64,000 bases of DNA, taken from contig OZ243916.1 in assembly GCA_965213675.1 (NCBI GenBank), positions 2,400,001 through 2,464,000 of the forward strand. Direction: 5' to 3'. This document shows, piece after piece, positions 1-64,000 of the stretch; position 1 is the stretch's first letter; each line of letters begins with the position of its first letter. Both the position numbers and the translations under genes were made by a program. The stretch comes from an uncultured Candidatus Binatia bacterium (GTDB lineage Bacteria > Desulfobacterota > Binatia > UBA9968 > JAJDTQ01). A model generated the notes under the pieces. The model worked only from the letters and a program-made list of their open reading frames with translations, searched no databases and was not told the origin of the DNA.

Positions 1-2
1 AC

Positions 3-1463
3 GAAGGCAACGTGATCGTCATGGCCGAGACCGAGGCCGGGTCGAAGCTCGAGGAAACGGACCGCGCCTTCCAGCAAATCGAAGCCATCGTGCGCCAGGA
101 GGTCACCGAGCCGCACAGGAACTTCACCCGCTTCGGCCAGTTCGGCTGGCGCGCCCGCGGCAAGAACAACGGGCGCGTATACGTGTGGCTGGGGCCCCGG
201 GGAACCCGTGAGCGCTCCGATCAGGACATCGTCCAGGTCTTGCGCCGGCGGGTCGGCGAGGTACCCGGCGTGCGCGCCCGGGTGCGCGCCAGTTCCGGAC
301 TGTGGATCTTCAGGCGCCTTGGGTTCAGCGACAGCGACAACCTGGACGTGAGCGTCCGCGGTCACGACCTGGGCCAGATCCAACGCGTGGCCCGCCAGGT
401 GAAGGACGCCATGGAAGGGGTTGACGGGGTTGCGGGCGTGCGCATCAGCCGGCAGGCCGGTCAGCCCGAAATGGGAATCCACGTGGACCGGGAGCGGGCG
501 GCGAGCCTGGGCATACCCGTGGAGACCATTGCCCGCGGCCTGCAAGCGAGCCTGGGCGGCGCCCGGGCGACCTTCTATCGCGAGGGCGGCAATGAATACA
601 ACGTGCGCGTGCGCCTGAGCGGCGATGACCGCGCCGACCTGAGCGGCCTGCTGGATCAGAGCGTCTCCGACGGCTCGGGTCGGGTTCTGTCGCTCAAGAA
701 CCTGGTCCGGCTGGAGGAACGCCGCGGACCGACGTCGATCCAGCGCCTCAACCAGGAACGCGTCGTGTCCATCTCGGGCGAGGTCGCGGGGCGTGACATG
801 GCTGGCGCCGTAGCGGAGATTCAGACCGCGCTCGCACAAATCCCGCTGCCGCAAGGCATGGTCATCCACGTGGGCGGCGACTTCGAGGAGCAACAGAAGG
901 CCTTTGGAGAACTGCGCATCGGCCTGCTCCTGGCCTTGATCATGGTCTACATGGTCATGGCGGGGCAGTTCGAGCGCTTGCTCGATCCACTGGTGATCAT
1001 GTTCGCGGTGCCGTTCGCCGCCATCGGCGTGCTCGCATCGCTTCACGTGACCGGCACGACCTTCAACGTCAATTCCTACATCGGCATCATCCTGCTGGTG
1101 GGCATCGTCGTGAACAACGCCATCGTGCTGGTGGATTACATCAACCTCAAGATGCGTGAGGAAGGCATGAGCGTGGTGGACGCCGTGGTCCTCGCCGGCC
1201 GCACCCGTCTCCGGCCGATCCTCATGACCACACTGACCACGGTGCTCGCGCTCGTGCCGCTGGCACTGGCGTGGGGCGAAGGCGGCGAGATTCAGGCGCC
1301 CATGGCGCGGGTGGTGATCGGCGGCCTGATCACCTCCATGCTGGTGACCCTGGTGCTGATTCCGGTGCTCTACGCCACGGTGCGGGAAAGGGTGTGGCGG
1401 AAGGCCCACGCCCGCGACCGAGCCCCAGCCGAACCCGGCGGCGCTGCAGCCGGACCGTTCTAG
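3..1463 (+). CDS. RND efflux transporter permease, AcrB/AcrD/AcrF family (5'-partial)
   Basis: C-terminal RND motifs GIVVNNAIVLVDY, RLRPILMTTLTT and APMARVVIGGL; frame is open to the window edge. Confidence 0.93.
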   Translation, partial: EGNVIVMAETEAGSKLEETDRAFQQIEAIVRQEVTEPHRNFTRFGQFGWRARGKNNGRVYVWLGPRGTRERSDQDIVQVLRRRVGEVPGVRARVRASSGLWIFRRLGFSDSDNLDVSVRGHDLGQIQRVARQVKDAMEGVDGVAGVRISRQAGQPEMGIHVDRERAASLGIPVETIARGLQASLGGARATFYREGGNEYNVRVRLSGDDRADLSGLLDQSVSDGSGRVLSLKNLVRLEERRGPTSIQRLNQERVVSISGEVAGRDMAGAVAEIQTALAQIPLPQGMVIHVGGDFEEQQKAFGELRIGLLLALIMVYMVMAGQFERLLDPLVIMFAVPFAAIGVLASLHVTGTTFNVNSYIGIILLVGIVVNNAIVLVDYINLKMREEGMSVVDAVVLAGRTRLRPILMTTLTTVLALVPLALAWGEGGEIQAPMARVVIGGLITSMLVTLVLIPVLYATVRERVWRKAHARDRAPAEPGGAAAGPF

Positions 1464-4400
1464 CCGATGGCCTTGGCTATAGAGTCCGGCTTCGACACAT
1501 CGATAACGCAGACGGAGATCTTGCGGCGCTCCTCGGGGGAGAGGTTCGCGACAGCAATGAGTTGGTTGCGCAGGGCGGAAGGGGTTTCGGGCGCAGGCCC
1601 GGTCGGCGGCCGCTTGCACCTGTCGCGCCCGAACCAGAACACCAGGTAGATGCCGTACCCGGCCGCTCCCGAATCCCGCGTGTACTTCTCGATCAACTGG
1701 CCGCGGATGGCTTTCCAAAGATCGTCGTGCGAGCTCTTCTTGATCTCGGCCGGTACGTTAAAGCCGTTGCACAAGACGCAAATGTCTGCTCGTTTATCGT
1801 CGGCGTAAGCTCCTTCGGGCTGGGCATAGACGCCTTTTGGCGCCAGTCTTTGTTTCAAATCGGACAGCAGCGCATCGCGGCAAGCGTCTTCGGGCTTCGG
1901 GTCTTGAGCCCTGTTGTATGAATCTACGTTCCAGTACTGTCGCCAGTCCGATGTGTTTCCGTCGCGAATCTCCCTTTCCAAGCTGCCCAGCACGTCCGCT
2001 GTCAAGGCCGCCAAGTCGGCTGCATTCGCCGGACGTTGGTTGGCAAGAGTCTCCAGCACCTGTCCGACCGACGGGGGGCTGAAGTAGGCTTCCCGGCGCA
2101 CGTCCCGCTGCCGGCTCAGTGCGTCCCGTAACTTGAGCTGCCAGGGACGTAGCGTGTCTTCGTTGGACAGGCGTTCGAGTGCGGCCGTGGCCTGGCGGTC
2201 CGGTCTCGAAGACAGTGCATTGATCAGTAGTGAGTCAACGATGACACCCGTGTAAGCCGAATCTTTCGCAGCAGTGTTCCCCGTCATCCCCGAACCGTTG
2301 CCCGGCCAACTCAAGGGGCGGTACGAATTGCCAAGGGATTCGATGAGCAGCTCCAATGCGGGGATGTCCAGAACGTCAAGGGACGGGACGTCAAGGGCGT
2401 ACAGGAACGCAGCGACGTGCCTCACCCGCCGTTCGCACCCCCGTCCGCCGAGTTCTTGTCGCAACCGATCAACGAAGAGCGCCGGTTTCAGAAGCAGGCC
2501 GGCGCATATCCAGTACATCTCCTGCGAGGCGTCCATGCTCTGGAGCTTGAGCTTGTTCTCCACGATCCGCAGCAAGGCGTTCTTGTCGGCATGACGGGAT
2601 GCGACGTGTAGCAGTGCCTTCAGCACGTGAAGTTGCTCCAGCTTCTGACGGGTGGGGAAGGATTTCAGTAACGGCACGACTACCATCTCGGCAACCGTTT
2701 GGTAGTCGTCGTCGTGCCCCAATGCATGAAGACCGAGACCCGACTTCGCGCCCCGCCGCAGGTCGGCGCGAACGGATCGGATCAGCACCTCGGCCACCAA
2801 GTCGGGGCGGGACCGCAACACGGACCGGTACCACTTCGGTTCCTGGTTCCAGAAATCCGGCGCCTTGAAACGAAAAGCCAAGGCCCGGCGCATGCCTTGC
2901 TCGTCGAGCGGCGCCTTGCCGGGTCGAAGTGAAGGGATCTCGTCCAGCCCCGCGAGAAACGGCAACATCAGGAAATGATGCTCTTGCTTGTCCGCGAGGC
3001 GAAATATCTCGGCCATTTCGGGCAGGTCTGCTCGTGCCGTCGAGGCCCGGAATGCATGGATTGTCAGATCCACCAAGTCGTCATTACCCAGCAGGTCTCG
3101 AAGGCGAGTTCGCCCATCGGCGCCTTGTACGTCAACGAACTGGCCGAGGTACGCGGATGCCAAACGGTGCAGCAGCGCCGGGGCTGCCCGGTTCTCTCGT
3201 ATCGCCGACTCGTGGTCCTCTACGAGGTCACGCCACTCCCGACGGCGTTGCCCTGCTTCGGCCTCGCGCCTCTGCTCCAATTCGCTCTGTTCGGACTCAA
3301 TGTCGGAAATCGAACGTCTGCGACTTTCTTGTAGCGCCTTGTACTTGGCGACCAGGCTTGGATCATGTGCCAGACGGTCTTCAACGACTTCGCAGAAAAT
3401 TCTCTCGCCGTCCTGCCGGGCGATGACGTTGTCCAGAAAGAACTCCGTGGCCGCCGCCGTGTTCCGCTCCGTCTCGAGAGCTTGGCTGAGACACCATGCG
3501 CCGAAGTCTGATGGCTCCACCGCCAAGAAAAGGCGCCTGCGCACTTCGTCGCCGAGTTGATGTGAGCCGGCAGAGTGGTCCGCGGCCACACGGACCAAGG
3601 CCTTGTAGGACGAGGAATGGTCGCTGAGCCATGCACGGATAGAGGCTCGGGCATCGTGGCTTGCCTCCTCGGCCGCGAGTCCAAGCCAAACAAACAAGCG
3701 TTCGTGGTCAACCGTGGACGAGATCTCAAGGTACGCGACGAGAAGTTTGCCCGGAATCGTACGTAGCCAGTAGGACGCGGGTGCGCCGTCGTGGGTCTCT
3801 CCCAACTCCTCAACGTTCTCGATCAGCGAATCCAGGACATCGGCAAGCTGGTGGGAGTCCGTGGATTGCTCGATGATGTCGTGGTTCCAGAAGGCAGCAT
3901 ACGACGCGAAGACGGCGCTCTTTCGTTCCCGCAAGAATCGGCCGACTTCGGCAGGCGGGAGCAGCTTCGGAAAGAGCCTTTTCAACAAGAGCCCGAGGAG
4001 ATTGTCCAGAGGATCGGGCACAACTCCCTCATAAACATCGGCCAGCAGGGCCTTCAGGTTCTCCTGTGCCTCATCGTCGTTGCGGGACTGCCACACAAAG
4101 GCTTCAAGCGCTGCATCTCTGACGGCGGGCCAACAACCGCCGTCCCTGACGACATCCAGCAGCATAGGGGCAAGGCCTGGAATGATAGCGCCGCGCTCAA
4201 GCGACCTGAGCACGGCTAGCGCTACCGTCTGTTTCCCCATGCTTCCTTCCGCGCCCGTAAGGATTTCCCGGAACGTCTCCGCCATGTCCGGCGTGGCAAG
4301 GTCCGCCCATCGAGAATCCAGATCATGCATTGCGCCAAACACCCGGGGGTCGCGTTCTGCGTCTTGCTCCAGGCAGCTTAGCAACAAGCGCTTGTCGGAG

Positions 4401-5527
4401 ACGGAGAAATCTCTCACGTCGCCGTACAGGACGGTGCCCAAAGGATCCCGCTCTATGATCTCACTGCGGGCTGTTCCGCAATGGGCGGCAAGCCAGGCGG
4501 CCAAGCCGCGAAATGCCGAAACAATTTGACCATCATCGCCGGTCAACAAGGCAAGCACCCGTCGTACCGGGAGACCATCATCGACAAGACGCGAAAGGTG
4601 CCGCCCCGCCAGAAACTCGGCGACGTGCCTGTGGACGGGTCTGGCCAATCCGTCGATGACGTCGAATAGCTTGGTGCGCAGCGCGGCCAGCATAGTCTTC
4701 TGGTCTGGTTCCGGAATGTCCCGCAAGTCGATGTAACTGGCGGAATCCTCGGCAGTCATGGGTTGACGAAAACCCGTCAGGCCGGTCAGCAGTTGCATGG
4801 CGCACAGACGGTCTGCCGTGCGAAGCAACTCTGAATCGGCTCCTTGGGGAACCGCCTGCAGGTGCTCTTGATTGAGTTCGCGGATCAGTTTTACGCACGC
4901 TGCTTCGAATGTCCCTTTTCGCGTTGCTGGCCAGTTGCCATCGCCGACCGCATCCGCCAGCAACCTCAGGGTTTCAGGGTTCGACAGCAGCCCTCCAAGC
5001 CCGCGGTCCCTCGCTTCGTCAATGAAGCCGTCGATATCTGCGACGCCTTTCCCACCCAATATCTCGCGGACGTCATCTTCTGACAGAGGATCCAGGCGCA
5101 GGACCATGACCACGCCGTCGCGGGATACCGACTCAAGGCGCGTCCGGTCTGGCGCTCCGAACCAGTCCGCTTCCCGACAAGAGAGCCGGAACCGGGGCCG
5201 TCCCAGTCCGTCGAGTTTCCCTCGGATCACGTCAAGCGGAGTTCGCCCGTCTGTCTGTCCAGCCCGCGCCTCGTCCAGGCCGTCGATGAACAGCGTCTGC
5301 AGGCCCGCCCAGCGCTTGCAGTCCAGGCTCGTGAGGTCGCGAACGTCGCAAAACTCTTGCTGTCCGGCCTCGTGCTTGAACGCTTCTGTCTTGCCTGCGC
5401 CAGGCGCTGCCAACAGTACGTAGGCGCTGCAACCGCGAAAATCGGAAAGTGGCCGGGACAGGGTTTGACCTGTGACGCCGTCCTGATCCGCAACTACCGT
5501 ACAGGTGCGGTCAACGTAGCTGTCCAT
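1460..5527 (-). CDS. Large NACHT/STAND-like NTPase with C-terminal PD-(D/E)XK-like nuclease domain
   Basis: N-terminal Walker A AAPGAGKT, Walker B LFIDGLDE and LSCR motif; long helical middle; C-terminal DKRADI..VPAEIKK..GIYLVFWFG. ATG at 5527 overlaps the upstream TGA (TGATG). Confidence 0.78.
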   Translation of the reverse strand: MDSYVDRTCTVVADQDGVTGQTLSRPLSDFRGCSAYVLLAAPGAGKTEAFKHEAGQQEFCDVRDLTSLDCKRWAGLQTLFIDGLDEARAGQTDGRTPLDVIRGKLDGLGRPRFRLSCREADWFGAPDRTRLESVSRDGVVMVLRLDPLSEDDVREILGGKGVADIDGFIDEARDRGLGGLLSNPETLRLLADAVGDGNWPATRKGTFEAACVKLIRELNQEHLQAVPQGADSELLRTADRLCAMQLLTGLTGFRQPMTAEDSASYIDLRDIPEPDQKTMLAALRTKLFDVIDGLARPVHRHVAEFLAGRHLSRLVDDGLPVRRVLALLTGDDGQIVSAFRGLAAWLAAHCGTARSEIIERDPLGTVLYGDVRDFSVSDKRLLLSCLEQDAERDPRVFGAMHDLDSRWADLATPDMAETFREILTGAEGSMGKQTVALAVLRSLERGAIIPGLAPMLLDVVRDGGCWPAVRDAALEAFVWQSRNDDEAQENLKALLADVYEGVVPDPLDNLLGLLLKRLFPKLLPPAEVGRFLRERKSAVFASYAAFWNHDIIEQSTDSHQLADVLDSLIENVEELGETHDGAPASYWLRTIPGKLLVAYLEISSTVDHERLFVWLGLAAEEASHDARASIRAWLSDHSSSYKALVRVAADHSAGSHQLGDEVRRRLFLAVEPSDFGAWCLSQALETERNTAAATEFFLDNVIARQDGERIFCEVVEDRLAHDPSLVAKYKALQESRRRSISDIESEQSELEQRREAEAGQRRREWRDLVEDHESAIRENRAAPALLHRLASAYLGQFVDVQGADGRTRLRDLLGNDDLVDLTIHAFRASTARADLPEMAEIFRLADKQEHHFLMLPFLAGLDEIPSLRPGKAPLDEQGMRRALAFRFKAPDFWNQEPKWYRSVLRSRPDLVAEVLIRSVRADLRRGAKSGLGLHALGHDDDYQTVAEMVVVPLLKSFPTRQKLEQLHVLKALLHVASRHADKNALLRIVENKLKLQSMDASQEMYWICAGLLLKPALFVDRLRQELGGRGCERRVRHVAAFLYALDVPSLDVLDIPALELLIESLGNSYRPLSWPGNGSGMTGNTAAKDSAYTGVIVDSLLINALSSRPDRQATAALERLSNEDTLRPWQLKLRDALSRQRDVRREAYFSPPSVGQVLETLANQRPANAADLAALTADVLGSLEREIRDGNTSDWRQYWNVDSYNRAQDPKPEDACRDALLSDLKQRLAPKGVYAQPEGAYADDKRADICVLCNGFNVPAEIKKSSHDDLWKAIRGQLIEKYTRDSGAAGYGIYLVFWFGRDRCKRPPTGPAPETPSALRNQLIAVANLSPEERRKISVCVIDVSKPDSIAKAIG

Positions 5528-6783
5528 CACGTCTTGAACCAGTCGTCTGCCGGAGTCGACAGGAACTCTTCCAACGGCACGCCGTCGCCGCCGACCACCT
5601 CGGCGTTCACTGGATGAAATTGCTCGCGGAAGCGTTGAAGCCCTCGGCGGTCAGCAGGCCCCTCACCACTCTTGACCTCGAACGCCACCAACCGCGGCCC
5701 TCTTTCAAGCACGAAGTCCACCTCGGAGCCGTTTCGCCGCCAGTACCAGAGGCGAGTCAGCGTGGTCGCGGTGTTCCACAGGTGGGCGCCGACGGCGCTC
5801 TCGACCAGATGTCCCCAGAACGTTCGGTCCGCACGGGCTTCTTCGAACGTGTAACGGGAGAGGGCTGACATCAGGGCGGTGTTGAGCACGTTGAGCTTCG
5901 GGCTGGAAGCCTTGTATCGATCGATTCCAGCACTGTAGTTTTGCAAGCCTGCGATGAGACCCGCCTTTTCCAGCAGGTCCAGATAGCGCGCCAGGGTTGT
6001 GGTGTTGCCTGCATCCTGAAGTTGACCCTGTATTTTCCTGTAGGACAGAATTTGCCCGGAGGATGTGGCACCGACCTCGAACAGCCGTTTCATCAACGCG
6101 GGCTTGTCCACTCGTTGCATAGCAAGGATGTCGCGCTCGATATTGGGCTCTATAAGTCCGCGCACAATATACTCGTGCCAGCGATCATGATCGTGCATGT
6201 ATTCCACCGCACCCGGATAGCCGCCGAAGTAGACATATTCATCCACGTCCAAGCCGAACGCCTCCGACATTTCGGTGAAGGACCAGTGCTTGAGTTGAAT
6301 GGACTCGAAGCGTCCATGCAAGCTCTCGGTCAGACCACGCTGCATCAACAGTGGCGCCGAGCCTGACAGGATTACATGCAAACGGCGTCGCTCGTAGCGG
6401 TCTGCATCCCAGAGGCCTTTTACGGCTTCCGACCAGTTCGGCACCTTCTGAATTTCGTCCAGCGCCAGCACATACCCTCGCTCCGACCGGTCGGCGTCCA
6501 GTCGGGCCTTTTCCCACAAGTCCACGAGCCATCTCGTGTCGGGTTCTCGTGGCACCGGGTTTGTGGCCGTCGTATCGAGCGCTGTTGCTGTGGTGGGCAA
6601 GTATCTCGATCCGGGCTCATCCACGCGTACGAGCAGAAGGGCGCGGTCGAGCTTTTCCTTGGCCTGTTCAATCACCGTGGTCTTGCCAGCTTGTCGTGGC
6701 CCGGCGATCAGGATCAACCGCCGCGGAGGCTCGTGCAAACGGCCGAGAAGAGTGTCAAGCTGGTGCCGTGCAAAGGATGCCAT
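5527..6783 (-). CDS. AAA_14-family ATPase with DUF4143 C-terminal domain
   Basis: GPRQAGKTT, LDEIQK, SGSA, GGYPG and C-terminal YWR..SEVDFV..AFEVKSG. Confidence 0.88.
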   Translation of the reverse strand: MASFARHQLDTLLGRLHEPPRRLILIAGPRQAGKTTVIEQAKEKLDRALLLVRVDEPGSRYLPTTATALDTTATNPVPREPDTRWLVDLWEKARLDADRSERGYVLALDEIQKVPNWSEAVKGLWDADRYERRRLHVILSGSAPLLMQRGLTESLHGRFESIQLKHWSFTEMSEAFGLDVDEYVYFGGYPGAVEYMHDHDRWHEYIVRGLIEPNIERDILAMQRVDKPALMKRLFEVGATSSGQILSYRKIQGQLQDAGNTTTLARYLDLLEKAGLIAGLQNYSAGIDRYKASSPKLNVLNTALMSALSRYTFEEARADRTFWGHLVESAVGAHLWNTATTLTRLWYWRRNGSEVDFVLERGPRLVAFEVKSGEGPADRRGLQRFREQFHPVNAEVVGGDGVPLEEFLSTPADDWFKT

Positions 6784-6791
6784 TCTACAAT

Positions 6792-6827
6792 ACTATTCTA
6801 TTGAGCAAATTTGCTCAATAGAATAGT
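6792..6827. promoter_or_regulatory. Perfect 36-bp AT-rich palindrome overlapping a probable leaderless sigma70 promoter of the AAA_14 gene
   Basis: ACTATTCTATTGAGCAAA|TTTGCTCAATAGAATAGT; the minus strand reads TTGAGC-17 nt-TAGTAT-6 nt-ATG(6783). Confidence 0.7.
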
Positions 6828-7263
6828 CCGAGCCACTGGATTGTATGTTTGATCCTAGTTGAAACCGGGAACCGGCCGAAACGTACCGGTCGGCTGGGCC
6901 TGATGGTCTCGCCGGGTAGCGGCCGAGAACAACCGCTATGGCAGGAAACGTTAACAGAGCCCGAAATCACGCTCCATGCTCTTCGGTTCCAGATTGTATG
7001 GGCGGTGAGGCGGGTGTAACGGGACGCCGCGGCCGGCGGCGACGCGGTGGGCCGCAACACCCTGTAGCCACGGCTGGCGGCGCTGCGGCCGGCGGTTCCG
7101 TAGCGGTCGATACCGGCTTGCCGTCGTCGCGAGGATGCAAACACGCGCGTATTGAATTTCCACCGGACTCGGCGTAATGTACGCCAAACGCGACAGGCAA
7201 TGACCGGCAGAGGTATGGGCAGCGCGGGCCAGCGGGTCGGGCGACAGCTTCGGAGGCGATGCG

Positions 7264-10200
7264 ATGGTCATGGTGAACGAAGGACGAGATGGGAACCGGG
7301 CGTTGGGCAGGAGGCATGGGGAGATAGCGGGGCGCGCGGAAAATAGTTTGGCTCAGGACTTGACAAGGCCTGAGTCAACCCATAATCGCCGGATCGCCGG
7401 ATCGCCGGATCGCCGGATCGCCGGATCGCCGGATCGCCGGATCGCCGGATCGCCGGATCGCCGGATCGCCGGATCGCCGGATCGCCGGATCGCCGGATCG
7501 CCGGATCGCCGGATCGCCGGATCGCCGGATCGCCGGATCGCCGGATCGCCGGATCGCCGGATCGCCGGATCGCCGGATCGCCGGATCGCCGGATCGCCGG
7601 ATCGCCGGATCGCCGGATCGCCGGATCGCCGGATCGCCGGATCGCGCTTGGTGCGTCTTCATGGTGGCGCCGTCTAGGGCGCTCCGCCTCCCGGCCTGAA
7701 TCTTCCGCATCCGCCCGCGGGCGTTCCGACACCCGCCGGCCCGCTTCCTCTTCCGACAGCTTCGCTCCCTCTCCCGCCCGCGCCGCGGCGGGCGCCCGTG
7801 CCGCCGCCCGCAATCTGCGGCGTGGCCTGCTGCCGGCCCTGCTTTGCCTGCCGCTGCTGTTCGGCCTTGCCGCCCCGGCCGCCGCACAGACGACACCGAC
7901 AATCTCCCCATCGACGCTGATCGAGGAAGGGAGCCGCGGTCGTCTCGGGATCGGTGTGACTATCAGCAATATCCCGTCGAGTTGGGTTGCTCCCATTACG
8001 CACTCGCTGACGACGACCGGCACCGGCACCGGTCACGCGACGCTCGCCTCAGGCGTTTGCCGCGATGTAGACACCTTAAATACCTCGTTAGACGCCTACG
8101 ACGTATGCGACGACGAAGGCACAGGCTACAGCTCGGGCTCGAACCTCTACACTCTCGCACTTAGGGCGAGCATCGATACTCACTCGGATTCGGGCGAGAC
8201 CTTCACGGTGACGCTGACGGACTCGTCGACGCCGCGGAATACCGTTTCGTTCACAATGACGATCAACGATCCGCCGGTGAGGATCGGGGTGTCGCTGCCC
8301 GACCAGGAGGGCGTATCCCGCGTCGGCGGCAATCAGCCCCATGAGGAGAGCACGGGCAGCGTTGTGTTCGACCTGAGCGCCGACGAGCCGCTGGCGAACG
8401 ATCTGACGGTGTGCGTGCGGGTGAGCGAGAGCGGCGGCAACCGGGTGACCTCGGGCAGGGGTATCCGGACCGCGACCCTGCTGGCCAGCGGCGTCAGCAA
8501 CGGGTCGGGCAGCTACACGGTCAACTGGACCGACACCGCCGCCGACGACCCGGACAGCACCGTCATCGTCCGGGTAGTGCCGCCGGAGGAGGCGGGCTGC
8601 TCGGCGACCGACGGCAGCTACGGGGTATCCGGTGACGACCCCTTGGATACGATTCTCATCCAGGACGACGAGGACACCACGGTCTCGCTCACGAGTTCGG
8701 ACAGGACCATGACCGAGGGCGACGCCTCGGACACGGCGACCCTGACGGTCTCGCTGGATCGCCGGCTTTATGGCGGAGAGACAATCGGCGTGCCGATCGC
8801 GCTGGCGTCGACCACCGGGGCGCGGCTGCCGGGGAGCGTGGACGGCGGCAGCACCGCCAACCACGACTTCACGGTCGCGGCCGCGGCCGGGAGCGGGCAC
8901 AGCGGGGTGACGCTGGCGAACGCATCGACGGCCAACCCGCGGGTGGTCTTCACCGGCCACGACAGCAACACGGTGCAGACGGCGACGGTAACGCTGACCC
9001 CGGTGGCGAACCGCGACGACGGCGACGCGGCCCATGAGACGATCACCGCGACGCTGAGCTCGCTCGGCCTGGTTGACACGACGGTAAGCGGCGGCGTGGC
9101 GGCGCATGGGACGAACAACGCGGCGACCCTGACGCTGGCGGACGACGAGGCCGCGCCGCCGCCGGTGACATGCTCCGCCCAGAACCCCATCTTCAATGAT
9201 ACCAGCCTTCGCATCCTCGAGACCGGCGAAACGACCTATTGCGTGCGCCTGACGACCGCCCCGTCCGGCGGTGACACCACCGTCACCATCGGCAGGATTG
9301 GCGGGGGCGCGACCGTCAGTCCCGCGTCGCTCACGTTCACGTCATCGAATTACGAAACACCCCAGCAGGTAACGGTGACCGGCATGGATGAGCCCGGTTC
9401 GCATCGGAATCGCACGACGCAGTTGACCCACACGGCCAGCGGCGGCGGCTATTCGAGCCAGAACCTGGGCCGTGTCCGGGTAGAGGTGGACGACGCGCCC
9501 GAGGTCGAGGCGTATTGGTACATCAAGGGCGGCGCGGGCGGCGTGCGGATCCGGCGACCGCATACGATAACGTCAACGCCCGGGCTGACGCCGTGGCAGA
9601 ACGCGGCACCCGGCGACAGGATATCCTATGCCGTGCGCCTGTCGAACCGCCCGGAGCCGGGCGGCACGGTGACCGTGATGGCGACGGTGCCTTCGGACAA
9701 GCGGAACCTCGTCGGCCTGTCGCTGACCAAGGACCGCGCCGCGCAAGACACGGTGACGGTGGAGTTCAAGGACCGCAGTCCCGGCGCAGGCACGGGCTGC
9801 AGCAACTGGTTCGGCCATCAAGCGCATCAATACTTCGACAGCCACGGCAACACGCGGACAGTGTCGGGCCGGCAGCCGAGCGAGAGCTACGACGGCACGG
9901 CGGACACGCCCTGGGAGTGCTGGCGCATGATTTATGTGGTCCGCAAGGACGCCTCGCGGAACATCGACGACACCTGCGCCGACATCACCCACACCGCCAC
10001 AGGCGGCGGCGTGCGCAAGGTCACGGTCGATACGATCCGCGCCCATGTAAGGAACCCGTCGCGCAACAGGCGGGGGTCAAGCGGTTACAACACCCAATGC
10101 CGCAACCTGACCGGCAACACGCAAGCGGCACCCGCGACGGCCGCCCCGGCGCCCACCGAGGCGGTGGCCAACCTGCAGGTGACGGCGGTGGACGACGCCA

Positions 10201-13200
10201 GCGCCAGCGTCACCTGGGACGCGGTGGAGCATGCCACCTCCTATGACGTGTCGTGGAGTGCCGAGAGCGGCGACTCGCTGAACGCTTCCGCCGGTGACTT
10301 GCCCGGCGTGACAGGCACCACGACCACCATCGACCACGGCGCCTCGGTGCCGATGACACTGACGGTCACGGTGACGCCGGAATATGTCGACAAGAACGGC
10401 GACACGCAGCAATTGGACAGCCTCGCCGGCACGGCAACCCTGGCGGTAGGGCCGGGCAGCGACGCGCTGAGCGCCAGCGCGCAGAGCACCGACAGCCAGG
10501 CGCCGGCCTGCGTCTCCGACGCCCTGCTGGCCGACGCCCGGAAGGCTGCGGGCGAGACCTGGCGGACGTCGCCGGGCCATGTCGAGCGCTGGAGCCGGGT
10601 GCTTGCCGCCTTCGGGGAGAGCAACGCCTGGAGCAACAACCCGATGACCATCGCCGAGGCGCAGGCGCAGGCGGACCGCGGCCTGAAGCGCTGGGCGCCG
10701 GTGGCGCCGGCGCTGGAATGCCTGGAGAAGGAGCCGGCGCAGGCGAAGGCGCAAGTAGAGGCGCAACAGGCGGTTCCCGCGATCACCGTAACCGCGGGAG
10801 CGGGGGTGACGGAAGGCACGGCGGCGGGCTTCACGCTCAAGGCCGATCCGGCGCCGGCGGAAGAACTCGCGGTGACGGTGGCGGTGGCCCAGACCGGCGC
10901 CATCGCGGATGCCTCGGCGCTCGGCGAGCGCATTGTGACGATCCCGGCCGGGAAGGCGGAGGCGGCCTTCACGGTGGCGACGCTGGCCGATGAGACCGAC
11001 GAGCCGGCGGGCGCCGTCACGGCGACGGTGAGCGACGGCCCCGGCTATACGGTGGACGACCAGGGCAAGAGCGCAAGCGTGGCGGTGGCGGACGACGACG
11101 CCACCGCGGTAGTGCTGACGGCGCCGGATGGCGACCTGCCCGAGGCGTCGGGCTCCAAGACGCTGACGCTGACGCTCGGGCGGGCGCTGGTGGAGGGCGA
11201 GAGCCTGTCGGTGCCGCTGGCGCTTGCCGGCACGGCCACGCTCGGCTCCGACTACACGCTGGCCGCGCCGGAGACGGCGCCCGCGGGCGTGACCTATACC
11301 CACCTTGGCGGTACCGACCCGAAGAACCCGCCGGAGGTGACCTTCGCCGGCGCCGCGGGGCGCAAGTCGGCGACAGCGGCGACGCTGGTGCTGGCGACGG
11401 TGGCGGACAGCGTGGCCGAGGGCGAGCGGGAGACGGTGACGGTGAAGCCGGGCACGCCGGTCGCCACCGGCCTCGGCGGCGGGGCGGCGGCCTCGGGCGC
11501 GGCCGGCTTCGCCATCCTGGAGCCGCCGCCGGAGATCGCGATCGCGGCGAAGACCGGGACCGTGGCAGAGGGCGCGGATGCCGCCTTCACCCTGACCGCG
11601 AGCCGGGCCCCCGGCGCGGACCTGACGGTCAACCTCACGGTCTCGGAGCCAGACGGCAGCGACTTCGTGGCAGCCGAGCATGAAGGGACCACCACGGCGA
11701 CCATGCCGAAGGGGGAGACCGAGGCCACCTTTACGGTGCCGACGGTGAACGATGTGGCGGACGAGCCCGGCGGGACGGTGACCGCGACCCTTGCCGGGGA
11801 CGGCGACAAGGGACTGCGCTACACGGTGGCAGCGGCGCCGGACAATGCGGCCTCCGTGAAGGTGACCGACGACGATGCGGCGGCGACAGCCCCCACCTTC
11901 TCGGTGGGCGACGAGACCGCCAACGAGGATGTCGGGTTGATGTATTTCACGGTGCGGCTCGACCGGGCCGTGCAGCAGGCGGTGAAGGTGACCTTCACGG
12001 CGCGCGAGGCGAGCCCGGTCTCGGCCCGGCAGGGCGAGGACTGGTTCTGGTGGTGGCCGAACGGCATCGCGCTCACCTTCCATCCGGGCCAGACCGAGAA
12101 GCGGATGTGGGTCTACGTCTACAACGACAATCACGACGAGGACCCGGAGACCTTCGAGGTGGCGCTGTCGAACCCGACGGGGGGCACGGCCATCGGCGAC
12201 GGGGTTGCGGTGGGCACCATCGTCAACAACGACCCGATGCCCAAGGCGTGGCTGAGCCGGTTCGGCCGCACGGTGGCGCAGCAGGCGCTGGACGGCATCG
12301 CGAGCCGGATGAGGGCGCCGCGGGAGGCGGGCGTGCAGGGCACCCTGGCGGGACAGGCGCTGCCGGACGGCAGCACCGCTTCCCAGGAAACCGGGTCCGG
12401 CCCGGGATGGCAGACCGCGGCCCATGACCACGCGGCGCCCGGAGCCCGGGCCACGGGCTTTACCGGCGGCGTCCAGGACGGCGCCGAGCCAGGGACCGCT
12501 TCAACATGGAGAGCCCTGAGCTTGCGGGAACTCATGCTCCAGAGCCGCTTCACCGCCACCGGCGGCAAGGACGCCAAGGGCGGCAGCCTGGCCTTCTGGG
12601 GGCGGGCCGCGCAGGCGCACTTCGACGGCAGGGAGGGAACCTTCTCCCTTGACGGCGACACCACCACCGGCATGCTCGGGGCGGACTACGCCCGGAACCG
12701 CTGGATGGCCGGCCTCGCCCTCACCCACAGCGAGGGGGAGGGCGCCTATGCGGACACGGACACGGCCCCTGAACCCTGCGCCGAAGCCGGCGCGGACCAC
12801 ATGAGCGACGATGCCAGTAAGGTTCTGTGCGAAGGCGCCGTGCGCGAGGGCGACGGCAGCCTCGACGCCTCGCTGACCGCGGCCATACCCTACGCCTCTT
12901 TCCAGGCCACCGAGCGGCTGAAGCTCTGGGGCGCGGCAGGCTACGGCGCCGGCGCGGTGACCCTCAAGCCGGAGGTCGGCGGCGTGTTCAAGTCGGACGT
13001 TTCCTGGACCATGGCGGCGTTGGGCTTCCGTGGGAACCTGTGGCCCCCGCAGAAGCAACGCTCCGGGCCGGCGCTGGCGCTTGAGTCGGACGCGCTCTGG
13101 GCGCGCACCTCTTCGGAGAAGACCCGGGACCTCGCGGCCTCGGACTCCGATGTGACCCGGCTCAGGCTCGGTCTGGAGGGAAGCTGGAAGATCGCCCTGG

Positions 13201-13790
13201 ACCAAAACGGCCATCTGACGCCCAGGCTCGAAGTGGGCGCGCGCCATGACGGCGGCGATGCCGAGACCGGCACGGGCATCGAACTCGGCGGCGGCATTGC
13301 CTGGAGCGACCCCGCCCTGGGCCTCCGCCTCGATGTCGAGGGCCGCACCCTGCTGGCCCACGGGTCCGATGATCTGGAGGACCGGGGCTTTGCCGCCTCC
13401 CTCGCCTACAACCCCGACCCGGCAACCACTCTCGGCCCCTCCCTGACTCTTCGTCAGGACTGGGGCGGACAGGCCAAAGGCGGCATCGACGCCCTGTTCG
13501 CCCCCGACCCCCTGGACACCCGCGGCGGCGCGGGCGGTACCGCCGAGAGCCGCTGGCTGGCCGAAGCCGCCTACGGCTTCCCGGTCCTCGACCGCCGCTT
13601 CGCCGCCAGCCCCCATCTAGGCTTCGGCTTCGCCGCCGGCACCCGCGACTACAGCCTGGGCTGGCGCTTCAACCCCCTGGCACGCAACAACGCCCCCGAT
13701 CTCCAACTCGGCCTAAACGCCACCCGAAGGGACGCCGCCCACTCAAAACCCGAACACATCCTCCGCTTCAAGGTCGCCCTCAACTGGTGA
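7264..13790 (+). CDS. Giant autotransporter-like surface protein (Calx-beta/FN3-like repeats, C-terminal beta-barrel), frameshifted at an 8-bp tandem repeat in its leader
   Basis: GGAGG-7 nt-ATG at 7264, leader homologous to the paralogue starting at 22727; signal peptide LLPALLCLPLLFGLAAPAAA|Q at ~7825-7890 is in the frame of the 7956-13790 ORF; Calx-beta-like DDD/DETDE/ETF motifs; MPKAWLSRFGRT linker; barrel ends FKVALNW. Confidence 0.8.
7385..7645 (+). repeat. Perfect tandem repeat (ATCGCCGG)x32 plus partial ATCGC
   Basis: 256 bp from 7385 to 7640 counted directly; no spacers. Confidence 0.98.
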
Positions 13791-13908
13791 CCTCCAAAAT
13801 GGCTTGGCACCCGCAACGCGTCCCGTCGGACTTGGCTGCGAGCACCCCGTGTTCGTGCGGCTACGGCCATTGAGGCGCTGTCGGTCAGGTCGATCACCTC
13901 CACGTCCA
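13701..13908 (+). repeat. Imperfect direct repeat, copy 1 (autotransporter 3' end plus downstream DNA); copy 2 at 23570-23758
   Basis: Shared ctccaactcggcct..cactcaaaacccgaacacatcctccgcttcaaggtcgccctcaactggtgacctc..tcggtcaggtcgatcacctccacgtcca. Confidence 0.9.
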
Positions 13909-14057
13909 TAGCGGGCGGCGCCCACGGGACGAACCGCCACGCCCATGCCGGCTGCGCGATGGCCTCCGCCCGCTCACGCGGACGCTCCCAGTAGTGGTTC
14001 AGGTCCGCCAGACGACGGGACGGTTCACTCGGTTCATTCCAGTATCGGATACGGGTC

Positions 14058-14492
14058 TCATCGCGGCTCGGCCGTCCATGGATCGATGGTCTCAACGCCG
14101 GTATTGCGGAACTCACCCGTGTTTCGCGTCACGATAGAGAGAGCCCGACATGCTGCGGCTCCAGCGAGAAAGGCGTCCGGAACATGATCGTCGAGCGGCT
14201 CACCGCGTCGGCGCTTTTCTTCCATGATCCGGGCACACGCCTCGGCATCGGCCATGGACCAGTCGAGGATGCGGTCCTCGAACAACTCGTCGAGAAGATC
14301 GTGGAACCGATCGGCGAGACTGTCCCGACGCCGGCCGGGAGCGAGACGTCCGATGCCGTTGAGGATCTCCCAAACGGTGATGGACGCGAGGCCGATGCCC
14401 TCGGCGGCGATGGAATCGAGAAAGGCGGCAACGCGGGGTTCAGGTCGCGGCCGCATCATTTCGGAGACGACGTTCGTGTCAATTAGATACAT
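14058..14492 (-). CDS. vapC: PIN-domain toxin (VapC/FitB-like)
   Basis: MYLIDTNVVSE, SITVWEI..G, DAFLAG and TRNTGEF..G..DPW; start moved from the ORF-track position to ATG 14492. Confidence 0.9.
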   Translation of the reverse strand: MYLIDTNVVSEMMRPRPEPRVAAFLDSIAAEGIGLASITVWEILNGIGRLAPGRRRDSLADRFHDLLDELFEDRILDWSMADAEACARIMEEKRRRGEPLDDHVPDAFLAGAAACRALSIVTRNTGEFRNTGVETIDPWTAEPR

Positions 14493-14739
14493 CAAATTCT
14501 GAAGGCGATTCTGCCCTGTTTTACCCGTCGTCGCATGCCGCTCCTGATGCGATGTTGTCCTATAAGAGGTTGTATTGACGCGGTTATTCCTCATCTCTAC
14601 ACTGTCCTCCGCCTTGCCAACCCAGCGATGAGGCCGTCACAGCCTACGTCCACTGTTGCCGTCACCATGCTACCTCTGTGCTTACGGTTCTGCTACCGGA
14701 ATTCATCGCGCAGACGCCGCCTCGAAGGACCGCCGCACC

Positions 14740-14895
14740 ATGGCCGAACGCCAGTTCCGCACCCTCACCAAGCGCACCGTGGACCGTCTCTCGGTCAACG
14801 GCAAGGACGCCGTCTTCTGGGACAACGACCTTCCGGGCTTCGGCGTTCGAGTCTACCCCTCGGGCAGGAAGGTCTTCGTCGTCCAGACGCGCGCC
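14740..14895 (+). pseudogene. Tyrosine integrase N-terminal arm-DNA-binding domain fragment
   Basis: MAERQFRTLTKRTVDRL..VFWDNDLPGFGVRVYPSGRKVFVVQTR, then an abrupt switch to unrelated sequence. Confidence 0.8.
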
Positions 14896-15250
14896 TTCGG
14901 CGACCAAGCTTTCGCGGATCGTGGCGTTGATTTCGTCGCGCAGCGCCCGCGTCGGGGCAATTACCCCGGTCGCTTCGCGCTGCAGCTCGTGCGGCAGGTT
15001 CAGCCACTGGCGCGCGGTCTCGGCCCCGATATCGCCATACTCCACTTGCCGGATGTTGTCGCCGAGCCTGGCGAACGCGCCCTTCACGTCGCCGGTGAGG
15101 CCGCCCGGATCGCCGCCTTCAACACGGCATCGCGCTGGCGGAGAATGTCGTCCATCATCGCCGTCTGCATCCCAGCGGCCCTGAGTTGCGCGAACGGCTT
15201 CGCGGCTGCGTTCCGCTTCGCGTCACCCGCCGCTGCACCATGCTGCGCAT
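14890..15250 (-). pseudogene. TrwC/TraI-like (MOBF) relaxase-helicase fragment, frameshifted
   Basis: GDAKR..AKPFAQLRAAGMQTAMMDDILRQRD and TGVIAPTRALRDEINATIRE. Confidence 0.7.
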
Positions 15251-15439
15251 GAGTGCATCGGCGACTGCGCCGATCCCGGCGCACTTGCCCCGGACCGCGA
15301 TCCGGGACGGCCGCTCGCATCCCTCGCGGCACTCGTGCAGGCGCTCTTGCGGAGCCCGCCCGCACTTCGCCCGGCACTGTCTCGCGCAACCGCGCCGCAC
15401 TGCCAGCCGCTCAAGCGCCGCGGCGGCTCCATCGCGCCC

Positions 15440-15720
15440 ATGTCGCGGCTTCAGGGATTCTTCCTTCTTCTCCGGATCGTTCGCCAGGATCACGCGGCGA
15501 CAGCACGAAAGGACTCCGTAGTAGACCAACAAGGGCTTCACGCTCATCTCCGAGCCGGCCGCGTTCCTGAAGTACTCTCGGCCATGCGCGAAGCATGCGT
15601 TGATCTGCCCTACCTTCGCGGAACTTGCGCTCCTCCCATGGACATTCCGATACCACTTCGCAACGAAATCGTGCGACTCGAAGCGCGAGATCGCCTTCCA
15701 ATGGATGCCTTCGACCATCC
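15440..15720 (-). pseudogene. YaaC-like protein N-terminal fragment
   Basis: HGREYFRNAA..SVKPLLVYYGVLS..HG motif; truncated. Confidence 0.55.
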
Positions 15721-15900
15721 TCCCCAATCCCGTCGCACTCTCATCCACTCGCTCTGGAATGGTGGCTCGTTGTCGCCATCCTGCCTGCTTGCTGCCCACG
15801 GCGAAGCCAGTTTCTCGTGTTCCTCAGGGCGTCGGGAACCTGCGTCGCCACCGGCATCGCGCAACCGAGCTCCACGCCTGTTGCACACACTCCCGATCCC

Positions 15901-16590
15901 TTAGTTCCGGATTCCGCTCCGTCGGCTGACCCGATGGAGCCGATGCTCGAAATACCGCCGGAACGCCTCGTTCTCGGGCCACGCCCCCGGATCGGCCCAG
16001 ATCGCCCCCAGCCGTCCCACCAGCCCGGCGATCCAGTCCGCCGCCTGGATGGTCTGGTAGCGGTGGCTCTCCAGATGGAAGGGGGGTTCGATGAGATGGC
16101 GCCGCCGCTGGCTCCGCCCATACATGCTCTTGGCGGCTTCGGTCAGAAGCGCCGCACGCTGCTCATGCTCGTCGAGAATCAGGACGAACGCTTCCGGCGG
16201 ATCGCAATCTTCGCCGCAATGGCCGTCGATCCGCTTGATCGCCTCCAGGAACACCCTCGCATAGAGCCGGTTCGGGTTATGCCCACCCGGCGCCGCGGTC
16301 TTCCTCACACGGACATAGAACACGAAGCCGCCAAGCCGCTCGATCTTGTTGAACAGCCGGTTGGTGAACCTTCGGAGCTCGGGATACCGGGTCACGTTGG
16401 TCAGCGTGTAGAGGCTTGCTCCCTTCTTCTCCCACAGCGCGGGGTGCTCTCCCCGCCGTTCGATCTCGAAGGCGAGCAGCTCGCACTTGCGCTGGAAGAA
16501 CCAGGTCCCGAAGCCGCGCACCGCTTCCGCCGGAAGCACGAAGCCCGCCAGCCCGAACACCGGGCTCTCCCTGTATCTGGGGTGCTGGCG
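15901..16590 (-). pseudogene. DUF3800-like protein, N-terminally truncated
   Basis: SPVFGLAGFV..EKKG..ILDE..IEPPFHLESH..IQAADWIAG; the N-terminal DE motif is replaced by relaxase sequence. Confidence 0.65.
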
Positions 16591-16760
16591 GCCGACGTAG
16601 AACGACTTCTGCGTGGTGAGATGGGGGTGGTTGGCTTCCATGGCGGCGATCACGGTATCGACCGTGCGGCCCTGGAAGGCATGCACGGTCGACGCCCAGG
16701 CCCGGTCGAGGTGGCGGAACTGCGGGTCGTCGTCAAGCGCGTCGAGGCGCTCACCGCCGA
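16590..16760 (-). pseudogene. TrwC-like helicase C-terminal fragment
   Basis: HLDRAWASTVHAFQGRTVD..TQKSFYV (SF1 helicase motif V/VI region). Confidence 0.7.
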
Positions 16761-16869
16761 AGGCCGGCTCCGCCTCGCCTCCGCACATCCCGACTACCCG
16801 CCCTACGAGTGCCGGGCCGACGAGGTCCACATCGTCGGCAAGGTGCTGTGGAAGGTCACCCGCGCCTGA
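16725..16869 (+). pseudogene. S24/LexA-like peptidase C-terminal fragment (phage-repressor type)
   Basis: VVKRV..LRLASAHPDYPPY..IVGKVLW. Confidence 0.6.
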
Positions 16870-16934
16870 CGCGTGGCGCGGCCCATGCCCCCCGCCGGCG
16901 CGGCGGGAGGCAATGGCAATGACGCCGCCGCGCC

Positions 16935-19900
16935 TCACCACCGCGCGTTGACTTCGAACCCGACGCTGTGCTCCGGCATGGCCGTGTCGCTCTCCCTGCG
17001 GGTCGCCTTCAGCCCGAAGGAGACATCGGGCGCGTTGGCGTTCGCCGCCGTGGTAAGGCGCCAGCCGAGGCTGTAGTCCCGCGCATCGGTGGCGAGGCCC
17101 AGCCCCATATGCGGGCTGCCGGTGAAGCGCCCCGAGAAGGCCGGGAAGCCCCAGGCCGCTTCCGCCGTCCAGCGGGAGGCGGCCTCCCCTCCGCCCATCC
17201 GGTCCGCCAGCGGGTCGGACGCGAACAGCGCGTCGAGCCCGCCCTTGGCCTGTCCGCCCCAGTCCTGGGTCAGCGTCAGCGAGGGACCGCGCGCGGTCGC
17301 CGGGTCGGGATCGAAGGCCAGCGAGGCCGCGAAGCCCCGATCCTCCAGATCGTCCGAGCCGTGCGCGACCAGCGTGCGGCCCGACAGGTCGAGCGACAGG
17401 CCGAGCGCCGGATCGACCCAGGCGAGCCCGCCGCCGAGTTCCACCCCGAAGCCGGTCTCGGCATCGCCCCCGTCGTGGCGCGCGCCTATTTCCAGCTTGG
17501 GTGTGAGACTGCCCCCGCCCTCGGTGGCGATGCGCCAGCTCCCCTCCAGGCCGAGCCGGAGACGGGTCACGTCGGACTCCGACGCCGCAAGCTCGTGCGT
17601 CTTCTCCGAGCTCGTCCGCGCCCACAAGGCATCCGAGGTCAGCGCCAGCGCAAGGCCGCTCCCTTCCCTCGACAGGGAAACAAGGTCGTTGCGAACCCCC
17701 GCCGCCGCCATCGTCCAGGCGATGTCGGAGCTGAGCGAGCCGCCCACCTCCGGCTTCAGCGTGACCTCGCCGGTGCCATGGCCCGCCGCGCCCCAGAGCT
17801 TCAGATGCTCGGACGCCTGGATCGCGGCATAGGGAACCGCCGCCGTCAGCGACGCATCCACCTTGCCGTCGCCTTCGCGGACGGCGCCGGCGCACAGATG
17901 CGCCATCGTGGCGGGGTCCATGCCCTCGCCAACATCCGGACAGTGCTGCGGCCCCGATTCCCTGTCGGCATAGCCGCCTTCCCCGCTGCTCCGCATCAGC
18001 GCCATGCCGACCAGCCAGTTGCCGCGCGCATAGTCCGCGCCCAGCATCGCCGAGGTCGCCTCGCCGTCGAGCGAGAACGTCCCCTCCCGTCCGTCGAAGC
18101 TCGACTGCGCCGCCCGGCCCCAGAAGGCCAGGCTGCCGCCCATGCCGTCCTTCTCCCCGGTCGCCGTGAAGCTGCTGCCCAGCAGAGCCTCGAGCCCGGT
18201 CATGGTGTACGAGCCCGCGCCGCCTGCCCCGGACACCGATCCGGTGGCGAAGCCATGAGCGTCATGGCCGATCGCGCCGCCGCCCCAACCGTCGGCGGAA
18301 GCGCCGAAGGCGCGGGCCACGTGGGAGCGTGCCGGCACGTCCTTGCCGGCAAGGCTGCCTGGTGCGGCATTGTCGTTCGCCGCCCCGGACCCGTCAGGGC
18401 TGCCGAAGCCGAGCGCCTGTCCGGCGATCGTGCCCTGCACCCCGGCGCCGCGCGAGGCCGCGATGCGCCCGGCTATGCCGTCCAGCGCCTGCTCCGCCGC
18501 CGTGCGACCGAAGCGCGCCAGCCACGCCGCCGGCATCGGGTCCGAGTTGGTGATGGTGCCCACCGCGACCCCGTCCGCAATCGATACCGACACCCCGGGC
18601 GGACCGTTCACGGCCGCGTCGAACAGCACCATCTCGAAGGTCTCCGGACCCTCGTCATGGCTGTCGTTGTAGAGGCGGACGTGGATCAGCGTTTCCGTCT
18701 GCCCCGGCCTGAACCGGGCCCGCAGCCGCCAGGACCGCTTCCACGCCAGGTAGTCCTGGCCCGCCACGGCCGACACCGGCGTCGAATCCCGCGTCGCGTA
18801 GTAGACATGGACCGGCCAGTCCACCGGCTCGCTCAACGTCACCTTGAAATTCCCCGTTATTCCGTTCTCCTTGAGCGTGGCATCGGCAATCGAGATCGTC
18901 GGACCCGAGGACGCCGCATCGTTGTCGGACACCGCCACCGTGGCCGCATTGTCCGGGGCGGCGGCCAGTGTGTAGCCGGCGCCAATGCCCAGGGTGGCGG
19001 TGATCGAGCCGTCCGGCTCGTCCGCGCCGTCGTCCACCGTGGCGACCTCCACGTCCACGCTGCCTGTGACCGGGACGGTGACCGTCCTCGACCCGGTCTC
19101 GCCCGAGGCGGCGAAATCGCCGCTCTGGCCGACGGTCAGCGTTACGTCGAGCGGTGCGACCGGCACCGGGCTCGCCGAGACCGTGAAGGAGGCCGACGTG
19201 CCTTCCGTCACCCCGCTGCCGGCGGCGATGCTCACCACCGGCTCGTCATTGTCGCGCACCGCCACCGCGGCGCTGCCCTTGCCCGTGGCCACGGTGTAGC
19301 CCGTGCCCGTGCCGAGGGTGACGCTCACCGACCCATCGGCCTCGTCCGCTGTGTCGTCCACCGTGGCCACCGAGAGTGCGACGCTGGTAGCCCCTGCTGC
19401 CAGTGTCACCGTCCGGCTGCCCGCGCCGGGGGCGTCCAGATACTCGCCGCTCTGGGCGACGGTCCAGGCAATCGTCAGGTCGGAATGCGGCGCCGGATCG
19501 GCCGTGACCGTGAAGGTGGCATTGCCGCCCTCGTCCACGGCGGAGCCCGCCGAAAGGCTGAGTTCGGGCGTGGCGGGTGTTACCGGCTGGACCTCAGCCT
19601 GTTCCGGCTGTTCCTCCTGCGGCGGGTTCGCCAGGCATTCCAGCGCCGGCGGCACGGGCGCCCAGCGCTTGAGGCCGCGATCCGCCTGCGCCCGCGCCTC
19701 GGCGACAGTCATCGGGTTGTTGCTGTAGGCGTTGCTCACCCCGAAGGCGGCAAGCACCCGGCTCCAGCGCTCGACATGGCCCGGCGAAGTCCGCCAGGTC
19801 TCGCTCGCAGCCGCCTGGGCGTCGGCAAGCAGGGCGTCGGAGACGCAGGCCGGAGCCTGGCTGTCGGCGCCTTGCGCGCTGGCGCTCAGCGCGTCGCCGC

Positions 19901-22727
19901 CCGGCCCCACGGCAAGCGTCGCCGTGGCGGCCAGCGCGTCGAGTTGCTGCACCGCGCCATTGCCGTCGATGTATTCCGGCGTCACCGTGACCGTCAGCGT
20001 CATCGCTTCTTGCGCATCATGCCGGATGGTGGCCGTAGTGCCGGTCACGCTCTCGACGCCGGAAACGGCGGTCTCGGAGCCGTTGGCATCCCATGACACG
20101 TCATAGGAGGTGGCATGTGCCACCGCGTCCCAGGTGGCGCTGGCGCTGGCGTCGTCCACCGCCGTCACCTGCAGGTTGGAGACCGCCGTGTCGGGCGCCT
20201 GGACCGCCGGCGCGTTGTTGCCCACGGGGCATAGCCCGTTATTGATCCGCACGCATTTGCTGCCCGGAGCCAGCCGGAACGGACGGCCGGTGGCCGTCAC
20301 CTTGAAGGTCACCGTGCCCGCCCCGGCGTCGTGCCGGATACTGATGGGCACCGTGAACTCGGAAAAGCCCCTATTAAGTGACTTGTAGCCCGACTTGCCC
20401 AGACCCTGCCTGCGGTTGTCATCGACCACCCCGCCGGTGTCCTCGACCTCCCACTTGACGTAGAGGCCGGTCGGCAGGGCGCCATTGACCGAAGTGATCG
20501 TGAATATCGCGCGGTACCGGCGGTCGCGCTTCGACGTGTCGTCATACCCCGACACCTTCAGAACGGGCAGGTCGTCCTTGATGGTGATGACCGTGCTGAT
20601 GGTCTCGTTGGCAATGCGGGTCGAGTCCGGAATCTCCAGCAGGGCCGTGGTCTCCTTGCCCGACACGGTGCTCCGCTGCAGCCGGATTTTCACCGACTCG
20701 TCCGGCTCGTCGCTGCTGCCGTCGTCGAACAGCGTCAGATCGAGGTAGGTGCCGAGTTGCCCCTTCGGCAGCGTCGCGGGGTGGCAGCCCGTCGTCGTGA
20801 CCTTCGTGCCGTCCTGGCCGACCAGCGTGTAGTCGTCGCCAAGCGTCGCCGAACCGCTCACACAGTACTCGAAATGCGCATCGACCTGCAGCGGCCGGTT
20901 GGGTATCGAGGAATGCGCAGGGGCCAGAGCGATCTTGATCCTGCGCCCGCTATCGACCCCGTCCCTCAGCACCGTCCCGCTCTCGTCGACCTTGAGCAGG
21001 GGCGTCGCTTCGTCGTCCTGGATGTATATCGTGATCCGGTTCGGCGAGCCCACCGCGTGGGTGCCCGTGCCCACCATCTCCAGGACCACCGTCTCGGTTC
21101 CCTCGATCAGTGTGTCCTCGATGACCGTGATCGGCAGCGACGCAAGCGTCTTCCCCTTCGCCAGCGTCATCGTGCCCCGGTTGTTGTTCCGGTTGTAGCC
21201 GCCGCGCAGGCGGTAGTCGGTGCCGTAGGTCGCCGTGCTCCCCCCGTCCTCATTCCCGGGTACCACCTGGTAGGTTACCGTGTTATCCCAGCCAGCCTGC
21301 GCCGAGAACGGGATGCCGACATCCTGATCGAGGGACGGTCTGCCTTCTCTCACGCCCGGTTTGCCGGCCCAGGTGCCGAAGGCAAGCGGCTGCTGGTGAT
21401 AATCGTCGTCATCGATCACCAGGGTCTGGCTTCTGAACACGCTGTCGATCCCGTAGGGTGAAGGGAGCGGCTTTACCGGGTTCGGATTCAGGGTGATTCT
21501 GACCGTTTCCTGCCCCGATATAACCAGCCGCTCCTGGCCGTCGATCCACATCGGCACCTGCTCGTGGTGGTTGTCGCCAAGCACCTGGATGCGGAACCTC
21601 TTCAGTTGCTGGTTGGCGGCGATGGACGAGTCGACGCAGCCACTGTTTCTGGTCTGCCAGGCGCTCCCCACCCGTTCCTGTATCAGATAATCGTCTTGCT
21701 CGGCATTGCCGCCGGTGCGTCGCCTGGCACTGCCGGAGAAGCACAGGCGGAAAGGCAGGGGAGACGAAGAGAGCTGTTCGGTCTTGACCTGGAACTCCAC
21801 ATTCTTCGGCGCTGAATCCGTCTCCTTCACGCATGTGTACGTTTTACTGCTGCCTCCACCAACAGAGCAGGTATCCTTGCCCCGGTCCAGCGAGAGCGAG
21901 AGAAACTGGTTTGCGGCCTTGATCGTGAATGTGGCGGAGAGGTCTGGAGGGAATGTGGCGTCGTTAATCTGCCCAAACCGAAGCAAGCCACTCCGAGTGC
22001 CTCCGGCGACAGTCACCGTCACCGGATCATCTGCCCTGATTAGCGAGCCGTGGTAAGCGAGGGTGATCTGCGCGGAGCGATGACTAAGGCTTCTGCCATG
22101 GGGGTGACCCGGCCGCTCTCGCCGGAGCAGCTTGCCGCTTGCGATCGTCAATCCCCGAGGGGCGCCCGACAATGTGATCAGGGCAAGACCTGCTGCGCTC
22201 AACCTGGCTTCGCCGTCCCTGAAGGGGATGGCTCCCTGGTCGTCCGGGTGAATATACTTCTGTCTGAAGGAGTCGGAGAGTTCAGTGGTACCGCCGCGGC
22301 CAGCTCCAAAAAACGTGGCGTTTTTCGGAATCAGTGTGATCGTTGCCCCGTGCAGAAAATGTGCCTGTATCTCGGTGGGAATGGTCTCCAGGTACGGCGC
22401 AGTCTGTGCCTGTGCACCAGTGGCGAGACTGAGCAGCACAGCGGCGAGACTGAACCGCAAATGGTGGATGGCAAAGAAATCCGCCAAAGCGCGGGCGGGA
22501 GACAGGCTGGAGCCGCCGGTGGCAGAAGGCTCAGGCCGGGAGGCTGGGTGCCCCGGGCGGCCAGCCATGCGAGCGCGCTCATGCCGGCGATCCGGCGATA
22601 TACCAAGGGGAGTCCCCTCAACCCTTGTCAACCCCTGCGCGAAACAATTTTTCGCGCGCCCGGCGGTGGCCGCAAGCGCTGCGCCCAGCGCGCGGATCGC
22701 ATGTTGTCCTTCCTTGAATATGGTCAT
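16935..22727 (-). CDS. Giant autotransporter-like surface protein with Calx-beta/FN3-like repeats (paralogue 2, intact)
   Basis: GGAGAG-ATG at 22727; extended leader then SLAAVLLSLATGAQA|Q; Calx-beta motifs (EDTLIEGTET, DDTADEADG); MPAAWLARFGRT; barrel ends FEVNARW. Confidence 0.88.
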   Translation of the reverse strand: MTIFKEGQHAIRALGAALAATAGRAKNCFAQGLTRVEGTPLGISPDRRHERARMAGRPGHPASRPEPSATGGSSLSPARALADFFAIHHLRFSLAAVLLSLATGAQAQTAPYLETIPTEIQAHFLHGATITLIPKNATFFGAGRGGTTELSDSFRQKYIHPDDQGAIPFRDGEARLSAAGLALITLSGAPRGLTIASGKLLRRERPGHPHGRSLSHRSAQITLAYHGSLIRADDPVTVTVAGGTRSGLLRFGQINDATFPPDLSATFTIKAANQFLSLSLDRGKDTCSVGGGSSKTYTCVKETDSAPKNVEFQVKTEQLSSSPLPFRLCFSGSARRRTGGNAEQDDYLIQERVGSAWQTRNSGCVDSSIAANQQLKRFRIQVLGDNHHEQVPMWIDGQERLVISGQETVRITLNPNPVKPLPSPYGIDSVFRSQTLVIDDDDYHQQPLAFGTWAGKPGVREGRPSLDQDVGIPFSAQAGWDNTVTYQVVPGNEDGGSTATYGTDYRLRGGYNRNNNRGTMTLAKGKTLASLPITVIEDTLIEGTETVVLEMVGTGTHAVGSPNRITIYIQDDEATPLLKVDESGTVLRDGVDSGRRIKIALAPAHSSIPNRPLQVDAHFEYCVSGSATLGDDYTLVGQDGTKVTTTGCHPATLPKGQLGTYLDLTLFDDGSSDEPDESVKIRLQRSTVSGKETTALLEIPDSTRIANETISTVITIKDDLPVLKVSGYDDTSKRDRRYRAIFTITSVNGALPTGLYVKWEVEDTGGVVDDNRRQGLGKSGYKSLNRGFSEFTVPISIRHDAGAGTVTFKVTATGRPFRLAPGSKCVRINNGLCPVGNNAPAVQAPDTAVSNLQVTAVDDASASATWDAVAHATSYDVSWDANGSETAVSGVESVTGTTATIRHDAQEAMTLTVTVTPEYIDGNGAVQQLDALAATATLAVGPGGDALSASAQGADSQAPACVSDALLADAQAAASETWRTSPGHVERWSRVLAAFGVSNAYSNNPMTVAEARAQADRGLKRWAPVPPALECLANPPQEEQPEQAEVQPVTPATPELSLSAGSAVDEGGNATFTVTADPAPHSDLTIAWTVAQSGEYLDAPGAGSRTVTLAAGATSVALSVATVDDTADEADGSVSVTLGTGTGYTVATGKGSAAVAVRDNDEPVVSIAAGSGVTEGTSASFTVSASPVPVAPLDVTLTVGQSGDFAASGETGSRTVTVPVTGSVDVEVATVDDGADEPDGSITATLGIGAGYTLAAAPDNAATVAVSDNDAASSGPTISIADATLKENGITGNFKVTLSEPVDWPVHVYYATRDSTPVSAVAGQDYLAWKRSWRLRARFRPGQTETLIHVRLYNDSHDEGPETFEMVLFDAAVNGPPGVSVSIADGVAVGTITNSDPMPAAWLARFGRTAAEQALDGIAGRIAASRGAGVQGTIAGQALGFGSPDGSGAANDNAAPGSLAGKDVPARSHVARAFGASADGWGGGAIGHDAHGFATGSVSGAGGAGSYTMTGLEALLGSSFTATGEKDGMGGSLAFWGRAAQSSFDGREGTFSLDGEATSAMLGADYARGNWLVGMALMRSSGEGGYADRESGPQHCPDVGEGMDPATMAHLCAGAVREGDGKVDASLTAAVPYAAIQASEHLKLWGAAGHGTGEVTLKPEVGGSLSSDIAWTMAAAGVRNDLVSLSREGSGLALALTSDALWARTSSEKTHELAASESDVTRLRLGLEGSWRIATEGGGSLTPKLEIGARHDGGDAETGFGVELGGGLAWVDPALGLSLDLSGRTLVAHGSDDLEDRGFAASLAFDPDPATARGPSLTLTQDWGGQAKGGLDALFASDPLADRMGGGEAASRWTAEAAWGFPAFSGRFTGSPHMGLGLATDARDYSLGWRLTTAANANAPDVSFGLKATRRESDTAMPEHSVGFEVNARW

Positions 22728-23020
22728 CGCGATCTCTCCGAACCTGTCGCCCGGCTTGCCGGTGCGCACAGTGCACAAACCTGCCGAGCGTCACTATTTT
22801 TCCATTCGTACCGTATCCGAACACGGAGCGAAGGCAAGTCAGCCGCGCGTTTGTAAAGTCAGCGCGCACTTGCATCCACACACAACGACGGCGACGCCCT
22901 TGCCGGTATCGGCCGCCACAGAGCCGCCGACCGCAGCACCGATATCGTGCATGACGATGCAGGCCGCAGCGCCGTCACCATCGACCGAAATCCCCGCTGA
23001 CGCGGTAGCCGTCCAGCGTG

Positions 23021-23053
23021 CGTGTCAATCAGCCATGCAAGTGGCGCGGTCAA
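23021..23053 (-). pseudogene. Orphan 5' stub of vapC (MTAPLAWLIDT), coupled to the fitA-like antitoxin
   Basis: TTG start overlaps the antitoxin stop (TTGA); encodes PIN-like WLIDT, then loses similarity exactly at the direct repeat. Confidence 0.6.
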
Positions 23054-23307
23054 TCCCTGTCCTCTTCGGAGAACGACAGCGGCCGGTATCCGTAACGCGC
23101 CGGTGGCGGCAGTTCGATCCCGTACTCCTCACCGAAATACCGCGCGAACGCTTCGGACGGCTTCGGACGGCTTTCGGACTTCGTGCGTTTTTCGTGAATC
23201 AACCGGCGTACGAACTCTTCCATAGACATGCCGACTTCGCGGGCCTCGCGCTTCAGCCAGGACTTGTCCCGGGAATCGATGTCTCGGACGGTGATGCTGG
23301 AGTTCAT
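23050..23307 (-). CDS. FitA-like ribbon-helix-helix antitoxin
   Basis: SITVRDID..KSWLKREA..GMSMEEFVRRLI..GIELPPPAR; AGGAG RBS. Confidence 0.8.
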   Translation of the reverse strand: MNSSITVRDIDSRDKSWLKREAREVGMSMEEFVRRLIHEKRTKSESRPKPSEAFARYFGEEYGIELPPPARYGYRPLSFSEEDRD

Positions 23308-23332
23308 GTCAACGTCTCCTGTTCAGCCTATA

Positions 23333-23354
23333 CGCCATCAAATTATGCTATCAA
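23333..23354. promoter_or_regulatory. Probable FitA-type operator/promoter
   Basis: CGCCATCA-aatta-TGCTATCA; TGCTATCA is the half-site known from the Neisseria fitAB operator; the minus strand gives TTGATA-16-TATAGG. Confidence 0.5.
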
Positions 23355-23569
23355 GGAATTTGGGTCAAGAGGTTGTAGCCTCCCGCGCGTTGGAGCCGGA
23401 GAAGGCGCTTCTTCAACTGCAAGCGCAGGGCACTTCGAGGCCCAATCGGATCTCGGTCACCATCCTGATGCCCCACCCTGGCGAGTCTCGGATCAGTGTG
23501 CACGTAAACCAGAATTTGGTTACAAGGGTCATCGGGGGCGGGCGCCCCGGGTTTCGGTAACAGGTCAAA

Positions 23570-23758
23570 CTCCAACTCGGCCTCAAGGCCACCCGAAGGG
23601 AGGCCGCCCACTCAAAACCCGAACACATCCTCCGCTTCAAGGTCGCCCTCAACTGGTGACCTCGAAAAAGGCTTGGCCAGACGCCGACCCGTCGGACTTG
23701 CCTGCGGCGGCTACGGCCATTGAGGTGCCGTCGGTCAGGTCGATCACCTCCACGTCCA
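23570..23758 (+). repeat. Direct repeat copy 2: relic 3' end of a third autotransporter gene plus downstream DNA
   Basis: Encodes LQLGLKATRREAAHSKPEHILRFKVALNW*; near-identical to 13701-13908 with indels. Confidence 0.88.
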
Positions 23759-23798
23759 GGTCCGCCAGAGGGCCGACGGCGGCGATGAACGTCTGATT

Positions 23799-25412
23799 TC
23801 ACGCGCCGCCGGCGAGCCTCTGGTCCACGTGCCACATGGCGACGCAGTCGTCCTCGTTGTAGCGGACGGCCTTTTCGGCCAGGGACCTGTCGCCGGTTTC
23901 GATGGAATCCCAGTAGCACAGTAGCGCTTCGTAGGCGCCGAATCTCTGCTGCCGCCAGTTGAAACCCAGGGCCGGAGCGACGCTCTTGATGGAGTAGCTC
24001 GGCACCGGCAGGTAGACCGCGTCCTGGATGCACTGCTTCAGGTCGACACAGGAGCCGATGAGGCGCGCCAGTCTTCCTTCCAGCCGCGGCCAGCGGCGCA
24101 TGACCGCCTTCATCTGCCACACCTCGTAGTCGGTCCAGTGGTACAGGCGCACGGCATCCATGTCATCGCCCACGTAGTCCAGGAACCCCTCGAAGATCTC
24201 GGGTTCGTCCTCGGGGCCGCGAGCCAGGAACCTGACGAACTGGTCGCGGGAGCCATCCCAACAACCGATGAGGTAGACGTGGGGCGGCAGGGTCGGATGC
24301 ACGTCATCGGAGGTCTCGAAGTCGAAGTAGAGGAGCCGTTTGGCCCGGGGTATCCGCAGCTCGCGGCCGGGCCTGGGAACGGGTTGTCCGGTCCGGTAGC
24401 TCTGGGCCACGTGGTAGGCCGTAGAGCCGTGGTGCGGACCAAGTATCTCGTTGATCTCCTCCGGCGAACGGCTCCATAGCTCATCCACACCGTGGATACC
24501 GGCGGCGCGCAGTTTCGCCCGCTCGGGCGCCCGCACCCCGGCCAGCAGCACCAGGTGCTGGCGCTCGTGCACCAGCTTGTTGCCGTACACACGCCAGGGG
24601 GAGTCGGTGACTTCCGGTGGGCGGTCGGGCTCCGGTTGCTCCACCGTACCGTCCCGCAGACTCGTCCAGCGCGCGGCCACTTCGCCCATCCTGTTCTCGA
24701 AACCCGCGACAGCCACCCGACGGGCCTCATCCCGCAACGCCACCGTCACCCGCGGCGGCGTGTGGCCCTGGATGGCGCCGATGGTGCGATTGTAGAAGGC
24801 CGCCTGGAGCACGTAGGCGTCCCGGAGCTTGCGCGCGCGCTTTATCTCGATGACGCGATAATGGTAGGGGCCGAGGTCCGAGGCGTGGCTGTCGTCGCGC
24901 ACCAGCAGGTCGCCGCGGCCGTAGACGTCGCGGCCCAAGTCCCATAGTTGCGGTTGAAGGACGGCGGGAACACCGTCGAGCATGGCGCGGAGGGTTCGGA
25001 CCAAGGCTTCGTGGCCGAAGTCGGGCCGGATCGCCACGGCGGCGGGATAGTGCGCGGCCACCCAGGCGTCCTCGTGCTCGACGCCGCGACGGTAGCGCAT
25101 CTGCTGGTAGCGGCCTACCTCGTTCACCGCTTCGCCCTTGGGCGCGTGGTAATGGCACCAGACCCAGAACGGGTCGCGCAGCACTTTTTCCACCAAGGAC
25201 GGACGCAGGCGGGAGCGGGCTCGGACTTTCTGCCCAGCGGTGGCGCGGTCGAGCAGCGCCCGCAGCCGGATCTCCGGCCCGTCAAGCGGCAACGTCAGCT
25301 GAATGCCGTGGTCTCCTTCCGATTCGCGGCGGTCGCGGCCGGCCAGGTTCGTTTCACAGACTCTCCGGCCCGCTTGTGACGCGGGCCGACCGCTCAACCC
25401 ACCGCCACTCAA
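23799..25412 (-). CDS. TM0106-family RecB-like nuclease with C-terminal RNase H-like domain
   Basis: GRGDLL..VIEIK..QAAFY; YFDFET; YSIKSVAPALGF..YNEDDC; exact start uncertain (TTG overlaps the upstream stop). Confidence 0.8.
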   Translation of the reverse strand: MSGGGLSGRPASQAGRRVCETNLAGRDRRESEGDHGIQLTLPLDGPEIRLRALLDRATAGQKVRARSRLRPSLVEKVLRDPFWVWCHYHAPKGEAVNEVGRYQQMRYRRGVEHEDAWVAAHYPAAVAIRPDFGHEALVRTLRAMLDGVPAVLQPQLWDLGRDVYGRGDLLVRDDSHASDLGPYHYRVIEIKRARKLRDAYVLQAAFYNRTIGAIQGHTPPRVTVALRDEARRVAVAGFENRMGEVAARWTSLRDGTVEQPEPDRPPEVTDSPWRVYGNKLVHERQHLVLLAGVRAPERAKLRAAGIHGVDELWSRSPEEINEILGPHHGSTAYHVAQSYRTGQPVPRPGRELRIPRAKRLLYFDFETSDDVHPTLPPHVYLIGCWDGSRDQFVRFLARGPEDEPEIFEGFLDYVGDDMDAVRLYHWTDYEVWQMKAVMRRWPRLEGRLARLIGSCVDLKQCIQDAVYLPVPSYSIKSVAPALGFNWRQQRFGAYEALLCYWDSIETGDRSLAEKAVRYNEDDCVAMWHVDQRLAGGA

Positions 25413-26854
25413 CTGAACGCGGGCTTCTCCTTGGGATAGTGCGCTTCCATGGCGGACCGGTAGCGCTCCATAAGGACGCGGTTGAGTTCCAGCGGCGGCT
25501 GCTGGCCGTCGGGCAGCAACGGACGGTACTCCACGTCGCCGATCTCCTCCCTGAAGGTCTCCTTGGCCTGCGCCACCAGTTCCGGGTCCATCAGCAGGTC
25601 AACGGCGGAGGCGGCCATGGTCTTGGCGCCGGCAACCGCGCCCTTGTGGGCCACGGAGGTGGCCAGGGAGACGCCCGCGCCCCAGTGATGGTAGGCGATG
25701 CCCGGGATGTTGGACGGGAAGTTCACCACGCCCGAAGGCACCACCCAGCAGACGTCGCCGGAGTCGTTGGCGGACACGGACTGCACGGCCTCGCGTAGCT
25801 GGGCCACCTTCGTAGGCATTCCCGTGGCCTTGACGTTGACCTTGGTCTGAAGGTCGGTGACGAGTTTCTGCTCGGCTTCGCTCCACCGCGGCATGCCCAC
25901 GGCCTCGATGTTGTTCTGGATGACCTCGGCCAGCGTCTGGTTGCAACGGGTGGGCGCCACCGCGCTCAGCACGTTCACCGAGTAGGAGGTGTCGGTCATG
26001 GTGGCCGCGCCCTGGGCGACGCGCTTGGCTTTCTCGAACAGCGCCCGCGCCTTCTCTGCCGTGGCCTCGCGGAAGAACCACCAGATGGTGGCGGTGTTGG
26101 GGATGACGTTGGGCTGGTCGCCGCCGTTGCTGATGACCCGGTGGCTGCGCTGGGAAGGCTCGAGATGCTCCCGCAGCTTGTCCCAGCCGATGTCCATGAG
26201 CACCGCCGCGTCCAGCGCGTCGCGCGCGTTCCAGGGCGAGGTGGCGGCATGGGCGCTCTCGCCCTTGAAGGTGAACTCCGCGGAGATGAGCGCGTACTGC
26301 CGCAGGCCGTACACGGTGCCCAGGTTGGAGCCGATGTGATCGTGCAGCGCCACGTCCACGTCCTTGAAGTAGCCGTCCCGCACGAAGTAGGGCCGGCTCA
26401 CGAGCTGTTCCTCGGCCGGGGCGCCGTATACCCGCAGGGTCCCCTGGATACCGAACTGCTCCATGGTATTCTTCACCGCCACCGCGGCGCCGACCATCAC
26501 CGCGGCATTGACGTTGTGACCCTCGGTGTGGCCCGGCGCGCCGTCGACGATGGGCTTCTGCTCGGTCACGCCCGCCATCTGCGAGCTCGAGGGGGTGGCG
26601 TCGAACTCCGTGTGGAGCGCCACCACCGGCTTGCCGGATCCGTAAGTGGCGATGAAAGCAGTGGGCATCCCCGAGATGCCTCGCTCGATTTCGAAGCCCG
26701 CCTGCTCCAGGATCTCGGTCATGAGCCCGGTGGTGCGATATTCCTGCATTCCCAGCTCGGCGAAATAGAAGATGTTGTCGCCGAGGAGGGCGATGTTGTT
26801 CCCGTTCTCCTCCACGGCGTCGATGGCGAACCGTTTTTGCTTTGAATCCGGCAT
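25409..26854 (-). CDS. M20-family amidohydrolase (AbgB-like)
   Basis: AELGMQE, EFDA, GHTEGHN, PAEE, G.SAHAA..PW..RDALDA; GAGGAGG RBS before ATG 26854. Confidence 0.88.
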   Translation of the reverse strand: MPDSKQKRFAIDAVEENGNNIALLGDNIFYFAELGMQEYRTTGLMTEILEQAGFEIERGISGMPTAFIATYGSGKPVVALHTEFDATPSSSQMAGVTEQKPIVDGAPGHTEGHNVNAAVMVGAAVAVKNTMEQFGIQGTLRVYGAPAEEQLVSRPYFVRDGYFKDVDVALHDHIGSNLGTVYGLRQYALISAEFTFKGESAHAATSPWNARDALDAAVLMDIGWDKLREHLEPSQRSHRVISNGGDQPNVIPNTATIWWFFREATAEKARALFEKAKRVAQGAATMTDTSYSVNVLSAVAPTRCNQTLAEVIQNNIEAVGMPRWSEAEQKLVTDLQTKVNVKATGMPTKVAQLREAVQSVSANDSGDVCWVVPSGVVNFPSNIPGIAYHHWGAGVSLATSVAHKGAVAGAKTMAASAVDLLMDPELVAQAKETFREEIGDVEYRPLLPDGQQPPLELNRVLMERYRSAMEAHYPKEKPAFS

Positions 26855-26967
26855 GGTGTCCTCCTCATGGCATGCGCGGATCATATTACAAGGAGGGCGG
26901 CCCGTCGAGGGGGATCCGGGCCAACAACTGGATCGTCCCTCCGCGCTCCCCTCCGTCATTCCCCTCC

Positions 26968-27066
26968 GTCATTCCCGCGAAAGCGGGAATCCAGGGGCGG
27001 TGGGGGGTGCTGCAGCGGCGTTTCCCCCCTCCACCCCTCCTGGATTCCCGCATTCGCGGGAGTATC
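26968..27066. repeat. REP-like inverted pair GTCATTCCCGCGAAAGCGGGAATCCAG..CTGGATTCCCGCATTCGCGGGA
   Basis: Two palindromic units in opposite orientation; relatives at 40629, 56717 and 63810. Confidence 0.8.
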
Positions 27067-27129
27067 GGTCATGGGGCGGCGTTGCCGTGCAGCCTTGCCC
27101 GGCCTTCGCGGACGTAATAAGTTCCCTCC

Positions 27130-28584
27130 ATGCCGACGAACCGACCCGTCATCAAGGGCGCCGCCACCGCCCTCGCCCACACCCCGAGCCTGGTCCGTTA
27201 CGGCTCCAAGCCGTTCCGGGAAGCCAAGGCCAAACCGGAGTTCCTGGCGGATCTGACGCGGGGGCTGTGGAGTTACGACGACGCGTGCCGTTACCTTCCC
27301 AACCAGGTGTTCATCGGCAGCCAGGCGCCGGCACGCCTCTGGGAAGTGGAGCAGCCCTGGTTCGACAAGCTGGCGGACGCGGATGGCGGCCACACGCCTT
27401 TCGGCCACATCATGGAGGAACGGCGGTTCCTCGCCCTGCTGGCCTGCGCGGACCCCTTCAAGCATGTGCTGCTGCGGGAACGGTTCTGGGAGGAGATGCA
27501 TCCCGCGCTCTCGGCCTCGCCGCTCTCGGCGCCGCTGGCCTCCGGCACGCCGGCGCTTGTGGACGACGCCCAACTGGGCAAGGAACTAGCGGCCGCCGAT
27601 TCCCTGCCGCTCTTCGCCGGCGGCGAAGGCGCGCCCGTGGGAGTGGTCAAGACGGGCCACTCCGAGGACGAAGCGCTCTCGGCGACAGTTCTGCTGGAGA
27701 ACCTCTGCTGCAAGGTTTCGGGCGCGCTGTCCGTGCACGAGCTGCTGAACCACGTGGACGGTCTTGACCTGAGCGACGTCGACCTGGTGCTGAGCTGCTC
27801 GGAGGAGGCGGTGGGCGACCGCTACCAGCGAGGCGGCGGCAACATGGCCAAGGCCATCGCCGAGTTCGCGGGCTGCGATCTCGGCACCGGCATCGACATC
27901 AAGGACTTCTGCGCCGCGCCCATTCCCGCCATGGTCATCGGTGCCTCGCTGGTGGACAGCGGCGTGTTCGAGAACGTGATCGTGGTGGGCGGCGGGTCGC
28001 TTCCCAAGCTCGGGATGAAGTCCCTATACCACCTCGAACAAGGCATCCCGGTGCTGGAAGACGCGCTGTCCGCGGTGGCCGTGTGGATCGGCCGCGACGA
28101 CGGCAAGAGCCCGGTGGTGAACCTGCAAGCCGTCGGACGCCATCCCGTCAAGGCCGGCGCCGCCCTCGACAAGCAGTTCCGTGAGCTTGTCCTGGAGCCG
28201 CTGCGGCGGTTAGAATGGGGCGTCGACCGGCTCGATCGGGTGGTGACCGAGTTGCACAACCCGGACATCATGGTGTCCGCCAAGGCAGGCGACGTGGCCG
28301 CCCGGAACTACAAGATGATGGCCGCCATGCTCGCCATGGCCAAGGAGATCGACCGGAGCGACATCGCCGGCTTCGCGCGCGCCAAGGGGGTGTGCGGCTA
28401 CGCCCCAACCCAAGGGCACATCGCGTCGGGATTCGTCTACGTGCCCCACGCGCTCCGGGAGATGGCCGCGGGCGCCATTCGGAACTGCATGCTGGTGGCC
28501 AGGGCGAGCCTGTTCCTGGGCCAGATGACCGAACTGACGGACGGAATGTCGGTGCTGATCGAGCGGAACGACAAGCGACAGTAG
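27130..28584 (+). CDS. grdC: Glycine/sarcosine/betaine reductase component C subunit beta
   Basis: PNQVFIG, LLENL..K.SG, CSEEAVGD.YQRGGGN.AKAIAE, FCAAP, GGGSLPKLGM, ELHNPDI, APTQGHI and SLFLGQMT. Confidence 0.88.
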   Translation: MPTNRPVIKGAATALAHTPSLVRYGSKPFREAKAKPEFLADLTRGLWSYDDACRYLPNQVFIGSQAPARLWEVEQPWFDKLADADGGHTPFGHIMEERRFLALLACADPFKHVLLRERFWEEMHPALSASPLSAPLASGTPALVDDAQLGKELAAADSLPLFAGGEGAPVGVVKTGHSEDEALSATVLLENLCCKVSGALSVHELLNHVDGLDLSDVDLVLSCSEEAVGDRYQRGGGNMAKAIAEFAGCDLGTGIDIKDFCAAPIPAMVIGASLVDSGVFENVIVVGGGSLPKLGMKSLYHLEQGIPVLEDALSAVAVWIGRDDGKSPVVNLQAVGRHPVKAGAALDKQFRELVLEPLRRLEWGVDRLDRVVTELHNPDIMVSAKAGDVAARNYKMMAAMLAMAKEIDRSDIAGFARAKGVCGYAPTQGHIASGFVYVPHALREMAAGAIRNCMLVARASLFLGQMTELTDGMSVLIERNDKRQ

Positions 28585-28667
28585 CTCTCAAACCCCGCGA
28601 AAATACGAAGTTTTACACCAATAGAGTCAAGTTCAAGGTTTGACCCTGCCAAACGAGGAGAACCCCC

Positions 28668-29138
28668 ATGTCAGCGCAACCCATCACACTCAACGGCAAG
28701 AAGCTCATCATCCTGGGGGAACGGGACGGCGTCCCCGCCCCGGTCATCGAGCAGGCCATCGCGGGACTGGGAGGTGAGGTCGCGTACGCCGCCACCCAGT
28801 GCTTCGTTTGAACAGCCGCTGGGGCCATGGACCTTGAGGATCAAGGTCGAATAAAAGAACTCGCTGAAGAATACGGAAAGGACGGCATCGTCGTGCTGCT
28901 CGGCGCCCCTACCACCGAGAGCAGCCAAGTCCAGTTCGAGACCGTTACCACCGGCGACCCCTCCTACGCCGGCCCCCTCGCCGGCGTGGAGCTCGGCCTC
29001 CCCGCCTACCACGTCTTCGAGCCCAACGTGAAAGCCGCCATCGACCCCGACCAGTACGCCGAGAACATCGAGGTCCTGGAGATGGGGCTGGAAGCGGACG
29101 CGATCGTGGACGCGTTGGCGGGGATGCGGGCAGGGTAG
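28668..29138 (+). CDS. grdA: Glycine/sarcosine/betaine reductase selenoprotein A; in-frame UGA (28809-28811) read as Sec
   Basis: GAGGAG-ATG 28668; KKLIILGERDGVP..TQCFV-U-TAAGAMDLEDQ..GDPSYAGPLAGVELGL; the ORF track shows only the part after the UGA. Confidence 0.93.
28830..28848 (+). promoter_or_regulatory. Putative bacterial SECIS hairpin of grdA
   Basis: GACCTTGA-GGA-TCAAGGTC perfect stem with a G-rich loop ~26 nt after the UGA. Confidence 0.7.
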
Positions 29139-29193
29139 CATTGGGGTGACCGGTTCCGGGACTCGTTCTGGGGACACTAGAATGGCTGAAGCC

Positions 29194-29421
29194 ATGAACT
29201 ATCGAGATGTCATCACCATAGAACCCGGAAAGCGCGGCGGCAAACCGTGTATCCGAGGGCTTCGCATTACCGTTTACGATGTCCTCGAATATCTGGCATC
29301 CGGCATGTCCGAGGATCAAATACTCTCCGATTTCCCCAATCTCGAACGCGACGACATCCGCGCCTGCCTAGCGTTCGCCGCTGACCGGGAGCGCCGCTTC
29401 GTTTCGGTGCCATCCGAGTGA
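29194..29421 (+). CDS. DUF433-family antitoxin
   Basis: ITIEPGKRGGKPCIRGLRITVYDVL..GMSEDQILSDFPNL..DIRACLAFAA. Confidence 0.9.
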   Translation: MNYRDVITIEPGKRGGKPCIRGLRITVYDVLEYLASGMSEDQILSDFPNLERDDIRACLAFAADRERRFVSVPSE

Positions 29422-29750
29422 GGTTGTTGTTCGACCAGAATCTGTCTCCGCGATTGCCTCGCAAGTTGGCGGGAATTTTTCCCGATTCCATACACGTTCG
29501 CGATGTAGAACTTCAGAGAGCGGACGATTCCGCGGTTTGGCAATATGCCCGCGAACACGGATTCACCATAGTCATCAAGGACTCGGACTTCCGGCAACTC
29601 AGTTTTTTGAACGGACACCCACCGAAGGTGATCTGGATTCGACGGGGCAACTGTTCTACCGATGAAATCGAGTCGATTCTTCGGCTATTCTCTGCCGACT
29701 TGGCAGACTTCAACTCGGACCCTTCGGTGTCCTACTTGGCTATGGCGTAG
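29418..29750 (+). CDS. DUF5615 PIN-like toxin
   Basis: MRLLFDQNLSPRL..HVRD..DD..W..KDSDF..PPKVIWIR.GN; GTGA overlap with DUF433. Confidence 0.88.
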   Translation: MRLLFDQNLSPRLPRKLAGIFPDSIHVRDVELQRADDSAVWQYAREHGFTIVIKDSDFRQLSFLNGHPPKVIWIRRGNCSTDEIESILRLFSADLADFNSDPSVSYLAMA

Positions 29751-29789
29751 TTTGATGCCTCTGTCTGGCCAAGCGCTGTTTGTTGGAAT

Positions 29790-30045
29790 CCATTAGACAC
29801 CAGCTCCTGGAGCGTTTCGTACCTTTTCGGACAGGAAGTGAACCCCGAGACCTGGGCGGTGTCGAAGTCGGACATCTTCATGAAAAATCCGACGGGCCGC
29901 GACGCCGAGAACATCGCGTTCGGGAGCACCCTGTCCAACGATCGTCACGCCGGCCAGACCTTCGACTACCTGATCGCCAACCCGCCCTACGGCAAGGACT
30001 GGAAACGCGACCAGGAGACTGTCGAGACCGAACACCAACGCGGTA
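29790..30045 (+). pseudogene. Type I R-M methyltransferase (HsdM) fragment
   Basis: GQEVNPETWAV..GSTLSND..FDYLIANPPYGKDWK. Confidence 0.8.
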
Positions 30046-30145
30046 CGCTGTTTCCGCCAACGCCGCCAGTGGCCCTCACCGTTCAGTTCTACACCGACGC
30101 CGCTCGTGCTGACCGGTGGCAAGGCTACTTGAACCGGAATGCTTC
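30045..30145 (+). pseudogene. Possible AbiEii-like nucleotidyltransferase C-terminal fragment
   Basis: RGT..P..PVALT..F..D....RWQGYLNRN fused in frame to the HsdM fragment. Confidence 0.4.
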
Positions 30146-30394
30146 ACGGATCGCCACCGTACTTCGGTACCGTGGGTGAACTTCTCCGGTCCTTTCTTCG
30201 AGAGCCGTCGGATGCGATGGTACAGCGGTCGGAATTCAACGGGGTCTGGCCTAACGGTGGTCTGTGGCAGTACTGACAACGCCCGGATACCTGCAGCGAC
30301 AATACCTCAATGGGAACGGGACGGGATGACCAAGCGATCTACGGACACCGCGACCAGAAATAATTCCGGAGTCGCAGAAGACCCGATATTGGCG

Positions 30395-30450
30395 CCCGGG
30401 TTGAACCCCTATCCGTCCTACAAGGATTCTGGGGTCGAATGGAGCGGTTC
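30395..30450 (+). pseudogene. Type I R-M specificity subunit (HsdS) N-terminal fragment
   Basis: LNPYPSYKDSGVEW.G is typical of HsdS N-termini; nothing related follows. Confidence 0.65.
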
Positions 30451-30578
30451 CGGGACGGTGAGGCTGCCGGAGGAGGATGCGAAGGAGTACGTAAGGACCC
30501 GATTCGGTGCACTACGGACATAAGCGGCGGCAAGTGGGGGCGCTTCTTCATTTGCCGTCCGCCATCCTGTGGCTCAAT

Positions 30579-32333
30579 CTATACTCTTCCGTGGACCTCC
30601 ACCGTCCCGGAAGGCGCCTGCTGCGGACACCGTTCCGCCATTTCGAGGTAGCGGCAGAAGGCGTTGGCCAGTTGCATCTGCCTCGGGGTACGGCATTCGG
30701 CTTCGAAGAGTTGCGGCGAAGCCACCAGGATCGACAGGCATTTGGCCCTGGACGTGGCGACATTGAGCCGGTTGAGACTGTAGAGGAACTCCATTCCCCG
30801 CGGCGCGTCCGTGTGTCTTGACGTGGCGGTCGAGTAGATGGCGATGGGAGCCTCCTGTCCCTGGAACTTGTCCACCGTGCCGACCCGTGCCCCCTCCGGG
30901 CAGGCGCGCTGGATCTCGAAGACCTGGGCGTTGTACGGCGTAATGATCACGATGTCCTTCAGCCTGACGGGGCATTCCCGGCCGTCGCGGTCGATCCAGG
31001 TCGCACCACCCTCCAGAATGCCGTTCACGAGCGCGCCGAGGACTTCCGCCTCTTCCGGGGAACAGTTTTGATTGCCGTGGTGCTCAACCGGCAGGTAGCG
31101 CAGGCCGGAGCCGCTCACCGGCCCCTTGGCGTGGATAACCTGTTGATCGAGGCCGGCCCTTGAACCGAGCTTGCCTTCATAGAACAGTTCGGACGTGTAT
31201 GCGGAGATGTCGGGATGGAGCCGCCAGGTCTCTTGCAGGAACAGTCCTTTCTCCGGTGGCAGCGTCTTGTCGCCGGCCAGGATATGATCCAGGGTGGACA
31301 CGCCGGTGCCGTCCGGATGACCGCCCTGGGTCGGCTGATCGAGTTGCTGCGGATCGTCGATAAGCACCACGGTCCTGGCCGCCTGCGAGACGGCCAGGAC
31401 GTTGGCAAGGGACATTTGCGCGGCTTCATCGACGAACAGCACCTCCAGCGTCTCGAATGCCTCCGGGCGGGACCACAGCCACGCGGTGCCGCCGCCGACG
31501 GATACGCCGGCTTCAAGCGCGTCGAAGAGGTCCTGATTCTTCGTGACCAGAGAAAGACCCGCCCGGGGTTCATCCGCTCCAACCGCTTGATGGAGTAGCT
31601 CTCCACGCCGGCCCGTATGCCGCGCCGCACGACCTGGTATAGATCGACGAACAGTCCGGCGCGAAGCATCCGGTCGATCTCGTCCTGCCGGGTGGCGTAA
31701 CCGCCCATCAGGCGTTTCAGGGCCGTCGGCTCGTAGGGAGCGTAGTGGTAGACGTGCATGTCCGGGAACCGTTCCCAGCGGTCCATGACGACGTCGACGA
31801 AATTCTCCAAGGCCCGTTTCTCCTCGGTTCGCGAGAAGGCCCAGTCGCCGCGGGACACGAGCTCGCCGGCGTCGCTCATCGACACGTAGCCGAACAGATA
31901 TTCAAGGCCGTGCTCACCCACGAACGGATCGCCTTCCAGGTCGAAGAAGATGTCGCCGTCCGACGGTTCCGGGAGCAAAGAGAGGCCGAAGTCCTTCTCC
32001 ACCGGAAGCAGCTCGAAGGTCTTCTCGCCGGTCTCGCGGGCCTCGAACTGAACCCGTGCCTGCTCGCGGACGCGCCCGTAGGTTTCCGGGGAGCCGCGGT
32101 CCGGCTTCCAGTCCAACGGAAGGGGCAAACCGGCCAGGCCCCGCAACGTTGTCACGTCGCGCTGCTTCAACTCGTTGATCTGCAGCTTCGAGATTCCCGC
32201 CACGAGACAGAGGTGATCGTCGTCGCGACGGCGCTTGTCGCAAGCCTCCCGCCACCTGCACAGGTCGCAATGTTCCACCGGCTCGGGATAGGTCGGTGGC
32301 GCTGAGTTCGAAGAATTCGTCTGTCCGTTTCAT
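30579..32333 (-). pseudogene. TM0106-family nuclease-SF1 helicase, broken by at least two internal deletions
   Basis: ELSATDL joined out of frame to YPEPVEHCDLC; FFDLEGDP; SYSIKRLE; then LFVDEAAQ, GTVDKFQGQE and NRLNVATSRA; Walker A absent. Confidence 0.82.
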
Positions 32334-32367
32334 TGCGAATGGCCGGCCCCGTTGAACGATGAGGCGC

Positions 32368-32763
32368 CTACAGCGTCGGCACGACGCCGGATTGGATGAT
32401 TCGTGCGTCGCGGGTCAGCACCGTTGCGCCAAGAAGCTGCGCCGAGGCGACGATGACCCGGTCGGCAGGGTCCCGATGAAAGGCGGCGGGAAGGGCGGCC
32501 ACCGCCGCTGCAACAGCGGGTGAGATGCCGACCCGCTGCACCAAGGGTGGGGCGGTGGCGGCCTCGAGCCACTCCCTCAGCGGCAAATGGAACGAGAGCC
32601 GCTTGAGATTGTACAACGTGGCAATCTCCCACAGGGTGATGTCCGAAACCCACAGCGGATTCTCGGGACCGGCCTGTCGAAGGACTTCCTCCTGCTCCGA
32701 CGAAAGACTGCGGTCCGCGCCCATCCAGTCAATCAGAATGTGTGTATCGAGGAGCGCCTTCAC
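32368..32763 (-). CDS. vapC: PIN-domain toxin
   Basis: LLDTHILI..S.ITLWEI..HRDPADRVIVA.A..LTRD. Confidence 0.9.
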   Translation of the reverse strand: MKALLDTHILIDWMGADRSLSSEQEEVLRQAGPENPLWVSDITLWEIATLYNLKRLSFHLPLREWLEAATAPPLVQRVGISPAVAAAVAALPAAFHRDPADRVIVASAQLLGATVLTRDARIIQSGVVPTL

Positions 32764-33008
32764 CGCGTCTTCCCTGCCTCGGCTTCCCAGACGCCGGCAT
32801 CCAGGACCGGCCCTACGATATCTCCGTGTACCTCCACCGTTCCAAAAAGCGCATGCTGCGGATAGCGGTGCTGCCTGGGGACCGGCGGGACAAGCTGGGC
32901 AACCGGCTTGCCGCGTTTCAGGATCGTAACCGCCTGTCCTGTCTGTACGACTTCATCGAGGATGGCCAAGCATTTTGCCTTGAATTCCGAGGCATTGATT
33001 TCTCTCAT
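32760..33008 (-). CDS. Phd/YefM-family antitoxin
   Basis: INASEFKAKCLAILDEV..G..VTI.KRGKPVAQLVP; overlaps the vapC start. Confidence 0.9.
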   Translation of the reverse strand: MREINASEFKAKCLAILDEVVQTGQAVTILKRGKPVAQLVPPVPRQHRYPQHALFGTVEVHGDIVGPVLDAGVWEAEAGKTR

Positions 33009-33032
33009 ATGACCAGGCTATATGACTAGTCA
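33007..33032. promoter_or_regulatory. Probable autoregulatory operator of the phd-vapC operon
   Basis: ATATGAC twice (33007, 33020) and palindrome TGACTAGTCA (33023-33032) immediately upstream of the start. Confidence 0.45.
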
Positions 33033-33076
33033 ATCGAAATCAACCAAGGCACGGACCATACAGAAGGAGATTCACC

Positions 33077-33889
33077 ATGGCCAACCACATCGCAGGCCCC
33101 CTTTACTACGAGCGCATGGGCCGCACCGGTCCGGTGATGGCGTTCATCCATCCCAACCCCATGGACCAGTCGTGCTGGATCTTCCAGATGGCGCACCTGT
33201 CGACGTGGTATCGGTGCATCGCCATCGACATTCCGGGGTACGGGCGGTCGCCGAAGGCGGCAGCGGGGCTGACCATGGATGACATGGCCGAGGCGTGTTG
33301 GGAGGCGATCGACGACGCGACGCCCGGTGAGGACGCGGTTCTGGTGGGCTCGTCGGTGGGGTCGGCCATCGCTCCGTACATGTATCACCAGCGCCCGGAC
33401 CGGACGAAGGCGATGATCCTGTCGGGCAAGGGGTACTCGACGGACAAGAGCAACTTCCAGCGGCGTATCGACACCTACCGCGCCAACGGCATCGGTTTTC
33501 GCTGGCGGTACACCTTCGAGGACTTGAGCCCGGCGTTCCGCGCCACGCCGCTGGCGCATTTCTTCGCCAACCTGTTCACCGAACGCAACGAGTTCGCGGA
33601 CGTGGACACGATCTGCCACCAGTTCGGGGCGCTTCAGGAACAGGAGCCCGAGGGCCATTACTCCGGCCTCGCCTGCCCGGTCATCATCCTCACCGGCAGC
33701 GAGGACAACGCCCATCCACGGGCGTTTGCCCTGCAGGAGCAAATTCCGGGTTGCGAGTTGAAGGTGTTGCCCGGCGCCGGGCATGCCTGCCAGATCGAGC
33801 AGCCCTGGCTGTTCGACCGCTTCATGATCGAGTTTCTGACCAAGCACGACCTTTTCCCGGGGACGCCTGAACCATCGGCCGGGTCCTAA
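33077..33889 (+). CDS. Alpha/beta hydrolase (paralogue 1)
   Basis: DIPGYGRS, GSSVG nucleophile elbow, GSED and GAGH. Confidence 0.9.
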   Translation: MANHIAGPLYYERMGRTGPVMAFIHPNPMDQSCWIFQMAHLSTWYRCIAIDIPGYGRSPKAAAGLTMDDMAEACWEAIDDATPGEDAVLVGSSVGSAIAPYMYHQRPDRTKAMILSGKGYSTDKSNFQRRIDTYRANGIGFRWRYTFEDLSPAFRATPLAHFFANLFTERNEFADVDTICHQFGALQEQEPEGHYSGLACPVIILTGSEDNAHPRAFALQEQIPGCELKVLPGAGHACQIEQPWLFDRFMIEFLTKHDLFPGTPEPSAGS

Positions 33890-33955
33890 CGAATATCGAA
33901 TGATCGTCAGTATCCAGCGTTCAGAAGTTGGGAACCACCGAAACGGAGGAATATC

Positions 33956-34771
33956 ATGGCGAACAACGTTGAAGGACCCCTCTACTACGAGCGCATGGGC
34001 CGCACCGGTCCCGTGATGGCGTTCATCCATCCCAACCCCATGGACCAGTCGTGCTGGATCTTCCAGATGGCGCACCTGTCGACCTGGTATCGGTGCATCG
34101 CCATCGACATTCCGGGGTACGGCCGGTCGCCCAAGGCCGCGGAGGGGCTGACCATGGACGACATGGCGGACGGGTGCTGGGAAGCCATCGACGACGCGCT
34201 GCCGGGCGAGACCGCCATCTTGGTGGGCTGTTCGGTGGGATCTTCCCTGGCTCCGTACATGTATCACCGGCGTCCCGACCGGACAGCGGCGATGATCTTG
34301 TCGGGAACGGGCTACACGCCCGAGAAAGCGTTCGCCGCCCGGCGCATTGCCGCATACGGCGCCAAGGGCATCGGCTATCGCTGGGCGTATACGTTCGAGG
34401 ATCTGAGTCCTGCATTTCGCACGACGCCGATGGCACACTTCTTCGCCAACCTCTTCGCGGAACGCAACGACTTCGCGGACGTCGATACCATCCTCCGCCA
34501 GTTCCGGGCGATGCAGGCGCCGGAACCCGACGGCCACCACTCCAACATCTCCTGTCCGGTCACCATCCTGAGCGGCAGCGAGGACAACTCCCATCCCACC
34601 GCGGCCGCGCTGCAGGAGCGGATACCGGGCTGCGAAATGAAGGTGCTGCCCGGAGCCGGGCATGCCTGCCAGATCGAGCAGCCTTGGCTGTTCAACCGCT
34701 TCATGATCGAGTTCCTCGACAAGCACGGCTTGTTTCCCGGGACGCCCAAACCGCTGCCCGGGAGCTTCTGA
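33956..34771 (+). CDS. Alpha/beta hydrolase (tandem paralogue 2)
   Basis: Same motifs with GCSVG; N-terminal part nearly identical to paralogue 1. Confidence 0.9.
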   Translation: MANNVEGPLYYERMGRTGPVMAFIHPNPMDQSCWIFQMAHLSTWYRCIAIDIPGYGRSPKAAEGLTMDDMADGCWEAIDDALPGETAILVGCSVGSSLAPYMYHRRPDRTAAMILSGTGYTPEKAFAARRIAAYGAKGIGYRWAYTFEDLSPAFRTTPMAHFFANLFAERNDFADVDTILRQFRAMQAPEPDGHHSNISCPVTILSGSEDNSHPTAAALQERIPGCEMKVLPGAGHACQIEQPWLFNRFMIEFLDKHGLFPGTPKPLPGSF

Positions 34772-34873
34772 CAGAACCCTCCGAGACTCCGCATGGACGA
34801 CCGGAGGGCGCCGTGTTAACCTTCCGGCAAGGCACACTTCCGTCTACTCAACCCCTTTGGGAGGGCCTCGGAC

Positions 34874-36496
34874 ATGCTCGAAGCGACGGCAAGGCATCGC
34901 CTCGGAACATCCACCCGAACGCTGGTCATCGTGCTCTTCGCCGCACTGCTGCTGGCCATCCCCTCCGCCCACGCTGACAAGAACACCCTCCAGCGGGGCA
35001 ACGGCGCGGAGCCGGAGACCCTCGACGTGCACAAGTCGTCGGGCGTTCCGGCCGCCGGCATCCAGCGCGACCTCTTCGAGGGTCTCGTGGCGGAAGCCGC
35101 CGACGGCTCCCTGATCCCGGGCGTGGCGGAGAGCTGGACCCTGAGCGATGACGGCACGGTCTACACGTTCCGCCTCCGCAGGAACGCCAAGTGGTCCAAC
35201 GGCGATCCGGTCACGGCTCACGACTTCGTCTTCGCGTTGAGGCGGGGCGTGGATCCGGCGGTGGGCTCCGGCTACGCCTTCATCCTCTGGCCCATCGCCA
35301 ACGGCGAGGAGATCACCAAGGGCAAGATCAAGGAGATCCACCGGCTCGGGGCGGAAGCCGTCGACGCGCACACCCTGAAGGTGACCCTGAAGGCGCCGAC
35401 GCCCTACTTCATCGGCATGCTCACGCATCCACATGCGTATCCCGTGCATCCCAGGACGCTGGAGCGCCACGGAGACAAGTGGACCCGGGCCGGCAACCTG
35501 GTTTCCAACGGTGCCTACCGCCTGACCGAATGGGTGCCCCAGAGCCACATCCGTCTGGAGCGCAACCCGCACTATTGGGACGCGGCCAACGTGGGTATCG
35601 ATGCCGTGGTCTTCCACCCCACGGAGAACACGAGCACCGAGCTCAAGCGGTTCCGGAGCGGCGAGCTGGACATCACCTATGACGTGCCCCCCGACCAGAT
35701 CGCGTGGGTGGAGAAGAACTTCGGGGCGCAGTTCCGCAACACCGCGTATCTCGGCACCTACTACTATGCCCTCAACCTGACCCAAGCACCGTTCCGCGAC
35801 CGCCCGGGACTGCGCAACGCGCTGGCCATGACCATCGACCGGGAAATCCTCACCGGCAAGGTCACCAAGGGCGGCGAGATCCCCGCCTACGCCTGGGTCC
35901 CCCCGGGCGTCAATCGGTACGCGGGAGCCGCGGTACCCTGGAAGGGACTGTCCAAGGCCGAGCGTCTCGCCCGGGCAAGGAAGCTTTACGCCGAAGCGGG
36001 ATACTCGAAGGAGAACCCTCTGAAGGTGCAGATCCTGTACAACACCAGCGACAACCACAAGCGCATCGCCATAGCCATCTCGGGAATGTGGAAACAGGCC
36101 CTGGGCGTCCAGACGGAACTCTTCAACCAGGAGTGGAAGGTCTATCTCACGACCCGCCGCGCCATGCAGTTCGACGTGCTCCGGGCCGGCTGGATCGGCG
36201 ACTACAACGACGCCAATACCTTCCTCGAACTGCTCAAGGGCGGCGTCGGCTCCATGAACCCCGCGGGGTATGCCAACCCGGAGTACGACGCCCTCATGCG
36301 CAAGGCGGAGACCGAGACCGACCTGGAAGTCCGGGCGAAGCTCATGCAGAAGGCGGAGAGCATCCTGTTGAACGACATCCCCATCATCCCAATCTACCAC
36401 TACACCACCCAGCATCTGGTGAGCCCGCGGGTCAAGGGGTGGAAGGACAACGTCATGGACGTGCACCCGACGCGGCATCTGTCGCTGATACCGTGA
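34874..36496 (+). CDS. oppA: Oligopeptide ABC transporter substrate-binding protein
   Basis: Signal peptide AHA|D, EPETLD, DLFEGLV, AKWSNGDPVTAHDFV and RAGWIGDY. Confidence 0.92.
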   Translation: MLEATARHRLGTSTRTLVIVLFAALLLAIPSAHADKNTLQRGNGAEPETLDVHKSSGVPAAGIQRDLFEGLVAEAADGSLIPGVAESWTLSDDGTVYTFRLRRNAKWSNGDPVTAHDFVFALRRGVDPAVGSGYAFILWPIANGEEITKGKIKEIHRLGAEAVDAHTLKVTLKAPTPYFIGMLTHPHAYPVHPRTLERHGDKWTRAGNLVSNGAYRLTEWVPQSHIRLERNPHYWDAANVGIDAVVFHPTENTSTELKRFRSGELDITYDVPPDQIAWVEKNFGAQFRNTAYLGTYYYALNLTQAPFRDRPGLRNALAMTIDREILTGKVTKGGEIPAYAWVPPGVNRYAGAAVPWKGLSKAERLARARKLYAEAGYSKENPLKVQILYNTSDNHKRIAIAISGMWKQALGVQTELFNQEWKVYLTTRRAMQFDVLRAGWIGDYNDANTFLELLKGGVGSMNPAGYANPEYDALMRKAETETDLEVRAKLMQKAESILLNDIPIIPIYHYTTQHLVSPRVKGWKDNVMDVHPTRHLSLIP

Positions 36497-36638
36497 CGCC
36501 TCCGGCGTCGCATCGGAGCCCGCGCGCGGCAACGTCGTCGTCCATCGGGAACGCCAGCGGGCCACCCCTCGCCAAGGCCGGAGGCGCCCGTTCCCCGGAG
36601 GACTGACCGCCGGAACATCATCCCGGACTTTCAGGACC

Positions 36639-37565
36639 TTGTGGATCTACGTGATACGGCGGCTGGCGTCGGCGCTGCCGACGCTGTTCATCATCGTCGC
36701 CATCGCCTTCTTCATGATCCGGCTGGCGCCCGGCGGTCCCTTCGATCGGGAACGGGTGGTGCCGCCCGAGATCTCGGCCAACCTGAACCGCGTCTACCAT
36801 CTTGACGAACCCCTGCCGCAACAATTCGTTCGCTACCTCAAGGGCCTCGCGCGCGGCGACTTCGGGCCATCCTTCAAATACCGGGACTTCACCGTCACCG
36901 AGTTGATCGCCGCCGGATTCCCGGTGTCGCTCAAGATCGGCCTTTCGGCCATGGCCGCGGCGGTGCTGGTCGGGGTCGGCCTTGGCGCGTGGGCGGCGCG
37001 GCGGCGCAACTCCGCGGTGGCCCACCTGGTCATGGGACTCGCCATGACCGGCATCGCGGTGCCCAACTTCGTGGTGGCGCCGCTGCTGTCCCTCGTCATC
37101 GGCGTGTACCTGAACCTCCTGCCCGTGGGCGGCCTCGGAGACGGCGGCGTGCGCCACCTGCTGCTGCCGGTGATTTCCCTGGCGCTGCCGCAGGTGGCCT
37201 TCATTGCGCGCCTCGCGCGCGGCAGCATGATCGAAGTGCTGGACGCCGACTTCATCCGCACCGCCCGCGCCAAGGGACTCACGGAACGGCGCATCGTACT
37301 CCGTCACGCCCTCAAGAACGCCCTCACGCCGGTGGTCTCCTACCTCGGACCGGCCACCGCCGCCATCGTCACCGGGTCGGTGGTGATCGAGCAGATCTTC
37401 GGCATCCCCGGCCTCGGCCGCTACTTCGTTCAGGGCGCCCTCAACCGCGACTACACCCTGGTGATGGGGGTGGTGGTCACCTATGGCGCGCTCATCATCG
37501 CCCTCAATCTGATCGTGGACCTGCTCTACGGTGTCCTCGACCCGCGGGTGCGCTCCCATGAATAG
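36639..37565 (+). CDS. oppB: Oligopeptide ABC permease
   Basis: APGGPFD, GDFGPS, FIRTARAKGL and DPRVR. Confidence 0.92.
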   Translation: MWIYVIRRLASALPTLFIIVAIAFFMIRLAPGGPFDRERVVPPEISANLNRVYHLDEPLPQQFVRYLKGLARGDFGPSFKYRDFTVTELIAAGFPVSLKIGLSAMAAAVLVGVGLGAWAARRRNSAVAHLVMGLAMTGIAVPNFVVAPLLSLVIGVYLNLLPVGGLGDGGVRHLLLPVISLALPQVAFIARLARGSMIEVLDADFIRTARAKGLTERRIVLRHALKNALTPVVSYLGPATAAIVTGSVVIEQIFGIPGLGRYFVQGALNRDYTLVMGVVVTYGALIIALNLIVDLLYGVLDPRVRSHE

Positions 37566-37606
37566 CGTCGTGATGCAATCCACGGGAGCGCAGCCGAAGG
37601 AGGGTC

Positions 37607-38503
37607 ATGACTGAATCCGCGACCGTGACCGGGAGCCGCCAGGCCGCGACCGCCGTCGGGCGCGGGCCCTGGCGCGACACCGCCTCCCGCCTCCGGCGGA
37701 ACCGCGCCGCCATGGCCGGCCTTGTGACGCTGGCCGCTCTCGCCGTCCTCTCGGTCGCCGTCCCCATGCTCTCCCCCCACGCCATCGACGACATCTTCTG
37801 GGACGCCATCGGCACCGGCCCTTCCCTTGCCAGCGGCCACCTGTTCGGCACCGACGCCAACGGCCGGGATCTGTTCCTGCGCACGCTGTACGCCGGGCGT
37901 ATTTCCCTCTCGGTGGGCCTCGCCGCTTCGGTGGTGAGCGTGGTGGTGGGGGTGTTCTGGGGCACCGTTTCCGGCTATGCCGGCGGCGCCGCCGACTCCC
38001 TCATGATGCGCTTCGTGGACATCCTCTACGCGCTGCCCTTCATGTTCTTCGTCATCCTGCTGATGGTCTACTTCGGGCGCCACGTGGTGCTGATCTTCGT
38101 GGCCATCGGCATGGTGGAGTGGCTCGACATGGCGCGCATCGTGCGCGGCGAGACCCTATCCCTCAAGCGCCGGGAATTCGTGGAAGCGGCCCGGGCCATG
38201 GGCGCGCCGTCCATGTGGATCGTGCTGCGGCATGTCATCCCCAACGTCGTGGGACCCGTGGCGGTCTTCGCCACCCTCACCGTCCCCCGGGCCATCCTGT
38301 TCGAGAGTTTCCTGAGCTTCCTCGGCCTGGGCATCCAGGAACCCATGACAAGCTGGGGCGTCCTCATCAGCGAGGGCGCGACCCAGATGGAAACCCAACC
38401 CTGGGCACTGGTCTTTCCCGCCACGTTCCTCGCCGCCACGCTCTTCAGCCTCAACTTCCTCGGCGACGGCCTGCGCGACGCGCTGGATCCGAAGCAGCGA
38501 TAG
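37607..38503 (+). CDS. oppC: Oligopeptide ABC permease
   Basis: FGTDANGRDL, EFVEAARAMGA, ESFLSFLGLG and GDGLRDALDPK. Confidence 0.92.
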   Translation: MTESATVTGSRQAATAVGRGPWRDTASRLRRNRAAMAGLVTLAALAVLSVAVPMLSPHAIDDIFWDAIGTGPSLASGHLFGTDANGRDLFLRTLYAGRISLSVGLAASVVSVVVGVFWGTVSGYAGGAADSLMMRFVDILYALPFMFFVILLMVYFGRHVVLIFVAIGMVEWLDMARIVRGETLSLKRREFVEAARAMGAPSMWIVLRHVIPNVVGPVAVFATLTVPRAILFESFLSFLGLGIQEPMTSWGVLISEGATQMETQPWALVFPATFLAATLFSLNFLGDGLRDALDPKQR

Positions 38504-38565
38504 CCGACCCTACTTGACCTATTAAAGAGACTATACTACATAAAAATTATTTGGGATCAATCCTA

Positions 38566-38859
38566 TTGAGGATCATTGCCAAACGTGCTCTGAGGGAGTT
38601 CTGGCAGCGTTATCCGGACGCTGAGAGTTGGCTTCGCGCATGGTACGACCAAGTCAGGCGAGCGGACTGGGATTCACCCGCCAGCATACGACGGGAACAC
38701 CCTCGCGCGAGCATCGTCGGGAGTGACCGAGTCGTCTTCAGGTTCAAAGGGAACGAATATCGAATGATCGTCAGGGTATTTTACCCGGGGCGTCTCATCT
38801 ACATACGGTTTATCGGCACCCACACCGAATATGACCGTGTCAATGTGGAGGAGGTGTAA
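38566..38859 (+). CDS. higB: HigB toxin (RelE superfamily)
   Basis: RIIAKRALREFW..A.W..P..VVF.FKGNEYR..YIRFIGTH.EYD. Confidence 0.88.
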   Translation: MRIIAKRALREFWQRYPDAESWLRAWYDQVRRADWDSPASIRREHPRASIVGSDRVVFRFKGNEYRMIVRVFYPGRLIYIRFIGTHTEYDRVNVEEV

Positions 38860-38860
38860 C

Positions 38861-40099
38861 ATGGCCAGCATCAAGCCAATCCGCACCGAAGGGGATTACG
38901 AAGCAGCTCTTGCTCGGATCGACGAGCTTATGGATGCCTTGTCGGGTCCGGAGGGGCAGGTGGAGGATGCCGACGACCCGGACAGGGTCGAGCTCGATGT
39001 CCTCACCGATCTGGTGGAGTTCTACGAGGAACGGCATCACCCCGTCAGTCTTCCCAGCGCCGTCGCCGCCATCGAGTATCGCATGGACCAGCAAGGCCTG
39101 ACACAGCGCGACCTCATACCCCACATCGGGAGCCGCAGCAAAGTCGCGGAGGTCCTGTCGGGCAAGCGGGACATCACCATGTCGATGGCACGCGCACTCA
39201 ACCGACATTTGAACATCCCTGCCGATGTGTTGCTCCAGAAGCCGGGCAGTAACCTGGATGCCGCGTTCAATGATCTGGCGCCGCGCCGATTTCCACTCAA
39301 GGAGATGGCCAAGCGGGGATGGATTCCGGAATTGCCTGACTTGGCCGACCGGGCCGAAGAGTTGATCGGCGGGTTGATTCATCGAGCGGGAGGGTTCGCC
39401 GCCGTCCCGCTGTACCGCAAGAACGACAACCGTCGAGTCAACGCCAAGACCAACGAATACGCGCTCAAGGCATGGTGCTGGCATGTAATGGCCTCGGCCA
39501 ACGAGCGCAAGTCAGAGGTCCCCTACGAGCCCGGTGTCGTCACTATGGACTTTCTCCGCCGTGTCGCACAGTTCAGCCCCCATGAAGACGGCCCCCTCCA
39601 GGCAAGGGACTTCCTGAGAGAGCACGGCATCGGCATCGAATTTGTGCGGCACCTGCCGAGAACCTATCTTGACGGCGCTGCATTGCGGCTCGCCAGCGGT
39701 AGGCCAGTCATAGGACTGACGCTACGCTACGACCGCATCGACAACTTCTGGTTCTGCCTGATGCACGAACTGGCCCACGTTGGGCTGCACCTTGACGGCA
39801 ATGAAGACGACTCCTTCATCGATGACCTGACACTCCGGGACACGGTCGGCGCGACGGACCCGACAGAAACGCAGGCCGACCAATGGGCCGAAGAAGCGTT
39901 CATCCCGCTCGACGTTTGGAAAACAACCGAGGTTCGGAAGCATCCCACGCCTTTCGCCGTCATGAGTCTGGCGAATGCTTCGCAGATTCATCCAGCCATC
40001 GTCGCAGGCAGAATTCGGCATGAACGGCAGAATTACCGGCTGTTGTCGCAGTTCGTCGGCACGGGCAAGGTACGGAGACAGTTGGGTGCAACAGCATGA
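38861..40099 (+). CDS. higA: HigA-type HTH antitoxin fused to an ImmA/IrrE metallopeptidase domain
   Basis: IKPIRTE.DY..AL, HTH GLTQRDL..IGSRSKV.EVL.GKR, and LTLRYDRIDNFWF.L.HELAH. Confidence 0.85.
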   Translation: MASIKPIRTEGDYEAALARIDELMDALSGPEGQVEDADDPDRVELDVLTDLVEFYEERHHPVSLPSAVAAIEYRMDQQGLTQRDLIPHIGSRSKVAEVLSGKRDITMSMARALNRHLNIPADVLLQKPGSNLDAAFNDLAPRRFPLKEMAKRGWIPELPDLADRAEELIGGLIHRAGGFAAVPLYRKNDNRRVNAKTNEYALKAWCWHVMASANERKSEVPYEPGVVTMDFLRRVAQFSPHEDGPLQARDFLREHGIGIEFVRHLPRTYLDGAALRLASGRPVIGLTLRYDRIDNFWFCLMHELAHVGLHLDGNEDDSFIDDLTLRDTVGATDPTETQADQWAEEAFIPLDVWKTTEVRKHPTPFAVMSLANASQIHPAIVAGRIRHERQNYRLLSQFVGTGKVRRQLGATA

Positions 40100-40139
40100 A
40101 GTTGCTGCACGGAAATAGCTCAGGTGGCGTTCCCCGGGT

Positions 40140-40607
40140 TTGGTGGACAGATTAGTTAAGCTGCCGGTGCCATCCGTTCGAAGCCAGCTGGTGTCTGGTA
40201 GCCGAGGGTGGAGTGGACGGGCAGCCCTGTATCAGAGCGTGAAGGGCGTGGGAGAGCTCACCGCGGCAACCCTGCTCGGGTACTTGCCCGAACTGGGCCA
40301 AGGGTGCGGCAAGGGCTTGACCTCCTTGGCAGGCTTGGCACCATGGTCTCACGACAGCGGCAAGCGCCAAGGCTACCGCGCCATCCGTGGAGGCCGTGGC
40401 ACCGTCCGTCGGGCCTTGTACATGGCCGCGCTGTCTGCCATACGCTGCAACCCCGAACTCAGCGGTTTCTATCGCCGGCTGCGGCACCGCGGTAAGCCTG
40501 GAAAGGTCGCCCTCGTGGCCGTCATGCGCAAGCTCTTGTTGCTACTCCATGCCATCGCACGCCGCAGTACCCCATGGGTACCCTCCCTCCGCCCTGAAAC
40601 CACTTAG
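40140..40607 (+). mobile_element. IS110-family transposase C-terminal remnant
   Basis: SVKGVG..TAA..GLAP..DSG..GG...R.ALYMAA..FY.RL..GK..K.A.VA.MRKL; N-terminal DEDD domain missing. Confidence 0.85.
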
Positions 40608-40628
40608 CCCTTGTTTCCCATCACAGAT

Positions 40629-40745
40629 ACTCCCGCGAAAGCTTGCCCTCGACCTCGATCGGGGGCGGGAATCCAGGGGTGGGGCGGCGGAAATCCAGCC
40701 TTTCCCCGCCTCGCCTCACCTGGATTCCCGCCTTCGCGGGAATGG
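40629..40745. repeat. Degenerate REP-like inverted pair
   Basis: CTCCCGCGAAAGC..GCGGGAATCCAG..CTGGATTCCCGCCTTCGCGGGAATG. Confidence 0.7.
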
Positions 40746-40781
40746 CGGAATGAGAGCATCGGACTTTTGTAGAGCCCCGCG

Positions 40782-41116
40782 TCAAGCCGTCGCCAAGACG
40801 TGGGAGAGAGCCTTCCTGACGGCGCGAGCGTCCCACGCCGACAACGCGCCGATCCTGCGAACGATCAGACCGTCATCGACGGTGAAGAGCTTGAACCGAA
40901 CCTTGCAGGGGACATTGAGGCCCACTTCTTGCCAATCCTGAAGCGCCACGTCGCTCGGCCAGGGACACTCACCGAGGTAATCATGGCCGCGATCGATTGC
41001 TCGTGAGCGGCGTTGGAGTCCGCCGAAGAGACGACCAGAGCCGGCCGGCGCTTGCTGGTCTGGCGGTCCGTGAAGGGGAAAGGGACAACGATCACGTCGA
41101 ACGCGTCAAAGGTCAC
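40782..41116 (-). pseudogene. PemK/MazF toxin, frameshifted near 40962
   Basis: FDVIVVPFPFTD..KRRPALVVS..MITS, continuing in another frame as WPSDVALQDW..GL..KLFT.D..IG.L to TGA 40782. Confidence 0.8.
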
Positions 41117-41330
41117 GCCACGCTTCCTCGTCCTCTGGAGAGACCCATTCGCTGAGAACTCCGGAGAGGCCCTTCAGGTAGTCGTCCTCTGCCGGAATGA
41201 CCTTGCGAACCACGACATGATCAGCCGCGATCTCGAAAGTGATCAGGTCACCCTCCCGGAGGTTCGCCGCTTGGCGGATCTTCTTGGGAATGGTCGTCTT
41301 CCCGCGTGAGGTAATCCTGGCGAGTTCCAT
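41106..41330 (-). CDS. AbrB/MazE-family antitoxin
   Basis: MELARITSRGKTTIPKKIR..L.EGD..EW.SPEDEEAWRDL. Confidence 0.85.
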   Translation of the reverse strand: MELARITSRGKTTIPKKIRQAANLREGDLITFEIAADHVVVRKVIPAEDDYLKGLSGVLSEWVSPEDEEAWRDL

Positions 41331-41440
41331 TTTCCTGCCTCCCAATATTCGGAAAATAAGTAATACAGAAATGCAGCGCAACCATGGGCTACCATCCCGG
41401 TCCGGACTCCCATGGTTGACCGGCTCGCTCCGCTTCCCCT

Positions 41441-42685
41441 ATGGTGGCGGCCATGCTGCGGCCCTACCTGAGACGCGCCCATGCCCGCGCCGAGAAGCGC
41501 TGGGCCCGGGAGGTGGAGCGGTGCGTGACGGTGGACCATCTGCGCCAGGTGATGGAAAAGCGCGTGCCGCCCATCGTCCGGGAATATTACCGCGGCGGGG
41601 CGGATGACGAGATCACGCTGCGGGACAACGTCGAGGCCTTCCGGCGGGAACGGTTCAAGCCGCGGTCCGGTGTGCGCCTGGACTCGGTGGAGCTCCGCAC
41701 CGGCATCCTCGGGCACGAGATCGCGCTGCCCGTGATCGCCGGGCCCATCGGCAGCCCCCGGATGATCTGGCCCCGGGGCGAGGCCGTCGCCGCCCGGGCC
41801 GCGGGCGAAGCCGGCACCATCTGCACGCTCTCGACGCTCACCGGCACCGACCTGGAGGAAGTCCGGGGCGCCACCCAGGGACCGTGCTGGTTCCAGCTCT
41901 ACCTCATCGGGGGCGAGGACGTGGCCGCGCGCGCCATCGCGAGAGCCAGAAACGCGGGCTACTCCGCCCTCGTCCTCACCATCGATACCGCGGTCCCCGG
42001 GAACCGGGCGCACCACGAGTGGCTCGGCGCCGGGCGCGCCATCAACGGGACACCGGCCCAGAAGCTCCGGTTCGCGCCGCAGATGCTGCGGCACCTCTCC
42101 TGGCTCAAGAGCTACTGCCACGACGGCGGGATGATGCGGTTCCGCAACGTCATCCTCGAGGACGGCACACCCATGCCGTACACCGACATCGGCACACAAC
42201 TCCGCGCTTCCGCGGTCACTTGGGAACATATTCCCTGGGTCCGGGCCCGCTGGGGCGAGGCGCCGATCATCATCAAGGGCGTCCAATGCGTCGAAGACGC
42301 CCAACTCGCCGTCGAGCACGGCGCCGGCGCCATCGTCGTCTCCAATCACGGCGGCCGGCAACTCGACCGCGTCTACCCCACGCTCCACATGTTGAAGGAG
42401 ATTGCGCCGGCGTTGCAGGGTTCCGGCGTGAAGATTCTGCTGGACGGCGGAATCCGGTCCGGCGCGGACGTCGTCATCGCCTTGGCGCATGGAGCCCACG
42501 CCGTACTCGCGGGGCGCGCCTACGTCTACGGTCTCGGCGCGGGCGGTTTCGCGGGTGTCCGCAAGGCGTTCTCGATCATGAGGAAGGAGATCGAGGATAC
42601 CCTGCGGCTCCTGGGCTGTGCCTCCATCCATGAACTGCGGGCGGAAGACCACCTGCTACCCCATCCCTTCCGGATCCGCGCCTGA
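41441..42685 (+). CDS. FMN-dependent alpha-hydroxy acid oxidase/dehydrogenase
   Basis: YY.GGADDE, WFQLY, IIKGV, SNHGGRQLD and DGGIRSG.D. Confidence 0.92.
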   Translation: MVAAMLRPYLRRAHARAEKRWAREVERCVTVDHLRQVMEKRVPPIVREYYRGGADDEITLRDNVEAFRRERFKPRSGVRLDSVELRTGILGHEIALPVIAGPIGSPRMIWPRGEAVAARAAGEAGTICTLSTLTGTDLEEVRGATQGPCWFQLYLIGGEDVAARAIARARNAGYSALVLTIDTAVPGNRAHHEWLGAGRAINGTPAQKLRFAPQMLRHLSWLKSYCHDGGMMRFRNVILEDGTPMPYTDIGTQLRASAVTWEHIPWVRARWGEAPIIIKGVQCVEDAQLAVEHGAGAIVVSNHGGRQLDRVYPTLHMLKEIAPALQGSGVKILLDGGIRSGADVVIALAHGAHAVLAGRAYVYGLGAGGFAGVRKAFSIMRKEIEDTLRLLGCASIHELRAEDHLLPHPFRIRA

Positions 42686-42991
42686 ACGCCGTCGGGATGC
42701 GGTTGTCCGGGACAGGAGCCATTTCCTTTGCCAGACCGTGTGCGCGGCGCGGAATGAGCCGGGTTCCCGAAACCCGCTGCATTTCGCGTATGCTCGATTC
42801 GTCAATGTCCTCGCCGATGCCGTTCGCGAATCGTCCATAGTCAATGATCGTTTACGTTTTCGCGCGATGGCTGCAGCAAAAGGATCATACAACCACGTAT
42901 ACCCGGCTGTATGATCCTGCAACAAATTTTGCTAGATTCGAGATCATGCCCTCATGGTTGTCAACAGATACTCAAAAGTGGAGTTGATTAA

Positions 42992-43597
42992 ATGGGTAGA
43001 CCGAAGGAATTTGACGAAACCGAAGCGCTGATGAAAGCCATGCAACTGTTCTGGGTGCATGGGTACAAGGCGACCTCGATACAGGATCTCGTGGATGGCA
43101 TGGGCATCGGCCGCGGCAGCCTCTACGGGACCTTCGGCGGCAAACGGTCGCTCTTCATGAGAGCGCTGCGCCACTACGACAGGGAACGGGAGGAACAACT
43201 GGTTCAGTTCGCGGAGGAGAAGGAACCCTGCGAAGCGGTACTTGCCACATTCGAAGGGGTGGTCGACTCGGTGCTGTCCGACGGTGGCCGCGACGGATGC
43301 TTCCTGGTCAACACCGCACTTGAGTTATCGGCGCACGATGCGGAGATCGCCTCCGTGGTCGCGAGTGGATTCGCGGATTCCGAGAGCTTCTACCGCATGA
43401 TGATCGAGCGCGGCAAGGCCAGCAAGGCGATTCCCAAGGACGTGGACGCGCCCGCCACCGCCCGAGCATTGTTGACGCTGTTGCTTGGATTGTTCGTGCT
43501 TTCGCGCAGCCGCCCCGAAGCGGTCCTGCTGCGATCCGTGGTCAAGCAGGCGGACGCAATGATCCACGGAGCCAACGGCTCCACTCCACCCCGCTGA
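42992..43597 (+). CDS. TetR/AcrR-family regulator
   Basis: MGRPKEFD..FW..GY..TS..DL..MGI..GSLY..FG.K and GCFLVN. Confidence 0.92.
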   Translation: MGRPKEFDETEALMKAMQLFWVHGYKATSIQDLVDGMGIGRGSLYGTFGGKRSLFMRALRHYDREREEQLVQFAEEKEPCEAVLATFEGVVDSVLSDGGRDGCFLVNTALELSAHDAEIASVVASGFADSESFYRMMIERGKASKAIPKDVDAPATARALLTLLLGLFVLSRSRPEAVLLRSVVKQADAMIHGANGSTPPR

Positions 43598-43656
43598 GAC
43601 ACCGATCACCCCAAGTCCGAAATCCGCTTTCGGGCTGTCCGGGGAATCCATCCTGC

Positions 43657-45540
43657 TCACGACCGGGCCGTCGCACGTTGTGCGTCCGCCATCAGGTCGT
43701 CGGGCAAATCGTCGAATGACGTATAGTTGAGCGCGTAGAGGCGCGCATACAGACCCTTCCGCTCGGTCAACTGCCGGTGGGTGCCGGTTTCCACGATCCG
43801 GCCGTCCTGCAGCACGAGGATGCGGTCGGCGTCGCGCACGGTGGCGAGGCGATGGGCGATGACGATTCCGGTGCGCCCCTCCAGGAGCGCGGCGAGTCCG
43901 ATCTGAATCTGCCGCTCGGTGTAGGAATCGATGTTGGCGGTGGCCTCGTCGAGCACCAGCACCCGGGCGTCCGCCACCAATGCCCGGGCGAAGCTCAAGA
44001 GCTGGCGCTGTCCCAGAGACAGGTTGCCGCCCCCCTGCTCCAGCACCGTGTCGTAGCCGTCCGGCCAGCGCATGATGAAGTCGTGGGCGCCGACGATGCG
44101 AGCCGCCCGCTCGACATCGCGGTCGGCAGCGTCAATGGTGCGGAAACGGATGTTCTCGCGGATGGTGCCGGTAAACAGGAACGGGTCCTGCAACACCATG
44201 GCGATGTGCCGGCCCAGGGACGCCGCCGTGTAGTCGCGCACGTCGCGCCCGTCGAGCAGGATGGCGCCATCCCACACGTCGTAGAAGCGGTGCAGCAACG
44301 ACGTGGTGCTGGTCTTGCCGGAGCCGGTGGGTCCCACCAGCGCCACCGTCTCTCCCGGTTCGATGGTGAAGTTGATGTCCTTGAGCACCGGCTGGTTCTT
44401 TTCGTAACCGAAGGTGACGTCGCGGAACTCGATGCGGCCCTCGATATTCTCCGGAGCAATGGCGTCGGGGCGGTCGTTGATGGCCAGCGGCACGTCCAGC
44501 ACCTCGAAAATGCGCTGGCCCGAGGCCATGGCCCGCTGCATGACACTGTACTGGATGGTGAGGGAACGGATCGGGTCGAAGAACCGTTGCACGTAGAACA
44601 CGAAGGCGACCATGATGCCGATATCCAGAGTGCCACCGAGCACCTGGGCGCCGCCCACCACGATGACCACGCCCCAGGCCGCGCCGGTGAGCGTGTCGAC
44701 GATGGGCACCATGACCTGTGCGTACTGGGCCGAGCGCAGATGCGCGTTCAGGTTCTCGGTGGCCTTCTCGTCGTAAAGCACGAAGTTGGTCGCCTCGCGC
44801 CGCATGCCCTGGACCGTGCGAACCGCATGAATGCCCTCGGCCAGGGCGCCGTTGGCGATGGAATTGGTCTCGCGCGCGCGCCGGAAAGCCGCGCGCGCCC
44901 GGGGCAGCCATACCAGGCGGACAAAGAACAGCACGGGCACCACCGACAACGTCAGCAGCCCCAGTTGGAAGTCGAGCCACAACATGATGACGACAATGCC
45001 GAACAGCAGCACGAGATCGCCCAGGGCGGTGATGGAGTTCTCCAGAAACTCCTGGAGCGAGTAAACGTCCCCTTGCAGCCGCGACATCATGCGGCCCACC
45101 TCTGTCTTGTCCATGAAGGCCATGGCGACGTACTGGAGGTGGGCGAACATGGCCCGGCGCAAATCGAAGATGACCTCCTCGCCGGTGCGGCTCACCAGCC
45201 AGTCCTGAACGAAGCTGCTGGCGTAGTTCACCAGGACCATCGCAAAGAAGATCATCACGATGAAACCCAGTAGCGCGCTGTCGCCCGGTTCGATGGCGTG
45301 GTCGATGGCGTGGCGGATGATCAGGGGAATCGCCAACTGCGCCCCGGTGAAGAGCACCAAAGCAACGATGGCGGCATAGAGACGCCGCCGGTACGGATGG
45401 ACGTAGGCAAAGAAGCGCCGCACCACATGCCGGTCGAAGGCGGCGCCGAACATCTCCTCGTCGCGGCTGATCTGCGATCCCACCACGGCCCGGGGCGGAC
45501 GTCCCCGCCCTTCCCACGCCCTGGCCGCCGGGGTCGTCAT
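43657..45540 (-). CDS. ABC exporter half-transporter (permease + ATPase)
   Basis: TM domain, GPTGSGKT, LSLGQRQ, LDEAT and IAHRL. Confidence 0.92.
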   Translation of the reverse strand: MTTPAARAWEGRGRPPRAVVGSQISRDEEMFGAAFDRHVVRRFFAYVHPYRRRLYAAIVALVLFTGAQLAIPLIIRHAIDHAIEPGDSALLGFIVMIFFAMVLVNYASSFVQDWLVSRTGEEVIFDLRRAMFAHLQYVAMAFMDKTEVGRMMSRLQGDVYSLQEFLENSITALGDLVLLFGIVVIMLWLDFQLGLLTLSVVPVLFFVRLVWLPRARAAFRRARETNSIANGALAEGIHAVRTVQGMRREATNFVLYDEKATENLNAHLRSAQYAQVMVPIVDTLTGAAWGVVIVVGGAQVLGGTLDIGIMVAFVFYVQRFFDPIRSLTIQYSVMQRAMASGQRIFEVLDVPLAINDRPDAIAPENIEGRIEFRDVTFGYEKNQPVLKDINFTIEPGETVALVGPTGSGKTSTTSLLHRFYDVWDGAILLDGRDVRDYTAASLGRHIAMVLQDPFLFTGTIRENIRFRTIDAADRDVERAARIVGAHDFIMRWPDGYDTVLEQGGGNLSLGQRQLLSFARALVADARVLVLDEATANIDSYTERQIQIGLAALLEGRTGIVIAHRLATVRDADRILVLQDGRIVETGTHRQLTERKGLYARLYALNYTSFDDLPDDLMADAQRATARS

Positions 45541-45613
45541 GCGCCGCTCCCTTCCGGCCCGCCGCAGCCGTCTGTCCGGCGCGGGCGGTCCCTGCGGTCG
45601 TTGGCCGCCGGAG

Positions 45614-47563
45614 TCATGCGTCCGCTGCCTCGCGCGCCCCGGTCACGCCCGCTTCCGCGACGCGGTCCACGACATCCTGCAGGGGACCGTCGAGAGTCTG
45701 CAGGGCGAACAGCGCCGCGTAGCGGCCGCCCAGGGCCACCAGCGCGTCATGCGAGCCGCGCTCGACGATGCGGCCGCCCTCGATGAAAAGGATCTCGTCG
45801 GCATGGCGCAAGCCTCCGAGGCGGTGCGACACGATGAGGGTGGCGCAGTTGGCCGCGTGCGCGCCCAGCGCTTCACGGATGCGCTGCTCGGTGCCGGCGT
45901 CGATGGCGGCCATGGAGTCATCGAGCACCAGCACGGCCGGGCGCAGCATGGCGGTGCGCGCGATGGCCACCCGTTGCTTCTGCCCGCCCGAAAGCGACAC
46001 CCCCCGTTCTCCCACCAGCGTACCGTAGCGGTCCGGCAACTGATCGATGAATCCATCGATCTGGGCGATGGCGGCGGAGTCCCGGATCGTCCCCTCCTCC
46101 GCCCACGGATCGCCGTAGGCGATGTTGTTCTCGAGCGAGGACGTGAACAGGAACGGGTCTTGTTGTACCACGCGCACGGTGTGGCGCAGGGAATCGAGCG
46201 TCACGTCCCGGATATCGTGGCCGTCGATGAGGATGCGCCCGCCGGTCACGTCGTAGTAGCGCGGCAGCAGGCGCGCGATGGTCGATTTGCCGCTGCCGGG
46301 CGGGCCGACGATGCCGAGGGTCCTGCCCCGTTCCAACCGGAACGAGACGCCGTCCAGCACCGCGGGGGCGCCCTCCACCGGATAGGCGAAGGAGACGTCC
46401 TTGAACTCCACGACACCGTCCGTCACCTGCAGCGGCCGGGCGTCCTCCCGGTGGCGTATGGGCGGTTCCAGATCGAGCACCGCGAACAGCCGCGCGCCGC
46501 AGGTGGAAGCGCGGGCAAAGGCGTTCACCACCATGCCGAGCTGGCGCACGGGCTGCTGAAGAATGGTCATGAAGGCGAGAAACTCCGTGAGGGTGCCCAC
46601 GGTGATGACGCCTTGAATGGCGCGCGAGCCGCCGACCCACAGCACCAGTCCCATGGCCACGAAAAACGCGAAATTCATGGATGTGGCCGAGCCCACCCGG
46701 GTGCGGATGCGCCGCGCCGCCAGGGCGAAGGCATGGTCCGAGGCCTCCTGGTACTTGTCGAGCTCGTGGCGCTCCGCCCCGAACGCCCGCACCACCCGGA
46801 TGCCGGTGAGGTTTTCGTCCATGATGCGGCCCAGCACCGCCATGCGCTCCTGCAGCGCGAACCACATCTCACGCAGCCGCAAGCGAACGGTGGTGGAGCG
46901 CCACGCCACGAACGGCACGAAGCTGAGACTCAGGATGCCAAGGAACACGTCGGTGGAGAGCAGCCGGTAGGCGCCGACGCCGATGAGGATGAGGAACAGC
47001 AGCACCCGCAGCACGCCCATGTTCATGAACGAGCGCACCCCCTCCAGATCCAGCATGCCGCGGGTGATCAGTTCGCCCGTATGCACCCGGTCGTGGAAGG
47101 AGAAGTTCAGGCGCTGGAGCTTGTCGTAGAAGGCCAGCCGGAGCCGGTAGGCGAGATGATGCCCCAGGGTCTCGCCGCAATAGTTGTGCGTCAGGGTGAA
47201 CAGACCGCGCAAGGTGGCGATGCCCAGCAGCGTCAACGCGGTGCCGTAAAGATAATCCCACGCCGCCTCGTTCGACACCGAGACGCTTCCCAGGACGCCC
47301 CCGGCGCCGTCCACCGCGTTCCCCAGATACTCCGGGATCATGAGTTGGAAGACCGCCGCCACCACGGTCGCGACGGCGCCCAGCGCAAGGCGCAGCCGCT
47401 GCCGCGCCGCGAGCTTGAAGATGCGCCACAGGACCGCGAGATCATCCGCGCCGTCGCGGTCCTTGTCGATGTCCATGCCGGCGTAAGCGCGCGCGTACAC
47501 CTTCTTTTCGGGCGGCGGCTCCGCGCCGTTGCCGGAAGCCGCTCCGTTCGCCTGGGTGTCCAT
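45614..47563 (-). CDS. ABC exporter half-transporter, partner of a heterodimer
   Basis: GPPGSGKS, LSGGQKQR and degenerate Walker B LDDS; the ORF-track extension to 48691 overlaps the TauE gene and was trimmed. Confidence 0.88.
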   Translation of the reverse strand: MDTQANGAASGNGAEPPPEKKVYARAYAGMDIDKDRDGADDLAVLWRIFKLAARQRLRLALGAVATVVAAVFQLMIPEYLGNAVDGAGGVLGSVSVSNEAAWDYLYGTALTLLGIATLRGLFTLTHNYCGETLGHHLAYRLRLAFYDKLQRLNFSFHDRVHTGELITRGMLDLEGVRSFMNMGVLRVLLFLILIGVGAYRLLSTDVFLGILSLSFVPFVAWRSTTVRLRLREMWFALQERMAVLGRIMDENLTGIRVVRAFGAERHELDKYQEASDHAFALAARRIRTRVGSATSMNFAFFVAMGLVLWVGGSRAIQGVITVGTLTEFLAFMTILQQPVRQLGMVVNAFARASTCGARLFAVLDLEPPIRHREDARPLQVTDGVVEFKDVSFAYPVEGAPAVLDGVSFRLERGRTLGIVGPPGSGKSTIARLLPRYYDVTGGRILIDGHDIRDVTLDSLRHTVRVVQQDPFLFTSSLENNIAYGDPWAEEGTIRDSAAIAQIDGFIDQLPDRYGTLVGERGVSLSGGQKQRVAIARTAMLRPAVLVLDDSMAAIDAGTEQRIREALGAHAANCATLIVSHRLGGLRHADEILFIEGGRIVERGSHDALVALGGRYAALFALQTLDGPLQDVVDRVAEAGVTGAREAADA

Positions 47564-47706
47564 CGTGGCCATGTGTGGCAATGCGGCGCGTGGCAATGCG
47601 GCGCGCCGTTTCCCTCGCCGGACCCGCGGCGCGCCACCGACCAGTCGACCGTGGTTCAAGATAGTTCCTGCGCGGGCGCTGGTCAAACCGGACGTTTTCG
47701 GGAAAC

Positions 47707-48522
47707 CTACAGGAACCGGTCCAGCAGCATCATCAGCACCGCGAGCACAACCACCCCCACGACCACCGCCTGGAGCCGGCGCGGCTCCATCCGCTTGCAC
47801 AGCGCGGCGCCATAGTGAACCCCCGCCAACGACCCCGCGGACATCAATGCGGCGGCGGCGACGTCCACGTCGTGCGCGCCTTGGCCCCGGCCGATGAGGG
47901 CGTACAGCGTGGACATGACCGTCATCAGCAGCAACGCGACGAAAATCGACGTGCCCACGTAACGCGACGTCTCCCGGTAGAACAACAGCAGCGCGGGGAT
48001 GATCAGGATGCCGCCCCCGACGGAGGTCATGCCCATCACCGCCCCCACGAGGAAGATACACGGGAACTTCACCACCGCGCCCCGCCGCGAAGAAAGGAAA
48101 CGCGTATCCAACCGGTTGTAGTCGAAGAGCAGCGCCACCAGCGCGAAGCTGATGGATGCCATGACCATGTAGCTGACGATCTCCTGGAGCACCTCGACCC
48201 CGCTCGGAGAAAGCGAGACCCGGCTCCACTTCACCGCCAGGGCGCCCACCAGCACGCCGGGGACGGCGGCCAGAAAGAACCGAATGCCCACGTCGAGGTT
48301 CAGGGTCCCCTGCCGGTAGTGCCGGATGCCGGCCCAGATCTTTGTGAGAACGCCGTACAGTCCGGCCGTCCCCACTGCCGCGATGGGCTCCAGCTTGACG
48401 ACCAGCAGCAGGAACGGAACCGTCAGCACCCCGCCGCCGATGCCGGTCAGCCCGATGAGAAAACCCAGGACCACGCCGGAGACGACGAGCACGATGATGT
48501 CGGAGACGATGATCTCGGGCAT
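47707..48522 (-). CDS. Sulfite exporter TauE/SafE family membrane protein
   Basis: Two repeats GLTGIGGG and GMTSVGGG, AVGT, highly hydrophobic. Confidence 0.88.
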   Translation of the reverse strand: MPEIIVSDIIVLVVSGVVLGFLIGLTGIGGGVLTVPFLLLVVKLEPIAAVGTAGLYGVLTKIWAGIRHYRQGTLNLDVGIRFFLAAVPGVLVGALAVKWSRVSLSPSGVEVLQEIVSYMVMASISFALVALLFDYNRLDTRFLSSRRGAVVKFPCIFLVGAVMGMTSVGGGILIIPALLLFYRETSRYVGTSIFVALLLMTVMSTLYALIGRGQGAHDVDVAAAALMSAGSLAGVHYGAALCKRMEPRRLQAVVVGVVVLAVLMMLLDRFL

Positions 48523-48915
48523 GGTGGTTCAGGCCGCGAGCCGCAGCGAAACCCACGGACCCATCGGCAGGCTTGCGGTCGTCGGGGCGGGATCGGGGAG
48601 TCCCTACACTCTTAGCCCATGCGCCTCGGTCGTGTCCAGGATGGCCGGGAGTCGCGTTTGTCCGGCGCAGGGTGAGACCTGGAGAATCCATGGAACCGTG
48701 TTGACAGGCTCCACCGGCCGGCGGTACGAACTGCCCAGTGCCGTGTCCCGTAAATTCCTACGACAAGATGCGCAGGAATTTTTTGTTGCCGGCAAGGCGC
48801 GATGACGAGCAGTAGCGGGCACCACGTGAGGAAGAGCCACGCAGCCGACGACAAAAAGTCCTCCGCAGATTATGACGCGAATTAACCAGACACCACACTA
48901 GAACGCGGGCAGCTC

Positions 48916-49920
48916 ATGGATTACGGCGTATTCGATCATCTCGACCGCGGCGACCTGCCGCTGACGGAGTACTACGAGGCGCGTCTCAAGCTCGTGGAGG
49001 CATACGACCGGACGGGGTTCTACGCTTACCACTTGGCGGAACACCACTCGACGCCCCTCGGCATGGCGCCCTCGCCGAGCGTGTTCCTCGCTGCGGTGGC
49101 CCAGCGCACCCAACGGCTGCGCTTCGGCCCCATGGTCTACGCGCTACCGCTGTACCATCCCATCCGGCTGATCGAGGAGATCTGCATGCTCGACCAGATG
49201 AGCGGCGGGCGGCTCGACATGGGATTCGGGCGCGGCGCGTCGCCCATCGAGCTGGCGGCGTACGGCCAGGACCCGCAGCAGGCCCAGCGCATCTACGCGG
49301 AGGGCGTGGACCTCATCCTCCAGGGACTCACAAAACAGACACTCGACTTCGCCGGGGAATTCTTCAACTTCCGGGACGTGCCCATGGAGTTGCAACCGCG
49401 ACAACGGCCCCATCCGCCCTTGTGGTACGGCGTCCACTCCACCGAGAGCGCCGAACGGGCGGCCCGGCGCCGGCTTCACATCGTGAGCCTGGATCCCGCG
49501 GAACCCACCCGCCACTTCACCGACCGGTTCCGCAAGGTCTGGAGCGAAGTTCACGCCAATGACGCGAACCTGCCCAAGATCGGCTTGGGCCGCTTCATCG
49601 TGGTGGCCGACGACGATACCGCCGCTCTGCGCATCGCCCGGCGCGCCTACCCGGTGTGGCACCGGAGCTTCACCCACCTGTTCCGCCTCCGGGGCAGTTC
49701 GCCGACCCACCCGCGCCCGCCGGACTTCGACGGCGCCATTGCCTCCGGCCAGGGCATTGCCGGCGGCCCGGCCACCGTAAAGACCCTCCTCCGTTCACAA
49801 CTCCAGCGCGCCGGCGCCAACTATTTCATCGGCCAGTTCGCCTTCGGCGACATCTCCCTCGACGAAGCGCTCCGGTCCGTGGACCTCTTTGCCGGGCACG
49901 TGGCGCCCGACCTGGACTGA
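48916..49920 (+). CDS. LLM-class flavin-dependent oxidoreductase
   Basis: AEHH, HPIRLIEE..LDQMSGGRL..G.GRG and P.P.QRPHPPLW. Confidence 0.92.
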   Translation: MDYGVFDHLDRGDLPLTEYYEARLKLVEAYDRTGFYAYHLAEHHSTPLGMAPSPSVFLAAVAQRTQRLRFGPMVYALPLYHPIRLIEEICMLDQMSGGRLDMGFGRGASPIELAAYGQDPQQAQRIYAEGVDLILQGLTKQTLDFAGEFFNFRDVPMELQPRQRPHPPLWYGVHSTESAERAARRRLHIVSLDPAEPTRHFTDRFRKVWSEVHANDANLPKIGLGRFIVVADDDTAALRIARRAYPVWHRSFTHLFRLRGSSPTHPRPPDFDGAIASGQGIAGGPATVKTLLRSQLQRAGANYFIGQFAFGDISLDEALRSVDLFAGHVAPDLD

Positions 49921-49964
49921 CCGGCGCCGGGATCGGCACATCGGTGCGGCTCTCGGCGTCTCGT

Positions 49965-51326
49965 TCAGAAGAGGACATCCCAGCACTCTTCCAGCGTGGC
50001 GACGCCGGCCAACTCGGGTTGCCGGACATGCGCGAGCTGCCGGCAGTTCCCCTGCGGCAGGATACACCTGCGGAACCCGAGCTTGCCGGCCTCGGCCACC
50101 CGCGCCTCGGCCCGGCTCACGGTGCGGATTTCCCCGGCCAGTCCGACCTCGCCGGCGAGGATCGTGTACGGGTCCACCGGCCGGTCCAGCGCGCTCGACG
50201 CCACTCCCGCGGCGATGCCCAGATCCACCGCGGGTTCCGACACGCTGACGCCGCCAGCGACGTTGATGAACACGTCCTTGTCGTAGAAATTCATCCCCTT
50301 GCGTTTCTCCAGAATGGCCAGGATCAGCGCCACCCGATTGGTGTCGACGCCGATGCACGTGCGCCGTGGCAACGTCAGGAAGGAGCGCGTCACCAGCGAC
50401 TGGATCTCCACCAGGATCGGGCGGGTCCCTTCCATGCTGGGGACCACGACGGAGCCGGAACCACCCAAGGGGCGCTCGGACAGAAAGATCTGCGAGGGAT
50501 TGGGCACCTCGCGGAGACCCGCTTCCTGCATCTCGAACACGCCGATCTCGTTGGTGGAGCCGAAGCGGTTCTTCACCGCGCGCAGGATGCGGAAGCTGTG
50601 GCCGCGCTCGCCTTCGAAATAGAGCACCGTGTCCACCATGTGTTCCAGGACACGCGGGCCGGCGATGGCGCCGTCCTTGGTCACGTGCCCCACCAGGAAG
50701 GTGCCGATGCCGCTCTTCTTGGCCAGGGAGATCAGCGCGCTGGAACATTCCCGGACCTGTCCGATGCTTCCCGGCGCCGACGGGATGGCCGCCGTGTGCA
50801 TGGTCTGGATGGAGTCCACTACCAGTACCGCGGGCTTCACCGCCCTGACCTGCTCCAGGATGCGCTCCAGGGACGTCTCGCTCAGCACCAGCAGGTTTGA
50901 AGCGCCCAGGGCGATTCGCCGGGCGCGCATCTTGACCTGCGGCTCGGACTCCTCGCCCGAAACGTAGAGGCAGGAAGGCCCGTCCTGGCTCAGGGCCGCC
51001 ACCGCCTGGAGGAGCAGCGTGGACTTGCCGATGCCGGGGTCGCCACCGATGAGCACCGCGGAGCCGTCCACCAGACCGCCGCCAAGCACCCGGTCGAACT
51101 CCTCGATGCCGGAACGCAGGCGCCGGTCGGTGTCCGCGGTCACCGCATGGATGGAGGAAGGCGCGTGCGCCGGCCCGGCCTCCGCGCCGCCACGCGCCCC
51201 CGGTTCCACCGTGACCGCTTCTTCCACCAGCGAATTCCACTGCCCGCAGTCCGGGCACCGCCCGAGCCACTTGGGCGACTGAAAACCGCAGTTCTGACAC
51301 TCGTGGATGACCCGCGCTCGCGCCAT
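49965..51326 (-). CDS. radA: DNA repair protein RadA/Sms
   Basis: CxxC zinc finger, GDPGIGKSTL, KNRFG and Lon-like C-terminus. Confidence 0.97.
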   Translation of the reverse strand: MARARVIHECQNCGFQSPKWLGRCPDCGQWNSLVEEAVTVEPGARGGAEAGPAHAPSSIHAVTADTDRRLRSGIEEFDRVLGGGLVDGSAVLIGGDPGIGKSTLLLQAVAALSQDGPSCLYVSGEESEPQVKMRARRIALGASNLLVLSETSLERILEQVRAVKPAVLVVDSIQTMHTAAIPSAPGSIGQVRECSSALISLAKKSGIGTFLVGHVTKDGAIAGPRVLEHMVDTVLYFEGERGHSFRILRAVKNRFGSTNEIGVFEMQEAGLREVPNPSQIFLSERPLGGSGSVVVPSMEGTRPILVEIQSLVTRSFLTLPRRTCIGVDTNRVALILAILEKRKGMNFYDKDVFINVAGGVSVSEPAVDLGIAAGVASSALDRPVDPYTILAGEVGLAGEIRTVSRAEARVAEAGKLGFRRCILPQGNCRQLAHVRQPELAGVATLEECWDVLF

Positions 51327-51411
51327 GCGCTACTCCCTTGCAACACTCCCCCTTGTGTGGCTTTCCATTATAGACTGCCCGGCGGCAGGACTGGTAACCT
51401 TTCCCTGAGAC

Positions 51412-52530
51412 ATGCCCGTCTATCTCCACATCGACATGGACTCCTTCTACGTGTCCGTGGAGCGCGTACTCGACCCGTCGCTGGAAGGCAAGCCGGTGAT
51501 GGTCGGCGGCGCCGGCCGCGGGGTGGTGACCTCGGCGTCGTACGAGGCGCGCCAGTACGGAGTGCGTTCCGCCATGCCGGGTTTTCAGGCGCGCAAGCTC
51601 TGCCCCCACGGCATCTTCGTTCCCGGCCGGCGCGAGATCTACGGCGAGTTTTCCCGGAAAGTGTTCGACCTGCTGCGCTCGTTCTCGCCGAACGTGCGCG
51701 CGTACTCCATCGACGAAGGGCTCGTCGATCTCACTGGCACGGAAAAGCTGATGGGGCATCCCGTGGGCACGGCCCACGAGATCATCGGACGCATCCAGCA
51801 GGAGTTGGGACTGCCGTCGTCCGGCGGACTCGCCACGCACCCGACCCTGGCCAAGATCGCCGCCACCGCGGTGAAGCCCCGGGGCCTGCTCTTCGTGCCG
51901 CCCGGCTCCGAGGAGCGTTTCCTGGGACCGCTGGATGTATCGGTGATCCCCGGCGTCGGCCCCAAGACGCACCGCGAACTGGTGAACCGCGGCATCGCCA
52001 CGGTGGCCCAGCTACTGGCCCATCCCCGGCTGGGCAAGCGCTATCTGAACCTGGAGCGGGGGGACGACGCCCATCGCGCACACGAGCACTCGATCGGAAG
52101 CGAGACCACGCTGTCGCAGCCGCTTGCGGAACCGGCTGCCATGGAACAGGTGCTGGGCGGGCTCGTGGGCGACGTGGCCGCGCGGCTGCGCCGCCAGGGC
52201 GGGCGCGCCCGGCGCATCACCGTCAAGATTCGCTATTCCGATTTCAAGACCATCACCCGGTCGCACACCCTGAAGGCGCCCACCTGCTTCGACGTGGACA
52301 TCCTCAAGGTGGCGTGCGACCTTCTCGCGCGCAACCTGACGCCGGGCCGACCCGTGCGCCTCCTCGGAATCAGCGCCAGCGGCATCGCCACCGAAGGCTG
52401 GCAGGATTCGCTATTCGACCACCGCGAGCGCGCCTCCATGGACAAGCTCTACAAGGGCATCGACAAGCTGCAGGACAAGTACGGCAAGGGGACCGTCACG
52501 CTGGGGGCGGGGAGGGGCCGTTCGCGCTGA
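51412..52530 (+). CDS. dinB: DNA polymerase IV
   Basis: HIDMDSFYVSVE, SYEAR, SIDE and IPGVG.KT. Confidence 0.95.
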   Translation: MPVYLHIDMDSFYVSVERVLDPSLEGKPVMVGGAGRGVVTSASYEARQYGVRSAMPGFQARKLCPHGIFVPGRREIYGEFSRKVFDLLRSFSPNVRAYSIDEGLVDLTGTEKLMGHPVGTAHEIIGRIQQELGLPSSGGLATHPTLAKIAATAVKPRGLLFVPPGSEERFLGPLDVSVIPGVGPKTHRELVNRGIATVAQLLAHPRLGKRYLNLERGDDAHRAHEHSIGSETTLSQPLAEPAAMEQVLGGLVGDVAARLRRQGGRARRITVKIRYSDFKTITRSHTLKAPTCFDVDILKVACDLLARNLTPGRPVRLLGISASGIATEGWQDSLFDHRERASMDKLYKGIDKLQDKYGKGTVTLGAGRGRSR

Positions 52531-52613
52531 CGGGACTCCCACCGCGTTGGCGTTGCTTGCACGGGTACGAATTGTCAGGTAGGGGAAGTTCCTCGCTCAA
52601 GGAGGACCCAGAC

Positions 52614-55373
52614 ATGATGCGTTTCTCGCTACCGTCTACCCGCTTGGCCTGCGCCGCTGCGTTGTCCGTGTTCCTTGTGTCCTTGACCTCCGTGACCGCC
52701 GTCCGTGCCGAATCCACGGAGATCGAATTCCGCGCTCCCGCCTATGACTATTCCTGGCTGACGGCCGAACGCTATCGCGCAGGACTGGCTTCGCGGACAT
52801 CGCAAATCGAAGAAGCCGAGAAGGCGGTGCGGGCTGCGGAGCGCGAACTCGCGACGGCGCGCACGCAACTCGACGCGGCCAAGGACGAGGTGTCGGGAGC
52901 GTGGAGACAGTACTTGGTGGCGCGCGGCTCCGGCGACCTTGACGCGTTGGTGGCAGCGTGGCAGGCAGTCGGCGGCGCGATCAACGCGTATGGGGAAACG
53001 CGCGACTGGGTGCGGAACAAGCTCTCGGCATTGGAGGGCGAGCGCGAGACACTCACCTATGAAAGGTTCTGGAAAGCCCAATTGGAAAATGATTGGCGGG
53101 ACGCGCAGGCACAACGGAGCGTCGGGCACTATTCCGTCGCGCAGGACATCGCCCGCTGCCGGCGGGGCGGCGGACGCGTCTGCTTGCCGAGCCGTCTGCT
53201 TGCTTCGGACACCCGCTTCACCGTGTTTCAGCCAGTGTTGGAGATGGTCGGGGTCCACCATGCCCACGCCAAGGGCTTGACCGGCGCGGGCGTGCGGGTC
53301 GCCATCGAAGACGACGCCGTGAATTACCGGCTCCCGGAATTTTCCGGAAGGGTTTCCTTCGAAGGCGCCAGGCTCGTCTACCCGCGCCCGCTGACGCGGA
53401 CAGCGCCTTTTTCGGCAAGGAAGTGGTCGTACAACGACGCGGCGTATAACCCATGGGAAACCGAAGATCCGCACATCATGGAATCCCTTACGGTCGATGC
53501 CATCGTCACGCTTGATGATGATGGCTGGACCGAGGAAATATGGCTGGAGAACGAACATGACGACGTGAATCCAGAGGATCGATGGGTCGTGATTCCCGCG
53601 GTCGAATCCGAGAACGGGCCCTCCCACGGGACACGCGTTGCGTCAGTCGCGGTAGGACGCGACTTTGGGGTGGCGCCCGGGGCGACGCTGATCCCCGTCT
53701 TCAGGGACTTTTCCCGATCCGGACAGCGCGAACAGGATACATGGTCTCGTTATCTCCTCAACGAACTCACGCGCGCTTCGGAATCGGTTCGGCAACAATT
53801 GGACGAAAACCTGGCCAAGTCCGTTCGCGCGGACTACGCCAATTACGACGTGATCAATCGCAGCTTCGGCATCGGCGTATTCAATCAGGCAGCGGTTCAG
53901 CAGGTGCTCGATGACGGCACCAACTGGTGGGGCGACGAGTTGCGCCGCCTCCTGCCGCTGATGTGGCGCGCGTACATGCAGACCGACGTCCACCCGGACG
54001 ACCGCGCCGTGGTGGTCTATGCGACTGGGAACTCGAAAGAGGAGTGGGGCGGGCTTGGAGCCGACCTTCCATTCCACGAACGCCATTTGCGCGGCCATCA
54101 TCTTTCGGTGATGGCCGTCGATGATGAAGGCGCGCATTCGTTCTACACCAACTTCTGCGGCCCACTGCCGTCGGACTGGGATGCCGAGCGCTGGGGACGG
54201 CACTATTGTGTGGCGGCGCCGGGCATCGTCAACGCGGCCGCGAACCTCCCCGGTTATGCCTACCAGGGAACCCAGGGCACTTCGTTCGCGGCGCCCGTCG
54301 TCACCGGCGCGGTGGCCTTGCTCATGGAGCATTTTCGCGGCCAGCTCGGCAATACCGAGGTCGCAAAGCGCATCGTCAACACGGCCAACAATCGCGGGCG
54401 CTATGCGCAAATGGAGATTTACGGAGCCGGCCTGCTCGATATCGAGGCGGCATTGAAGCCCGTGGGCCGGACGTTCACGGGAACGCCTTCGGTGCGCCGG
54501 CCAGCCTTGTCCACGGTGCTCTACGCGCCTCCGGCCCTGGGCGCCCTCGGTCAACGGTTCGCCAGGGCCGGGGTCGAAGTGGCGAGCCTGGATCGTCTCG
54601 GAGCGCCGTTCTGGTCCACGCCCGAACGTCACGTTCGCACCGGTGTGCAACTGTCGGCTACGATCCCCGGGTTCGCCGAGGCGCATCAAGCCATCCACGG
54701 CGAACGGCATCTCGGTTTCACGCCGGGGACCGTGGCCTTGGCACCGGCAGCTCCGACCGCGCCGGGAGCGCTCGCACCTGTCCGGCTGCTGATGGGGAGC
54801 AACCGGATGGGCCTGGAACAGGCTCCTGGCGCCGGTTTCCGCTGGGGCATCCTGGGAGACGGCTCATCCTGGCAAGGGGGCCGCGTCTCGGGCGCGTTTG
54901 GCGACGATGTGCGATCCATTACCACCTGGATCGGGCGCGGCGCCCGGTTCGAATTGGGCGAAGCCTGGAGTGTCCATGCATCGGCCACCGTGGGATACGG
55001 GCGCGCCTTTCTCGGGTCCGGCACCATGCTGAACACCGACCCCTACCTGATGTCGGCATGGAATGTCGCGCTGGAGCGGGGAGAAAGAGGTGGCGGGACC
55101 TGGTCGCGCTTCTCGCTGTCGCAACCGCTACGGGCCGAAACGGGCAACGCCACCCTCACCTATCTTTCCGGTCTCGATGATGGCAACCCTGTCTATGACC
55201 GGACGACCGTGCCCCTGGCGCCGGCGGGGCGCGAGATGGAGTTGTCCCTGACCCACGAGAGCGCGCTCGGTTGGGGACGTGGCGTCTTCAAGGTTGCCCA
55301 CGCGTGGAACGCCGGCCACGAGACCGGCAGAAGCAGGTTCTCCGTTGGCGCGGCGTACCGGATTGCGTGGTGA
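52614..55373 (+). CDS. Secreted S8 (subtilisin-like) serine peptidase with N-terminal coiled coil and C-terminal beta-rich domain
   Basis: GGAGG-ATG 52614; signal peptide VRA|E; triad motifs GVRVAIEDD, HGTRVAS and GTSFAAPVV; ends AAYRIAW. Confidence 0.85.
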   Translation: MMRFSLPSTRLACAAALSVFLVSLTSVTAVRAESTEIEFRAPAYDYSWLTAERYRAGLASRTSQIEEAEKAVRAAERELATARTQLDAAKDEVSGAWRQYLVARGSGDLDALVAAWQAVGGAINAYGETRDWVRNKLSALEGERETLTYERFWKAQLENDWRDAQAQRSVGHYSVAQDIARCRRGGGRVCLPSRLLASDTRFTVFQPVLEMVGVHHAHAKGLTGAGVRVAIEDDAVNYRLPEFSGRVSFEGARLVYPRPLTRTAPFSARKWSYNDAAYNPWETEDPHIMESLTVDAIVTLDDDGWTEEIWLENEHDDVNPEDRWVVIPAVESENGPSHGTRVASVAVGRDFGVAPGATLIPVFRDFSRSGQREQDTWSRYLLNELTRASESVRQQLDENLAKSVRADYANYDVINRSFGIGVFNQAAVQQVLDDGTNWWGDELRRLLPLMWRAYMQTDVHPDDRAVVVYATGNSKEEWGGLGADLPFHERHLRGHHLSVMAVDDEGAHSFYTNFCGPLPSDWDAERWGRHYCVAAPGIVNAAANLPGYAYQGTQGTSFAAPVVTGAVALLMEHFRGQLGNTEVAKRIVNTANNRGRYAQMEIYGAGLLDIEAALKPVGRTFTGTPSVRRPALSTVLYAPPALGALGQRFARAGVEVASLDRLGAPFWSTPERHVRTGVQLSATIPGFAEAHQAIHGERHLGFTPGTVALAPAAPTAPGALAPVRLLMGSNRMGLEQAPGAGFRWGILGDGSSWQGGRVSGAFGDDVRSITTWIGRGARFELGEAWSVHASATVGYGRAFLGSGTMLNTDPYLMSAWNVALERGERGGGTWSRFSLSQPLRAETGNATLTYLSGLDDGNPVYDRTTVPLAPAGREMELSLTHESALGWGRGVFKVAHAWNAGHETGRSRFSVGAAYRIAW

Positions 55374-55462
55374 GCGCCGGAGGACAAGGCTCTCGCGGGG
55401 GTCCGGCATCATGGATAGCCTCTGCCTCTCGCCACGATTCGATAAATCCGGCAGGCTACGGG

Positions 55463-55480
55463 TTGTGACGCGGCACACAA
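55463..55480. promoter_or_regulatory. Possible CRP/FNR-family binding site upstream of hemE
   Basis: TTGTGA-CGCGGC-ACACAA, one mismatch from TGTGA-N6-TCACA. Confidence 0.3.
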
Positions 55481-55572
55481 ACACCAAGCTCAGGGCGAAC
55501 AGCCAACTTGTCGAGCCGTGACTGCCCTGCGGCAACGGACCAGAGCTGCCGCTTGAGACCTGAACATCAACC

Positions 55573-56607
55573 GTGACCGAATCATCACCACAACACCCTT
55601 TCCTCACCGCGTGCCGGCGCGGCAAGACCCCCTATACTCCGGTGTGGCTCATGCGCCAGGCCGGGCGCTACATGAAGGAGTACCGCGACGTGCGGGCCAA
55701 GGTCGGCTTCCTGGAGCTGTGCAAGACGCCCGACCTCGTGGCCGAGGTGACGGTGACGCCGGTGGAGCGCCTCAACGTGGACGCCGCCATTCTGTTCGCC
55801 GACATCCTGCTGCTGCTGGAACCCATGGGAGTGGGGCTGGAATACGCCAGCGGCGGCCCGGTGATCCAGCGGCCGGTGAGGACGGGCACGGACATTGACG
55901 CGCTGCGCGACCCGGTCCCCGAAGAGTCCCTGGCCTACGTGTACGCGGCGGTCCGCAGCACCCGCGCCGCGCTGGCCGGTCGCGTGCCGCTAATCGGCTT
56001 CTGCGGCGCCCCGTTCACGCTGGCCTCCTACCTGATCGAGGGCGGCGCGTCGCGCAACTACATCCACACCAAACGGCTCTTCCACACCGATCCCGGCGCC
56101 TGGAACGCGCTCATGGACCGGCTCGTGGACGCCACCCTTGCCTACGTCAACGCCCAGATCGCGGCCGGCATCGACGCCCTCCAGGTCTTCGATAGCTGGG
56201 TGGGCTGCCTTGCGCCCGGCGACTACCGCGAGCACGTCCTGCCGCACATGCGCCGGCTGATGGCGCATGTCACCCCCGGCGTTCCGCTCATCCACTTCGG
56301 CACCGCCACCAGCGGACTGCTGGAGCTCATGCGCGAGGCCGGCAGCGACGTGATGGGCGTGGACTGGCGCATCGATCTGGACGAGGCGTGGCGCCGCGTG
56401 GGCCACGACGTCGCCGTCCAGGGCAACCTCGACCCCGTGGCCCTGTTCGCGCCGCCCGCCGAGATTCGCCGCCGCGTCCGGGACATCCTCCAGCGCGCCG
56501 GCGGCCGCCCCGGCCACATCTTCAACCTCGGCCACGGCATTCTACCCGAAACCCCGGTGGACCACGTGCGGGCCATGGTGGACGCCGTGCACGAACTGAG
56601 CCGGTAG
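55573..56607 (+). CDS. hemE: Uroporphyrinogen decarboxylase
   Basis: PVWLMRQAGRY, IGFCGAPFTLASY, QGNLDP and FNLGHG. Confidence 0.97.
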   Translation: MTESSPQHPFLTACRRGKTPYTPVWLMRQAGRYMKEYRDVRAKVGFLELCKTPDLVAEVTVTPVERLNVDAAILFADILLLLEPMGVGLEYASGGPVIQRPVRTGTDIDALRDPVPEESLAYVYAAVRSTRAALAGRVPLIGFCGAPFTLASYLIEGGASRNYIHTKRLFHTDPGAWNALMDRLVDATLAYVNAQIAAGIDALQVFDSWVGCLAPGDYREHVLPHMRRLMAHVTPGVPLIHFGTATSGLLELMREAGSDVMGVDWRIDLDEAWRRVGHDVAVQGNLDPVALFAPPAEIRRRVRDILQRAGGRPGHIFNLGHGILPETPVDHVRAMVDAVHELSR

Positions 56608-56716
56608 GGAGACATCCTTGCTCCGGCAACCCGGCCTCCTCCGCCATTTCATCCGCCTTTCCGTCGTTCCCCCCACCTCCTCCGTCATTCCCACTTCTTG
56701 CCTCATCCATATTTCC

Positions 56717-56827
56717 TTTTTCGTCATTCCCGCGGAAGCGGGAATCCAGGAGTGGGGCGGGGCGAGCAGGACCGTGGTGCCCCTCCCCCACCCCTGGATT
56801 CCCGCTTCCGCGGGAATGACGAAAAAG
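56717..56827. repeat. REP-like perfect inverted pair forming a long hairpin
   Basis: TTTTTCGTCATTCCCGCGGAAGCGGGAATCCAGG..CCTGGATTCCCGCTTCCGCGGGAATGACGAAAAA. Confidence 0.88.
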
Positions 56828-56936
56828 CAGGTCGGCATGGCGGAGCAGGTCGGAATGAGGGGGGACGTAGGTATGGCGGGGGAGGCTGGAATGGCGTAAA
56901 TCGCGGGTATTCGGGATTGACAGCCCGCCCACACCA

Positions 56937-58424
56937 ATGACCAGGGACATCATCGTTATCGGCGGAGGCATCTCAGGTCTGGCCGCCGCGCACCGGCTGA
57001 CCGAGTTGAGCCGCGCCGGTGCCGCCGAACTGCGGGTCACGCTGCTGGAGGCCTCTGACCGTATCGGCGGCGTTATCGCCACCGAACATGCCAACGACCT
57101 CCTCCTGGAGCTGGGTCCCGACTCCTACATCACCGACAAGCCCGCCGCCCTGCGCCTCTGTGAACGCCTGGGCCTTGCCAACCGCCTCATTGCGCCGCGA
57201 GGCCTCGACGGGCTGAAGCTCTACACGGTTCACCGCGGCCGCCTGGAAGCGCTTCCCGAGGGGTTCCTGCTGATGGCCCCCACCCGGGTGGGTTCGGTGC
57301 TGCGGAGCCCTCTGTTCTCCTGGAGCGGCAAGCTGCGCATGGGGATGGAACCGTTGATCCCACGCCACTCCGGTGACGGCGACGAGAGCCTCGCCTCTTT
57401 CGTGCGACGGCGGTTGGGCCGGGAAGTCCTGGAGCGCGTGGCGCAGCCCCTGATCGGCGGCATCTACGCCTCGGACCCGGAACACTTGAGCCTCGCCGCC
57501 ACCATGCCCCGCTTCCCCGGGATGGAACGCGACCACGGCAGCGTCATCCTGGGGAGCCGCCGGGCGCAACAACGCCGCGCGCGCTCGGCGCGGGAGACCG
57601 GCGCCCGGTGGAGCCTGTTCGTCAGCATCGACGGCGGCATGGAGGTGCTGGTGCGGAGCATCGAGGAAGCCCTCGGTGCGGGAGTGATACGCTTGGGCGA
57701 AGCGGTCCGGGCGCTGACCTGGAACGCGGAGGCCCGCCGCTGGCGCGTGGCCACGGCGCGTTCCGGTTCGGAGCCCGGTTCCGGCGACGGACTTGAGGGC
57801 GTGGGCGGCGGCGTGGAACCGAACTCCGGCGGGCTGGAGGCCGACGCCGTCATCTGCGCGTTGCCGGCGCCTGCCGCCGCCAACGCACTGACGACCCTGG
57901 ACCCCGAGTTGGCCAGGGAACTGAAGGCCATACCCGTCTCATCCACCGCCACCGTCAACCTCGCATACCGCCGGAGCGATATCGCCCATCCCCTGGACGG
58001 CTACGGTTTCGTGGTTCCCCACGCCGAAGGCCGAAAGATCATGGCCTGCACGTTCAGCAGCGTGAAGTACGCGGGAAGGGCCCCCGAAGACACCGCGCTG
58101 CTGCGCTGCTTCGTCGGCGGCGCCCTGCAACCCCATCTGCTCGACCAGACCGACGCGGCCATGGAAGCGCAAGTGCGCGACGACCTCGGCGCCCTGCTCG
58201 GGATATCCGGGGAACCGATCCTGTGCCGCACGACCCGCTACCCCGACAGCATGCCCCAGTACAACGTCGGGCACCTGGAAAGCGTGGGAAGAATCGAGAG
58301 CAGGCTCAAGCACTTTCCCACCCTCGCCCTCGCCGGCAAGAGCTACCGGGGAGTCGGCATTGCCGACTGCGTCGCGAGCGGCGAGATTGCCGCGGAAGAA
58401 ATCGCAAGGGGGCTTGAAGTCTGA
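56937..58424 (+). CDS. hemY: Proto/coproporphyrinogen oxidase, HemY-type
   Basis: GGGISGL.AA, ELGPDS, DESLASFVRRRLG.E, MPQY.VGH and GVGIADC. Confidence 0.93.
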   Translation: MTRDIIVIGGGISGLAAAHRLTELSRAGAAELRVTLLEASDRIGGVIATEHANDLLLELGPDSYITDKPAALRLCERLGLANRLIAPRGLDGLKLYTVHRGRLEALPEGFLLMAPTRVGSVLRSPLFSWSGKLRMGMEPLIPRHSGDGDESLASFVRRRLGREVLERVAQPLIGGIYASDPEHLSLAATMPRFPGMERDHGSVILGSRRAQQRRARSARETGARWSLFVSIDGGMEVLVRSIEEALGAGVIRLGEAVRALTWNAEARRWRVATARSGSEPGSGDGLEGVGGGVEPNSGGLEADAVICALPAPAAANALTTLDPELARELKAIPVSSTATVNLAYRRSDIAHPLDGYGFVVPHAEGRKIMACTFSSVKYAGRAPEDTALLRCFVGGALQPHLLDQTDAAMEAQVRDDLGALLGISGEPILCRTTRYPDSMPQYNVGHLESVGRIESRLKHFPTLALAGKSYRGVGIADCVASGEIAAEEIARGLEV

Positions 58425-58427
58425 GGT

Positions 58428-58847
58428 CTATCCGTTTCGGATCCGCTGCCTGCTCAGCGTCGGCTCGAAGAGCATCTGAATCACGACGCCGTCCGGATCC
58501 GCGCAGTAGAACGAGGCGCTGCCGTCGCGGTGGCGCTTGAAGGGCTTGATGATGGGGATCTGGCGGGCGCGGAACACGGCTTCAAGTTCCTGTACGCGGT
58601 CGATGTCGGAGACGATGAAGCCCAAGTGGTCGAGGGAGGAGGTGGCGGCATTGGTCGCCCGGCCTTCGGGGGATTCGTGGAGGGCGAGGTTGTCGGAACC
58701 GGAGCTCAGGTACGCGTTCTGGGGATCGGGCTGCCACACGACTTCCATGCCCAGGACATCCTGGTAGAAGGCTTTGGAGCGCTCGACGTCCTTGACGTTG
58801 AGGGCGATGTGACGCATTCCCATGAGGCCGCTGAGCGCCTTGGGCAT
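58428..58847 (-). CDS. VOC/glyoxalase-family protein
   Basis: RHIALNV.D..RS..FY..VLG, LDHLGF and FYCADPDG. Confidence 0.9.
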   Translation of the reverse strand: MPKALSGLMGMRHIALNVKDVERSKAFYQDVLGMEVVWQPDPQNAYLSSGSDNLALHESPEGRATNAATSSLDHLGFIVSDIDRVQELEAVFRARQIPIIKPFKRHRDGSASFYCADPDGVVIQMLFEPTLSRQRIRNG

Positions 58848-58940
58848 GGTGTCGGTCCTTGTTGGATTGATACGAGAAACCTGTCCGCGTAACCGTAGCC
58901 CGCGTGGGCGACGGGCTGGTCGCCCGGCACGGACAGACGG

Positions 58941-59798
58941 CTAACCGCCCAAGGCATCCTGGATGGCGCGGGCGGTGTTGAGCCGGGCCAGATGGGCGCG
59001 GAACTCGCCGGAGGCGTGGATGTCGTCCAGGGCTTCAACGCCGTCGGCCACCCCGGCCGCGGCCGCGGTGATGGCGTCGGCCGTCAGCGCCTTGCCCCGA
59101 AGCGCATCTTCCACCGCGGTGGCGCGGAAGGGCGCGCCGGCCAGGCCGGTGACGCCGATGCCGATGTCGGTGCAGGTGTCTCCGTCGGTTTGCAGGCACA
59201 CCGCGATGCCGACGATGGCGAAACCCGAGGCCTTCTGCTTGACCTTGCGATAGGCGGCGCGGGTGCCGGCGGCGGGCACGACCACGCTCAAACCCGTCAG
59301 GATCTCGGTCGGTCCGATGGCGGTGGTCAGTGGGCCGAGGAAAAAGTCCCCGGCGGCCACCGTGCGCGAGCCGCCGCTGCTCGTCAACTCCAACCCGGCG
59401 CCCATGGCCAGCAGTGCCGCGGGCCAGTCGGCGGCCGGGTCGCCGTGGACCACGCTGCCGCCGATGGTGCCGCGGTTGCGCACCTGGGGGTCGCCGATGC
59501 TGCCGGCCACCTTGGTCAGCAGCGCGCAATTTGCGTTGACATCGCTCGACGTCTCCACTTGGTGATGGGTCACCAGGGCGCCGACGCGGAGCGCGCCGCC
59601 GGCCAACTGGATCTGCCGCAGGGAGTCCAGCCGCTTGAGGTCGATGACCACCTCCGGCTGGGCCAGCCTGAGCTTCATCATCGGCAACAGACTGTGGCCG
59701 CCGGCCATCACCTTGGCGTTGTCGCCGCCCGCCGCCAGGCTGGCGGCCGCGGCCTCCAGGCTGTCCGGAACGATATAGTCGAAGGCTGCTGGTATCAT
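58941..59798 (-). CDS. coxM: Molybdenum hydroxylase FAD-binding subunit (CoxM-like)
   Basis: AGGHSLLPMMKLRLA and QVRNRGTIGGS. Confidence 0.85.
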   Translation of the reverse strand: MIPAAFDYIVPDSLEAAAASLAAGGDNAKVMAGGHSLLPMMKLRLAQPEVVIDLKRLDSLRQIQLAGGALRVGALVTHHQVETSSDVNANCALLTKVAGSIGDPQVRNRGTIGGSVVHGDPAADWPAALLAMGAGLELTSSGGSRTVAAGDFFLGPLTTAIGPTEILTGLSVVVPAAGTRAAYRKVKQKASGFAIVGIAVCLQTDGDTCTDIGIGVTGLAGAPFRATAVEDALRGKALTADAITAAAAGVADGVEALDDIHASGEFRAHLARLNTARAIQDALGG

Positions 59799-59850
59799 GA
59801 TTGGCTCTCTCGCTATGGGATCGCTTGCGGATCCGTCGCTTGACAGTGGC

Positions 59851-62178
59851 CTACTTCGCGCCGCCCTGGCACAGGCGCCAGATCTTTTCTGGCTTGAGCG
59901 GCATGTCGATGTGTTTGACTCCGAACGGGGCCAGCGCGTCGACCACGGCGTTGACGATGGAAGGCGTGGAGCCGATGGTGCCGGCCTCGCCCACGCCCTT
60001 GACGCCCAGGGGATTCACCGGCGACGGGGTCTCGGTGCGATCGAACTCCAGCGCCGGCAGGTCCTCGGCCCGGGCCACGGCGTAGTCCATGAGGCTGCCG
60101 GTGAGGAGCTGGCCGTCCTCGTCATAGACCACCTCTTCGAGGAGCGCCTGTCCCAACCCCTGGGCGATGCCGCCCTGCACCTGACCGTCCACGATCAGCG
60201 GGTTGATGACCTTGCCGCAGTCGTCCACCGCCACGTACTTCCGGATCTCGACTGCGCCGCTCTGGGTGTCCACCTCCACCACGCACACGTGGGTGCCGAA
60301 GGGAAATGTGAAGTTCGACGGCTCGAACACCGACGTGGCCTGAAGACCCGGCTCCATGCCCGCGGGCAGCTTGGTGGCCACGTGCGCCTGCAGCGCCACT
60401 TCCTGGATGGTGATGCCCTTATCGGGCACTCCCTTGACCGTGAACCTGCCGTCCTCAAACTCCAGGTCGTCGGTGCTGCACTCCAGCACGTTGGCGGCGA
60501 TGGCCTCGGCCTTTTCCCGAACCTTCTGGGTCGCCATGTACACCGCGGTGCCGCCCACGGAGATGCCGCGGCTGCCGAAGGTGCCGATGCCATTGGGCAC
60601 CACGGCCGTGTCCCCGTGCAGCACGGCCACATCCTCGATGGGAAGCCCGAGATCGTCGGCGACGATCTGCGCGAAGGTGGTCTCCTCACCCTGGCCGTGG
60701 GGCGACACGCCCGTCAGCACCGTGGCCTTGCCGGTGAAGTCCATGCGCACGGTGCCGCTCTCCCAGCCCCCCGCGGGCAGCGCCGCCGAGGGTCCCATGG
60801 CGCAGATTTCGACGTAGGTGGAAAAGCCGATGCCCAGGTAGCGGCCTTCCGCCCGGAGCCGCTTCTGCTCGGCGCGCAGATCCTCGTAGCCCACCATGGC
60901 CAGGGCCCGGTCCAGCGCCGCCTGATAGTTGCCGCTGTCGTAGGCGAGCCCGGTGGCCACCTGCAGCGGAAAGTCCGCAGGCTGGGCGAAGTTCTTCCGG
61001 CGCACCGCCACCGGGTCCATGTCCAGTTCGCGGGCGATGAGGTCCAGGGTGCGCTCGATCACCAGGGTGGCCTCGGGCCGGCCGGCGCCGCGGTAGGCGT
61101 CGGTGGCCACCTTGTTGGTGAAACCGCCGGTGGAGGTGAATTTCAAGGTCGGGATCTTGTAGGAACCGCTGATCATCAGGCCGGTGAGCGGCGGCATTCC
61201 CGGCGTCAGCAGTTGGTGATAGGCGCCGGTGTCCAGCAGGCTGTCGTAGGTGACGCCCAGGATGGTGCCGTCCCGTTTCACCGCCGCTTCCACGGTGCCC
61301 ACCTGCCCGCGTCCGTGGATGGTCGCCTGCATGTTCTCCCGCCGGCCTTCAATCCACTTCACCGTGCCCTTGAGCTTCATGGCCAGATAGGCCAGCAAGC
61401 CCTCCTCCCGGTAGACGTTGAGCTTGCAGCCGAAGCCGCCACCCACCTCCGGGGCGATGATGCGAATACGGTGTTCCGGGTAGTTGAGCATGAGCGCCAG
61501 CATGGCCCGGAGAAGGTGCGGGATCTGGGTCGAACTCCAGACCGTCAGCTCGTCCTCGCCGGGGAAGTACCGCGCCACCACACCGCGAGTCTCCACCGGA
61601 ATGGGCGCAAGCCGCTGGTGGACAAACTTCTGCTTGACGATGACGTCCGCCTCGGCGCGGGCCTTGTCCATGTCCCCGGTGCCGCACGCGAAGGTGAAGG
61701 CCTGGTTGCTGTCCCACTGGGAATGGACCAGCGGCGCGCCCGGCTGCAACGCCTTCTCCAGATCCGAGACCGCGGGCAACGGCTCGTAGTCCACCTCGAT
61801 GAGGTCCAGGGCGTCCCGGACGGTGTACGCGTCCCCGGCCACCGCCACGGCCACGGGCTCGCCCACGTAGCGCACCTCGTCCTGAGCCAGCACCGGATGC
61901 GGCGGCGTGCGCAGCGTCGGATTGGCTGCGGCGCAGGGCACCGAGCCCACGCTGTCGCCGATGTCCGCGCCGGTGACGACGGTGACGACACCGGAAAGCG
62001 CCTGGGCGGCGTCCGTGTGGATGCCCTTGATGCGGGCGTGGGCATGAGGACTTCGCAGGATGGCCGCGTGCATCACGTCCGCCATGCGGAGATCGTCCAC
62101 GTAGTGCGAAAGCCCCTGCACCAGACGGGGGTCTTCGCGCCGCTTGACCTTGGTTCCTACAAGCTTGCTTACCGGCAT
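59851..62178 (-). CDS. coxL: Molybdenum hydroxylase large subunit (form II CoxL-like)
   Basis: VGGGFG.K, AYRGAGR, HGQG.ET, GQ..GGIAQG and GVKGVGE; the 59797-62844 plus-strand ORF is its shadow. Confidence 0.85.
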   Translation of the reverse strand: MPVSKLVGTKVKRREDPRLVQGLSHYVDDLRMADVMHAAILRSPHAHARIKGIHTDAAQALSGVVTVVTGADIGDSVGSVPCAAANPTLRTPPHPVLAQDEVRYVGEPVAVAVAGDAYTVRDALDLIEVDYEPLPAVSDLEKALQPGAPLVHSQWDSNQAFTFACGTGDMDKARAEADVIVKQKFVHQRLAPIPVETRGVVARYFPGEDELTVWSSTQIPHLLRAMLALMLNYPEHRIRIIAPEVGGGFGCKLNVYREEGLLAYLAMKLKGTVKWIEGRRENMQATIHGRGQVGTVEAAVKRDGTILGVTYDSLLDTGAYHQLLTPGMPPLTGLMISGSYKIPTLKFTSTGGFTNKVATDAYRGAGRPEATLVIERTLDLIARELDMDPVAVRRKNFAQPADFPLQVATGLAYDSGNYQAALDRALAMVGYEDLRAEQKRLRAEGRYLGIGFSTYVEICAMGPSAALPAGGWESGTVRMDFTGKATVLTGVSPHGQGEETTFAQIVADDLGLPIEDVAVLHGDTAVVPNGIGTFGSRGISVGGTAVYMATQKVREKAEAIAANVLECSTDDLEFEDGRFTVKGVPDKGITIQEVALQAHVATKLPAGMEPGLQATSVFEPSNFTFPFGTHVCVVEVDTQSGAVEIRKYVAVDDCGKVINPLIVDGQVQGGIAQGLGQALLEEVVYDEDGQLLTGSLMDYAVARAEDLPALEFDRTETPSPVNPLGVKGVGEAGTIGSTPSIVNAVVDALAPFGVKHIDMPLKPEKIWRLCQGGAK

Positions 62179-62181
62179 GGC

Positions 62182-62664
62182 TTACGTCCCAGCTTTCATT
62201 TGTTCCGCGGCCTGCTTCACCGCGTCGACGATATGCTTGTACCCGGTGCACCGGCAGATGTTGCCTTCGAGCCCGTGGCGAATCTCCGCTTCCGATGGGC
62301 TCGGGTTCTCCTGGAGAAGCTGCCGCGTGGCCATGATCATGCCCGGCGTGCAGAAACCGCATTGGAGGCCGTGGCAATCCCAGAAGGCTTGCTGTATCGG
62401 ATGCAGCCCGTCATCGGTGGCCAGGGACTCGATGGTCTCCACCTCGCATCCATCCGCCTGCACCGCCAGCAGGGTGCAGGACTTCACCGCGGCCCCGTCC
62501 ACCATGACCGTGCAGGCCCCGCACAGGCTCGTCTCGCAACCGACATGGGTCCCGGTGAGGGCCAGCGCTTCCCGCAGGTAGTGAACCAGCAACAGGCGCG
62601 GCTGCACCTCGTCCGTGCGGTTGACGCCGTTGACTCGAACCTCGATCTTGATGGTATTGCTCAT
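62182..62664 (-). CDS. coxS: (2Fe-2S)-binding subunit (CoxS-like)
   Basis: GC..S.CGACTV..SC, QCGFCTPG and CRCTGY. Confidence 0.88.
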   Translation of the reverse strand: MSNTIKIEVRVNGVNRTDEVQPRLLLVHYLREALALTGTHVGCETSLCGACTVMVDGAAVKSCTLLAVQADGCEVETIESLATDDGLHPIQQAFWDCHGLQCGFCTPGMIMATRQLLQENPSPSEAEIRHGLEGNICRCTGYKHIVDAVKQAAEQMKAGT

Positions 62665-62844
62665 GGTCCTCCGTCCTCTTGCGATCACAATATACTTGGT
62701 CCAAAGTCAGGTCAACAATTTTTTCGGCGCAACAAAACGCCTGCGCAGCTTGCCGCAGGAACCTGCGGGACACGACACCAAGCCGTTGGCGCGGGATGGG
62801 GAAAGCCCGCGGCGGCGCGCATACAGGAAACCAGGAGAAAACTC

Positions 62845-63792
62845 ATGAAAGTATTCATCACCGGAGCCGGCATGCTCGGATGTCACGTGGCCAGAGAACT
62901 GGTGCGCGCGCGGCACTCGGTCCACCTCTACGACGTGAACCCCGATCCCGCCTACGTCGCGGCCATCGCGGGAAAGCAGCGCGTGACCACGGTGCGCGGC
63001 GACCTCCTGGACCTGCCGAATCTGATGCGCGCGCTGGCCCAAGCCAGGCCAGCCGTACTGGTGCATACCGCCGGACTCATCGGCGGCCAGGTGGAGAGCC
63101 CGCCCTACCGCGGCTTCCGCACCAACACCGTGGGTTCGGTGAACGTGTTCGAGGCCTGTCAACTCGCCGGAGTGAAGCGGCTGGTGCACGTCAGCACCTT
63201 CGGGGTCTACGACTGGGCCAACATCCGCAAGGGTCCGGTCAAGGAGGACGCGCCGCGCTGGGGCAACCGCTTCTACCCCGCCACCAAGGTCGCCAACGAG
63301 GTGATGCTGGACGCCTACGAGAACCACTACGGCATGGAATGCGTGCGCATCCGCCCCAGCGGCGTGTATGGCCCTGGCCACTACCGCGGCGGCTCCGGCG
63401 GCGGCATCGCCATGAACGACCTGGTGCGCGCATGCTTGGGGGAGGGGCCGGTGGTGCTTGAGAAGCGGCACGTGGGCCCCAACGATTTCATCTACGCTGC
63501 GGACGTGGGTCGCGGCATCGCCCTGGCCTGCACCGCCAAGGACGCGCCCGGCAAGGCGTTCAACATCGCCGTGGGAACGAACTACGGCCCGAAGGACTTT
63601 CTCAAGGCGCTGGGCAAGCTACTGCCGGGGCGGGCCATCGAGTTGGCCGAGGGCGCGGACCAAGGGAAGGGCCGCCCGCGCGTGGACCTTTCCGCGGCCA
63701 GGAGCATCCTCGGCTACGAGCCGCAATACACGCTGGAAAAGGGGCTCGCGGACTACATGAAGGTGGTGCGGCGCCACGGCTTCTGGCATTGA
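62845..63792 (+). CDS. NAD-dependent epimerase/dehydratase family protein
   Basis: AGGAG-ATG; ITGAGMLG, ST..VY, YPATK and RP..VYGPG. Confidence 0.9.
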   Translation: MKVFITGAGMLGCHVARELVRARHSVHLYDVNPDPAYVAAIAGKQRVTTVRGDLLDLPNLMRALAQARPAVLVHTAGLIGGQVESPPYRGFRTNTVGSVNVFEACQLAGVKRLVHVSTFGVYDWANIRKGPVKEDAPRWGNRFYPATKVANEVMLDAYENHYGMECVRIRPSGVYGPGHYRGGSGGGIAMNDLVRACLGEGPVVLEKRHVGPNDFIYAADVGRGIALACTAKDAPGKAFNIAVGTNYGPKDFLKALGKLLPGRAIELAEGADQGKGRPRVDLSAARSILGYEPQYTLEKGLADYMKVVRRHGFWH

Positions 63793-64000
63793 GCCCGCGA
63801 CGGGATGGGAACCCCGCTTTCGCGGGAACGGGGGCCCGCACGATTCAGGCGGCGGGCCCGTGTCCGGGTCGAGGAGCCTACGCAGGCTTTCCCGCGCGGG
63901 ACGCAAAGCCCTGGAGGATGCCATCGACGTCCACCCCGAGTTCACGCCCCTCCCGGATGACGCCCTCCTTCTGGCTGCTCCAGCTCTGGACGAACATGTT

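Follow-up and report, generated by a model that had tools for sequence, protein, structure and literature searches.

A perfect tract of 32 octamers separates a short leader reading frame, which begins at position 7264, from the coding region of a giant autotransporter in the 64,000-nucleotide stretch of an uncultured Candidatus Binatia genome analysed here (the window), and we see an even chance that this tract is a slipped-strand contingency switch acting on translation, which would now be OFF. The initial annotation had proposed an octamer contingency locus in the OFF state; copy-number change, selection and the closure of wrong reading frames lend this proposal comparative support, short of proof. 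In the mechanism that we favor, ribosomes would start at the ATG at 7264, which is preceded by a Shine-Dalgarno (SD)-like motif, translate a short, poorly conserved leader and then cross the stop-free octamer tract. Since the unit has eight bases, each unit gained or lost would shift the downstream frame by one step. At a copy number (n) for which n mod 3 = 1, leader, signal peptide and the stretch that separates them would form one continuous frame, and the autotransporter would be made; cleavage after AAA would then release the same mature protein for any such n. In the remaining two phases, ribosomes would be stopped at one of two conserved hidden stops, and because the body (the coding region downstream of the repeat) has lost the start codon that the family otherwise carries, nothing would be made.

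Octamer tract, frame arithmetic and autotransporter body

At this locus (hereafter A), ATCGCCGG is repeated exactly at 7385-7640 of the forward strand (32 full units by regular expression), followed by a partial unit, ATCGC, to 7645. Tandem Repeats Finder returned an array at 7385-7645 with period 8, 32.6 copies, 100% matches and a score of 522. A perfect octamer tract of 256 bases is far beyond chance; no other array of 8-base units in the window exceeds 2-3 copies. All three frames of the tract are free of stops, and each encodes (RRIAGSPD)n. In the current phase, the frame of the SD-bearing ATG at 7264 enters the tract and forms an open reading frame (ORF) of 137 aa, which ends at the TAG at 7675-7677. 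The body frame is open from stop to stop at 7386..13790 (2134 codons), with the TAA at 7383-7385 closing its upstream side, and contains no ATG, GTG or TTG before the signal peptide, the first such codon being a GTG at 7956, beyond the signal peptide. As the 8-base unit, whose length is not a multiple of 3, lies between the SD-bearing ATG and the body, copy number sets the frame: the loss of one unit (n = 31) or the gain of two (n = 34) joins the two frames, following the rule n mod 3 = 1. The distance from 7264 to 13790 is 6527 nt, which minus 8 gives a single ORF of 2172 aa (n = 31). The coordinates, the 32 octamers, the frame arithmetic and the 2172-aa product given in the initial annotation were all reproduced. 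Shortly past the repeat, the seven bases CTTGGTG (7647..7653, forward strand) read CTTCCTG in the orthologue of a sister species (G012) and are missing from paralogue C, and their presence or absence determines the in-phase copy number, so that n mod 3 is 1 here and 0 in C. For n = 32, the best reading is that the gene sits in its OFF phase, and about half of our confidence goes to it.

An alternative to this reading is an assembly miscount, with a true n of 31 or 34 and a gene that is simply ON. Assemblers are prone to errors in long perfect repeats, and from a mixed population they yield a consensus, but the chromosome-size contig (3.97 Mb) carries three more tracts of different lengths, and in independent assemblies an out-of-phase state is also seen for the orthologue and for 12 other startless loci, which makes a miscount very unlikely in our view.

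Downstream of the repeat, a signal-peptide-like segment, NLRRGLLPALLCLPLLFGLAAPAAA, was read by eye at 7812..7886 (forward strand), with a likely cut before the Q at 7887; the candidate signal peptide, likewise recognized by eye, is RRGLLPALLCLPLLFGLAAPAAA followed by Q, ahead of the passenger. The passenger, which has a Calx-beta match (E 1.1e-8), and a C-terminal autotransporter beta-barrel together occupy 7887..13790 (forward strand; stop at 13788-13790), and the barrel matches the Pfam Autotransporter beta-domain PF03797 over residues 59-285 of 12420-13787, at an E of 7.6e-11 and 42.7 bits (cut-off 26). Judged by these predicted domains, the protein of the 7264 locus is an autotransporter, and its C-terminal translocator barrel agrees with the classical type Va. 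Since the tract follows a 40-codon leader and lies ~57 codons before the signal peptide core, its ON form would be extended by ~180 residues. An N-terminal extension of ~180 residues ahead of a Sec signal peptide is unusual and counts against the switch; we infer that export would still be permitted.

Leader, hidden stops, start codons and promoter-like hexamers

The leader frame (MVMVNEG...; 7264..7384, forward strand) comprises 40 codons plus one base before it runs into the repeat, and the SD-like GGAGG (7252..7256, forward strand) lies 7 nt before its ATG. This leader is homologous to those of the paralogues (72-99% DNA identity). Of 20 family loci, selected so that each leader type or genome is represented once, 14 have an SD-like motif and a leader ATG from which the frame runs open into the repeat, whereas shuffled sequences gave a mean of 0.174. 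Across the family, leader sequences differ greatly, and the leader peptides are not conserved as proteins, with 3 non-synonymous and 1 synonymous change between A and G012 (counted by eye); in paralogue F, the leader frame is stopped just before its repeat. Both points tell against a translated leader switch.

Past the repeat, two stops are hidden in the codons of the body. The first, a TAG at 7675..7677 (forward strand), lies within CTA-GGG and is where the leader frame terminates at the present copy number; the second, a TGA at 7697..7699 (forward strand), lies within CCT-GAA and closes the third frame. They are situated 34 and 56 nt past the repeat and sit in rare codons, with CTA accounting for 3.1% of Leu and CCT for 13.1% of Pro codons in the genome. 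The position of the first is occupied by TAA, TAG or TGA in relatives; at the position of the second, the repeat-less relative in G022 has CCC GAT and consequently no stop. Both wrong frames are closed at most 75 nt after the repeat end at 16 of the 20 family loci, and the median distance is 53 nt from the repeat end to the first stop and 243 nt from the first stop to the second.

In most relatives, a start codon is located 2-35 nt past the repeat. Where such a post-repeat start is retained, it takes the form of an ATGA without an SD-like motif (7/7 by script and 9 more by eye), and the stop of the leader frame coincides with it in B, L067 and L059. Relatives with this SD-less ATGA could have a third outcome, in which the leader frame ends on the start and ribosomes re-initiate. 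The SD-bearing leader frames, the stops in the wrong frames and the SD-less ATGA of the relatives point to ribosomes that would cross the repeat; we infer that the leader is transcribed together with the gene and translated. The second, SD-less start that close relatives carry right past the repeat had been missed by the initial annotation, as had a promoter-like pair of hexamers adjoining the repeat.

Between the repeat and the signal peptide of A, the body frame (7641..7811, forward strand; IALGASSWWRRLGRSASRPE...) lacks ATG, GTG and TTG. Its dN/dS against G012 is 0.74, a point against the switch, and in some pairs changes are in excess at the third position of the body frame (e.g. 9/6/17 for A and C). 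An ATG-initiated frame of 12 codons (7661..7699, forward strand) ends at the conserved TGA and is one base off the body frame; in relative P0001, the start codon called in public data is an in-frame ATG, which aligning the peptides MAARLRRCASRPE and SSWWRRLGRSASRPE puts near this position. A programmed +1 frameshift out of the 7661 frame at GCC-TGA-A was considered and dropped, as the motif is equally kept where no shift is needed and has no SD-like stimulator ahead of it.

A constitutive start at a non-canonical codon, either the CTG at 7815..7817 (forward strand) or another near-cognate, would make protein at any repeat number, an objection that the initial annotation had itself raised. The CTG is in the same place as a TTG in D and E and an ATG in G022, directly ahead of RR and the hydrophobic core. 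However, both the G012 orthologue and paralogue L128 have CCG at this codon, which weakens the case for it, and T7816C is common, occurring in short assembled contigs of 4/4 public runs (one study) that were compared beside the repeat, at 7606-8400. No SD-like motif precedes the CTG, and the stretch upstream of it shows the third-position excess mentioned above. We regard this explanation as most improbable.

The promoter-like pair consists of TTGACA (7360-7365) and CATAAT (7381-7386) on the forward strand (7360..7386), separated by a 15-nt spacer, and it overlaps the first repeat unit by two bases at its 3' end. A TTGACA...TATAAT-like pair is conserved at the DNA level in nearly all members, also where the leader frame differs (L044), with spacers of 19-32 nt elsewhere (modes 20 and 23). 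These conserved hexamers look like a promoter downstream of the leader ATG, and as they adjoin the repeat, they keep a non-translational reading alive. In this main rival to the translational switch, which we consider rather unlikely, the pair would be a genuine promoter and transcripts would start within the first units, so that the repeat would form a variable, untranslated 5' leader tuning mRNA level or translation irrespective of frame, comparable to hmw1A of Haemophilus influenzae. The usual sigma-70 spacer is 16-18 nt, and the spacers of 15 and 19-32 nt fall outside this range; a sigma-70 scan of the forward strand at 6800-8000 returned no site and did not call the pair. Conservation of both hexamers as DNA despite differing leader frames, leader peptides without protein-level conservation, the short distance between the repeat and the start codon in most relatives and the lack of a phase bias towards fusion are all in keeping with an untranslated repeat, as is the published occurrence of octamer repeats in a putative adhesin promoter (PMC3309571). 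Such a repeat would nevertheless leave the hidden stops, the SD-less ATGA starts and the SD-bearing leader frames unexplained, and A and 7 more of the 20 loci lack a canonical post-repeat start, yet the body is under purifying selection (see below).

RNA structure does not favor the untranslated reading either. Folding of the last 10 units plus 220 nt gave a minimum free energy of -129.9, while shuffled sequences averaged -145.7 (z = +2.99) and 200/200 of them folded at least as well, and no hmw-like hairpin emerged; the helices predicted inside the repeat are 4-bp CCGG only. A scan for terminator-like sites in 6800-8000 found 0, and a search of 6800-8100 against Rfam had no match at E <= 1. 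Several other candidate elements were rejected. Upstream of the leader, TTGAAT-N17-TAATGT in A and TTGCCT-N16/17-TACGGT in D and its relatives lie in conserved blocks and are below the scan thresholds for promoters. Palindromes between TTGACA and TATAAT are frequent, but their registers differ among members, which speaks against a conserved RNA hairpin (by eye), and pairing of the leader SD with a conserved downstream CCTCC extends to 7 bp in A and to merely 4-5 bp in other members (by eye).

Copy number, phase and selection across the family

The family has six copies in the source genome and further copies in at least ten other genomes, and the same layout, with 8-, 7- or 5-base units, recurs in at least eight other assembled genomes. 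Surveying the paralogue leaders for ATCGCCGG-type tracts, we found 2, 11, 32 and 45 units ahead of paralogues in the source genome, plus another octamer. The copy with two units is paralogue D (16935..22727, reverse strand), which has the same leader, repeat units at 22584-22599 and its leader ATG (22727) in frame, giving 1930 aa; this agrees with the initial description. The accompanying idea that the tract of A expanded from a 2-unit seed fares less well: family members in at least ten genomes typically carry long tracts, of 7-49 units, and the 2-unit copy is thus as likely a contraction. Among the five members with at most 2 units, the leader ATG is in frame in four (D, E, G022 and the remnant L140), whereas the leader of the remaining one, L148, terminates on ATGA.

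Eleven unit sequences were found at the site, none of a length that is a multiple of 3. Seven octamers come from assembled genomes (ATCGCCGG, ATTGCCGG, GTCGCCGG, ATCACCGG, ATCGTCGG, GTCGAGCC and GGCTTGAG, the last present in just 2 copies, in L143), and an eighth, GGACGCCG, from loose contig ends only; the shorter units are CCGGATG (7 bases), AGCCG (5 bases) and CCAG (4 bases; loose contig ends). As several of the octamers are one base apart, they are not independent. Copy number itself differs between A and C of the source genome (n = 32 and 45, with 298/300 upstream bases identical), between L147 and L151 of G049 (n = 17 and 42, with 300/300 bases identical on both sides) and between A and its G012 orthologue (n = 32 and 21). 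By these sequence comparisons the tract mutates far faster than the sequence flanking it, and its length presumably changes within a population as well.

Bodies without a start recur, with 8 of 20 distinct loci, from five genomes, lacking ATG, GTG and TTG from the repeat to the hydrophobic core. The leader is fused to the body at 3 of the 15 startless loci that have a leader, where 5 are expected, which is no departure from one third (by eye) and, as a lack of phase bias, counts against the switch; nor do start-bearing loci depart from one third, with 4 of 10 in the ATGA-coupled phase. Public gene calls contain 17 clusters of orthologues of A (about 8 lineages) without a usable start, none leader-fused and all out of phase, which is likewise unfavorable to the switch, and three with an ATG of their own. 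Fused leader-repeat-body proteins of the startless type do exist in public gene calls (e.g. P0005, P0010 and P0020).

The out-of-phase state of 17/17 startless orthologue clusters would suit a silent or decaying copy, which has lost its start, is not expressed and persists either through recency of the loss or as a recombination donor to expressed paralogues. Paralogue C, which is in phase and yet carries a frameshift ~1.5 kb into the body, could be counted in the same direction, together with truncated remnants that have long tracts (L154 with 49 units, L043, L086 and L140) and with paralogue 5' regions that are near-identical while the bodies diverge (298/300 against 229/310), a pattern that suggests gene conversion. 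The coding sequence of A argues otherwise. Both A and its G012 orthologue lack a canonical start, a loss common to the two, and their bodies have nonetheless stayed open since the split, over 2049 and 2024 codons after the repeat (1698/2011 residues identical; dS 0.20; 13 and 38 gap positions in the protein alignment). For the signal peptide, dN/dS is 0.155; the C-terminal passenger has a value of 0.20 and the barrel one of 0.27. Taking the 0.2-0.27 of the C-terminal parts as the measure, the startless body is under purifying selection and not dead. Near-universal OFF states also have a precedent in autB, where 2/104 intact genes are in frame (PMC5118866). We therefore hold a silent copy to be decidedly unlikely.

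More tentatively, and with less confidence than in the switch at A itself, the repeat might be the moving part of a three-state translational device common to a giant adhesin family in many uncultured lineages, in which n mod 3 would decide between fusion, re-initiation at ATGA and discard at a hidden stop. Loss of the ATGA, as in A, would have reduced a device with three levels to one that is strictly on or off, and units would have been replaced several times by others of 4, 5, 7 or 8 bases, never a multiple of 3.

Known repeat switches and consequences for uncultured bacteria

Repeat-driven phase variation is textbook knowledge in a handful of host-adapted pathogens. Neisseria opa (CTCTT) and H. 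influenzae lic1 (CAAT) have their translation switched on and off by repeats in the 5' coding region, and alternative starts in different frames give lic1 graded states; unlike at the 7264 locus, the genes are small, the units are short and a separate leader frame with hidden stops is lacking. Closer to our case, autA and autB of Neisseria meningitidis and their Haemophilus homologues are autotransporters with AAGC repeats in the region coding for the signal sequence (PMC5118866). As described there, the tracts reach up to 40 units, 2/104 intact autB genes are in frame and most of the sampled genomes are OFF (PMC5118866). Shared features are an autotransporter, a unit that is not a multiple of 3, a frame set by copy number, and a tract between the start codon and the export signal or within the latter (PMC5118866). 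Here, in contrast, the unit has 8 bases rather than 4 (PMC5118866), the tract follows a 40-codon leader some 57 codons ahead of the signal peptide core, relatives have a second, SD-less ATGA start, conserved stops close both wrong frames, and the hosts are uncultured bacteria and not human pathogens. The initial annotation had placed the repeat in a gene family not known to phase-vary; given autA and autB, repeat-set phase variation of autotransporters is already known, and on the published description the 7264 locus would be a variant of that kind (PMC5118866).

Nor are octamers ahead of an adhesin gene new, as GCATCATC is repeated 12-15 times in a putative promoter region in biogroup aegyptius (PMC3309571). 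In hmw1A and hmw2A of H. influenzae, (ATCTTTC)n lies in the 5'-UTR (PMC12721329); this repeat is reported to be untranslated and to form, with a G-rich arm, a long hairpin that RNase III cleaves, with expression declining gradually as n rises (PMC12721329). The resemblance to our locus consists in a long 7- or 8-base repeat of varying copy number, immediately 5' of a giant secreted adhesin gene and next to promoter-like hexamers. The locus differs in that no such hairpin is predicted, an SD-bearing ATG frame traverses the repeat and A has no post-repeat start. In pil1 of Streptococcus gallolyticus, GCAGA repeats are located in an upstream leader-peptide gene and are coupled to transcription attenuation (PMC3894217). 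There too, a repeat in a small leader frame (here recognized by sequence only) precedes an adhesin gene, and frame or length decides expression; the published pil1 mechanism involves a premature terminator hairpin destabilized by ribosomes, whereas 6800-8000 contains no terminator-like site, and the leader at 7264 can fuse to the adhesin gene itself.

A literature search found no paper that combines sponge, symbiont, autotransporter and phase variation. To our knowledge, descriptions of repeat-driven phase variation in uncultured bacteria, environmental or symbiotic, are very scarce. A concrete design by which a leader frame may gate a downstream gene is offered by the ATGA start together with the conserved hidden stops. 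The finding also matters for the annotation of startless adhesin genes: gene callers start them after the signal peptide, as in the 17 public clusters, so that the proteins look non-secreted or truncated. Finally, a family of giant autotransporters in which one conserved site carries very long tracts, of up to 49 units, implies that these bacteria may vary their surface stochastically, as pathogens do.

The octamer tract and its gene family

At locus A, the locus studied here, the perfect octamer tract (ATCGCCGG)x32 occupies 7385-7640 on the + strand (32 full units by regular expression) and a partial ATCGCCGG unit extends it to 7645; Tandem Repeats Finder describes it as period 8, 32.6 copies, 100% matches and a score of 522. 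Two reading frames of the same strand meet at this repeat. The 137-aa leader frame opens at ATG 7264, 7 nt 3' of a GGAGG (7252-7256), crosses the whole repeat and is terminated by TAG 7675-7677. The body frame is open for 2134 codons (7386-13790; upstream limit TAA 7383-7385) and encodes a signal-peptide-like segment (RRGLLPALLCLPLLFGLAAPAAA followed by Q), a passenger with Calx-beta and an autotransporter beta-barrel (PF03797, E 7.6e-11), and its earliest ATG/GTG/TTG, GTG 7956, lies past the signal peptide. Removing one unit or adding two makes leader and body one ORF of at least 2172 aa. Because tract, frames and unit arithmetic were all reproduced, the initial annotation of 32 units, a stop at 7677 and frames joined by a change in unit number was borne out in every detail; a miscount of this tract in the assembly is very unlikely. 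The likeliest reading, to which we give about an even chance, is a slipped-strand switch acting on translation via the leader frame, ON when the unit count n gives n mod 3 = 1 and currently OFF. Transcription would begin 5' of 7264, the leader would be translated, switching would take place inside populations, and an extended precursor would be exported. Divergent genes 5' of the adhesin gene encode an AAA ATPase with DUF4143 (E 3.6e-31; 5527-6783, - strand) and a 1356-aa ORF without a Pfam match (1460-5530, - strand).

The ATCGCCGG tract occurs at four places in the source genome, each 3' of a homologous leader and 5' of a paralogous giant autotransporter: A in the window (32 units), B (C1:3050133, 11 units), C (C1:800363, 45 units) and D (window 22584-22599, 2 units). 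BLAST added two paralogues, namely E, which is without a repeat and has its leader ATG in frame with the signal peptide, and F, with an octamer of another unit, (GTCGAGCC)x8, at the site equivalent to that in A (G000:C1:~1134040-1134110, outside the window). F has a TGA in the leader frame just 5' of the repeat and a GTG start two codons ahead of the LRR position, and may be independent of its repeat. Paralogue C is the sole source-genome copy with a 45-unit tract in phase with its leader; its body shifts frame after 512 codons, ~1.5 kb in (G000:C1:~799300-799340, minus strand, outside the window), where the presence of AACATCGGC(G/A)TG twice, ~30 nt apart, suggests a small duplication.

At least three ATCGCCGG units were found in 2 of the 41 genus genomes searched, the source genome counted among them, and the leader DNA matched three of 28 congeneric genomes. 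One genome, G012, carries an orthologue of A with 21 units, and another, G022, a relative without the repeat. In the species-representative collection, at least 105 stretches contained three ATCGCCGG units; the majority were three-unit matches in unrelated GC-rich genomes, and a clear subset shared the order TTGACA, spacer, TATA, repeat, conserved stretch and signal peptide. Loci L018-L097 have at least three copies but lack the adhesin layout; they come from many unrelated genomes of high GC content, those of Streptomyces and Burkholderia among them. The unit alone is not diagnostic. With post-repeat DNA as the query against eight subset genomes plus G012 and G022, further members were obtained, with the units ATTGCCGG, GTCGCCGG, ATCACCGG, ATCGTCGG (49 copies), AGCCG and CCGGATG, and loose contig ends of public runs showed the equivalent junction with (CCAG)n and (GGACGCCG)n. 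The 49 ATCGTCGG copies at L154 (G051:C1:~2329400) lie 5' of a degenerate remnant without a signal peptide, and since long tracts remain on such dead copies, tract length alone is no proof of function. In L148 (G051:C1:~3726300), a repeat-less member, the leader frame contains a ~10-G run, which may stand in for the octamer, and ends on an ATGA, the start without Shine-Dalgarno (SD) motif found just after the repeat in relatives. In four public sequencing runs (X1-X4), word depth summed over the repeat (window 7606-7659) exceeded flank depth by a factor of roughly 8 to 100 (~42,000-144,000 vs ~700-14,000), so the unit is very abundant in these data, presumably owing to many loci.

Tract variability and the startless body

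Among close copies, unit number varied while the flanks were nearly unchanged. The upstream flanks of A and C are identical at 298/300 positions, with 32 vs 45 units; L147 and L151 of genome G049 are identical at 300/300 on both sides, with 17 vs 42 units; and A and its G012 orthologue match at 287/301 upstream positions, with 32 vs 21 units. A tract changing so much faster than its flanks is the comparative signature expected of hypermutability.

Past the repeat, both A and the G012 orthologue are open for >2000 codons; their aligned proteins agree at 1698 of 2011 residues, and dS is 0.20. Their dN/dS was 0.51 overall, with values of 0.155 in the signal peptide, 0.20 in the C-terminal passenger, 0.27 in the barrel and 0.62-0.68 in the variable head. 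The family start codon is absent from both, so its loss is older than their split, and the body has been retained ever since. Such startless bodies, with no ATG/GTG/TTG ahead of the hydrophobic core, were present in 8 of 20 distinct loci from five genomes. The initial annotation had considered CTG 7815 as a start used regardless of n; this is weakened by a CCG at that codon in G012 and in locus L128 and by T7816C, frequent in contigs of four runs, and a constitutive near-cognate start is highly improbable. D and E have TTG at the equivalent codon and G022 has ATG, marking where an ancestral start may have lain.

Leader frames, hidden stops and a promoter-like pair

Of 20 loci, sampled once for each leader type or genome, 14 have an SD-like motif with an ATG whose frame enters the repeat without a stop, against a mean of 0.174 in composition-matched shuffles; by eye, three of the six misses begin with GTG, have GGGG as their motif or start outside the 180-nt window. 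Leader sequences are highly divergent among the loci. Both wrong frames shut within 75 nt past the repeat in 16/20 loci, with a median of 53 nt to the first stop and the next a median of 243 nt further on; at A these hidden stops are TAG 7675 and TGA 7697, past which the frames are open for 80 and 154 codons. They sit within the body codons CTA-R and CCT-GAN (CTA makes up 3.1% of Leu and CCT 13.1% of Pro codons in the source genome). At the first site TAA, TAG and TGA interchange among members, and the repeat-less G022 relative has CCC GAT, hence no stop. Relatives with a start past the repeat (M-S-x-x-A-W-R-R...) always have an ATGA without SD-like motif (7/7 by script, 9 more by eye), and the leader frames of B (n = 11), L067 and L059 terminate precisely on it, the classical termination/re-initiation layout. 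Where two or fewer units are present, the leader ATG is in frame in four of five members and the leader of the fifth stops on ATGA. Leader frames, ATGA starts and hidden stops can be read as signs of ribosomes crossing the repeat.

It is also possible, though doubtful, that the leader is transcribed but untranslated and acts as a rheostat. No protein-level conservation of leader peptides was seen in the family, and TTGACA and TATAAT, the latter completed by the first repeat unit, are conserved in leaders even across differing frames, resembling a promoter 3' of the leader ATG. Against this, their spacer is 15 nt in A and 19-32 nt elsewhere (modes 20 and 23), a scan called no sigma-70-type site on the + strand near the repeat of A, and the RNA of repeat plus downstream sequence folds worse than shuffles (z = +2.99), unlike the hmw hairpin as outlined in PMC12721329. 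The spacer (window 7360-7386 and relatives) often holds a short palindrome, such as TGAGGGG..CCCCTCA, GTGCTGA..TCAGCAC or GGAATC..GATTCC, whose sequence and register vary among members.

Like the lack of leader-peptide conservation, two further results speak against the translational switch. First, family loci showed no phase bias: of 15 startless loci that have a leader, three (C, L071, L058) are fused, and the ATGA-coupled phase occurred in 4 of 10 start-bearing loci (both read by eye). Second, public gene calls for A orthologues include 17 clusters, from ~8 lineages, that begin inside or past the signal peptide, none of them fused to a leader; three have an ATG of their own. This would suit A being a silent or decaying copy, which we consider unlikely; near-universal OFF is compatible with an intact phase-variable gene, as in meningococcal autB, for which 2/104 intact genes are given as in frame (PMC5118866), and the absence of fusion in the 17 clusters fits a silent copy equally well.

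Relation to known repeat-controlled genes

The closest known counterparts are the autotransporter genes autA/autB of Neisseria and Haemophilus, described as mostly OFF and as carrying as many as 40 AAGC repeats within the part that encodes the signal sequence (PMC5118866). Locus A differs in its 8-base unit, its separate leader, the position of the repeat ~57 codons ahead of the signal peptide core, the conserved hidden stops 3' of the repeat, and relatives with a second, SD-less start past it. Octamers 5' of an adhesin gene are already known from biogroup aegyptius, where GCATCATC x12-15 is reported upstream of hmwA (PMC3309571). In pil1 pili, a repeat within a leader peptide gene is described as exerting control by attenuation (PMC3894217), whereas a terminator looked for at locus A was not found. 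Since autA/autB, the hmwA octamers and the pil1 leader repeat precede it, locus A is a variation on a known kind of system, in hosts known solely from assembled genomes.

Follow-up and report, generated by a model that had tools for sequence, protein, structure and literature searches.

A fitA-vapC operon split at the first PIN codons, very probably by an integrative element that has since decayed

FitA and VapC form a textbook toxin-antitoxin pair, and type II modules of the FitAB/VapBC kind consist of a ribbon-helix-helix (RHH) antitoxin gene followed by a translationally coupled PIN toxin gene. Unlike these modules, the stretch of 64,000 nucleotides analysed here (the window) carries a fitA-like gene and a vapC gene that lie 8.5 kb apart; the toxin start is foreign and a coupled antitoxin directly upstream of vapC is absent. 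How did this pair come to be separated, and what lies between its halves? The earlier note on this DNA had proposed that a tyrosine-integrase element cut one operon exactly at the LIDT codons of vapC, and direct reading of the window recovered every feature it had described. We conclude that an integrative element very probably split the operon at the first PIN codons and decayed afterwards.

The halves of the operon and their intact counterparts

The split locus comprises the following features.

23307-23050, minus strand: fitA-like RHH antitoxin gene, intact, 85 aa
23021..23053, minus strand: native 5′ end of vapC (the stub) beside the antitoxin, 11 codons, MTAPLAWLIDT
23021..23029, minus strand: far-junction (attL) copy of the core, ATTGACACG, containing TTGACAC
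14475..14483, minus strand: near-junction (attR) copy of the core, ATTGACACG
14058..14492, minus strand: vapC (PIN toxin gene), 144 aa, start supplied by the element, intact reading frame
13701..13908, plus strand, with a second copy at 23570-23758: direct repeat R, which brackets the entire split locus

The antitoxin scores 29.4 bits against the Pfam FitA-like_RHH profile (PF22513, cut-off 27) and the toxin 46.6 bits against PIN (PF01850, E 6.2e-12, cut-off 23.6); the NCBIfam VapC models also match the toxin, all under their cut-offs. The stub starts with a TTG that overlaps the fitA stop codon. Past ATTGACACG (23029-23021) it gives way to unrelated DNA, in which the open frame continues as nonsense to position 22859. 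At the other end of the insert, vapC begins ATG TAT CTA ATT GAC ACG, and its residues 3-144 align without a gap with residues 8-149 of intact relatives. The 9-mer ATTGACACG occurs three times in the window against 0.39 expected, its third copy lying at 38836 outside any PIN gene, and the 16-mer CTRATTGACACGMACG is present in exactly two copies, one per junction, with none found in 100 shuffles. Repeat R (about 200 nt), which holds the last 30 codons of a gene termed AT1 and an antisense degenerate integrase fragment, was considered as the att pair of a larger island and ruled out, as a join at R fails to rebuild the operon.

Uninterrupted fitA-vapC operons, for which the earlier note had proposed a search of related genomes or reads, exist in three related genomes (G020, G025 and G026, 87-93% identity) and in a metagenome contig of 1671 nt from X5. 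In the three genomes, the matches of the fitA side and the vapC side of the window read MTAPLAWLIDTNVVSEMMRPRP, with an overlap of 16 nt between them. In the X5 contig, window position 14474 is joined straight to 23021 at 98-99% identity, with 4 mismatches to one side of the join and 7 to the other. The seamless operon that had been predicted from joining the window at the repeat is therefore found in real DNA, cut in the window exactly at the LIDT codons. In the relatives, the stop and start codons of fitA and vapC overlap as ATGA, and the 11 codons of the stub equal the first 11 of the intact vapC (loci L009, L010 and L011). By a hand count on the printed sequences, FitA of the window differs from FitA of the G020, G025 and G026 operons at about 10 of 85 residues. 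The intact alleles show the two proteins to be putative cognate partners, and the 93% nucleotide identity of vapC to that of an intact operon suggests that its product would be a ribonuclease neutralised by this FitA.

Over positions 22993-23599, of which 28 nt belong to the element, metagenome contigs from runs X1, X2 and X4 agree with the window without a single difference. At the other junction, contigs from X2 and X4 cease to match at 14484 and continue unlike the window; their source may be a relative with an intact operon. Many variant contigs cover the split-locus stretch in X1, X2 and X4. The run data consisted of contigs, which revealed neither an excision product nor an attP circle or a read-level junction.

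The insert and its living relatives

The 8.5 kb between the two core copies contain the following features.

14484..14739, plus strand: integrase-side element end (attP arm), which gives vapC its ATG TAT CTA
14740..14901, plus strand: intA integrase remnant, first 54 codons only, without the catalytic domain
14902..16934: junk interior of gene fragments (Pfam)
14885-15200: piece present in many copies in the genus, matches at 70-75%
15155-15799, minus strand: YaaC-like piece (Pfam)
15901-16800, minus strand: DUF3800 and UvrD_C_2 piece (Pfam)
16935..22778, minus strand: AT2, giant adhesin-like gene, 1947 aa, Pfam Calx-beta, a cargo gene of the far element end
22975..23022, minus strand: remnant of an excisionase-family (HTH_17) gene, from about codon 22, then frameshifted

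The intA remnant starts 247 nt inside the vapC-side junction. The Pfam scan of its 54 codons gave no match, Phage_integrase included, and yet 51 of the 54 residues (94%) are those of the N-terminus of a 390-aa integrase encoded at locus L140 of genome G061, which carries the Phage_integrase and Arm-DNA-bind_3 domains (PF00589, PF13356). The stretch that runs from the junction through the remnant (14469/14473-14901) is 85-89% identical to element ends of other genomes at L140, L143, L144 and L145, the flanks of which all differ (PIN, PIN_3, FitB-like PIN and non-PIN). In an alignment with 11 ends of the genus, this integrase-side end shows conserved blocks. These matches bear out a tyrosine-integrase element as the agent and supply the full-length homologue with mapped junctions that the earlier note had wished to see. 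Its description of the insert as holding an integrase remnant also stands, and the insert keeps more than that, namely both ends of a large element and a cargo gene.

The far end is represented by AT2 and the excisionase gene. AT2 is a paralog of AT1 (7956-13790, plus strand), with inverted homology of 74-86%. Its start and the DNA upstream (22584-23001) are 90.8% identical to DNA adjoining the excisionase gene of G061, and positions 22991-23022 are 100% identical to a stretch inside that gene, which encodes 72 aa (Pfam HTH_17, E 7e-12; NCBIfam excisionase, 24.8 bits, under the cut-off of 28.8). The whole match (22781-23022) lies about 70 kb from the near junction of G061 in unchanged orientation. 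Against 60 relatives, the AT2 start region was the only part of the far end of the window that matched. The three interior ORFs had no match in NCBIfam, and a scan of the window for conjugation genes returned just the UvrD_C_2 fragment (Pfam), with no NCBIfam match. Judged by its sequence, the insert is the decayed remainder of an integrative element of about 70 kb. A reciprocal swap of 5′ ends, in which the vapC start would have been fused to the excisionase gene, was rejected: the G061 excisionase gene has its own N-terminus, and in the DNA upstream of it, conservation with three other genomes extends through the supposed breakpoint.

Two relatives retain full elements with the same split architecture. 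In G024, an RHH antitoxin with the stub MIVLDT (C1:4775978) lies 112 kb from the integrase end and its PIN gene (~4888245), and the 7-bp core TTGACAC also flanks this element. In G061, a MazE/AbrB-type antitoxin (Pfam 2e-12) with a coupled 18-aa stub, MTAFFDT..., at ~3025395 faces an integrase end and a PIN gene at ~2954334 across an element of about 71 kb. The core TTGACAC/TCGACAC is common to both splits. The intact operon of G003, 96-97% identical, serves as the empty-site reference for G024; the G061 element is without one. The far junction of G061 was located by reading L203, a 16-mer consensus pattern having given nothing usable there; a 15-mer core pattern had no nearby match for the far junction in G003, and a search for near-junction word (k-mer) repeats in 20 kb downstream pieces led nowhere. 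An element size of about 6 kb was ruled out by the 112 and ~71 kb measured, and the region past intB is homologous among many copies for a further 4 kb or more. The 20 kb of backbone sampled at L104 encode HU-like, DUF2201, ParB_N, RadC and Sbno-type (Strawberry-notch) helicase proteins, and the part of the G024 element that was scanned held cargo genes only.

The same architecture in these independent genomes speaks against the suspicion that the window contains a chimeric join at short repeats of a metagenome-assembled genome. An assembly with an estimated contamination of 8% invites that suspicion, as do the many variant contigs of X1, X2 and X4 and the observation that none of the listed contigs bridges either junction by at least 31 letters on both sides. 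An assembler that yielded a multi-megabase contig, however, is not misled by so short a repeat as 9 nt, and the contigs without a difference over 22993-23599 run into the element. We regard an artefact as very improbable.

The perfect repeat of 9 bp could also be read as the target-site duplication (ATTGACACG) of a transposon, with the integrase remnant a bystander, and 9-bp duplications are typical of several transposase families. Yet the junction similarity reaches 14 of 16 nt, the repeats in G024 and G061 are 7-8 bp with different letters, and the integrase-side end has homologues that, without exception, lie 232-261 nt from an integrase start. Furthermore, no inverted repeat was found at the ends as read or among the 25 longest inverted pairs, and a limited Pfam scan of nine ORFs found no transposase family. 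A transposon is hardly a credible agent here.

Insertion by the element leaves an irregularity to be accounted for, as the far junction of the window is not a canonical element end: an extra deletion of about 595 nt is required, with an endpoint 0-2 nt from the core. The CGCACG microhomology in G061 makes this deletion of the far arm plausible, short of proof. The element may instead have entered at the vapC core and formed the far junction by integrase action, in a recombination of attL with a secondary site in the excisionase gene. This would fit the position of the breakpoint beside the 7-bp core and the use of look-alike sites by the integrase clade, and SXT uses secondary sites too (PMC5812530). 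The site in the excisionase gene, however, has nothing but CGCACG in common with the canonical far arm, and a TTGACAC-like core is lacking at that place; we find this route rather unlikely compared with the microhomology deletion.

PIN genes as targets of the integrase clade

The ends of related elements indicate how general this insertion site is. Among 34 loci in public genomes that encode an integrase at least 65% identical and offer enough flank, 21 border directly on the (L/I/F)DTNV codons of diverse PIN genes; 20 of these were recognised by a motif ORF 232-261 nt upstream (GTDB genomes) and one (L135) by eye. The distance from the integrase start to the PIN motif junction is 232-261 nt. 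All newly tested flanks (13/13) are PIN or PIN_3, and within the genus a PIN or PIN_3 gene adjoins the intA junction in 8 of 12 readable cases, with Pfam matches that begin at profile positions 3-5. In a control set of integrases 42-60% identical, a motif ORF was present at 3 of 39 loci, none of them PIN-like by eye. Targeting of the 5′ end of PIN genes characterises a whole integrase clade. Its specificity is loose, since 13 of the 34 loci lack a PIN flank. Look-alike cores occur at non-PIN flanks: an SDR gene (at its 5′ end), a gene of the Amidohydro_2 family and a site between genes. No tRNA gene was found in the window or beside nine integrase loci.

The integrase family is present in genomes labelled as very different bacteria, with up to 26 matches in one genome. 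In a plasmid collection, the best matches were at most 46% identical, and two annotated neighbourhoods contained no PIN gene. Literature searches, the scope of which left the 2020 TIGER/Islander survey outside, returned no published description of a PIN-targeting integrase, in agreement with the suspicion that no such target had been described.

The variety of flanks bears on a further alternative, in which the PIN gene is cargo of the element, an orphan toxin at its edge, and the fitA stub an unrelated truncation. Toxin-antitoxin genes are common cargo of islands, and in G013 an intact fitA-vapC homolog sits directly beside a 5′-truncated intA, with the antitoxin in between, an arrangement outside the split model. 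Against this, homology between elements ends exactly at the core and the flanks beyond it are unrelated, comprising two Pfam families (PIN and PIN_3) as well as SDR, amidohydrolase and intergenic DNA. The stub and vapC together equal the intact gene of the relatives, letter for letter across the join, and a second operon (G024 versus G003) repeats this pattern of stub plus rest. The cargo reading is already contradicted by these data, and we consider it most unlikely.

With the PIN gene as target, the toxin acquires its start from the element. An in-frame ATG or GTG supplied by the element was identified by eye at seven of eight readable PIN-flank ends, 3-4 codons before the conserved Asp, and the new vapC start claimed for the window was likewise read there. 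On the minus strand ahead of the new vapC ATG, neither a promoter-like site nor a clear Shine-Dalgarno sequence or other ribosome-binding site was seen, and the re-headed toxin may therefore be silent. It could also have come under element control.

A proposed history of the locus and its parallels

Combining (i) the split and its intact alleles, (ii) the homology of both insert ends to a living element, and (iii) the recurrence of this architecture in two full elements and at many single junctions, we propose the following history. An ancestor would have had an ordinary operon of an RHH antitoxin and a PIN toxin. The incoming element was presumably large (about 70 kb), probably conjugative, and equipped with two tandem P4-type tyrosine integrases, intA and intB. 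Its attP would have recombined with the first vapC codons, the crossover falling inside the 7-bp core TTGACAC. At the protein level, this core corresponds to (L/I)-D-T, the first acidic PIN motif. The far end of the element would then have kept the antitoxin, its promoter and the 11-codon stub, and the integrase end the rest of vapC, to which element DNA would have added an in-frame ATG and three codons (M-Y-L). In the subsequent decay to 8.5 kb, the interior would have been lost and intA reduced to 54 codons, while about 0.6 kb would have been deleted from one CGCACG hexamer to another, and with it the far arm and the 5′ portion of the excisionase gene. The decayed element could no longer excise, and the split would therefore be fixed. 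That the integrase catalysed the insertion, which of intA and intB acted, the order of the deletions in the insert, and any effect of the split on toxin expression are points that we infer.

Integrative elements are usually described at tRNA genes or at single conserved housekeeping genes. The attachment site here is a short coding motif common to a whole toxin-gene family, and a target of this type may account for the many copies of one element family per genome and for its spread over genomes labelled as very different bacteria. We raise, tentatively, the possibility that the family evolved to use the DNA of the first catalytic PIN motif as a family-wide, multi-copy attachment site, with rewiring of toxin-antitoxin modules. 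If so, one element type could occupy dozens of sites per genome and move between distant bacteria, and each integration would rewire a module, leaving the antitoxin at one end and the toxin, re-headed and expressed from element signals, at the other; the pair would bracket and stabilise the element or link toxin expression to its state. Splits of the type found here in themselves offer a concrete, testable origin for orphan PIN toxins and orphan antitoxins, and a novel form of interaction of toxin-antitoxin modules with mobile DNA. For annotation, where a vapC without antitoxin adjoins an integrase, it may represent one half of a split operon, whose distant partner then marks the other end of an island. 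Genome engineers, too, could be interested in an integrase whose attB is short and motif-like.

We class the element with those that integrate into the 5′ end of a gene and rebuild it, as at dusA and prfC. Insertion in the first codons of an ORF and an in-frame start supplied by the element are found in the window, and short direct repeats with an intact empty site both in the window and in G024 versus G003; in place of one conserved single-copy target, there are many PIN and PIN_3 genes and look-alikes. SXT provides prfC with a new 5′ end and a promoter.

The dusA-specific integrases (Farrugia et al. 2015, PMC4482086) likewise belong to tyrosine-integrase elements, and these too insert into a protein-coding gene at its 5′ end. 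The dusA islands and prophages, like the present elements, replace that end with their own sequence, leave imperfect direct repeats, and carry the integrase gene next to the junction. Unlike at dusA, the target here is a short motif of a large, diverse, multi-copy toxin family and its look-alikes, the insertion parts two genes of one operon, and there are two tandem integrases; the likeness to dusA is one of insertion architecture.

Elements of the SXT/R391 group (PMC5812530) also are large and integrate at a gene 5′ extremity (prfC). They use secondary sites, at lower frequency, as the present elements use theirs, and form tandem arrays, to which an attP-like junction read by eye in L075 may be compared. 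The integrase lineage and the target differ, and the part of the backbone sampled here yielded ParB_N, RadC, DUF2201 and a Strawberry-notch-type helicase, with no conjugation gene among them. An integrase clade that repeatedly targets prophage late genes (PMC10111431) is reported to be likewise specialised as a whole on one class of protein-coding target, in other genetic elements; its target class, hosts and consequences differ from those of the PIN-targeting clade.

The split fitA-vapC operon and its uninterrupted form

The fitA-like antitoxin gene is followed by only the first 11 codons of a vapC toxin gene, whose remainder is taken up 8.5 kb away at a second copy of the sequence where the stub breaks off. 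Direct reading of both junctions bears out this split, which an earlier note had proposed; its structural reading is right and the finding is real. The features concerned are the following.

23307-23050, minus strand: FitA-like ribbon-helix-helix antitoxin gene, 85 aa (Pfam FitA-like_RHH above cut-off)
From the antitoxin 3′ end, minus strand: vapC stub, frame MTAPLAWLIDT, with a TTG start overlapping the antitoxin stop (direct reading)
23029-23021, minus strand: core copy ATTGACACG at the far (fitA/stub) junction, followed by unrelated sequence in the stub frame (direct reading)
14740-14901, plus strand: integrase remnant, first 54 codons, 247 nt inside the vapC junction
14492-14058, minus strand: PIN gene (vapC), 144 aa (Pfam PIN, E 6e-12)

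The 5′ end of the PIN gene is ATG TAT CTA followed by the same ATTGACACG as in the stub, and the 16-mer CTRATTGACACGMACG is confined to the two junctions within the window (0 in 100 shuffles). A third copy of ATTGACACG at 38836-38844 (minus strand; frame HIDTVIFGVG), where there is no PIN gene, is probably a chance match. Three vapC paralogs elsewhere in the same genome are just 33–39% identical. No tRNA genes were found in the window.

The uninterrupted operon was sought in relatives and in public sequencing runs, and is present in both. In three of the 60 relatives searched (G020, G025, and G026), the fitA and vapC matches are contiguous with a 16-nt overlap, and the sequence ATG ACC GCG CCA ... 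CTG ATT GAC ACG AAC GTC equals the window stub joined to the window vapC with a single repeat copy. The intact VapC of these genomes is 149 aa long (N-terminus MTAPLAWLIDTNVVSE), and the window VapC aligns without gaps to its residues 8–149. The flanks of these operons are not homologous to those of the window, so what these genomes hold is the intact cassette at a different chromosomal site. A closer witness is a 1671-nt contig from the public run X5, which covers 14017-14474 and continues unbroken at 23021-23386 (4 and 7 letters differ).

Ends, interior and full-length forms of the element

The tyrosine-integrase remnant that had been noted inside the vapC-side junction is confirmed: 51 of its 54 residues are identical to the N-terminus of a full-length, 390-aa integrase (Phage_integrase and Arm-DNA-bind_3 domains) at locus L140 of genome G061. 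The stretch from 14469/14473 to 14901 is 85–89% identical to L140, L143, L144, and L145; each homology begins at the core, outward of which the four loci have differing flanks. On the far side, 22781-23022 matches G061 with 91% and 100% identity, in the same orientation and ~70 kb from the G061 integrase-side junction, and the homology extends to 22584, into the beginning of AT2, a giant Calx-beta gene. The matching 32 nt in G061 sit within a 72-aa gene of the HTH_17/excisionase family. The interior of the insert holds fragments only (YaaC-like, DUF3800, UvrD_C_2, and one piece with multiple copies in the genus). The insert is best read as a G061-like element that has kept both ends and lost its middle, and AT2 is cargo adjoining the excisionase gene in the window as in G061. 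The window case is a fossil.

The far junction of G061, found by reading locus L203, contains a MazE/AbrB-type antitoxin gene (Pfam 2e-12) and an 18-aa stub, MTAFFDT..., whose ATG overlaps the antitoxin TGA. In DNA letters the stub is ...TTCGACAC, next comes GCACGTCG..., and the excisionase gene, ~0.6 kb further in, includes ...CCCCGCACGCTGG; the far junction of the window reads ...TTGACAC GCACGCTGG. A proposed deletion of ~595 nt between the two CGCACG words in these junction letters would convert the canonical G061-type far junction into that of the window.

Full elements are found in G024 and G061. Genome G003 has an intact operon of an RHH antitoxin and vapC (MIVLDTNVV...). In G024, an antitoxin 97% identical to that of G003 is followed by the stub MIVLDT at C1:4775978, and the remainder of vapC (96% identical to G003) lies at about C1:4888245 behind a new head supplied by the element, GTG ATT ACT AGT. 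Intact intA and intB, the tandem tyrosine integrases, adjoin the re-headed gene. The G024 element is ~112 kb long with the core TTGACAC common to both ends; that of G061, which has no empty-site reference, is ~71 kb long. A sample of the backbone comprises HU-like, DUF2201, ParB_N, RadC, and Strawberry-notch-type helicase genes. In two element copies (L099 3950-5820; L101 ~300-2700), the backbone is interrupted close to the HU-like gene by reverse-transcriptase-like ORFs, apparently group II introns by visual inspection of motifs including YADDFVV. At ~13346-15509 of L102 (G024:C1:4865700-4885699), the cargo of the G024 element has a gene for a 5-hmdU DNA kinase (HMUDK_hel, E 1.5e-96) beside one for a MazG_C protein (E 1.2e-77). 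Both belong to thymidine hypermodification pathways, better known from phages.

Homology links the upstream DNA of several giant adhesin-like genes (window 7580-7892 and 22584-23001; G000:C1:800134-800431 and 3049918-3050201 in the same genome) and extends to the corresponding region beside the G061 excisionase gene, which suggests that these genes spread as element cargo.

PIN-gene targeting and the new start codon

Judged from the flanks of related integrases, PIN-gene targeting is a property of the integrase clade. The genus, whose taxonomic labels are mutually contradictory, holds 14 matches to intA (389 aa) at 80% identity or more, and a second integrase (~55% identity) follows intA in all 12 loci with enough sequence beyond it. 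The distance from the intA start to the junction is 232–255 nt at 11 of the 12 readable junctions (the end is deleted in L077), and a core resembling TTGGACACCAACGT is present at every one. Eight of the 12 have a PIN (PF01850) or PIN_3 (PF13470) flank, with Pfam matches beginning at profile positions 3–5; of the remaining four flanks, one lies at the 5′ end of an SDR gene, one within an Amidohydro_2 gene and one ahead of an FAA-hydrolase gene, and the last is a 19-aa frame. L075, where the integrase-side end is joined to far-end-like sequence, was read by eye as an attP-like or tandem junction.

GTDB species genomes (metagenome genomes labelled Binatia, Thermodesulfobacteriota, Alpha- and Gammaproteobacteria, and others) contain 37 loci with an integrase of at least 65% identity, 34 of which have sufficient flank. 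A motif ORF lies on the opposite strand, 232–261 nt upstream, in 20 of the 34. Six of these are the genus loci tested before, L134 is a 21-aa frame only, and the other 13 were taken to Pfam, where all proved to be PIN or PIN_3. L135, by eye, is a further VapC outside the motif pattern (total 21/34). A control of 39 loci at 42–60% identity, with a wider search range, gave three motif ORFs, none PIN-like by eye, and PIN genes were absent from two annotated plasmid neighbourhoods (integrases 45–46% identical). What gives the window fossil its value is the living element family to which it led, with an unusual, family-wide target.

Integrases ~58–60% identical to intA carry other flanks, read by eye as the PGFGVRV region at the N-terminus of a different integrase gene (L079 and L097, G007) or the first codons of a gene beginning MDYIIGVDIGGT (L092, G016; L093, G018); they may represent sister clades with coding-motif targets of their own.

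The proposal that the element supplies vapC with a new start also holds. Alignment of the ends places an in-frame ATG or GTG three to four codons ahead of the conserved Asp at seven of the eight PIN-flank junctions (the window, L068, L069, L070, L072, L074, and L064, but not L089), and the SDR gene at L076 receives its ATG from the element. Ahead of the new vapC ATG on the minus strand of the window, no promoter-like site and no clear ribosome-binding site were seen; TTGACA is present within the core itself. The element-supplied start matches the replacement of the dusA 5′ end described for dusA islands in PMC4482086, and the elements resemble SXT, located in the 5′ extremity of prfC according to PMC5812530. 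A PIN or vapC gene as attachment site is undescribed in the full-text literature searched, which agrees with the earlier note's claim for integrases; candidate papers proved unrelated or were reviews, and the TIGER/Islander 2020 tables might list one.

Repeats, integrase debris and ill-fitting loci

A direct repeat of ~200 nt (13701-13908 and 23570-23758; 95–96% identical, one internal indel) brackets the entire split locus. It comprises the last 30 codons of the giant adhesin-like gene AT1, a spacer, and an antisense degenerate integrase piece (DVEVIDLTD, cf. DVRIHDLRH); G000:C1:793286-793404 carries part of a third copy. Upstream of AT1, an 8-nt unit is repeated in tandem at 7321-7680, in at least 33 register-shifted copies.

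An integrase C-terminal fragment (LADLNHYWERPRERA) lies right after the vapC stop (13950-14040, minus strand), and its 54-nt core matches within integrase genes of several relatives; vapC therefore has integrase debris on both sides. At L012 (G024:C1:4455762-4459079), low-GC foreign DNA truncates a fitA homolog (86% identical) close to its 3′ end; the first part of this DNA resembles the integrase fragment at ~14000-14030 of the window. One locus departs from the simple model: in G013:C1:2933035-2937114 (L078/L014/L024), an intact fitA-vapC homolog, 72–75% identical to that of the window, directly adjoins an intA without its ~25 initial codons, and the antitoxin gene lies between the two.
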